From: Eukaryota sp. TZLM1-RC
Taxonomy: Eukaryota; Protista; Metamonada: BaSk clade
DNA length: 64,000 nucleotides
NCBI GenBank assembly: GCA_040285825.1
Contig: JAUPSS010000011.1
Location: 693,658 to 757,657 of the forward strand
Direction: 5' to 3'
A model generated the notes under the pieces. It was not told the origin of the DNA and did no database searches. It saw only the letters and a program-made list of their open reading frames with translations. Positions within the stretch are counted from its first letter, which is position 1; the number at the start of each line of letters is the position of its first letter. A program made the position numbers and the translations under genes. Of this stretch, positions 1-64,000 are shown piece by piece.

Positions 1-13500: not shown

Positions 13501-15613
13501 GTATTTATAAACTTGAAAATTTCTCTTATAAAATGCGCCATTCGTTTCGATTTTTTCAAAGGCAAAATAACCATGTATAAATTGTCGCAAATGTTGTAAA
13601 AAGATTATCAACAAAGGAACTCTAATCAAGTGAATGACATGAACATTGGTTTTAATGATGTATAAAGCTAATAAATTTTGAAAAAGATACTGACCTAATC
13701 AAAAGGATGATAATCGTGCAGAAAATAGCGTTACCGTTGCCATATACAAACGATCACCTTTTGATTCAAGTCAAACAAACGATATCTGTTTCTAGAATAC
13801 ATTCAAAATGAAAGTGAAACTGTAAAATTTTTTGGAATTTATTTTCTTGTTCCTGTCAAATAACAAAAGTAAAATAATTTTTCTTTATCAATGTAAAAGT
13901 TCATGCAACAATGTTTTTCTACACCAAAAATGTAATCAAAAACAAGTGGTGCTATTCATAAATTGAAAACTTCTCCTGTAAATTGCGCCATTCGTTTCGA
14001 TTTTTTCAAAGGCAAAATAACCATGTATAAATTGTCGCAACAGTTGCAAAAAGATTATCAACAAAGAATTTAAATCAGACCAATGACATGAACATTGGTT
14101 TCAATGATGCATAAAGCTCAAAATTTTGAAAGAAATACTAATCTAATCAAAAGAATGATAATCGTACAGAAATTAGCGTTACCGTTGCCATATACGAACA
14201 CATGCAGAAAACAGGAAAGCAAAACCAAAATTAATTGCATTATGGGTTGGTCAAATTCCAATGTCAAACTTGCCTTGTATCACTTGTGCATAAGCATGTT
14301 TTCACAGAAAGTGTGAAAACAAAATAACATTCAACAGCGTTTTAAACACTCATATGGATATTACAATTCAAAGATTTATTGTCAAATGTGGAGTCTTTTT
14401 GTCATATAAAAAATGGGGATTTCAAATGAAAACTATGCCAAATTGTTTTAGCTTTTTTTGGTGCAGTATTTTTGACCAAAAGAACATCTAGTTTCGTGTA
14501 CTGATTTTGCAATAAAAGTGTTTGTTGAATTTATGAAATTTCAAAATTATTTTTTATTTATGTTTAATAAAAAAAGAAAAACTTCTTTATCAATGTAAAA
14601 GTTCACGCAACAATGTTTTTTTACACCAAAAATGTGATTAAGAACACATGCTGTATTTATAAATTTGAAAACTTCTTTTATGAAATGCGCCATTCGTTTC
14701 GATTTTTTCAAAGGCAAGATAACCATGTATAAATTGTCGCAAATGTTGTAAAAAGATTAACAACAAAGGAATTCAAATCAAATGAATGACATGAACATTG
14801 GTTTTAATGATGTATAAAGCTCATAAATTTTGAAAAAGATACTGACCTAATCAAAAGAATGATAATCGTGCAGAAAATAGCGTTACCGTTGCCATATACA
14901 AACGATCACCTTTTGATTCAAATCAAACAAACGATATCTGTTTCTAGAATACAATCAAAATGAAAGTGAAACTGTAAAAAATTTTTGGAATTTATTTTTT
15001 TGTTTCTGTCAAATAACAAAAGTAAAATAATTTTTCTTTATGAATGTAAAAGTTCATGCAACAATGTTTTTTTACACCAAAAATGTGATCAAGAACACAT
15101 GCTGTATTTATAAACTTGAAAACTTCTCATGTGAAATGCGCCATTCGTTTCCATTTTTTCAAAGGCAAGATAACCATGTATAAATTGTCGCAAATGTTGT
15201 AAAAAGATTAACAACAAAGGAATTCAAAACAAATGAATGACATGAACATTGGTTTTAATGATGTATAAAGCTCATAAATTTTGAAAGAAATACTAATCTA
15301 ATCAAAAGAATGATAATCGTACAGAAATTAGCGTTACCGTTGCCATATACAAACACATGCAGAAAACAGGAAAGCAAAACCAAAATTAATTGCATTAAGG
15401 GTTGGTAAAATTCCAATGTCAAAATTGGAAAATCTGAAGTTTGAAACCAGACCCAAAATCTGATCTTCCAACCTGAGCAACCTTCTGCGGTTTTTCTCAT
15501 TTCCGTACTCCGACTTTGGGATGCGTCTGTAACTTCAAACACATTATACTCTTAGTGCCATGATTCTTGGGGGCAGAAGGGTAGGCATCACAATTGCCAT
15601 CAGTGACTAGTGC

Positions 15614-18600
15614 CACCAATGACTAATCAAATGACCATAGCACGGACTTTAACACCACAATTGTTATATTAATTGTCCCAAAATGGACTTTAAAGATTTG
15701 ACCAATGATTGTAATAAACAACCATTGGTCAATATACGAAACTAGGAACTTCATATGAGCCTCAGTAAATCGTATCAAAAACGATACTCTTACACTTACA
15801 GCAATTGTTTTATTAGTTTACAACATTCAATTGTATACTTTTTGATTTTTTACTTTTTTTACAATTTAATGTTTAAAAATTAATACACTCAATTAATTCA
15901 AATATATACAAAATCAATTGAAAATGTAATCATGAGTTTGTTCTGATCAAGTAACACATAGCCAACATTACTCACACACAATTTCACACAAAGTTTGATC
16001 ACAAGTTGATCACATCTAGTACATAAGGACTACATGCAACTCATCTAATCACACCAATGACCATTCAACCAATCAAACCAATGACTACTCAAATGACCAT
16101 AGCACGGACTTTAACACCACAATTGTTATAATAATTGTCCCAAAATGGACTCTAAAGATTTGACCAATGATTGTAATAAACAACCATTGGTCAATATACG
16201 AAACTAGGAACTTCATATGAGCCTCAGTAAATCGTATCAAAACGATACTCTTACACTTACAGCAATTGTTTTATTAGTTTACAACATTCAATTGTATACT
16301 TTTTGATTTTTTACTATTTTTACAATTTAATGTTTAAAAATTAATAACTCAATTAATTCAAATATATACAAAATCAATTGAAAATGTAATCATGAGTTTG
16401 TACTGATCAAGTAACACATAGCCAACATTACTCACACACAATTTCACACAAAGTTTGATCACAAGTTGATCACATCTAGTACATAAAGACTACATGCAAC
16501 TCATCTAATCACACCAATGACCATTCAACCAATCAAACCAATGACTACTCAAATGACCATAGCACGGACTTTAACACCACAATTGTTATAATAATTGTCC
16601 CAAAATGGACTTTAAAGATTTGACCAATGATTGAAATAAACAACCATTGGTCAATATACGAAACTAGGAACTTCATATGAGCCTCAGTAAATCGTATCAA
16701 AAACGATACTCTTACACTTACAGCAATTGTTTTATTAGTTTGCAACATTCAATTGTATACTTTTTGATTTTTTACTATTTTTACAATTTAATGTTTAAAA
16801 ATTAATAACTCAATTAATTCAAATATATACAAAATCAATTGAAAATGTAATCATGAGTTTGTACTGATCAAGTAACACATAGCCAACATTACTCACACAC
16901 AATTTCACACAAAGTTTGATCACAAGTTGATCACATCTAGTACATAAGGACTACATGCAACTCACTAATCACACCAATGACCATTCAACCAATCAAACCA
17001 ATGACTACTCAAATGACCATAGCACGGACTTTAACACCACAATTGTTATAATAATTGTCCCAAAATGGACTTTAAAGATTTGACCAATGATTGTAATAAA
17101 CAACCATTGGTCAATATACGAAACTAGGAACTTCATATGAGCCTCAGTAAATCGTATCAAAAACGATACTCTTACACTTACAGCAATTGTTTTATTAGTT
17201 TGCAACATTCAATTGTATACTTTTTGATTTTTTACTATTTTTACAATTTAATGTTTAAAAATTAATACACTCAATTAATTCAAATATATACAAAATCAAT
17301 TGAAAATGTAATCATGAGTTTGTACTGATCAAGTAACACATAGCCAACATTACTCACACACAATTTCACACAAAGTTTGATCACAAGTTGATCACATCTA
17401 GTACATAAAGACTACATGCAACTCATCTAATCACACCAATGACCATTCAACCAATCAAACCAATGACTACTCAAATGACCATAGCACGGACTTTAACACC
17501 ACAATTGTTATATTAATTGTCCCAAAATGGACTTTAAAGATTTGACCAATGATTGTAATAAACAACCATTGGTCAATATACGAAACTAGGAACTTCATAT
17601 GAGCCTCAGTAAATCGTATCAAAAACGATACTCTTACACTTACAGCAATTGTTTTATTAGTTTGCAACATTCAATTGTATACTTTTTGATTTTTTACTAT
17701 TTTTACAATTTAATGTTTAAAAATTAATAACTCAATTAATTCAAATATATACAAAATCAATTGAAAATGTAATCATGAGTTTGTACTGATCAAGTAACAC
17801 ATAGCCAACATTACTCACACACAATTTCACACAAAGTTTGATCACAAGTTGATCACATCTAGTACATAAGGACTACATGCAACTCACCAAATCACACCAA
17901 TGACCATTCAACCAATCAAACCAATGACTACTCAAATGACCATAGCACGGACTTTAACACCACAATTGTTATAATAATTGTCCCAAAATGGACTTTAAAG
18001 ATTTGACCAATGATTGTAATAAACAACCATTGGTCAATATACGAAACTAGGAACTTCATATGAGCCTCAGTAAATCGTATCAAAACGATACTCTTACACT
18101 TACAGCAATTGTTTTATTAGTTTGCAACATTCAATTGTATACTTTTTGATTTTTTACTATTTTTACAATTTAATGTTTAAAAATTAATAACTCAATTAAT
18201 TCAAATATATACAAAATCAATTGAAAATGTAATCATGAGTTTGTACTGATCAAGTAACACATAGCCAACATTACTCACACACAATTTCACACAAAGTTTG
18301 ATCACAAGTTGATCACATCTAGTACATAAAGACTACATGCAACTCATCTAATCACACCAATGACCATTCAACCAATCAAACCAATGACTACTCAAATGAC
18401 CATAGCACGGACTTTAACACCACAATTGTTATAATAATTGTCCCAAAATGGACTTTAAAGATTTGACCAATGATTGTAATAAACAACCATTGGTCAATAT
18501 ACGAAACTAGGAACTTCATATGAGCCTCAGTAAATCGTATCAAAAACGATACTCTTACACTTACAGCAATTGTTTTATTAGTTTGCAACATTCAATTGTA

Positions 18601-21600
18601 TACTTTTGATTTTTTACTATTTTTACAATTTAATGTTTAAAAATTAATAACTCAATTAATTCAAATATATACAAAATCAATTTGAAAATGTAATCATGAG
18701 TTTGTACTGATCAAGTAACACATAGCCAACATTACTCACACACAATTTCACACAAAGTTTGATCACAAGTTGATCACATCTAGTACATAAAGACTACATG
18801 CAACTCATCTAATCACACCAATGACCATTCAACCAATCAAACCAATGACTACTCAAATGACCATAGCACGGACTTTAACACCACAATTGTTATATTAATT
18901 GTCCCAAAATGGACTTTAAAGATTTGACCAATGATTGAAATAAACAACCATTGGTCAATATACGAAACTAGGAACTTCATATGAGCCTCAGTAAATCGTA
19001 TCAAAAACGATACTCTTACACTTACAGCAATTGTTTTATTAGTTTACAACATTCAATTGTATACTTTTTGATTTTTTACTTTTTTTACAATTTAATGTTT
19101 AAAAATTAATACACTCAATTAATTCAAATATATACAAAATCATTTGAAAATGTAATCATGAGTTTGTACTGATCAAGTACATAGCCAACATTACTAACAC
19201 ACAATTTCACACAAAGTTTGATCACAAGTTGATCACATCTAGTACATAAGGACTACATGCAACTCATCTAATCATACCAATGACCATTCAACCAATCATA
19301 CCAATGACTACTCAAATGACCATAGCACGGACTTTAACACCACAATTGTTATAATAATTGTCCCAAAATGGACTTTAAATATTTGACCAACGATTGTAAT
19401 AAACAACCATTGGTCAATATACGAAACTAGGAACTTCATATGAGCCTCAGTAAATCGTATCAAAAACGATACTCTTACACTTACAGCAATTGTTTTATTA
19501 GTTTGCAACATTCAATTGTATACTTTTTGATTTTTTACTATTTTTACAATTTAATGTTTAAAAATTAATAACTCAATTAATTCAAATATATACAAAATCA
19601 ATTGAAAATGTAATCATGAGTTTGTACTGATCAAGTAACACATAGCCAACATTACTCACACACAATTTCACACAAAGTTTGATCACAAGTTGATCACATC
19701 TAGTACATAAAGACTACATGCAACTCATCTAATCACACCAATGACCATTCAACCAATCAAACCAATGACTACTCAAATGACCATAGCACGGACTTTAACA
19801 CCACAATTGTTATAATAATTGTCCCAAAATGGACTTTAAAGATTTGACCAATGATTGAAATAAACAACCATTGGTCAATATACGAAACTAGGAACTTCAT
19901 ATGAGCCTCAGTAAATCGTATCAAAAACGATACTCTTACACTTACAGCAATGGTTATATTAGTTTGCAACATTCAATTGTATACTTTTTGATTTTTTTAC
20001 TATTTTTACAATTTAATGTTTAAAAATTAATAACTCAATTAATTCAAATATATACAAAATCAATTGAAAATGTAATCATGAGTTTGTACTGATCAAGTAA
20101 CACATAGCCAACATTACTCACACACAATTTCACACAAAGTTTGATCACAAGTTGATCACATCTAGTACATAAAGACTACATGCAACTCATCTAATCACAC
20201 CAATGACCATTCAACCAATCAAACCAATGACTACTCAAATGACCATAGCACGGACTTTAACACCACAATTGTTATAATAATTGTCCCAAAATGGACTTTA
20301 AAGATTTGACCAATGATTGAAATAAACAACCATTGGTCAATATACGAAACTAGGAACTTCATATGAGCCTCAGTAAATCGTATCAAAAAAACGATACTCT
20401 TACACTTACAGCAATGGTTATATTAGTTTGCAACATTCAATTGTATACTTTTTTTGATTTTTTTACTATTTTTACAATTTAATGTTTAAAAAAATTAATA
20501 CACTCAATTAATTCAAATATATACAAAAATCAATTGAAAATGTAATCATGAGTTTGTACTGATCAAGTAACACATAGCCAACATTACTCACACACAATTT
20601 CACACAAAGTTTGATCACAAGTTGATCACATCTAGTACATAAAGACTACATGCAACTCATCTAATCACACCCAATGACCATTCAACCAATCATACCAATG
20701 ACTAATCAAATGACCATAGCACGGACTTTAACACCACAATTGTTATAATAATTGTCCCAAAATGGACTTTTAAAGATTTGACCAATGATTGAAATAAACA
20801 ACCATTGGTCAATATACGAAACTAGGAACTTCATATGAGCCTCAGTAAATCGTATCAAAAAAACGATACTCTTACACTTACAGCAATGGTTATATTAGTT
20901 TACAACATTCAATTGTATACTTTTTTTGATTTTTTTACTATTTTTACAATTTAATGTTTAAAAAAATTAATAACCCAATTAATTCAAATATATACAAAAT
21001 CAATTGAAAATGTAATCATGAGTTTGTACTGATCAAGTAACACATAGCCAACATTACCTCACACACAATTTCACACAAAGTTTGATCACAAGTTGATCAC
21101 ATCTAGTACATAAAGACTACATGCAACTCATCTTAATCACACCAATGACCATTCAACCAATCAAACCCAATGACTACTCAAATGACCATAGCACGGACTT
21201 TAACACCACAATTGTTATATTAATTGTCCCAAAATGGACTTTTAAAGATTTGACCAATGATTGTAATAAACAACCATTGGTCAATATACGAAACTAGGAA
21301 CTTCATATGAGCCTCAGTAAATCGTATCAAAAAAACGATACTCTTACACTTACAGCAATGGTTATATTAGTTTACAACATTCAATTGTATACTTTTTGAT
21401 TTTTTTACTATTTTTACAATTTAATGTTTAAAAAAATTAATACACTCAATTAATTCAAATATATACAAAATCAATTGAAAAATGTAATCATGAGTTTGTA
21501 CTGATCAAGTAACACATAGCCAACATTACTCACACACAATTTCACACAAAGTTTGATCACAAGTTGATCACATCTAGTACATAAAGACTACATGCAACTC

Positions 21601-24600
21601 ATCTAATCACACCAATGACCATTCAACCAATCAAACCAATGACTACTCAAATGACCATAGCACGGACTTTAACACCACAATTGTTATATTAATTGTCCCA
21701 AAATGGACTTTAAAGATTTGACCAATGATTGTAATAAACAACCATTGGTCAATATACGAAACTAGGAACTTCATATGAGCTCTCAGTAAATCGTATCAAA
21801 AAAACGATACTCTTACACTTACAGCAATGGTTTATATTAGTTTGCAACATTCAATTGTATACTTTTTTTGATTTTTTTACTATTTTTACAATTTAATGTT
21901 TAAAAAAATTAATACACTCAATTAATTCAAATATATACAAAATCAATTGAAAATGTAATCATGAGTTTGTACTGATCAAGTAACACATAGCCAACATTAC
22001 TCACACACACAATTTCACACAAAGTTTGATCACAAGTTGATCACATCTAGTACATAAAGACTACATGCAACTCATCTAATCACACCAATGACCATTCAAC
22101 CAATCAAACCAATGACTACTCAAATGACCATAGCACGGACTTTAACACCACAATTGTTATATTAATTGTCCCAAAATGGACTTTTAAAGATTTGACCAAT
22201 GATTGTAATAAACAACCATTGGTCAATATACGAAACTAGGAACTTCATATGAGCTCTCAGTAAATCGTATCAAAAAAACGATACTCTTACACTTACAGCA
22301 ATGGTTTATATTAGTTTGCAACATTCAATTGTATACTTTTGATTTTTTTACTATTTTTACAATTTAATGTTTAAAAAAATTAATAACTCAATTAATTCAA
22401 ATATATACAAAATCAATTGAAAATGTAATCATGAGTTTGTACTGATCAAGTAACACATAGCCAACATTACTCACACACAATTTCACACAAAGTTTGATCA
22501 CAAGTTGATCACATCTAGTACATAAAGACTACATGCAACTCATCTAATCACACCAATGACCATTCAACCAATCAAACCAATGACTACTCAAATGACCATA
22601 GCACGGACTTTAACACCACAATTGTTATATTAATTGTCCCAAAATGGACTTTTAAAGATTTGACCAATGATTGTAATAAACAACCATTGGTCAATATACG
22701 AAACTAGGAACTTCATATGAGCTCTCAGTAAATCGTATCAAAAAAACGATACTCTTACACTTACAGCAATGGTTATATTAGTTTACAACATTCAATTGTA
22801 TACTTTTGATTTTTTTACTATTTTTACAATTTAATGTTTAAAAAAATTAATAACTCAATTAATTCAAATATATACAAAATCAATTGAAAATGTAATCATG
22901 AGTTTGTACTGATCAAGTAACACATAGCCAACATTACTCACACACAATTTCACACAAAGTTTGATCACAAGTTGATCACATCTAGTACATAAAGACTACA
23001 TGCAACTCATCTAATCACACCAATGACCATTCAACCAATCAAACCAATGACTACTCAAATGACCATAGCACGGACTTTAACACCACAATTGTTATATTAA
23101 TTGTCCCAAAATGGACTTTAAAGATTTGACCAATGATTGTAATAAACAACCATTGGTCAATATACGAAACTAGGAACTTCATATGAGCCTCAGTAAATCG
23201 TATCAAAAACGATACTCTTACACTTACAGCAATGGTTATATTAGTTTGCAACATTCAATTGTATTTTTTTTGATTTTTTACTATTTTTACAATTTAATGT
23301 TTAAAAATTAATAACTCAATTAATTCAAATATATACAAAATCAATTGAAAATGTAATCATGAGTTTGTTCTGATCAAGTAACACATAGCCAACATTACTC
23401 ACACACAATTTCACACAAAGTTGATCACAAGTTGGTCACATCTAGTACATAAGGACTACATGCAACTCATCTAATCACACCAATGACCATTCAACCAATC
23501 ATACCAATGACTACTCAAATGACCATAGCACAGACTTTAACACCACAATTGTTATAATAATTGTCCCAAAATGGACTTTAAAGATTTGACCAATGATTGA
23601 AATAAACAACCATTGGTCAATATACGAAACTAGGAACTTCATATGAGCTCTCAGTAAATCGTATCAAAACGATACTCTTACACTTACAGCAATGGTTATA
23701 TTAGTTTGCAACATTCAATTGTATACTTTTTGATTTTTTACTATTTTTACAATTTAATGTTTAAAAATTAATAACTCAATTAATTCAAATATATACAAAA
23801 TCAATTGAAAATGTAATCATGAGTTTGTACTGATCAAGTAACACATAGCCAACATTACTCACACACAATTTCACACAAAGTTTGATCACAAGTTGATCAC
23901 ATCTAGTACATAAAGACTACATGCAACTCATCTAATCACACCAATGACCATTCAACCAATCAAACCAATGACTACTCAAATGACCATAGCACGGACTTTA
24001 ACACCACAATTGTTATAATAATTGTCCCAAAATGGACTTTAAAGATTTGACCAATGATTGAAATAAACAACCATTGGTCAATATACGAAACTAGGAACTT
24101 CATATGAGCCTCAGTAAATCGTATCAAAAACGATACTCTTACACTTACAGCAATGGTTATATTAGTTTGCAACATTCAATTGTATACTTTTTGATTTTTT
24201 ACTATTTTTACAATTTAATGTTTAAAAATTAATAACTCAATTAATTCAAATATATACAAAATCAATTGAAAATGTAATCATGAGTTTGTACTGATCAAGT
24301 AACACATAGCCAACATTACTCACACACAATTTCACACAAAGTTTGATCACAAGTTGATCACATCTAGTACATAAAGACTACATGCAACTCATCTAATCAC
24401 ACCAATGACCATTCAACCAATCAAACCAATGACTACTCAAATGACCATAGCACGGACTTTAACACCACAATTGTTATAATAATTGTCCCAAAATGGACTT
24501 TTAAAGATTTGACCAATGATTGAAATAATCAACCATTGGTCAATATACGAAACTAGGAACTTCATATGAGCTCTCAGTAAATCGTATCAAAACGATACTC

Positions 24601-27600
24601 TTACACTGACAGCAATGGTTTTATTAGTTTACAACATTCAATTGTATACTTTTTGATTTTTTTACTATTTTTACAATTTAATGTTTAAAAATTAATAACT
24701 CAATTAATTCAAATATATACAAAATCAATTGAAAATGTAATCATGAGTTTGTACTGATCAAGTAACACATAGCCAACATTACTCACACACAATTTCACAC
24801 AAAGTTTGATCACAAGTTGATCACATCTAGTACATAAAGACTACATGCAACTCATCTAATCACACCAATGACCATTCAACCAATCAAACCAATGACTACT
24901 CAAATGACCATAGCACGGACTTTAACACCACAATTGTTATAATAATTGTCCCAAAATGGACTTTAAAGATTTGACCAATGATTGTAATAAACAACCATTG
25001 GTCAATATACGAAACTAGGAACTTCATATGAGCCTCAGTAAATCGTATCAAAAACGATACTCTTACACTTACAGCAATGGTTATATTAGTTTGCAACATT
25101 CAATTGTATACTTTTTGATTTTTTACTTTTTTTACAATTTAATGTTTAAAAATTAATACACTCAATTAATTCAAATATATACAAAATCATTTGAAAATGT
25201 AATCATGAGTTTGTACTGATCAAGTAACACATAGCCAACATTACTAACACACAATTTCACACAAAGTTTGATCACAAGTTGATCACATCTAGTACATAAA
25301 GACTACATGCAACTCATCTAATCATACCAATGACCATTCAACCAATCATACCAATGACTACTCAAATGACTATAGCACGGACTTTAACACCACAATTGTT
25401 ATAATAATTGTCCCAAAATGGACTTTAAAGATTTGACCAATGATTGTAATAAACAACCATTGGTCAATATACGAAACTAGGAACTTCATATGAGCCTCAG
25501 TAAATCGTATCAAAAACGATACTCTTACACTTACAGCAATTGTTTTATTAGTTTACAACATTCAATTGTATACTTTTTGATTTTTTACTTTTTTACAATT
25601 TAATGTTTAAAAATTAATACACTCAATTAATTCAAATATATACAAAATCATTTGAAAATGTAATCATGAGTTTGTACTGATCAAGTAACACATAGCCAAC
25701 ATTACTAACACACAATTTCACACAAAGTTTGATCACAAGTTGATCACATCTAGTACATAAAGACTACATGCAACTCATCTAATCATACCAATGACCATTC
25801 AACCAATCATACCAATGACTACTCAAATGACCATAGCACGGACTTTAACACCACAATTGTTATAATAATTGTCCCAAAATGGACTTTAAAGATTTGACCA
25901 ATGATTGTAATAAACAACCATTGGTCAATATACGAAACTAGGAACTTCATATGAGCCTAAATGGTATCAAAAACGATACTCATACACTTACAGCAATGGA
26001 TTTATTAGCTTACAACATTCAATTGTATACTTTTTGTTTTTTTACTGTTTTTACAATTTAAAAATTAATACACTCAATTAATTCAAATATATACAAAATC
26101 AATTGAAAATGTAATCATGAGTTTGTACTGATCAAGTAACACATAGCCAACATTACTCACACACAATTTCACACAAAGTTTGATCACAAGTTGATCACAT
26201 CTAGTACATAAGGACTACATGCAACTCACCTAATCATACCAATGACCATTCAACCAATCATACCAATGACTACTCAAATGACCATAGCACGGACTTTAAC
26301 ACCACAATTGTTATATTAATTGTCCCAAATGGACCTTAAGATTTGACCAATGATTGTAATAAACAACCATTGGTCAATATACGAAACTAGGAACTTCATA
26401 TGAGCCTCAGTAAATCGTATCAAAAACGATACTCTTACACTTACAGCAATTGTTTTATTAGTTTACAACATTCAATTGTATACTTTTTGATTTTTTTACT
26501 TTTTTTACAATTTAATGTTTAAAAATTAATACACTCAATTAATTCAAATATATACAAAATCATTTGAAAATGTAATCATGAGTTTGTACTGATCAAGTAA
26601 CACATAGCCAACATTACTAACACACAATTTCACACAAAGTTTGATCACAAGTTGATCACATCTAGTACATAAAGACTACATGCAACTCATCTAATCATAC
26701 CAATGACCATTCAACCAATCATACCAATGACTACTCAAATGACCATAGCACGGACTTTAACACCACAATTGTTATAATAATTGTCCCAAAATGGACTTTA
26801 AATATTTGACCAACGATTGTAATAAACAACCATTGGTCAATATACGAAACTAGGAACTTCATATGAGCCTCAGTAAATCGTATCAAAACCGATACTTTTA
26901 CACTTACAGCAATGGTTTTATTAGTTTGCAACATTCAATTGTATACTTTTTGATTTTTTACTATTTTTACAATTTAATGTTTAAAAATTAATAAACTCAA
27001 TTAATTCAAATATATACAAAATCATTTGAAAATGTAATCATGAGTTTGTACTGATCAAGTAACACATAGCCAACATTACTAACACACAATTTCACACAAA
27101 GTTTGATCACAAGTTGATCACATCTAGTACATAAAGACTACATGCAACTCATCTAATCATACCAATGACCATTCAACCAATCATACCAATGACTAATCAA
27201 ATGACCATAGCACGGACTTTAACACCACAATTGTTATATTAATTGTCCCAAAATGGACTTTAAAGATTTGACCAATGATTGTAATAAACAACCATTGGTC
27301 AATATACGAAACTAGGAACTTCATATGAGCCTCAGTAAATCGTATCAAAAACGATACTCTTACACTTACAGCAATTGTTTTATTAGTTTACAACATTCAA
27401 TTGTATACTTTTTGATTTTTTACTTTTTTTACAATTTAATGTTTAAAAATTAATACACTCAATTAATTCAAATATATACAAAATCATTTGAAAATGTAAT
27501 CATGAGTTTGTACTGATCAAGTAACACATAGCCAACATTACTAACACACAATTTCACACAAAGTTTGATCACAAGTTGATCACATCTAGTACATAAAGAC

Positions 27601-28231
27601 TACATGCAACTCATCTAATCATACCAATGACCATTCAACCAATCATACCAATGACTACTCAAATGACCATAGCACGGACTTTAACACCACAATTGTTATA
27701 ATAATTGTCCCAAAATGGACTTTAAATATTTGACCAACGATTGTAATAAACAACCATTGGTCAATATACGAAACTAGGAACTTCATATGAGCCTCAGTAA
27801 ATCGTATCAAAACCGATACTTTTACACTTACAGCAATGGTTTTATTAGTTTGCAACATTCAATTGTATACTTTTTGATTTTTTACTATTTTTACAATTTA
27901 ATGTTTAAAAATTAATAAACTCAATTAATTCAAATATATACAAAATCAATTGAAAATCATGAGTTTGTACTGATCAAGTTACGCATAGCCAACATTACTC
28001 ACACACAATTTCACACAAAGTTTGATCACAAGTTGATCACATCTAGTACATAAAGACTACATGCAACTCATCTAATCATACCAATGACCATTCAACCAAT
28101 CATACCAATGACTAATCAAATGACCATAGCACGGACTTTAACACCACAATTGTTATATTAATTGTCCCAAAATGGACTTTAAAGATTTGACCAATGATTG
28201 TAATAAACAACCATTGGTCAATATACGAAAC
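15614..28231 (+). repeat. ~461 bp tandem satellite, about 27 copies
   Basis: Marker ORF recurs at 16545, 17005, 17467 etc.; each unit contains the inverted repeat TTGACCAATG..CATTGGTCAA. Confidence 0.97.
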
Positions 28232-28540
28232 GATGGATTAAGTTCACGACCAATGCGATACGGTAAGATTCCAAACAAATGTGTTGCTTCTTGAACTATT
28301 CGAAAAGCACTTATTAAGAAAACATCGTCCATATATGTTAAAATTTCAATTTCTGGAAATTGTGACTTAAAATAAAAACAATTGGATGCAGGAAAAGACA
28401 AAATAGGAATGGACCCATTAGATCAACCCTGCTTTACACCCAAACATTAGGAAATAGAATTAGTTTTCATAACTAAACGTGAGTGGGCAGAATATAACAT
28501 AGGAGCGACTTCTGCAAAAACAGGGGGATGTTGAAGGACT
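28232..28540 (-). pseudogene. Degenerate RT fragment (family D), left arm of the inverted duplication
   Basis: GVKQG and TYMDD motifs with stops and frameshifts; boundaries approximate. Confidence 0.75.
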
Positions 28541-28903
28541 TCAGGTGCGTCAGCTTCTAGTTCAAGTGCTTCTAGTTTGGTTTTTTGTCCATTTCTAGTT
28601 TGATGCTATTTTTGAAAACTGGAGAACTTTCATCTAGAATTACAACGTTCAATATCAAATTTTTTTTATTTTTGGCTATTGATTGTTCAGATCTTATCTT
28701 TGAAAACCAAGAAGAGAAAATGGGGACATCTTGGTGTCTACTTTCCCCATATGCATTGTCCTTTGCACCAATTTGTGTCAGTTTCGTGTGATGCTGAGAA
28801 TGTACTTCTTATTCGAAACTACTACTGTTGATGTTTTATCTGTGGGCTCTTATCATTTATATTTCTCTGGTTTTATTGCAAAAGCCGACAGAATGTATAA
28901 ATC

Positions 28904-29491
28904 TTATGATATTAAAATGTCAGGAGCGTCCTCACTTCCTGTATATATTGGTGGTGCAGCAGGACTCCAATCAGTAGAACTTGTGCTGTGGGAAGGCAAA
29001 ACGAGAGGTTCTTCATAAGCTAGTTGGATTACGAGATACGTCTTTTGCTTTCCAACATCCAACTTAAAAAAGAGCCCTCGATCCTGTACACTGGGATTAA
29101 TGGTTGTTCTGATCCATTCCAAGGTATCTACTGCTGCTTGTTTGGATGCCTTATTTTGCAAGATAATGCTCAAAACAAAAAAAACAACGCCCAAGACAGC
29201 AAAAAAACATATCAAAGTTATAAAAATCCACTCGTCCTGCACGTCGATCATCGAATAGTTACCGTCAAAATACAAACCGACAGACATGGCTGCAACAAAA
29301 GAAAGAAGAGTGCATAAAAAAGAACACACAGCCTTCCACGATGTCTTACGTAGGCGCTTGGCAAGTTCCAGATCAAGATCATCCCATTCGCGCAAAGAGT
29401 AGACGTCTTCAATCATCGAAGGGCGTTTCTCATCAATAACACGTATGTTTCCTTTTGGTTTGAGCTCAAATTCACACTGACGGAAAGTCAT
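28904..29491 (-). CDS. 195-aa membrane protein (two hydrophobic helices, C-terminal PPIY motif); weak resemblance to the Erf4/Golga7 family
   Basis: Intact ATG-TAA ORF; hydrophobic stretches AVCSFLCTLLSFVAAMSVGLYF and WIFITLICFFAVLGVVFFVLSIIL; intact in both arms. Confidence 0.75.
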   Translation of the reverse strand: MTFRQCEFELKPKGNIRVIDEKRPSMIEDVYSLREWDDLDLELAKRLRKTSWKAVCSFLCTLLSFVAAMSVGLYFDGNYSMIDVQDEWIFITLICFFAVLGVVFFVLSIILQNKASKQAAVDTLEWIRTTINPSVQDRGLFFKLDVGKQKTYLVIQLAYEEPLVLPSHSTSSTDWSPAAPPIYTGSEDAPDILIS

Positions 29492-29578
29492 GAGTCTAGG
29501 AATAAGTTTTGAGAAGTATGAATTTCACTATTTTTTAAGCTGAATTTGAAACTCATTTTCCCCCAAAACTACCCCAAA

Positions 29579-29836
29579 ATGGAACCTCTCAACATCTCTC
29601 TAAACTTCAATGAACTAACAATGACTTTGGCTTTCCTTGCAGACAAACTATTGGTCCACAACTTGACACCCTCTAAAGTTACCAAGAAGTGGCGAGCACT
29701 CTGACTTCTCTTGCAAACAAACTTGTGCTCCACAATTGCTAAGACTTTGCACATCACAAAGGACGCTGAAATAACCAATTTGATCAGATCGTTGTTATTA
29801 TTAGCTCCAATTCCTACCGTTTTGGACACAATTTGA
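29579..29836 (+). pseudogene. Divergently oriented gene remnant (MEPLNISLNF...), in-frame TGA at 29702
   Basis: ATG 87 bp from the 195-aa gene ATG, preceded by TCATTTTCCCCC; a leucine-rich frame continues past the TGA to 29836. Confidence 0.4.
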
Positions 29837-30291
29837 AATTAATTTCTGATTCACTTTGTTCTTTTGGTAATTTTTCTGCATCTTTAGTAATTAACTGTTT
29901 CGATGTAGGAGAGGCAGGTTTTGAGGACCTGGAGCTTTAGTTTTGTATTTGACAATTTTTCATTTAATAGTTGATAAATAAATAAATTTTTCCAAAAAAA
30001 TAGAAAACAACACAATGTTTGTTCGTTAACAGCAATTACTAAGTTGTCAGCACAGTGAATGTGGCATCTACTAGAACAAAGAAACCAATAGTGCAGTTAC
30101 CATCAATTACCATAAGTAATTACTGGATTATTAGACTTACGTAATCTTAAGCGTTGATTCAAAATTCAAAATATTTTAGTTCAATTCTTGTAAAAAAATC
30201 ACTTTAGTTTTATAAATTGTTTTTTAATATATCAATTTTATTAAAAACCTATAAATCAACGTGTAAATAATCCATCTCTCCTACGGCATCA

Positions 30292-31058
30292 TTATTGCTG
30301 AATTTGATATTGAAAAACACATCCAATTTTTTATTTTAAAAATTTATTATTCTGGTAAATTCACTCATATTTTAAGATCAACTCCTCCTTCAGTCCTCCT
30401 TTGTCTCTTGATTTTTGTAGATCTTTCAACAAACTTCGGGTCAAATTTATTTCTTCATTTGTGGAAGTAAATGAATCTTTAATTCGAAGTCATGTTTTTT
30501 GTTCTGCTGAATCAATGGGAATTGGTTTAAATATAATCTTCGATTTTATGTAAAGCAGCTTTTTTAGGAGGTGGAAAAAATTTTGTTTTTTGAATTTTTC
30601 CAAAGGTTTCCTTATGATGTTCATATGATCCATAGTGAATCTAATTTTTATTTGAATCAACTTCAAATTGAATTAGATAATTTGCCTAGTGATATCTGGA
30701 TTCAGTGTTTTCCTCAAAATATTCAAGAAATTCCCACCCGATCTCTTCCAAATTTACGTTTTTGCTTGAAAAAGCTTCAGTACCATCTGGTTAAATTATA
30801 TGAGGGCTTGGATCATGAAGTAAGACTTGGCTTGGCCAAAACTAAAAATCCCGCTTGCGTTAATTTTTTAAAGGATATTCGTGATAGCTCAGCTGCTGCT
30901 TTAGTAACTCAAATTCCCTCAGTTTATGGTCTTTTGTTAAAAAACAATGAATGGCTTTTAAACATGCGTTTTCGTTGTTTTCTGTGGCCAAACAATTTGC
31001 CGAATCATTTAACTTGTAAATGTGGTAAGCCTCTTTTGTTTACTCATCTCTTGAACTG
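30292..31058 (+). pseudogene. Retrotransposon internal fragment, family E (sister of family A), degenerate
   Basis: FDIEKHIQFFILK, THILRS, CFPQNIQEIP, MRFRCFLWPNNLPNHLTCKC..HLLN align by eye with family A (42050-42800). Confidence 0.85.
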
Positions 31059-32272
31059 GTTTCGTAGGGTTTCGGCCAGCCAAAGTCTAGTATCACGTTA
31101 CCTTCTTTCTTGCAGTATTCGCGTGCTTTTTTAGGGGCCTTCATTGGATCAGTATGGCAACCTCTTAATATTTCCCAGTTATTCATTTCAGCCAAAGTGA
31201 TTCCTTCACCCAATAGTTTAAAACATCCTTGTAGGTGAGGAGTTCCGTTATCTCCTACTTCTTTTCCTATTGTGGCGCATTCGCAACTTAAGTTTAGTTC
31301 GGCGTGGAGTCTTCGGCAGTCTTCTTCTGTGTGCAGTCTTTCTTCTGCTTCTTTTTGTTTTTTTTCTTGATATTCTTGTTCTTTTAATTCTGTTTGAATT
31401 GCTGATCCTGCTTTAGACATGTGTTGCATTTTTTTTCTCAAGTCTTTTGGTAACTGTGCTTGTCCAATTGCACTTTGTTGTTGCATTTCTTGTTCTTCCT
31501 CTGCAGGTTCCATTGCCCGTACATCTCCTTCCAATTGTGGCAGTACACTTGCTGACAAGTGTTTCTTAATTATTTCATCAGTTCCTAATTCATAAATTTC
31601 ATGTTGTAATTTTCGCTGAATTTCCTTTTCAATGAACCATAATGGAACTTCATCTTCCATATCCATAATGCATGCACACCACATGCATTCCAAGCTTTCT
31701 TCGTATGCATATTTATCTTCTTTTAAATTCAGAAATCCCATTTCACTTCCAAGTGTTCCTTCATTATTTTCACCTTGTTGTTCTTCATCAGCTATTGGTG
31801 GTACTCTTAAGTAAATGTGTCCAGGTCTAGCATTGGTGCTTATAGCATCCCATAAATCCTTAATATCTTCACTTAAATCGTTAAAATTTACATAAAGATA
31901 ATGTTTTTTTCTGTACCTAACTTCATTATTTGATAGTTTGACGGGTCTCTTAGGGCAGCATTTGTCACACATTACTCTTGGACCTACGAATGTTTCGTTT
32001 TTGTTCATCCATACCCTTGCATCACCGCGGTGGTCTAAGTTATCTCTTTCTTCCAGTGCAGCCAAGAGAACGTTTTTGCCCTCGTTTGAAGTTGAGGCCC
32101 AGAAGTTTTTTCCAGATCTTCTATTAGTTTTTCTTGAAAAACTTGAGGATAATCGTTTTAGTCCAGCTTTCATGACTTTGTCTTTGCGTCTTGCTATATG
32201 TGGAGGGATGGCCGACTGGGCAGCCCGAGGAAGTTTTAATGACAATTTCTTCAGTTTTTTGAGCGGAGACAT
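31040..32272 (-). CDS. 410-aa ORF: basic N-terminus, two CxxC pairs, coiled coil, C-terminal CRESS/circovirus-type HUH Rep endonuclease fragment (motifs II and III)
   Basis: IGKEVGDNGTPHLQG (motif II) and AREYCKKEG (motif III) at about 31095-31275; motif I and a C-terminal SF3 helicase are absent; the last codons read into antisense family E. Confidence 0.8.
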   Translation of the reverse strand: MSPLKKLKKLSLKLPRAAQSAIPPHIARRKDKVMKAGLKRLSSSFSRKTNRRSGKNFWASTSNEGKNVLLAALEERDNLDHRGDARVWMNKNETFVGPRVMCDKCCPKRPVKLSNNEVRYRKKHYLYVNFNDLSEDIKDLWDAISTNARPGHIYLRVPPIADEEQQGENNEGTLGSEMGFLNLKEDKYAYEESLECMWCACIMDMEDEVPLWFIEKEIQRKLQHEIYELGTDEIIKKHLSASVLPQLEGDVRAMEPAEEEQEMQQQSAIGQAQLPKDLRKKMQHMSKAGSAIQTELKEQEYQEKKQKEAEERLHTEEDCRRLHAELNLSCECATIGKEVGDNGTPHLQGCFKLLGEGITLAEMNNWEILRGCHTDPMKAPKKAREYCKKEGNVILDFGWPKPYETSSRDE

Positions 32273-32490
32273 GCGGTCAAAATTATGAAACTATTTTTTT
32301 GAAAAAAATATTGCAAGGCATTAGCCTTGCTAGGTTTATGTTTTTAGTTGTTCATGAATGTGTCAAGAGGGATATTTGCAGCTGTGAGATTGGGGGCGGA
32401 CGTAGTCTAGTGGTGTTCAGTTGATGCTTCTTATAGATTTCAAAGGTTCACTGCTTGCCTCGTTCGTTCAATCATTTTCTGTAGTTTTTC

Positions 32491-32586
32491 GGTTAGGGTT
32501 AGGGTTTTGGATAGGGTTAGGTTAGGGTTATGGTTTTGGATAGGGTTAGGTTAGGGTTAGGGTGAGCGAAGCGATCCGGGTTAGGG
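32491..32586 (+). repeat. Telomere-like TTAGGG-rich tract (29-bp unit x ~2.5 plus one GGGTTAGGG)
   Basis: GGTTAGGGTTAGGGTTTTGGATAGGGTTA at 32491, a one-base variant at 32520, a partial copy at 32549. Confidence 0.9.
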
Positions 32587-32590
32587 AGTT

Positions 32591-33705
32591 GTCCTAAATT
32601 TGGTGGAGTTGGTTTTTCAAAAGCAGAGTATTTATGCAAAAGTGCTTTTATTGGTGGTATGAAAAATTTTCTTTTTGAATGGAAACTTCGTTTTGATCAT
32701 ATTCCTTTAAATGAATCACATCCTTTATTAATTTCTCTTGAAAAAATGGTGCAAGAACTACCTGTTGATATTTGGAATAGGAGTTTTCCTTCAAGTTTGC
32801 CTGCTGTGCCTTCGAGATCTTTCACCAACCTTCATCTTGCTGTTGTGAAATTACAGAAGTCTGTTCTTATTGGTTTTGAAGACCTGGATTTTTCTAAACG
32901 ACTTAGTGTGACTAAGATTAATAATCCCGTCTTTGCTGCCTTTTTATCAGACACTCAGAACTGTACTAGTTTAATATCTCAGCAACCAAGGCCATTTGGT
33001 CTTCACTTAACAAATGAAGCTTGGAAACAAAACATGCGGTTGAGATTAGGGATGTATCCAAGTGGTCTTTTGGACAATTCTTATTGTATTTGTAACAAAA
33101 AAACCTACTGCCAATTTTCGTCATATTGTGAGCTGTAAGAAATTTCTCCAATATAGGTCAGTTCTTCATAATGCCGTTCGTGATGTGACATATGAGATGT
33201 TCAAGTGTTACAATTTTAGTTGCAAAGTAGAACCTTTGTTGAAGCATTATAGTGATGATAATCTTTTTAATTCACGTCGAGGTGATTTAATTGCTCCTTT
33301 TGTGGATTCCTCTCAAGTTGTTGTTGATTTCACTACAGTTGATCCCTTTGCTTTTGTTTATCGCGATGATGTTTTACTTAGTACTAATGGTCATTTAAAC
33401 AAGGCTGAAGATCGTAAGAGAGATAAATATACTGAGATATTAAATGATTTAAATAAGAACCTTTATTCGAAGTTTTCGTTTGTTCCTTTTGCCTTTTCGA
33501 TTTTTGGCAACATTGGTCAATCCGCCTTGAATTTCATCAATGATTTTGGTAATTTATGTCGTTCAAGTGGGCAGAGAATTTATGGAAAAATCGTATCATT
33601 TTCGCTTTGTACAGAAGTGTTCCCAAGTACTTGAGTTTAATGATGTCTAAACTTTATAAGGATTCATCAAGAGTTGGCGTGGAGAATTTAGTTTCTTATC
33701 TGTTT
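32591..33705 (+). mobile_element. Family C retrotransposon, 3' fragment (Zn knuckle + RLE)
   Basis: Near identical to 60563-61687; HNAVRD, EP, RGD..D motifs; one homopolymer frameshift near 33100. Confidence 0.92.
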
Positions 33706-35168
33706 AAAATGTTGTAAACCGTGTTGTAAAAGAGACAAAGGGCCAATAAGTGATAAATCATCTGCATAAGCACATATATGAATGTCAGGAAAATCCGACT
33801 TAAATTTTACCAAAACTGATCGCAGTGCTAAGCAAAAGAAAAATGGACCCAATGGATCCCCTTGTTTGACGCCTTTTGACGAAACAATATTCTCAGAATG
33901 AAAAATTAAGTTAGAGGGTGATCCATACATCAATTTAAAATACGGCAAAAGTGGAAAATAGTGTAGTTCAAGTTCTTGCAAAATACTGGAGCGAAGAAGG
34001 GAGTTGAAAGCATTTTTAAAATCAATGTTCAATAAATAAATTTCGCCTTTTTGATTGGAAAGTAAATCTGTACACAACGCAGCACATGTTGTGCCATCAG
34101 GAATTCCGATAGCAAACTGATAAGGACGAAAAAAATTAATTGCGGATGACTTAACTCTTTGAAAAGAAATAATTGCTAATAATCTCGTTATGGACTCACC
34201 AACAGCAATAGGTCTGACACCATCTCCAGGCTTATTTAAAGCAACTAAACGAGATGCCATTAACGCTTGTGGTAACTTGAAACGTCCCATGATGACACTA
34301 TTAAAAAAGAAAACTAAATCATCCACGATTTCTGGACATATGTTGACTGCGGACTTCAAATGATCATAACTAAGTCCAGAAGGCCCAGCAGAACGACCAG
34401 ACGGAAGTCCTTTAATAGCTACACTAACTTCATCACAAGTGATAGGATTAGCAGTGAAGAAATCACGTTCATTATCAGAGACAATGTGATTTATGGTGAA
34501 GTCTTCAGGTAGATGAAGAGAATTTAAAGAATCCAATGTTTCATCATTGAAGGCAGCAGGAGAAGAACCAGCCAATAATTTAAGTGCTGAAGAGTATTGT
34601 GAACGAAGAATCAAAGACTCAAAGCGTTTTTTGACATTTTTAGATTGTGGAACCGACTTCTTATATTTAGATTTCTTGTGTGAAGACATAGCCTTAGAAA
34701 GAAAAAATTTCCAAAAAATCGAAGGATTCCAAATGCCCTTTCGAAGAGAGAAGGTTAAAGATCAAATAACTGTTGCAAGAGAAGACGAATAAGCAGGAGA
34801 AACGAATTGAGGGATTGCAAATGGAGGTCTACAAGGATCAATTGGCGTGCAAGAATCACAAACCAAAAGAGGTCGACCCAAAACATTGAATCCAGAAACT
34901 GGAGAACAACAGAACAAACATGATTTTGTATTACTACTGACTCAAGACGAATGAAGTATATGCGGAGGCTCAATAGACTCAATAGGTGAAGATAATGATG
35001 CCAAAACAGCTTCATCTGACAAAACTTTTCGCCGAGGACATGTTGTTTTTGTGTGACCAACAGTTTTGCACAAAGAACAGGTAGTCACAGAATTCTTAGG
35101 GCGTCCTCTAGAAGGTTTTGAAGTAACTGACTTCGGAGGCATAGATAAGCATGGAGGGAGAAAAAAAA
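33706..35168 (-). mobile_element. Family C retrotransposon, 5' fragment incl. apparent 5' end (AT-hook, CCHC knuckle, C4 finger, RT to YADD)
   Basis: ATG at 35142: MPPKSVTSKPSRGRPK..CSLCKTVGHTKTTC; RPIAVGE, DFKNAFNS, GVKQGDPLGP, AYADD; near identical to 58890-60140. Confidence 0.92.
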
Positions 35169-35313
35169 TGTTTTAAACTATTGGGTGAAGGAATCACTTT
35201 GGCTGGAATGAATAACTGGGAAATATTAAGAGGTTGCCATACTGAACCAATGAAGGCCCCTAAAAAAGCACGCGAATACTGCAAGAAAGAAGGTAACGTG
35301 ATACTAGACTTTG
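35168..35313 (+). pseudogene. Second, shorter copy of the HUH Rep fragment (motif III only)
   Basis: CFKLLGEGITL...AREYCKKEGNVILDF, the reverse complement of ~31080-31226. Confidence 0.85.
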
Positions 35314-36012
35314 ACCACAGAAAACAACGAAAACGCATGTTTAGAAGCTATTCATTGTTTTTTAACAAAAGTCCATAAACAAGAGGGAATTTGAGTTACT
35401 AAAGCAGCAGCTGAGCTATCACGAATATCCTTTAAATAATTACCGCAAGCGGGATTTTTAGTTTTGGCCAAGCCAAGTCTTACTTCATGATCCAAGCCCT
35501 CATATAATTTAACCAGATGGTACTGAAGCTTTTTCAAGCAAAAACGTAAAATTGGAAGAGATCGGGTGGGAATTTCTTGAATATTTTGAGGAAAACACTG
35601 AATCCAGATATCACTAGGCAAATTATCTAATTCAATTTGAAGTTGATTCAAATAAAAATTAGATTCACTATGGATCATATGAACATCATAAGGAAACCTT
35701 TGGAAAAATTCAAAAAACAAAATTTTTTCCACCTCCTAAAAAAGCTGCTTTACATAAAATCGAAGATTATATTTAAACCAATTCCCATTGATTCAGCAGA
35801 ACAAAAAACATGACTTCGAATTAAAGATTCATTTACTTCCACAAATGAAGAAATAAATTTGACCCGAAGTTTGTTGAAAGATCTACAAAAATCAAGAGAC
35901 AAAGGAGGACTGAAGGAGGAGTTGATCTTAAAATATGAGTGAATTTACCAGAATAATAAATTTTTAAAATAAAAAATTGGATGTGTTTTTCAATATCAAA
36001 TTCAGCAATAAT
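35310..36012 (-). pseudogene. Family E retrotransposon fragment, right-arm copy
   Basis: Reverse complement of ~30292-30990. Confidence 0.85.
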
Positions 36013-36466
36013 GATGCCGTAGGAGAGATGGATTATTTACATGTTGATTTATAGGTTTTTAATAAAATTGATATATTAAAAAACAATTTATAAAACTAAA
36101 GTGATTTTTTTACAAGAATTGAACTAAAATATTTTGAATTTTGAATCAACGCTTAAGATTACGTAACTCTAATAATCCAGTAATTACTTATGGTAATTGA
36201 TGGTAACTGCACTATTGGTTTCTTTGTTCTAGTAGATGCCACATTCACTGTGCTGACAACTTAGTAATTGCTGTCAACGAACAAACATTGTGTTGTTTTC
36301 TATTTTTTTGGAAAAATTTATTTATTTATCAACTATTAAATGAAAAATTGTCAAATACAAAACTAAAGCTCCAGGTCCTCAAAACCTGCCTCTCCTACAT
36401 CGAAACAGTTAATTACTAAAGATGCAGAAAAATTACCAAAAGAACAAAGTGAATCAGAAATTAATT

Positions 36467-36724
36467 TCAAATTGTGTCCAAAACGGTAGGAATTGGAGCT
36501 AATAATAACAACGATCTGATCAAATTGGTTATTTCAGCGTCCTTTGTGATGTGCAAAGTCTTAGCAATTGTGGAGCACAAGTTTGTTTACAAGAGAAGTC
36601 AGAGTGCTCGCCACTTCTTGGTAACTTTAGAGGGTGTCAAGTTGTGGACCAATAGTTTGTCTGCAAGGAAAGCCAAAGTCATTGTTAGTTCATTGAAGTT
36701 TAGAGAGATGTTGAGAGGTTCCAT
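36467..36724 (-). pseudogene. Right-arm copy of the divergent gene remnant, with an extra stop
   Basis: Mirror of 29579-29836; same TGA plus a CAA>TAA change. Confidence 0.35.
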
Positions 36725-36811
36725 TTTGGGGTAGTTTTGGGGGAAAATGAGTTTCAAATTCAGCTTAAAAAATAGTGAAATTCATACTTCTCAAAACTTA
36801 TTCCTAGACTC

Positions 36812-37399
36812 ATGACTTTCCGTCAGTGTGAATTTGAGCTCAAACCAAAAGGAAACATACGTGTTATTGATGAGAAACGCCCTTCGATGATTGAAGACGT
36901 CTACTCTTTGCGCGAATGGGATGATCTTGATCTGGAACTTGCCAAGCGCCTACGTAAGACATCGTGGAAGGCTGTGTGTTCTTTTTTATGCACTGTTCTC
37001 TCTTTTGTTGCAGCCATGTCTGTCGGTTTGTATTTTGACGGTAACTATTCGATGATCGACGTGCAGGACGAGTGGATTTTTATAACTTTGATATGTTTTT
37101 TTGCTGTCTTGTGCGTTGTTTTTTTTGTTTTGAGCATTGTCTTGCAAAATAAGGCATCCAAACAAGCAGCAGTAGATACCTTGGAATGGATCAGAACAAC
37201 CATTAATCCCAGTGTACAGGATCGAGGGCTCTTTTTTAAGTTGGATGTTGGAAAGCAAAAGACGTATCTCGTAATCCAACTAGCTTATGAAGAACCTCTC
37301 GTTTTGCCTTCCCACAGCACAAGTTCTACTGATTGGAGTCCTGCTGCACCACCAATATATACAGGAAGTGAGGACGCTCCTGACATTTTAATATCATAA
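36812..37399 (+). CDS. 195-aa membrane protein, second intact copy (3 aa differences)
   Basis: ORF track; L>V, G>C and I>V relative to 28904-29491. Confidence 0.75.
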   Translation: MTFRQCEFELKPKGNIRVIDEKRPSMIEDVYSLREWDDLDLELAKRLRKTSWKAVCSFLCTVLSFVAAMSVGLYFDGNYSMIDVQDEWIFITLICFFAVLCVVFFVLSIVLQNKASKQAAVDTLEWIRTTINPSVQDRGLFFKLDVGKQKTYLVIQLAYEEPLVLPSHSTSSTDWSPAAPPIYTGSEDAPDILIS

Positions 37400-37762
37400 G
37401 ATTTATACATTCTGTCGGCTTTTGCAATAAAACCAGAGAAATATAAATGATAAGAGCCCACAGATAAAACATCAACAGTAGTAGTTTCGAATAAGAAGTA
37501 CATTCTCAGCATCACACGAAACTGACACAAATTGGTGCAAAGGACAATGCATATGGGGAAAGTAGACACCAAGATGTCCCCATTTTCTCTTCTTGGTTTT
37601 CAAAGATAAGATCTGAACAATCAATAGCCAAAAATAAAAAAATTTTGATATTGAACGTTGTAATTCTAGATGAAAGTTCTCCAGTTTTCAAAAATAGCAT
37701 CAAACTAGAAATGGACAAAAAACCAAACTAGAAGCACTTGAACTAGAAGCTGACGCACCTGA

Positions 37763-38071
37763 AGTCCTTCAACATCCCCCTGTTTTTGCAGAAGTCGCTC
37801 CTATGTTATATTCTGCCCACTCACGTTTAGTTATGAAAACTAATTCTATTTCCTAATGTTTGGGTGTAAAGCAGGGTTGATCTAATGGGTCCATTCCTAT
37901 TTTGTCTTTTCCTGCATCCAATTTTTTTTATTTTAAGTCACAATTTCCAGAAATTGAAATTTTAACATATATGGACGATGTTTTCTTAATAAGTGCTTTT
38001 CGAATAGTTCAAGAAGCAACAAATTTGTTTGGAATCTTACCGTATCGCATTGGTCGTGAACTTAATCCATC
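37763..38071 (+). pseudogene. Degenerate RT fragment (family D), right-arm copy
   Basis: GVKQG and TYMDD; mirror of 28232-28540. Confidence 0.75.
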
Positions 38072-38620
38072 GTTTCGTATATTGACCAATGGTTGTTTAT
38101 TACAATCATTGGTCAAATCTTTAAAGTCCATTTTGGGACAATTAATATAACAATTGTGGTGTTAAAGTCCGTGCTATGGTCATTTGATTAGTCATTGGTA
38201 TGATTGGTTGAATGGTCATTGGTATGATTAGATGAGTTGCATGTAGTCCTTATGTACTAGATGTGATCAACTTGTGATCAAACTTTGTGTGAAATTGTGT
38301 GTGAGTAATGTTGGCTATGTGTTACTTGATCAGTACAAACTCATGATTACATTTTCAATTGATTTTGTATATATTTGAATTAATTGAGTTTATTAATTTT
38401 TAAATTGTAAAAACAGTAAAAAAACAAAAAGTATACAATTGAATGTTGTAAGCTAATAAATCCATTGCTGTAAGTGTATGAGTATCGTTTTTGATACCAT
38501 TTACTTTTATTGAAAATTAAGAAGAAACTACATGAATAGTAAAAATTTACTGAGGCTCATATGAAGTTCCTAGTTTCGTATATTGACCAATGGTTGTTTA
38601 TTACAATCATTGGTCAAATC
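38072..38620 (-). repeat. ~461 bp satellite, ~1.1 copies, inverted
   Basis: Reverse complement of the satellite unit, with a 46-bp extra segment near 38500. Confidence 0.92.
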
Positions 38621-39955
38621 TGGCGCAATTTACAGGAGAAGTTTTCAATTTATGAATAGCACCACTTGTTTTTGATTACATTTCTGGTGTAGAACAACAT
38701 TGTTGCGTGAACTTTTACATTGATAAAGAAAAATTATTTTACTTTTGTTATTTGACAGAAACAAAAAAATAAATTCCAAAAAAAATTTACAGTTTCACTT
38801 TCATTTTGAATGTATTCTAGAAACAGATATCGTTTGTTTGACTTGAATCAAAAGGTGATCGTTTGTATATGGCAACGGTAACGCTATTTTCTGCACGATT
38901 ATCATTCTTTTGATTAGATCAGTATCTTTTTCAAAATTTATGAGCTTTATACATCATTAAAACCAATGTTCATGTCATTCATTTGATTTGAATTCCTTTG
39001 TTGATAATCTTTTTACAACATTTGCGACAATTTATACATGGTTATCTTGCCTTTGAAAAAATCGAAACGAATGGCGCATTTTACAAGAGAAGTTTTCAAG
39101 TTTATAGATACAGCATGTGTTCTTGATCACATTTTTGGTGTAGAAAAACATTGTTGCGTGAACTTTTACATTGATAAAGAAGTTTTTTTTCATTAAACAT
39201 AAATAAAAAATAAATTTAAATTTCATAAATTCAACAAACACTTTTATTGCAAAATCAGTACACGTAATCAGATGCTCTATTGATCAAAACTACTGCACCA
39301 AAAAAGCTGAAACAATTTGGCATAGTTTTCATTTGAAATCCCCATTTCTTATATGAAAAAAAGACTCCACACTTGACATTAAATCTTTGAATTGAAATAT
39401 CCATATGAGTGTTTTAAAACGCTGTTGAATGTTATTGTGTTTTCACACTTTCTGTGAAAACATGCTTATGCACAAGTGATACAAGGTAGGTTTGATACAT
39501 GAAGAAATGATTTATGTATTCTGTTTCAATGGAAATGTTGAAAACAATAGTGTTGGCAGAAAAAATGTTGTATGTACTGAAAAAAATACTGTCCAGGAAA
39601 ACTTTATTACGATAGAGTCTTCAACAAGAAGAAAGTACAACGGTGAAGACATCAAGCCAATCCATGAACAATTGAGATCGAAAGAGTGATTGAGTCAAAC
39701 GAAACACTTACAATAACCGATAGGTACAAGATTGACGGAATAGAAATCCAAAATGCGATAGGCAAGGCTGCTGCACTGATGGCAATCGTGATGCCTACCC
39801 TTCTGCCCTCGAGAATCATGGCACTAAGAGTATAATGTGTTTGAAGTTACAGACGCATTCCAAAGTCGGAGTACGGAAATGAGAAAAACCGCAGAAGGTT
39901 GCTCAGATTGGAAGATCAGATTTTGGGTCTGGTTTCAAACTTCAGATTTCCAATT

Positions 39956-42900
39956 TTTTTTTCCCTCCCTTAGTCAACCCTTTCATATTTCACTTTCTGT
40001 CAAGGCGTCAAAGTCGTACTGTTTCTCTGTCAAAACGATGCCTTTGGCTGATAGTGACTCTGATACTGATTGGAACGCCCAAGCAAAGATTCTACCAGTC
40101 AGATCAAGCTCATCCATTCCACTTCCCCACTCTCCCCACAATACAAGCTATGCTCGAAATTCATCTCAAAAAAATTTTCATTCAAAAACTGATCATTGTA
40201 CCAGAAAAAACACAGAAAAACCACCATTACGTTCCTTGCGTTCTGTTGCGCGTTCTATTAACAACTCCGTTTCTCGAAATTTGTTTTCTCCAGCTGAAAC
40301 TGCAAAAAGTCAAAAGTCTATTTCTACTTTTAACTCAAAAATTGACAAAATTGAAAGAACTGAAAAAATGAAACCACTGCCATTAAAAGGTTCTAAAAAA
40401 ATGTTCGATTTGTGGTATCAGTGGTCATAATTCGAGAACGTGCCCTGAGAAACAAAAAAGAGAATTTGAATTAAAATCTGCTCAACAAATTCTCAAATGT
40501 TCTGTTCCAGCTGTTGCCGTTGTGAAAGGTGCTGAAAATAATGTTTCTGACGATCAACAGTTAAATGCTTCTAGTGTTCCCTCTTCTTCCCCTTCTGAAA
40601 ACAGTAATTTTTGTTGTCCATTTTGCAAAAAAGATGTTGCAGATTCACGAAATGGTCGAAAACTTCTGTTTTGTACGAATTGTAAAGCCGTTGATACCGT
40701 AAGACCCCCGATCCGGATCCCAGTAGAAATAAGTCCCGCCAGCACAATCCCCTTCTCAATGGAAATGAGAAATTTTACTTCTGAATTGAAAAATAATAAG
40801 TGGAATATTTCATCCTTCTGGAAATATTTTGCTAGAAAAAACAAAAATTGTTTTAAGAAAAAATTTGGAAATAGAAAAATTGTAAAATCAAAAATTTGCC
40901 GAAAATTGTGCTTACGTGGTCGTTATGGTGCCGCAAAGCAGTCTTTGTTTTCCTCTTCTTTGGCTGATGTAAACTCTGATACTCTTGAAAAACTCCAAAA
41001 GTTGCATCCTCAAGAAAATTTCAAGTGCAGCAAGCCTGAAGTGTGTCCTTTTTGGATTGAAAATCCTATTACTGCAATTGAGGTTCTTAAAGCTATTCAA
41101 AAATTACCTAAGGGGAAAGCAGCAGGCCCATCTGGAATTTCTTGTGATCTCTTAAAAATAGCGTGTTCCAGTGCTCCCGAAATTGCTGATGATCTAGCCC
41201 ACTATTTTCAACAATTAATTGTTTTGAAAATAAATCCTCCATTTGAATTGCTCGCAGCACGTCTGATTGCTTTAGTAAAGCCTGGAAACGGAATCAAACC
41301 TGATGGAATACGCCCAATTGCTGTTGGTGAATCTCTTTCTCGTTTGCTGGCATCAATTGTCTTCGATCGTGTCAAAGACAAAGCCTCTACATTTTTGAAT
41401 CCTCATCAATTTGGAATCAAAACAATTGATGGTGCTTCTGTTGCTGCTATTGCCTCTGATACCTTTTTTAATGCAGAGGAAAATAATTTTATTTTTAATC
41501 TCGACTTTAAAAATGCTTTTAATTCTGTAAAGCGAGAAGCAATTTTTGAAGTTATTAAATCTGATTTTCCTGAGCTATCGAGTTTTTTTCTACCATTTTT
41601 ATGGTAAAGAATCAGATTTAATTTTTAATTCATTTGCTCTTAAATCATCTTCTGGTGTGAAGCAAGGTGACCCTTTAGGTCCATTATTGTTTTGTTTGGC
41701 TATTCACAAAACTTTAAATATCATTAAGCAAAAATACCCTTCTATAAAAATAGTTGCTTATATGGATGATATATCCTTGATTGGTTCATTTGATTTACTA
41801 GAATTGGTTGCTCAAGAAATTGCCGATTCATATGAAAATATTGGGCTTCATCTTAATGCCAGCAAATGCCTTCTGATTGGCTCTTCTGCTCAAGACCTCG
41901 TGATCAACGATTCTATTGTCCCTTTTACTAATTATAGTAGTGATGCTTTTAAGTTCCTTGGTTGTTGGTTAGGAAATGTGCCTCAAATTCAGAATGAATT
42001 GCAAGTTATTTTGGAAAAAATGAAAATTGAACTTGATTCAATTTCTTCTTTAGATATAGAAAAGCATATTAAATTTTTTATGCTTAAAATTTGCTACACT
42101 GGGAGAATAACCCACATTTTGAGATCTTGTGCTCCTTCCATAGCATTAGATTTTTGTCGTTCTTTTAATTCATTGAGAACAGAATTTTTTGCTGATTTAT
42201 TGAATGTAGAACCAGGAATGTTGAAAAGCCATTTATTTTCTTCAGCAAATTTGGGGGGTATTGGATTTACTAAATCTTCAATTTTGTGTCAATCAGCATT
42301 CTTGGTGGTGGCAAAAATTTTATTTATGAATTTTCTCGTAGATTTCCTGATGATTCTCATCTGTCAGTCCCCAATTGTAGTCCCTATTTGTATGAGTTAT
42401 CTTGTGAACTTGAAAAATTACCGCCACAAATTTGGACCAAATGTTTTCCTCAATCAATTCAAGAAATTCCAAACCGATCTCTATTTAATTTACAGTTTTG
42501 CTGTAAAAAGCTTCAACAAAAATTGTCAAAGATTTTTGAAAGCTTGGATTTTGATGTTAGACTTGGCTTGGCCAAGAAAAAGAATCCCGCTTTTGCAAAT
42601 CTTTTACAAGATATGTGTGACAGTACTTCTTCTGCCTTAGTAACAACAATTCCACAAGTTTATGGTACTCTCTTATCCGATTCTGCTTGGACTCTGAATA
42701 TGAGATTTCGTTCCTTTATCTGGCCTGATAATTTACCTCATAATTTAATTTGTAAATGTTCTCGAGAAATTACAACTACTCATTTGTTAAATTGTAAACA
42801 TTTTATTACTTTTTAGAAGCAAGGTTCATGATGCTGTAAGAGACCAGTTATATTGTATGTGTAAATCTCATAGAATTGAATCCTTCTTGGAACCTTTGTT

Positions 42901-43442
42901 GTCAAATCTGTTTGATGCTGAAAATGATTTTCATAAGAATAATAGAGGTGATGTCATATTACCTAGATTAGATGGAAGCTTCATTTTTATTGGATGTAAT
43001 GTCTGTTGATCCTTGTAATGCCTCAAATGAAAGGCTTGTTAATTCTGAAATTCATAATCCCCTTTCAAATGCTGAAAATTTTAAATTCAAAAAAATACAA
43101 TGAACCTTTGTCCAAATTGGCCAGTCTACAGCATGCAAAATACAATTTGTATCCATTTGTATTTTCCCTTTTTGGTTCACTTGCACCAACTGCTTTTACG
43201 TTTTTTTGGATGATTTTGAAATGATTGTAAAGAGAAGAACTGGCAGAAATTTCAACAGATTGTTTTGGCAAAATAGAATTGTGTTTTCTATTTTTAAGGG
43301 GATGTTGAAGATGGTTTCTGATGCTTTGCTTTCTCTTGGATCTCACTATGAGAGAGTTGCATCTAGTGTTTTTGTTTTGGGAGAGATGGATTTTTTAGAT
43401 GTTGATTTATAGGTTTAGAATAAAATTAAATTTTAAAAAAAA
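39956..43442 (+). mobile_element. Family A non-LTR retrotransposon (RT + RLE, CRE-like), apparently full length (~3.5 kb), 12-bp TSD, A-tail
   Basis: AGATTTCCAATT at 39944-39955 and 43443-43454; ATG 40038, CSICGISGHNSRTC knuckle, CPFC..CTNC, RPIAVGE, DFKNAFNS, GVKQGDPLGP, AYMDD, CKC..H..C, HDAVRD, RGD; stop at 43412, then AATAAA and an A9 run overlapping the TSD. Confidence 0.95.
40038..43412 (+). pseudogene. Family A single ORF (~1120 codons) broken by several frameshifts, mostly at homopolymer runs
   Basis: ORF-track pieces (39837, 40522, 41546, 42286, 43206) join into one polyprotein through shifts near 40400, 41590, 42300, 42813, 42990, 43080 and 43205. Confidence 0.85.
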
Positions 43443-46400
43443 AGATTTCCAATTGTGACATTGGAATTTTTCCAACCCATAAAGCATTAATTTTGGTTTT
43501 GCTTTCCTGTTTTCTGCATGTGTTCGTATATGGCAACGGTAACACTAATTTCTGTACGATTATCATTCTTTTGATTAGGTCAGTATCTTTTTCAAAATTT
43601 ATGAGCTTTATACATCATTAAAACCAATGTTCATGTCATTCATTTGATTTGAATTCCTTTGTTGTTAATCTTTTTACAACATTTGCGACAATTTATACAT
43701 GGGTATCTTGCCTTTGAAAAAATCGAAACGAATGGCGCATTTTACAAGAGAAGTTTGCAAGTTTATAAATACAGCATGTCTTCTTGATCATATTTTTGGT
43801 GTAGAAAAACATTGTTGCCTGAACTTTTACATTGATAAAGAAAAAATATTTTACTTTTGTTATTTGACAGAAACAATAACATAAATTCCAAAAACAAAAT
43901 TTACAGTTTCACTTTTATTATGAATTTATTCTAGAAACAGATAGCATTTGTTTGATTTGAATCAAAAGGTGATCCTTTGTATATGGCAACGGTAACGCTA
44001 TTTTCTGCACGATTATCATTCGTTAGATTAGGCCAGAATCTTTCTCAAATTTTATGAGCTTTATACATCATTAAAACCAATGTTGATGTCATTCATTTGA
44101 TTTGAATTTCTTTGCTGATAATCTTTTTACAACATTTGCGACAATTTATACATGGTTATCTTGCCTTTGAAAAAATCGAAACGAATGGCGCATTTTACAA
44201 GAGAAGTTTTTAACTTTATAGATACAGCATGTGTTCTTGATCACATTTTTGGTTTAGAAAAACATTGTTGCATGAACTTTTACATTGATAAAGAGGTTTT
44301 TCTTCATTTTTTTAAACATAAATAAAAAATAAATTCAAAATTTCATAAATTCAACAAACACTTTTATTGCAAAATCAGTACACGAAATCAGATGCTCTAT
44401 TGATCAAAAATACTGCACCAAAAAAGCTAAAACAATTTGTCATAGTTTTCATTTGAAATCCCCATTTCTTATATGACAAAAAGACTCCACACTTGACAAT
44501 AAATCTTTGAATTGTAATATCCATATGAGTGTTTAAAACGCTGTTGAATGTTATTGTGTTTTCACACTTTCTGTGAAAACATGCTTATGCACAAGTGATA
44601 CAAGGTAGGTTTGATACATGAAGAAACGATTTATGTATTCTGTTTCAATGGCAATCTTGAAAACAATAGTGTTGGCAGAAAAGATGATGTATGTACTGAA
44701 AAGAATACTGTCCAGGAAAACTTTATTACGATAGAGTCTTCAACAAGAAGAAAGTACAACGGTGAAGACATCAAGCCAATCCATGAACAATTGAGATCGA
44801 AAGAGTGATTGAGTCAAACGAAACACTTACAATAACCGATAGGTACAAGATTGACGGAATAGAAATCCAAAATGCGATAGGCAAGGCTGCTGCACTGATG
44901 GCAATCGTGATGCCTACCCTTCTGCCCCCAAGAATCATGGCACTAAGAGTATAATATGTTTGAAGTTACAGACGCATCCCAAAGTCGGAGTACGGAAATG
45001 AGAAAAACCGCAGAAGGTTGCTCAGGTTGGAAGATCAGATTTTGGGTCTGGTTTCAAACTTCAGATTTTCCAATTTTGACATTGGAATTTTACCAACCCA
45101 TAATGCAATTAATTTTGGTTTTGCTTTCCTGTTTTCTGCATGTGTTCGTATATGGCAACGGTAACACTAATTTCTGTACGATTATCATTCTTTTGATTAG
45201 GTCAGTATCTTTTTCAAAATTTATGAGCTTTATACATCATTAAAACCAATGTTCATGTCATTCATTTGATTTGAATTCCTTTGTTGTTAATCTTTTTACA
45301 ACATTTGCGACAATTTATACATGGGTATCTTGCCTTTGAAAAAATCGAAACGAATGGCGCATTTTACAAGAGAAGTTTGCAAGTTTATAAATACAGCATG
45401 TGTTCTTGATCACATTTTTGGTGTAGAAAAACATTGTTGCCTGAACTTTTACATTGATAAAGAAAAATTTTTTTGCTTTTGTTATTTGACAGAAACAATA
45501 ACATAAATTCCAAAAAAAATTTAAAGTTTCACTTTCATTTTGAATTTATTCTAAAAACAGATAGCATTTGTTTGATTTGAATCAAAAGGTGATCCTTTGT
45601 ATATGGCAACGGTAACGCTATTATCTGCACGATTATCATTCGTTAGATTAGGTCAGTATCTTTCTCAAATTTTATGAGCTTTATACATCATTAAAACCAA
45701 TGTTGATGTCATTCATTTGATTTGAATTTCTTTGCTGATAATCTTTTTACAACATTTGCGACAATTTATACATGGTTATCTTGCCTTTGAAAAAATCGAA
45801 ACGAATGGCGCATTTTACAAGAGAAGTTTTCAACTTTATAGATACAGCATGTGTTCTTGATCACATTTTTGGTTTAGAAAAACATTGTTGCATGAACTTT
45901 TACATTGATAAAGAGGTTTTTCTTTTTGTTATTAAACATAAATAAAAAATAAATTTAAAATTTCATAAATTCAACAAACACTTTTATTGCAAAATCAGTA
46001 CACGAAACTAGATGCTCTATTGATCAAAACTACTGCACCAAAAAAGCTGAAACAATTTGGCATAGTTTTCATTTGAAATCCCCATCTCTTATATGAAAAA
46101 AAGACTCCACACTTGACAAAAAATCTTCGAATTGTAATATCCATATGAGTGTTTTAAAACGCTGTTGAATGTTATTGTGTTTTCACACTTTCTGTGAAAA
46201 CATGCTTATGCACAAGTGATACAAGGTAGGTTTGATACATGAAGAAACGATTTATGTATTCTGTTTCAATGGCAATCTTGAAAACAATGGTGTTGGCAGA
46301 AAAGATGATGTATGTACTGAAAAGAATACTGTCCAGGAAAACTTTATTACGATAGAGTCTTCATCAAGAAGAAAGTACAACGGTGAAGACATCAAGCCAA

Positions 46401-49400
46401 TCCATGAACAATTGAGATCAAAAGAGTGATTGAGTCAAACGAAACACTGACAATAACCGATAGGTAAAAGATTTACGGAATAGAAATCCAAAATGCGCTA
46501 GGCAAGGCTGCTGCACTGATGGCAATCGTGATGCCTACCCTTCTGCCCCAAAGAATCATGGCACTAAGAGTATAATATGTTTGAAGTTACAGACGCATCC
46601 CAAAGTCGGAGTACGGAAATGAGAAAAACCGCAGAAGGTTGCTCAGGTTGGAAGATCAGATTTTGGGTCTGGTTTCAAACTTCAGATTTTCCAATTTTGA
46701 CATTGGAATTTTACCAACCCATAATGCAATTAATTTTGGTTTTGCTTTCCTGTTTTCTGCATGTGTTCGTATATGGCAACGGTAACACTAATTTCTGTAC
46801 GATTATCATTCTTTTGATTAGGTCAGTATCTTTTCAAAATTTATGAGCTTTATACATCATTAAAACCAATGTTCATGTCATTCATTTGATTTGAATTCCT
46901 TTGTTGTTAATCTTTTTACAACATTTGCGACAATTTATACATGGGTATCTTGCCTTTGAAAAAATCGAAACGAATGGCGCATTTTACAAGAGAAGTTTGC
47001 AAGTTTATAAATACAGCATGTGTTCTTGATCACATTTTTGGTGTAGAAAAACATTGTTGCCTGAACTTTTACATTGATAAAGAAAAATTTTTTGCTTTTT
47101 GTTATTTGACAGAAACAATAACATAAATTCCAAAAAAATTTAAAGTTTCACTTTCATTTTGAATTTATTCTAAAAACAGATAGCATTTGTTTGATTTGAA
47201 TCAAAAGGTGATCCTTTGTATATGGCAACGGTAACGCTATTATCTGCACGATTATCATTCGTTAGATTAGGTCAGTATCTTTCTCAAATTTTATGAGCTT
47301 TATACATCATTAAAACCAATGTTGATGTCATTCATTTGATTTGAATTTCTTTGCTGATAATCTTTTTACAACATTTGCGACAATTTATACATGGTTATCT
47401 TGCCTTTGGAAAAAATCGAAACGAATGGCGCATTTTACAAGAGAAGTTTTCAACTTTATAGATACAGCATGTGTTCTTGATCACATTTTTGGTTTAGAAA
47501 AACATTGTTGCATGAACTTTTACATTGATAAAGAGGTTTTTCTTTTTGTTATTAAACATAAATAAAAAATAAATTTAAAATTTCATAAATTCAACAAACA
47601 CTTTTATTGCAAAATCAGTACACGAAACTAGATGCTCTATTGATCAAAACTACTGCACCAAAAAAGCTGAAACAATTTGGCATAGTTTTCATTTGAAATC
47701 CCCATCTCTTATATGAAAAAAAGACTCCACACTTGACAAAAAATCTTCGAATTGTAATATCCATATGAGTGTTTTAAAACGCTGTTGAATGTTATTGTGT
47801 TTTCACACTTTCTGTGAAAACATGCTTATGCACAAGTGATACAAGGTAGGTTTGATACATGAAGAAACGATTTATGTATTCTGTTTCAATGGCAATCTTG
47901 AAAACAATGGTGTTGGCAGAAAAGATGATGTATGTACTGAAAAGAATACTGTCCAGGAAAACTTTATTACGATAGAGTCTTCATCAAGAAGAAAGTACAA
48001 CGGTGAAGACATCAAGCCAATCCATGAACAATTGAGATCAAAAGAGTGATTGAGTCAAACGAAACACTGACAATAACCGATAGGTAAAAGATTTACGGAA
48101 TAGAAATCCAAAATGCGCTAGGCAAGGCTGCTGCACTGATGGCAATCGTGATGCCTACCCTTCTGCCCCAAAGAATCATGGCACTAAGAGTATAATGTGT
48201 TTAAAGTTACAGACGCATCCCAAAGTCGGAGTACGGAAATGAGAAAAACCGCAGAAGGTTGCTCAGGTTGGAAGATCAGATTTTGGGTCTGGTTTCAAAC
48301 TTCAGATTTTCCAATTTTGACATTGGAATTTTACCAACCCATAATGCAATTAATTTTGGTTTTGCTTTCCTGTTTTCTGCATGTGTTCGTATATGGCAAC
48401 GGTAACACTAATTTCTGTACGATTATCATTCTTTTGATTAGGTCAGTATCTTTTTCAAAATTTATGAGCTTTATACATCATTAAAACCAATGTTCATGTC
48501 ATTCATTTGATTTGAATTCCTTTGTTGTTAATCTTTTTACAACATTTGCGACAATTTATACATGGGTATCTTGCCTTTGAAAAAATCGAAACGAATGGCG
48601 CATTTTACAAGAGAAGTTTGCAAGTTTATAAATACAGCATGTGTTCTTGATCACATTTTTGGTGTAGAAAAACATTGTTGCCTGAACTTTTACATTGATA
48701 AAGAAAAATTTTTTGCTTTTGTTATTTGACAGAAACAATAACATAAATTCCAAAAAAAATTTACAGTTTCACTTTCATTTTGAATTTATTCTAAAAACAG
48801 ATAGCATTTGTTTGATTTGAATCAAAAGGTGATCCTTTGTATATGGCAACGGTAACGCTATTATCTGCACGATTATCATTCGTTAGATTAGGTCAGTATC
48901 TTTCTCAAATTTTATGAGCTTTATACATCATTAAAACCAATGTTGATGTCATTCATTTGATTTGAAGTTCTTTGCTGATAATCTTTTTACAACATTTGCG
49001 ACAATTTATACATGGTTATCTTGCCTTTGAAAAAATCGAAACGAATGGCGCATTTTACAAGAGAAGTTTTCAACTTTATAGATACAGCATGTGTTCTTGA
49101 TCACATTTTTGGTTTAGAAAAACATTGTTGCATGAACTTTTACATTGATAAAGAGGTTTTTCTTTTTGTTATTAAACATAAATAAAAAATAAATTTAAAA
49201 TTTCATAAATTCAACAAACACTTTTATTGCAAAATCAGTACACGAAACTAGATGCTCTATTGATCAAAACTACTGCACCAAAAAAGCTGAAACAATTTGG
49301 CATAGTTTTCATTTGAAATCCCCATCTCTTATATGAAAAAAAGACTCCACACTTGACAAAAAATCTTTGAATTGTAATATCCATATGAGTGTTTCAAACG

Positions 49401-49928
49401 CTGTTGAATGTTATTGTGTTTTCACACTTTCTGTGAAAACATGCTTATGCACAAGTGATACAAGGTAGGTTTGATACATGAAGAAACGATTTATGTATTC
49501 TGTTTCAATGGCAATCTTGAAAACAATGGTGTTGGCAGAAAAGATGATGTATGTACTGAAAAGAATACTGTCCAGGAAAACTTTATTACGATAGAGTCTT
49601 CATCAAGAAGAAAGTACAACGGTGAAGACATCAAGCCAATCCATGAACAATTGAGATCGAAAGAGTGATTGAGTCAAACGAAACACTTACAATAACCGAT
49701 AGGTACAAGATTGACGGAATAGAAATCCAAAATGCGATAGGCAAGGCTGCTGCACTGATGGCAATCGTGATGCCTACCCTTCTGCCCCCAAGAATCATGA
49801 CACTAAGAGTATAATATGTTTGAAGTTACAGACGCATCCCAAAGTCGGAGTACGGAAATGAGAAAAACCGCAGAAGGTTGCTCAGGTTGGAAGCTCAGAT
49901 TTTGGGTCTGGTTTCAAACTTAAGATTT

Positions 49929-51747
49929 TGAGTTCATGAAGTGGTGTAAAGCAAGGAGATCCGTTGGCCTCTTTTGTTTTGTTTGGACATTCATCCAATT
50001 TTACTGCAAATTCAAGAGATGTTTCCTTCACTAAAAATGATTGCATATATGGATGATGTTGTTCCTATTGGTGATTTAAATATTGTGAAACAAGAAACTG
50101 TAAGTTTTAATGAATTATTTGCCAAAATTGGTCTCCGACTTAATTTACTTGAATGTGTTTTGTTATCGAATTCTCCAATTTCCACAATAGTTGATGGTAT
50201 TGAAATTCAAGCCAAATTATATTCAATTGATGCTATTCGTCATTTGGGTTCGTTTTGAGGAAATAATAGTGAAATTACCCAAAAATTGTGTGAAAAGTTG
50301 AACTCAATTTCTGACAAAATCGACCGAATGATGAATTTAGATATAAAAAACACATCAAATTTACCATTATAAGACTGTGTTTTAGTTCCAATTTTAATCA
50401 TATATTTCGATCTACAAATCCTCTCGTCACTAGACCTTTGGCTCAAAAGTTTAATGAGTTACGTGCAAAAGTTCTGTCTCAATTGATGGGATGTAAAATT
50501 TTTCAAATTCCTGATCATGCTTACCTTAGTCCACATTATGGCGGTTTAGGGTGGACGAAGGCTTCTATTCTTACCTCGTGTGCTTTTGTTGGTGGATGTA
50601 GAAATGCAATCTTTGAGTTTTCCGAAAGATTTGCAGATTGGGAAGATTTATTGATGACAACGCAAAGTTCCACTGTTTTTGCATTAAATGAAGAAATTTC
50701 AAGAATTGATGTAGAAAAATGGGGTCGATGTTTTCCCCAATCATTCAATGGCAATATTCCAGAAAAAAATGTTTTAAATTTGAAGTACACTCTGCGAACA
50801 TTACAGAAACGATTGACTGGAATGTATGAAAAAGATCTTTATAATAATATATGCAGCTCGGCTGTTTTAAATCAAGATCTTCACTCATTGTTATTGGAAA
50901 AGGGTGTTTGTTAAAACAACTCGTCAGATTCTTCACCTTTTGTAACTATTGTACCACGAAGATTTGGGTTGTGTGCCACTTATGAAGCATTTGCAACAAA
51001 AATGAGATTATATTTGAACATCCCCATTAATCAATTATTTTCAAAAGAAAAATGTATTTGTTCGAATTCACCTCAACTCACTTTGCGCCATGCTCTGAAT
51101 TGCTCTAAATTGATAACTTATCGTTCTTCATTACATGATGCTGTTAGAGACACTGTTTTCAATATGGCACAAACTGCAAGGATAACGTGTATCAAAGAGC
51201 CCCTGCTGAAGGAAACACTTTCTCTGAATAATTTTGGTTCTGATGATAGAGGTGATGTATACTGTGATTGGATTGATAATTCTGAAGCTATTGTTGACTT
51301 TGTCTCATGTAATGTTGCAAATGATACTTTGGTTCACAGAAGAAAACTTAATCCTGTGGCTGCTCTGGATTTTAAAGCAAAAGAGAAACATAGAAAATAT
51401 GATAAAGATATTGAAGAGGCTAATCTCGATAGAAATACACAGCTGGTTTTTATTGCTTTCCCATTTTCGATAAATGGAAGATTATCAGTTGAAGCAGAAA
51501 CTTTTTTGAATGACTTCCAAAAAATGGTGCAAGAAAAAACAATGAAAAGATTTGATATATTTTTATGGCGTTCACGGATTCAATTTGCTATTATTAATAG
51601 ATTACCACGGTTTTTCAATCGAATAAGAGAAGCTTTAGCTAGACAACATGCAGATCAAGATTTTGTAGAGGAAATCTTGGTTCAATGATAGTCGTCCCAT
51701 TAGTATTGAGTTAATTTAATTAAATGTGCAAATTCAATAAATACAAC
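49929..51747 (+). mobile_element. Family B retrotransposon, 5'-truncated within RT, 12-bp TSD, degenerate
   Basis: AACTTAAGATTT at 49917-49928 and 51748-51759 (both carry a private C>A variant); GVKQGDP, AYMDD and RLE motifs; stops and frameshifts. Confidence 0.93.
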
Positions 51748-51849
51748 AACTTAAGATTTCCACTTTTTGACATTGGAATTTTACCAACCCATCATCCAAT
51801 AGATTTTGGTTTTGCTTTCCTGTTTTCTGCGTGTGTTTGTATATGGCAA

Positions 51850-53131
51850 ACCTGAGCAACCTTCTGCGGTTTTTCTCATTTCCGTACTCCGACTTTGGGA
51901 TGCGTCTGTAACTTCAAACACATTATACTCTTAGTGCCATGATTCTTCGGGGCAGAAGGGTAGGCATCACGATTGCCATCAGTGCAGCAGCCTTGCCTAG
52001 CGCATTTTGGATTTATATTCCGTAAATCTTTTACCTATCGGTTATTGTCAGTGTTTCGTTTGACTCAATCACTCTTTTGATCTCAATTGTTCATGGATTG
52101 GCTTGATGTCTTCACCGTTGTACTTTCTTCTTGATGAAGACTCTATCATAATAAAGTTTTCCTGGACAGTATTCTTTTCAGTACATACATCATCTTTTCT
52201 GCCAACACTATTGTTTTCAAGATTGCCATTGAAACAGAATACATAAATCATTTCTTCATGTATCAAACCGGCCTTGTATCACTTGTGCATAAGCATGTTT
52301 TCACAGAAAGTGTGAAAACACAATAACATTCAACAGCGTTTTAAAACACTCATATGGATATTACAATTCAAAGATTTATTGTCAAGTGTGGAGTCTTTTT
52401 GTCATATAAGAAATGGGGATTTCAAATGAAAACTATGCCAAATTGTTTCAGCTTTTTTGGTGCAGTAGTTTTGATCAATAGAGCAACTAGTTTCGTGTAC
52501 CTATTTTGCAATAAAATTGTTTGTTGAATTTATGAAACTCTAAATTTATTTTTTTATTTATGTTTAAAAAAATGAAGAAAAACTTCTTTATCAATGTAAA
52601 AGTTCATGCAACAATGTTTTTCTACACCAAAAATGTGATCAAGAACACATGCTGTATTTATAAACTTGAAAACTTCTCTTGTAAAATGCGCCATTCGTTT
52701 CGATTTTTTTAAAGGCACGATAACCATGTATAAATTGTCGCAAATGTTGTAAAAAGATTATCAGCAAAGAAATTCAAATCAAATGAATGACATGAACATT
52801 GGTTTTAATGATGTATAAAGCTCATAAAATTTGAAAAAGATACTAACCTAATCAAAAGAATGATAATCGTGCAGAAAATAGCGTTACCGTTGCCATATAC
52901 AAAGGATCACCTTTTGATTCAAATCACACAAATGCTATCAGTTTTTAGAATAAATTCAAAATGAAAGTGAAACTGTAAATTTTTTTTGGAATTTATGTTA
53001 TTGTTTCTGTCAAAGAACAAAAGTAAAATTATTTTACTTTATCAATGTAAAAGTTCATGCAACAATGTTTTACTGACCTAGTCAAAAGAATGAATGAAGA
53101 AATGATTTATGTATTCTGTTTCAATGGCAAT
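51850..53131 (-). repeat. IGS-type unit, back in array-1 orientation
   Basis: Orientation flip at GTATATGGCAA|ACCTGAGCAACC; core ORF at 52069 on the minus strand; ends in a short patchwork of repeat pieces. Confidence 0.9.
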
Positions 53132-53716
53132 GGGTTGCTCTTACATTGCACTCCAAAATATGGTCACTATTTTTTTTAGTTCATTTGAGTGACATTAATT
53201 TGGAGCATTCATTCACTCGGTCATGGCTCACATTCTCTGTTTGTTTCACATGATATATTATTCTTGTAAATTGTTGTGAAAGTCGTTTCTGGGTCTACAG
53301 AAATTTTTCTGATGGAAGTATGTTGGTACTTGGTTTGGCAATCAATGTAATAAATAATAATATTCTTTTGTCAAATGGTTTGAAACATTTCCTGGTTCAT
53401 TTATGAGGGTACAATGGAGTCACATCAATTTCGTCAGCGTGTTTTAGTTTGTCACGAGTATAGTTGTCAAAAACTGGTCGAAGGTTCGTAATTGGAAGTA
53501 TTGTGAGAGAGTTAATGAAATTGAGTTGAGACAAAGTATAATAAAGGAAATTGGTTTTTGAACCTACGTTAATCACAATGTTGAGGTCGTTACAACATGT
53601 ATAAAGACACTAAAATTAAAAAAAATTAATTAATTATTAATGATTAAAAATAAAGCAATGAGGAGGTTCACGTCCACTGGTTTTAGTAATTCATGACGAA
53701 AAAACCATATATTCGT

Positions 53717-55193
53717 TTATTGTCCAATTTCAAAACACTTAGAAACTGATTTACAGGCATTAAACTCTAAATTTGAAAAGAAAGTACAAGCAGCGCGGCG
53801 AACTAAGGGGCTGTGAAAGGTTATACCATCAAACGTTGATGTGAGCAAGTTCTTCTCAATTAATGAATTAATGCTGCTTCTCATTTCGTCATTGAAAGCG
53901 GCAAGTCTGAACTGATCATTGTCTGTAAGTGTTGTTTCGGTAATGCTTCTCAGTAATTCAAGCAGTGATGGTTCAGAAAATGCAAGTTGACCAACAATGC
54001 CATTACAACTCATTTTTAAATCTAATGCTTGAAACTCAGCTTCTTGAACTAATCTCAAAGAAGGACCACAATCTGCCAATGTTTTCTTGAAATCAATATT
54101 TAGATTAGCAGTGAACTGCCTAATCACGTCACCACTTGGATAGTCAAACCAATAGAGTTGAGCAATTCGAAGGATACGAGGGTGAAATTTATCAAGATAT
54201 GTGAGATAATCAGAAGTTGTAAAATAGATGGGAAATGGCAATTTCATATCTCCACCATATCCTAAAAACAATTTAACCATTGGCGAATCAACGGTGAGAG
54301 CTTGTACATCGTCAATTACAAGAGTAAATTGTCGAGTATTCAATAATTTGGCAACGAGGGTAAGACAAAACATGAAGAAGATCAAAAGAAGATGCGCGCT
54401 TAAAACCAAGTCGTAAAGAAAGGTTCTCACAAAGAGATCGTCTTCCAGTCAACCAAATAACGTGTTGTTTTTCAAGAAATTTAAACAAAGAGACAGATTT
54501 TCCGCATCCCGGAACTCCTGCCAAAACATTAATGCGGTAAGGATTCATTAATTGCAAGGCATCATCAATCTCTAAATGAACTTCATGTTGAATGTTGGGA
54601 CGAGATACCACTGCATGGAAATCTGACAAAGGATGTCTTCTAAAGTGGGAGTACAGCCAAGCAGTATCAAGATCTTGAGTCATAAAACCGAGACCAAGGA
54701 GAAGGACAGTAAGAGCGCCAAGCGTAGTCAAAGCAGCACTAGAACCAAATCCCACGTAGCGAAGAAAAGGGATGCAAAGAAAAGCTGAATAGGTGATGCA
54801 AACAGCAAAAGCGATGAAGCAGAAGATCAATTTAGTATCATCAGTGAACAAGAACTGTTGCCAACTTGTAGAGACAGCATTCCAAGCAGCGAAAACGAGG
54901 TAAATGACCATAATCTTTCCAGGTACGGTATTTGCTGTAGTAGCGGTCCCTGGAGCACTTGGCATAGTAGAATCTTCTTTAGCAAAAAAGCTATGACCGT
55001 ACTTGCGGTGGTTTGCAAACACCAGAAGACCTGAAGAACCACATAGAATGGCATTGATGACAAGGATCCAAAAACCCGTTTCATCCAATTCCTTAGAGAA
55101 ATTGGCAAGGAATAACAAACTGCCTAACAACGGAAAGACAAGAGGCAACCAGAGGCTTAACGTTTCACAGAGAGTCGCGATAGATCGAGACAT
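53717..55193 (-). pseudogene. Multi-pass membrane protein with C-terminal P-loop (AAA-like) ATPase, ~490 aa, one frameshift near 54360
   Basis: About 5 hydrophobic segments, Walker A GVPGCGKS in the 309-aa ORF and Walker B TLVIDD in the overlapping 237-aa ORF; start codon uncertain because a repeat junction lies at ~55211. Confidence 0.7.
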
Positions 55194-55211
55194 TGAATCC
55201 TCAAAATCTGA

Positions 55212-57258
55212 TTTCGATTTTTTCAAAGGCAAGATAACCATGTATAAATTGTCGCAAATGTTGTAAAAAGATTATCAGCAAAGAAATTCAAATCAAATGA
55301 ATGACATGAACATTGGTTTTAATGATGTATAAAGCTCATAAATTTTGAAAAAGATACTGATCTAATCAAAAGAATGATAATCGTGCAGAAAATAGCGTTA
55401 CCGTTGCCATATACAAACGATCACCTTTTGATTCAAGTCAAACAAACGATATCTGTTTCTAGAATACAATTAAAACGAAAGTGAAACTGTAAAATTTTGT
55501 TGGAATTTATTTTTTGTGTTTCTGTCAAATAACAAAAGTAAAATTATTTTTCTTTATCAATGTAAAAGTTCACGCAACAATGTTTTTCTACACCAAAAAT
55601 GTGATTAAGAACACATGCTGTATTTTTAAACTTGAAAACTTATCTTGTAAAATGCGCCATTCGTTTCGATTTTGTTAAAGGCAAGATAACCATGTATAAA
55701 TTGTTGCAACAGTTGCAAAAGGATTATCAACAAAAGAATTCAAATCAAATCAATGACATGAACATTGGTTTCAATGATGCATAAAGCTCAAAATTTTGAA
55801 AGAAATACTAATCTAATCAAAAGAATGATAATCGAACAGAAATTAGCGTAACCGTTGCCTTATACAAACACATGCAGAAAACAGGAAAGCAAAACCAAAA
55901 TCTATTGGATGATGGGTTGGTAAAATTCCAATGTCAAAAATGGAAATCTGAAGTTTGAAACCAGACCCAAAATCTGACCTTCCAACCTGAGCAACCTTCT
56001 GCGGTTTTTCTCATTTCCGTACTCCGACTTTGGGATGCGTCTGTAACTTCAAACACATTATACTCTTAGTGCCATGATTATTGGGGGCAGAAGGGTAGAC
56101 ATCACAATTGCCATCAGTGCAGCAGCCTTGCCTAGCGCATTTTGGATTTCTATTCCGTAAATCTTTTACCTATCGGTTATTGTCAGTGTTTCGTTTGACT
56201 CAATCACTCTTTTGATCTCAATTGTTCATGGATTGGCTTGATGTCTTCACCGTTGTACTTTCTTCTTGATGAAAACCTTTTCGTAATAAAGTTTCCGTGG
56301 ACAGTATTCTTTTCAGTACATACATCATCTTTTCTGCCAACACTATTGTTTTCAAGATTGCCATTGAAACAGAATACATAAATCATTTCTTCATGTATCA
56401 AACCTGCCTTGTATCACTTGTGCATAAGCATGTTTTCACAGAAAGTGTGAAAACACAATAACATTCAACAGCGTTTTAAAACACTCATGTGGATATTACA
56501 ATTCAAAGATTTATTGTCAAGTGTGGAGTCTTTTTGTCATATAAGAGATGGGGATTTCAAATGAAAACTATGCCAAATTGTTTTAGCTTTTTTGGTGCAG
56601 TATTTTTGATCAATAGATCATCTAGTTTCGCGTACCTATTTTGCAATAAAATTGTTTGTTGAATTTATGAAACTCTAAATTTATTTTTTAATTATGTTTA
56701 AAAAGATGAAGAAAAACTTCTTTATCAGTGTAAAAGTTCACGCAACAATGTTTTTCTACACAAACAATGTGATCAAGAACACATGCTGTATCTATAAACT
56801 TGAAAACTTCTCTTGTAAAATGCACCATTCGTTTCGATATTTTCAAAGGCAAGATAATCATGTATAAATTGTCGCAAATGTTGTAAAAAGATTACCAACA
56901 AAGGAACTCAAATCAAATGAATGACATGAACATTGGTTTTAATGATGTATAAAGCTCATAATTTTTGAAAAAGATACTGACCTAATCAAAAGAATGATAA
57001 TCGTGCAGAAAATAGCGTAAGCGTTGCCATATACAAACGATCACCTTTTGATTCAAGTCAAACAAACGATATCTGTTTCTAGAATACATTCAACATGAAA
57101 GTGAAACTGTAAATTTTTTGGAATTTATTTTTTTGTTTCTGTCAAATAACAAAAGTAAAATAATTTTCTTTATCAGTGTAAAAGTTCACGCAACAATGTT
57201 TTTCTACACCAACAATGTGATCAAGAACACATGCTGTATCTATAAACTTGAAAACTTG
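55212..57258 (-). repeat. IGS-type unit(s), more diverged
   Basis: 450-bp subrepeats and one core (ORF 56204-56401). Confidence 0.9.
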
Positions 57259-57516
57259 AAAACAGAACCAAAGTCATATTCTATTATTCCATGCTAAGTT
57301 ATTCAATTGCATAAAGCCTGCTTTGAACACTCTAATTTTTTTCAAAGTAAACGGTCTGAATTCAATAGCCACCGCCGAAGCAAATGACTAGTGTCCTCAG
57401 ACAGAAGAATCTGTTTACCAACAGGAAAACCTGAAGATACGCAAATTCTGAGATTCAACTACGGACGATTTAAACGCAGCAATTTTAAGATACACTACTA
57501 GAGCTAAAATTACCGC
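57259..57516 (-). pseudogene. 258-bp 18S rRNA fragment
   Basis: Matches 2715-2971 of this window with a few changes (e.g. GCTGGAATT>GCTAAAATT). Confidence 0.95.
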
Positions 57517-57521
57517 AATTA

Positions 57522-58893
57522 ACGATTGTAATAAACAACCATTGGTCAATATACGAAACTAGGAACTTCATATGAGCCTCAGTAAATCGTATCAAAAACG
57601 ATACTCTTACACTTACAGCAATTGTTTTATTAGTTTACAACATTCAATTGTATACTTTTTGATTTTTTACTATTTTTACAATTTAATGTTTAAAAATTAA
57701 TAACTCAATTAATTCAAATATATACAAAATCAATTGAAAATGTAATCATGAGTTTGTACTGATCAAGTAACACATAGCCAACACTACTCACACACAATTT
57801 CACACAAAGTTTGATCACAAGTTGATCACATCTAGTACATAAGGACTACATGCAACTCATCTAATCATACCAATGACCATTCAACCAATCATACCAATGA
57901 CTACTCAAATGACCATAGCACGGACTTTAACACCACAATTGTTATAATAATTGTCCTAAAATGGACTTTAAATATTTGACCAATGATTGTAATAAACAAC
58001 CATTGGTCAATATACGAAACTAGGAACTTCATATGAGCCTCAGTAAATCGTATCAAAAACGATACTCTTACACTTACAGCAATGGTTATATTAGTTTGCA
58101 ACATTCAATTGTATACTTTTTGATTTTTTACTATTTTTACAATTTAATGTTTAAAAATTAATAACTCAATTAATTCAAATATATTTAAAATCAATTGAAG
58201 ATGTAATCATGAGTTTGTTCTGATCAAGTAACACATAGCCAACATTACTCACACACAATTTCACACAAAGTTTGATCACAAGTTGATCACATCTAGTACA
58301 TAAGGACTACATGCAACTCACCTAATCATACCAATGACCATTCAACCAATCATACCAATGACTACTCAAAAAAAAGGACTACCATAGCACGGACTTTAAC
58401 ACCACAATTGTTATAATAATTGTCCCAAAATGGACTTTAAAGATTTGAATGGTATGATTGGTTGAATGGTCAATATATGAAACTAGGAACTTCATATGAG
58501 CCTCAGTAAATCGTATCAAAAACGATACTCCTACACTTACAGCAATGGTTATATTAGTTTGCAACATTCAATTGTATACTTTTTGATTTTTTATTTTTTT
58601 TTCAATTTAATGTTTAAAAATTAATAAACTCAATTAATTCAAATATATACAAAATCAATTGAAAATGTAATCATGAGTTTGTACTGATCAAGTAACACAT
58701 AGCCAACACTACTCACACACAATTTCACACAAAGTTTGATCACAAGTTGATCACATCTAGTACATAAGGACTACATGCAACTCACCTAATCATACCAATG
58801 ACCATTCAACCAATCATACCAATGACTACTCAAATGACCATAGCACGGACTTTAACACCACAATTGTTATAATAATTGTCCCAAAATGGACTT
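57522..58893 (+). repeat. ~461 bp satellite, ~3 copies
   Basis: Same unit as 15614-28231. Confidence 0.95.
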
Positions 58894-61731
58894 CATTCGT
58901 CTTCAGTCAGTAGTAATACAAAATCATGTTTGTTCTGTTGTTCTCCAGTTTCTGGATTCAATGTTTCGGGTCGACCTCTTTTGGTTTGTGATTCTTGCAC
59001 GCCAATTGATCCTTGTAGACCTCCATTTGCAATCCCTCAATTCGTTTCTCCTGCTCATTCGTCTTCTCTTGCAACAGTTATTCGATCTTTAACCTTCTCT
59101 CTTCGAAAGGGCATTTGGAATCCTTCGATTTTTTGGAAATTTTTTCTTTCTAAGGCTATGTCTTCACACAAGAAATCTAAATATAAGAAGTCGGTTCCAC
59201 AATCTAAAAATGTCAAAAAGCGCTTTGAGTCTTTGATTCTTCGTTCACAATACTCTTCAGCACTTAAATTATTGGCTGGTTCTTCTCCTGCTGCCTTCAA
59301 TGATGAAACATTGGATTCTTTAAATTCTCTTCATCCACATGAAGACTTCACCATAAATCACATAGTCTCTGATAATGAACGTGATTTCTTCACTGCTAAT
59401 CCTATCACTTGTGATGAAGTTAGTGTAGCTATTAAAGGACTTCCGTCTGGTCGTTCTGCTGGGCCTTCTGGACTTAGTTATGATCATTTGAAGTCCGCAG
59501 TCAACATATGTCCAGAAATCGTGGATGATTTAGTTTTCTTTTTTAATAGTGTCATCATGGGACGTTTCAAGTTACCACAGGCGTTAATGGCATCTCGTTT
59601 AGTTGCTTTAAATAAGCCTGGAGGTGGTGTCAGACCTATTGCTGTTGGTGAGTCCATAACGAGATTATTAGCAATTATTTCTTTTAAAAGAGTTAAGTCA
59701 TCCGCAATTAATTTTTTTCGTCCTTATCAGTTTGCTATCGGAATTCCTGATGGCACAACATGTGCTGCGTTGTGTACAGATTTACTTTTCAATCAAAAAG
59801 GCGAAAATTATTTATTGAACATTGATTTTAAAAATGCTTTCAACTCCGTTTTTCGCTCCAGTATTTTGCATGAACTTGAACTACACTATCCTCCACTTTT
59901 GCCGTATTTTAAATTGATGTATGGATCACCCTCTAACTTAATTTTTCATTCTGAGAATATTGTTTCGTCAAGAGGGGTCAAACAAGGGGATCCATTGGGT
60001 CCATTTTTCTTTTGCTTAGCACTGCAATCAGTTTTGGTAAAATTTAAGTCGGATTTTCCTGACATTCATATATGTGCTTATGCAGATGATTTATCACTTA
60101 TTGGCCCTTTGTCTCTTTTACAACACGGTTTACAACATTTTGTTTTTCTGGCCAAACAAATAGAGTTAGACATTAAATTGCCCAAGTGTTTCATTATTGG
60201 TAATCAGCATGCGGAGGTGGCATTTAATGAAACTTTTATCAAATACGTTGATTACGAGGAAGATGCTATTCGGTTTCTTGGATCTTATTTTGGAAATAGT
60301 GAAAAAGTTAAATCGATTTTGTCAGGTATTTTGGAAAAAATCGAAGAGCAACTTTTGGCTATTCAAGATCTACAAATTGACAAACATTTAGCGTTTTCAA
60401 TCCTCAATGTGTGTTTTGGGTCAAAAATTAATCATCTTCTTCGTTCTTTATCTCCCACAATTTCTCATGATTTTGCACGTCAATTCAATACTTTGAGAAC
60501 AAATTTCTTAGGAAATTTAGTAGAAGTTTGTCCGTCTAAAATTCCTTATCATGCATTTTTTAGTCCTAAATTTGGTGGAGTTGGTTTTTCAAAAGCAGAG
60601 TATTTATGCAAAAGTGCTTTTATTGGTGGTATGAAAAATTTTCTTTTTGAATGGAAACTTCGTTTTGATCATATTCCTTTGAATGAATCACATCCTTTAT
60701 TAATTTCTCTTGACAAAATGGTGCAAGAACTACCTGTTGATGTTTGGAATAGGAGTTTTCCTTCAAGTTTGCCTGCTGTGCCTTCGAGATCTTTCACCAA
60801 CCTTCATCTTGCTGTTGTGAAATTACAGAAGTCTGTTCTTATTGGTTTTGAAGACCTGGATTTTTCTAAATGACTTAGTGTGACTAAGATTAATAATCCC
60901 GTCTTTGCTGCCTTTTTATCAGACATTCAGAACTGTACTAGTTTAATATCTCAGCAACCAAGGCCATTTGGTCTTCACTTAACAAATGAAGCTTGGAAAC
61001 AAAACATGCGGTTGAGATTAGGGATGTATCCAAGTGGTCATTTGGACAATTCTTATTGTATTTGTAACAAAAAACCTACTGCCAATTTTCGTCATATTGT
61101 GAGCTGTAAGAAATTTCTCCAATATAGGTCAGTTCTTCATAATGCCGTTCGTGATGTGACATATGAGATGTTCAAGTGTTACAATTTTAGTTGCAAAGTA
61201 GAACCTTTGTTGAAGCATTATAGTGATGATAATCTTTTTAATTCACGTCGAGGTGATTTAATTGCTCCTTTTGTGGATTCCTCTCAAGTTGTTGTTGATT
61301 TCACTACAGTTGATCCCTTTGCTTTTGTTTATCGCGATGATGTTTTTACTTAGTACTAATGGTCATTTAAACAAGGCTGAAGATCGTAAGAGAGATAAAT
61401 ATACTGAGATATTAAATGATTTAAATAAGAACCTTTATTCGAAGTTTTCGTTTGTTCCTTTTGCCTTTTCGATTTTTGGCAACATTGGACAATCCGCCTT
61501 GAATTTCATCAATGATTTTGGTAATTTATGTCGTTCAAGTGGTAAGAATTTTGCAGAGAATTTATGGAAAAATCGTATCATTTTCGCTTTGTACAGAAGT
61601 GTTCCCAAGTACTTGAGTTTAATGATGTCTAAACTTTATAAGGATTCATCAAGAGTTGGCGTGGAGAATTTAGTTTCTTATGTGTTTTAGTTTGTTCTAT
61701 TTGATTCTTCGTAGAAAATAAATAAATAAAT
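58890..61731 (+). mobile_element. Family C non-LTR retrotransposon, slightly 5'-truncated, (AAAT)n tail, embedded in satellite
   Basis: 665-aa RT ORF, premature TGA at 60871 (CGA in the 32.9 kb copy), frameshift near 61345, stop at 61690, AAATAAATAAATAAAT tail; 5' junction uses ACTT microhomology; no TSD seen. Confidence 0.94.
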
Positions 61732-63921
61732 ACTCAATTAATTCAAATATATACAAAATCAATTGAAAATGTAATCATGAGTTTGTACTGATCAAGTAAC
61801 ACATAGCCAACACTACTCACACACAATTTCACACAAAGTTTGATCACAAGTTGATCACATCTAGTACATAAGGACTACATGCAACTCATCTAATCATACC
61901 AATGACCATTCAACCAATCATACCAATGACTACTCAAATGACCATAGCACGGACTTTAACACCACAATTGTTATAATAATTGTCCCAAAATGGACTTTAA
62001 ATATTTGACCAACGATTGTAATAAACAACCATTGGTCAATATACGAAACTAGGAACTTCATATGAGCCTCAGTAAATCGTATCAAAACGATACTCTTACA
62101 TTTACAGCAATTGTTTTATTAGTTTACAACATTCAATTGTATACTTTTTGATTTTTATTTTTTCAATTTAATGTTTAAAAATTAATAAACTCAATTAATT
62201 CAAATATATACAAAATCAATTGAAAATGTAATCATGAGTTTGTACTGATCAAGTAACACATAGCCAACACTACTCACACACAATTTCACACAAAGTTTGA
62301 TCACAAGTTGATCACATCTAGTACATAAGGACTACATGCAACTCACCTAATCATACCAATGACCATTCAACCAATCATACCAATGACTACTCAAATGACC
62401 ATAGCACGGACTTTAACACCACAATTGTTATAATAATTGTCCCAAAATGGACTTTAAATATTTGACCAATGATTGTAATAAACAACCATTGGTCAATATA
62501 CGAAACTAGGAACTTCATATGAGCCTCAGTAAATCGTATCAAAAACGATACTCTTACACTTACAGCAATGGTTATATTAGTTTGCAACATTCAATTGTAT
62601 ACTTTTTGATTTTTTACTATTTTTACAATTTAATGTTTAAAAATTAATAACTCAATTAATTCAAATATATACAAAATCAATTGAAAATGTAATCATGAGT
62701 TTGTTCTGATCAAGTAACACATAGCCAACATTACTCAGACACAATTTCACACAAAGTTTGATCACAAGTTGATCACATCTAGTACATAAGGACTACATGC
62801 AACTCACCTAATCATACCAATGACCATTCAACCAATCATACCAATGACTACTCAAATGACCATAGCACGGACTTTAACACCACAATTGTTATAATAATTG
62901 TCCCAAAATGGACTTTAAATATTTGACCAATGATTGTAATAAACAACCATTGGTCAATATACGAAACTAGGAACTTCATATGAGCCTCAGTAAATCGTAT
63001 CAAAAACGATACTCTTACACTTACAGCAATGGTTATATTAGTTTGCAACATTCAATTGTATACTTTTTGATTTTTTACTATTTTTACAATTTAATGTTTA
63101 AAAATTAATAACTCAATTAATTCAAATATATACAAAATCAATTGAAAATGTAATCATGAGTTTGTTCTGATCAAGTAACACATAGCCAACATTACTCACA
63201 CACAATTTCACACAAAGTTTGATCACAAGTTGATCACATCTGGTACATAAGGACTACATGCAACTCACCTAATCATACCAATGACCATTCAACCAATCAT
63301 ACCAATGACTACTCAAATGACCATAGCACGGACTTTAACACCACAATTGTTATAATAATTGTCCCAAAATGGACTTTAAATATTTGACCAATGATTGTAA
63401 TAAACAACCATTGGTCAATATACGAAACTAGGAACTTCATATGAGCCTCAGTAAATCGTATCAAAAACGATACTCTTACACTTACAGCAATGGTTATATT
63501 AGTTTGCAACATTCAATTGTATACTTTTTGATTTTTTACTATTTTTACAATTTAATGTTTAAAAATTAATAACTCAATTAATTCAAATATATACAAAATC
63601 AATTGAAAATGTAATCATGAGTTTGTTCTGATCAAGTAACACATAGCCAACATTACTCAGACACAATTTCACACAAAGTTTGATCACAAGTTGATCACAT
63701 CTAGTACATAAGGACTACATGCAACTCACCTAATCATACCAATGACCATTCAACCAATCATACCAATGACTACTCAAATGACCATAGCACGGACTTTAAC
63801 ACCACAATTGTTATAATAATTGTCCCAAAATGGACTTTAAATATTTGACCAATGATTGTAATAAACAACCATTGGTCAATATACGAAAACTAGGAACTTC
63901 ATATGAGCCTCAGTAAATCGT
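61732..63921 (+). repeat. ~461 bp satellite, ~4.7 copies
   Basis: Marker ORF at 62387, 62848 and 63309 (period 461). Confidence 0.96.
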
Positions 63922-64000
63922 TCTTTTGCTGGTTTTGACTCAATCTGGGACAAACGAATTAAAATTTGCCAACGTCAAATCACTCATTTATTTTATAAGG
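63922..64000 (+). other. Non-satellite sequence, possibly the start of another 5'-truncated retroelement
   Basis: Open frame RSFAGFDSIWDKRIKICQRQITHLFYK loosely resembles the post-RT linker of the other families (KKLQYHLVKLYE); only 79 bp visible. Confidence 0.3.

What the first reader, a model, noticed from the sequence alone, without database searches (positions are those of the whole stretch)
31040..32272. Endogenous CRESS-virus-like HUH Rep nuclease fused to an unknown 315-aa protein
Seen: an uninterrupted 410-codon ORF ending in TEEDCRRL..IGKEVGDNGTPHLQG..REYCKKEGN..FG. Known: this matches motifs II (xHxQ) and III (YxxK) of circovirus/nanovirus-type Viral_Rep. Motif I is replaced by a coiled coil, and the C-terminus is cut by family E at ~31058. 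The N-terminus is K/R-rich, has CDKC and CMWC, and includes a Walker-A-like FWASTSNEGKN (weak). Inference: an endogenised ssDNA virus, a chimera of viral ORFs, or an undescribed Rep-based mobile element. It would link a CRESS lineage to this protist host.
Basis: partly seen in the sequence, partly recalled or inferred. Interest (0 to 1): 0.78.

Follow-up and report, generated by a model that had tools for sequence, protein, structure and literature searches.

The report
Broken ssDNA-virus gene fusion in protist
A protist chromosome carries an open gene whose last quarter is a clipped piece of the DNA-nicking replication protein of small circular single-stranded DNA viruses, joined to an unknown protein that likely came from the same virus-like element; it is likely a dead relic, and its main value is that it points to a probable new host group (Skoliomonas-like soda-lake flagellates) for these viruses.

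Summary
Confirmed: window 31040-32272 (-) is a stop-free 410-codon ORF. Residues 314-404 are a CRESS-type HUH nuclease (Pfam Viral_Rep E 8e-5, below cut-off; model matches PCV2 Rep, Z 11.3). Motifs II and III are intact. Motif I and all domains after the nuclease are missing, and the Walker-A idea fails. The best relatives of both halves are annotated Skoliomonas litria proteins on one contig: a 113-aa Rep nuclease with motif I (54% identical) and a 109-aa ORF matching residues 254-313 (57%). Both halves share an A-ending codon bias absent from 11 of 11 other window ORFs. So the ORF is most likely two genes of one virus-like element fused by a deletion, then cut by a junction with a retroelement fragment, in an rDNA-adjacent patchwork of repeats. 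A 146-bp second copy comes from a local inverted duplication. The protein is probably inactive. CRESS relics in protists are a known class; new here are the probable host group and an unknown partner ORF. No whole genome or RNA data were available.

The parts
31040..32272 (-). 410-codon ORF (P0001): ORF-X fused to a clipped CRESS-type Rep nuclease
31334..32272 (-). ORF-X part, codons 1-313: basic N-terminus (1-56), two CxxC pairs, acidic middle, predicted helices; residues 1-253 have no detected relative
31334..31513 (-). codons 254-313, homologous to the first 60 aa of S. litria protein P0009 (57% identity); predicted long helix
31059..31333 (-). Rep HUH nuclease piece, codons 314-405: starts just after motif I; Glu338, motif II at 31229-31237, motif III at 31106-31117
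31040..31058 (-). last five codons and stop, read from the antisense strand of the family E retroelement fragment
30292..31058 (+). internal fragment of a non-LTR retroelement (family E), broken at both ends
32292..32330 (.). two adjacent DNA hairpins 20-58 nt upstream of the ATG (A/T stem; 7-bp GC-rich stem with 4-nt loop); no canonical CRESS nonanucleotide
32471..32590 (+). degenerate TTAGGG-like tract; a contig of run X2 continues differently before 32471, so this marks the outer end of the unique 1.4-kb segment
32591..35167 (.). copy of a second non-LTR retroelement (family D), internally inverted: 3' piece 32591-33705 (+), 5' piece 33706-35167 (-)
35168..35313 (+). second copy of the Rep piece, 146 bp, 144 of 146 identical, motif III only
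27904..38404 (.). inverted duplication with arms 27904-31226 and 35168-38404 (99% identical); the right arm lacks 88 bp at a short microhomology

Best explanation
The ORF joins a clipped CRESS-type Rep nuclease to an unknown protein, and is likely a non-working relic of a small circular ssDNA virus-like element that entered the chromosome of a probable Skoliomonas-like protist. Shown: the Rep piece lacks motif I and everything after the nuclease domain, both junctions are in frame or supply a stop, and both halves share a codon bias foreign to the window. Inferred steps: (1) a CRESS-like element with an unknown gene (ORF-X) upstream of Rep on the same strand was captured into an rDNA-adjacent region rich in satellites and retroelement scraps; (2) a deletion removed the end of ORF-X and the first codons of Rep including motif I, fusing the two in frame; (3) a second junction with a family E fragment removed the rest of Rep; (4) a local inverted duplication copied the last 146 bp. 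If translated, the product is predicted not to nick DNA, because the central strand that carries motif I is missing, and it could not drive rolling-circle replication without a helicase.
For: Rep identity: Pfam Viral_Rep E 8e-5, PCV2 Rep E 5.5e-7, Z 11.3, rmsd 2.4 over 87 residues starting at PCV2 residue 23. Best two non-CRESS-contig hits among 89 are S. litria proteins P0007 (54%, residues 315-401) and P0009 (57%, 254-324), both on a 1.52-Mb contig and 47 locus tags apart. P0007 has motif I and is 55% identical over 95 aa to P0011, a full Rep with a helicase-like C-terminus on a 2339-nt environmental contig. P0001 and P0007 group together, support 82/87. A/(A+T) at fourfold sites: ORF-X 0.67, Rep piece 0.62 (p 0.81 between them), 11 other window ORFs 0.18-0.46 (p 3e-8 and 0.008 against their pool). 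Motif I profile: best score in the protein -9.9 bits against a native median of 29.7, shuffle p 0.44. A fold made without motif-I information places no substitute strand and loses strand 372-376. One contig of run X1 spans the fusion point with 47 and 104 letters on each side and no differences. An open frame needs no selection if the piece is as young as the duplication: chance of no stop 0.46 at 1% divergence. The window holds a eukaryotic rDNA operon.
Against: No capsid-like gene, nonanucleotide origin or helicase was found in the segment, so a virus is inferred from the Rep alone. No relative of ORF-X was found on any of 115 fetched Rep-bearing loci or in viral contigs, so the ORF-X-then-Rep order has not been seen in a real virus. 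P0007 itself ends 12 residues after the nuclease, which fits a helicase-less element as well as a second truncation. The codon comparison rests on only 3 non-retroelement ORFs plus related retroelement copies. Tree support is moderate (94 columns) and deeper placement is unresolved. At 5% divergence an open frame would be unlikely without selection (p 0.02). The host group is inferred from homologues, not from a direct marker comparison.
Confidence: 0.64

Rival explanations
1. The piece derives from a helicase-less Rep mobile element of skoliomonads (Replitron-like or satellite-like) that carries a short stand-alone HUH nuclease like P0007 and an accessory ORF-X, and uses host helicase and the upstream hairpins; this copy is a damaged member.
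For: P0007 is a complete 113-aa nuclease with no helicase in its annotation. P0007 and P0009 lie 47 locus tags apart. Two hairpins sit just upstream of the ATG (0 of 200 shuffles fold as well, region chosen after the fact). No longer skoliomonad Rep appeared.
Against: P0007 is 55% identical to a full-length CRESS Rep, whereas Replitrons are only weakly linked to CRESS Reps and have a conserved 90-aa second domain (PMC10288648), absent here. No terminal repeat longer than 8 nt. One copy plus a duplication scrap in the window. Contig depth about 3 against 7-230 for neighbouring retroelement pieces, though that figure is not a copy number.
Confidence: 0.13
2. ORF-X is a host or host-repeat gene, and a Rep scrap was joined to it by chance, giving a host-virus chimera.
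For: The only relative of ORF-X is an annotated S. litria protein; no viral relative was found; the region is a patchwork of unrelated fragments.
Against: ORF-X has the same A-ending codon bias as the Rep piece and differs from the three non-retroelement ORFs (0.67 against 0.33 pooled, p 1.5e-7). The relatives of both halves are near each other on one S. litria contig.
Confidence: 0.12
3. The fusion has been co-opted by the host as a nuclear DNA-binding protein: a basic N-terminus, a possible zinc site and a coiled coil bring a Rep-derived surface to rDNA or telomere-like repeats.
For: Open frame with intact motifs II and III; the branch to P0001 (0.47) is no longer than that to P0007 (0.44). 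Expressed Rep-like genes in eukaryote genomes are reported (PMC3198968, passages).
Against: No second fused protein; the stop comes from an antisense retroelement scrap; the fold lacks its central strand; neutrality suffices if the piece is young.
Confidence: 0.07
4. The segment is an assembly artefact or a free viral molecule mis-joined into the contig.
For: It lies within a large inverted duplication, a structure that long-read assemblies can create; the short-read contig across the Rep/family E junction has only 27 letters on the E side, under the 31 needed.
Against: The arms differ by 22 mismatches, 2 gaps and an 88-bp deletion; the fusion point is spanned by an identical short-read contig; a related Rep is annotated on another skoliomonad contig.
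Confidence: 0.04

Closest known systems
Endogenous CRESS-DNA viral elements of protists (Naryaviridae/Nenyaviridae in Entamoeba, Vilyaviridae in Giardia, Kirkoviridae in parabasalids; PMC7493932, PMC9615429, passages read)
   Same: Rep-like viral sequence embedded in protist chromosomal DNA, mostly without a capsid gene; used to infer the virus host.
   Different: Probable host is a free-living soda-lake metamonad; only the nuclease minus motif I survives; it is fused in frame to an unknown 313-aa ORF. Membership in any of these named families was not tested (no named references in the tree).
Rep of Circoviridae/Nanoviridae type (Pfam PF02407; PCV2 Rep)
   Same: Glu before motif II, HLQ motif II, YxxK motif III, same predicted fold over 87 residues.
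   Different: No motif I, no oligomerisation domain, no SF3 helicase; about 25-30% identity to PCV2 Rep.
Replitrons (PMC10288648; parts 1-2 of 7 and passages read)
   Same: Eukaryotic chromosomal Y1 HUQ Rep without helicase, with an unalignable N-terminal extension.
   Different: Replitrons keep motif I, have a GYxxK motif III, a 90-aa second domain, terminal direct repeats and many copies, and are distant from CRESS Reps. This Rep nests among CRESS Reps and lacks those features.
Skoliomonas litria hypothetical proteins P9112_009940 (P0007) and P9112_009987 (P0009)
   Same: 54% and 57% identical to the two halves around the fusion point.
   Different: Annotated as separate short ORFs; P0007 keeps motif I; neither is described as viral in the papers checked.

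Membership tests
CRESS-type Rep (PF02407) | Motif II HUH/HUQ with upstream Glu | tested here: met
   E338, H346-L-Q348 align with invariant columns
CRESS-type Rep (PF02407) | Motif III YxxK | tested here: met
   Y386-C-K-K389
CRESS-type Rep (PF02407) | Motif I on the first strand | tested here: not met
   Profile from 81 of 93 relatives: best -9.9 bits, shuffle p 0.44; no substitute strand in the unbiased model
CRESS-type Rep (PF02407) | HUH nuclease fold | tested here: met
   Z 11.3, rmsd 2.4, 87 aligned to PCV2 Rep, starting after its first strand
CRESS-type Rep (PF02407) | Pfam gathering score of 26 bits | tested here: not met
   23.3 bits, profile positions 24-82 of 82; P0007 passes with 57.7
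CRESS-type Rep (PF02407) | Oligomerisation domain and SF3 helicase after the nuclease | tested here: not met
   ORF ends at a retroelement junction; no helicase-region hit in the window from 94 proteins, best stray E 0.35
Cressdnaviricota genome | Capsid gene | tested here: inconclusive
   ORF-X starts basic but is predicted helical and has no family hit; residues 1-210 are modelled with low confidence
Cressdnaviricota genome | Stem-loop origin with nonanucleotide | tested here: inconclusive
   Hairpins at 32292-32330, but no exact nonanucleotide in 28-38.5 kb and no one-mismatch match in the loop
Cressdnaviricota genome | Circular ssDNA form | not testable with these tools
   Only assembled contigs of one sample were available
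Endogenous viral element | Embedded in host chromosomal DNA | tested here: inconclusive
   Lies on a 1.2-Mb contig with rDNA and host repeats; the contig across the left junction has 27 letters on the host side, under the bar of 31
Replitron | Conserved 90-aa second domain after Rep | tested here: not met
   Absent in P0001; P0007 ends 12 residues after the nuclease
Replitron | Short terminal direct repeats | tested here: inconclusive
   Longest shared word at the two ends is 8 nt, but the left end is a later rearrangement junction
Replitron | Multi-copy dispersed family | not testable with these tools
   No genome held; one copy and a duplication scrap in the window
P-loop NTPase | Walker A motif in the N-terminal part | tested here: not met
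   No [AG]x4GK[ST] match

The most novel reading that the evidence does not exclude
Skoliomonads host an undescribed family of small Rep elements that have dropped the helicase: a stand-alone 113-aa CRESS-type nuclease plus an unrelated helical, cysteine-bearing partner gene on the same strand and a double-hairpin end. It would be a second, recent route from CRESS virus to eukaryotic transposon, separate from Replitrons and Helitrons, and this ORF would be a deletion derivative.
Probability: 0.13. Interest if true: 0.72.

Novelty: new member of a known kind. Interest (0 to 1): 0.38.

Why it matters
Most environmental CRESS viruses have no known host, and chromosomal relics are the accepted way to assign one. 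The metamonad hosts in the papers read here (Giardia, parabasalids) are gut dwellers; this relic and its S. litria relative would add a free-living lineage near the root of Fornicata and tie an unclassified environmental Rep (P0011) to it. ORF-X would be an unknown gene of that virus lineage. The fusion itself is probably an accident with no function.

Tried and rejected
Walker A in FWASTSNEGKN: no pattern match. Residues 57-63 as a displaced motif I: MAFFT put motif I there and the first fold then drew a strand at 57-62, but the profile score is -15.6 bits and the strand vanished when the alignment held no motif I, so it was alignment-driven. Motif I in another frame upstream: none in six frames of 31040-32600. 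Accelerated decay of the Rep piece: a long branch in the quick 192-row tree (0.96) disappeared in the careful 42-row tree (0.47); the sister pairing with P0011/P0045 also did not hold. Relatives of residues 1-253: none in representatives, Atlas features, Pfam beyond a weak MCM_N E 0.03, PHROGs, NCBIfam, phages, viral contigs or 115 loci; plasmids gave no match for the whole ORF. Close free viruses: best environmental Reps are 35-53% identical. The hairpin has no exact match in viral contigs and no Rfam match of weight. Sequencing runs: no RNA holder listed; most of ORF-X is uncovered in X1-X3, but so is the neighbouring membrane-protein gene, so the blank says nothing. Whole genome not held. 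Exact look-up of the two membrane-protein ORFs found nothing. Earlier scan notes by place and sequence: none.

Full report
Observation. Window 31040-32272 on the minus strand is one open frame of 410 codons. It is a real coding sequence: 0 of 5000 base shuffles of codons 1-313 stayed open that long. Residues 332-390 hit Pfam Viral_Rep (E 8e-5 for the last 96 aa, 23.3 bits, under the cut-off of 26, profile positions 24-82). The same piece hits porcine circovirus 2 Rep in the PDB at E 5.5e-7. A predicted model aligns to PCV2 Rep with Z 11.3, rmsd 2.4 over residues 313-401, beginning at PCV2 residue 23; Foldseek agrees. Glu338, motif II (HLQ) and motif III (YCKK) match invariant columns.

What is missing. 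A motif I profile was built from 81 of 93 fetched Reps (12 were missed by the pattern). Native windows score a median 29.7 bits; the best window in residues 1-340 scores -9.9 (shuffle p 0.44) and the expected position scores -35 to -48. No other frame upstream holds it. I tested whether FWASTSNEG could stand in. The first fold drew a strand there only because the aligner had placed motif I on it. With 93 locus-derived Rep rows cut to start after motif I, residues 40-66 fell below pLDDT 50 and strand 372-376 was lost. There is no Walker A, and none of 94 proteins gave a helicase-region hit in the window. Motif I is described as positioning the metal-binding residues or contacting DNA (PMC10288648; PMC7826260, passages), so loss of activity is inferred, not shown.

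Relatives. Among 1.84 billion representatives, 89 proteins besides the query pass E 0.001; none has its best stretch in residues 1-253. The top hit P0007 (113 aa, 54% over 315-401) and the third hit P0009 (109 aa, 57% over 254-324) are both annotated in Eukaryota sp. TZLM1-RC, on a 1.52-Mb contig, 47 locus tags and accessions apart. TZLM1-RC is the type strain of Skoliomonas litria (PMC11603281, passages). With about 10,000 or more genes, that closeness has a rough chance of 1% (my estimate from the tag numbers). The P0009 match is not a composition effect (score 182, best of 1000 shuffles 77). P0007 has motif I and no helicase, and is 55% identical over 95 aa to P0011, a 311-aa Rep with a weak helicase hit on a 2339-nt environmental contig. 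In a 42-row tree P0001 and P0007 are sisters at 82/87 with equal branch lengths (41 proteins chosen from the hits); the 192-row quick tree gave 92. Deeper placement is unresolved and no named families were included. The P0009 match ends and the P0007 match begins at codons 313/314, exactly after motif I.

One source for both halves. At fourfold-degenerate sites A/(A+T) is 0.67 in codons 1-313 and 0.62 in the Rep piece (p 0.81), against 0.18-0.46 in 11 of 11 other window ORFs (pooled 0.34; p 3e-8 and 0.008). Eight of those ORFs are retroelement pieces and only three are not, so host-wide usage is unknown. Still, this favours ORF-X and Rep coming from one foreign element over a host gene fused to a viral scrap. 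ORF-X starts with a very basic 56 residues, as CRESS capsids do (recalled), but it is acidic and predicted helical further on and has no family match; I do not call it a capsid. Two hairpins lie 20-58 nt upstream of the ATG (z -3.9 and -4.8, region chosen after seeing them; 3 of 300 shuffles for the GC stem) without a canonical nonanucleotide.

Context. The window holds a eukaryotic rDNA operon at 1-3532, a 27-copy 461-bp satellite and pieces of three non-LTR retroelement families. The unique segment is 31059-32470. On the left it meets an internal family E fragment head to head inside codon 405; contigs of intact E go on differently at 31058, and E supplies the last five codons and the stop. 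On the right it meets a TTAGGG-like tract found in another context in run X2, then an internally inverted family D copy. A 3.3-kb inverted duplication copied the last 146 bp of the Rep piece to 35168-35313. One X1 contig spans the fusion point with no differences (47 and 104 letters each side); another crosses the E junction with 27 letters on the E side, under the bar of 31. X1-X3 are one sample and may be the source of the assembly, so this is not independent support. At the 1% divergence of the arms, an unselected frame stays open with probability 0.46; at 5%, 0.02.

Mechanism. Most likely a CRESS-like element with ORF-X ahead of Rep was captured into this repeat-rich region, then fused by one deletion and cut by another. 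The product, if made, would lack the central strand and the helicase and so is predicted inactive. Capture route, gene order and inactivity are inferred. Rivals: a helicase-less Rep mobile element (0.13), a host-gene chimera (0.12), a co-opted gene (0.07), an artefact (0.04).

Known and new. CRESS relics in protists are well described: Entamoeba and Giardia (PMC7493932, passages), parabasalids and Blastocystis (PMC9615429, passages), many eukaryotes (PMC3198968, passages). Replitrons differ in keeping motif I, a second domain and terminal repeats (PMC10288648, parts 1-2 and passages). I found no report of CRESS elements in skoliomonads or barthelonids: 'virus' and 'viral' occur 0 times in the genome preprint's main text (10.1101/2023.05.03.539051, term search and one section), 'virus' 0 times in the species description, Barthelona with CRESS gave 0 papers, and listings showed none (titles and abstract starts only). 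Supplements were not read, and those of the preprint are closed, so an annotation there cannot be excluded. PMC11296320 (passages) added nothing. The host group is inferred from homologues only. Verdict: a real but ordinary kind of viral fossil, new member of a known kind, interest 0.38.

Noticed in passing
L087:944-7287 and L102:1089-7880 (contigs of 27 kb and 18 kb); also L086, L083: A full CRESS-type Rep with helicase sits in contigs far larger than usual CRESS genomes, beside a shared 290-300 aa ORF, a shared repeat-led ORF and a polymerase- or primase-like ORF (label by eye); only about 36-41% identical to P0007.
   Followed up: no
L105:45-893 and 1018-1677: Two different Rep genes in tandem on one 1678-nt contig, with divergent nuclease halves and near-identical helicase halves.
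   Followed up: no
window 1-3532 and 57213-57486: Eukaryotic rDNA operon on the minus strand and a separate 274-bp SSU rRNA fragment among the repeats.
   Followed up: no
window 15615-28231, 57524-58893, 61724-63921; 4934-14243: 461-bp satellite arrays (27, 3 and 5 copies) and a 450-bp repeat family; no Rfam match at gathering score.
   Followed up: partly
window 32591-35167: Family D retroelement copy with its two halves facing each other; a contig of X2 joins 32591 to 33706 on opposite strands with about 420 letters between, showing the intact order.
   Followed up: partly
window 28904-29524 and 36779-37399: Duplicated 206-aa ORF with two hydrophobic stretches and no Pfam family above cut-off.
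   Followed up: partly
window 53717-55271: Two overlapping minus-strand ORFs, the first with hydrophobic segments and a P-loop-like motif, probably one frameshifted membrane ATPase gene.
   Followed up: no
P0019 (ENA, 870-kb contig): A 152-aa Rep nuclease on a very long contig, possibly another chromosomal CRESS relic.
   Followed up: no
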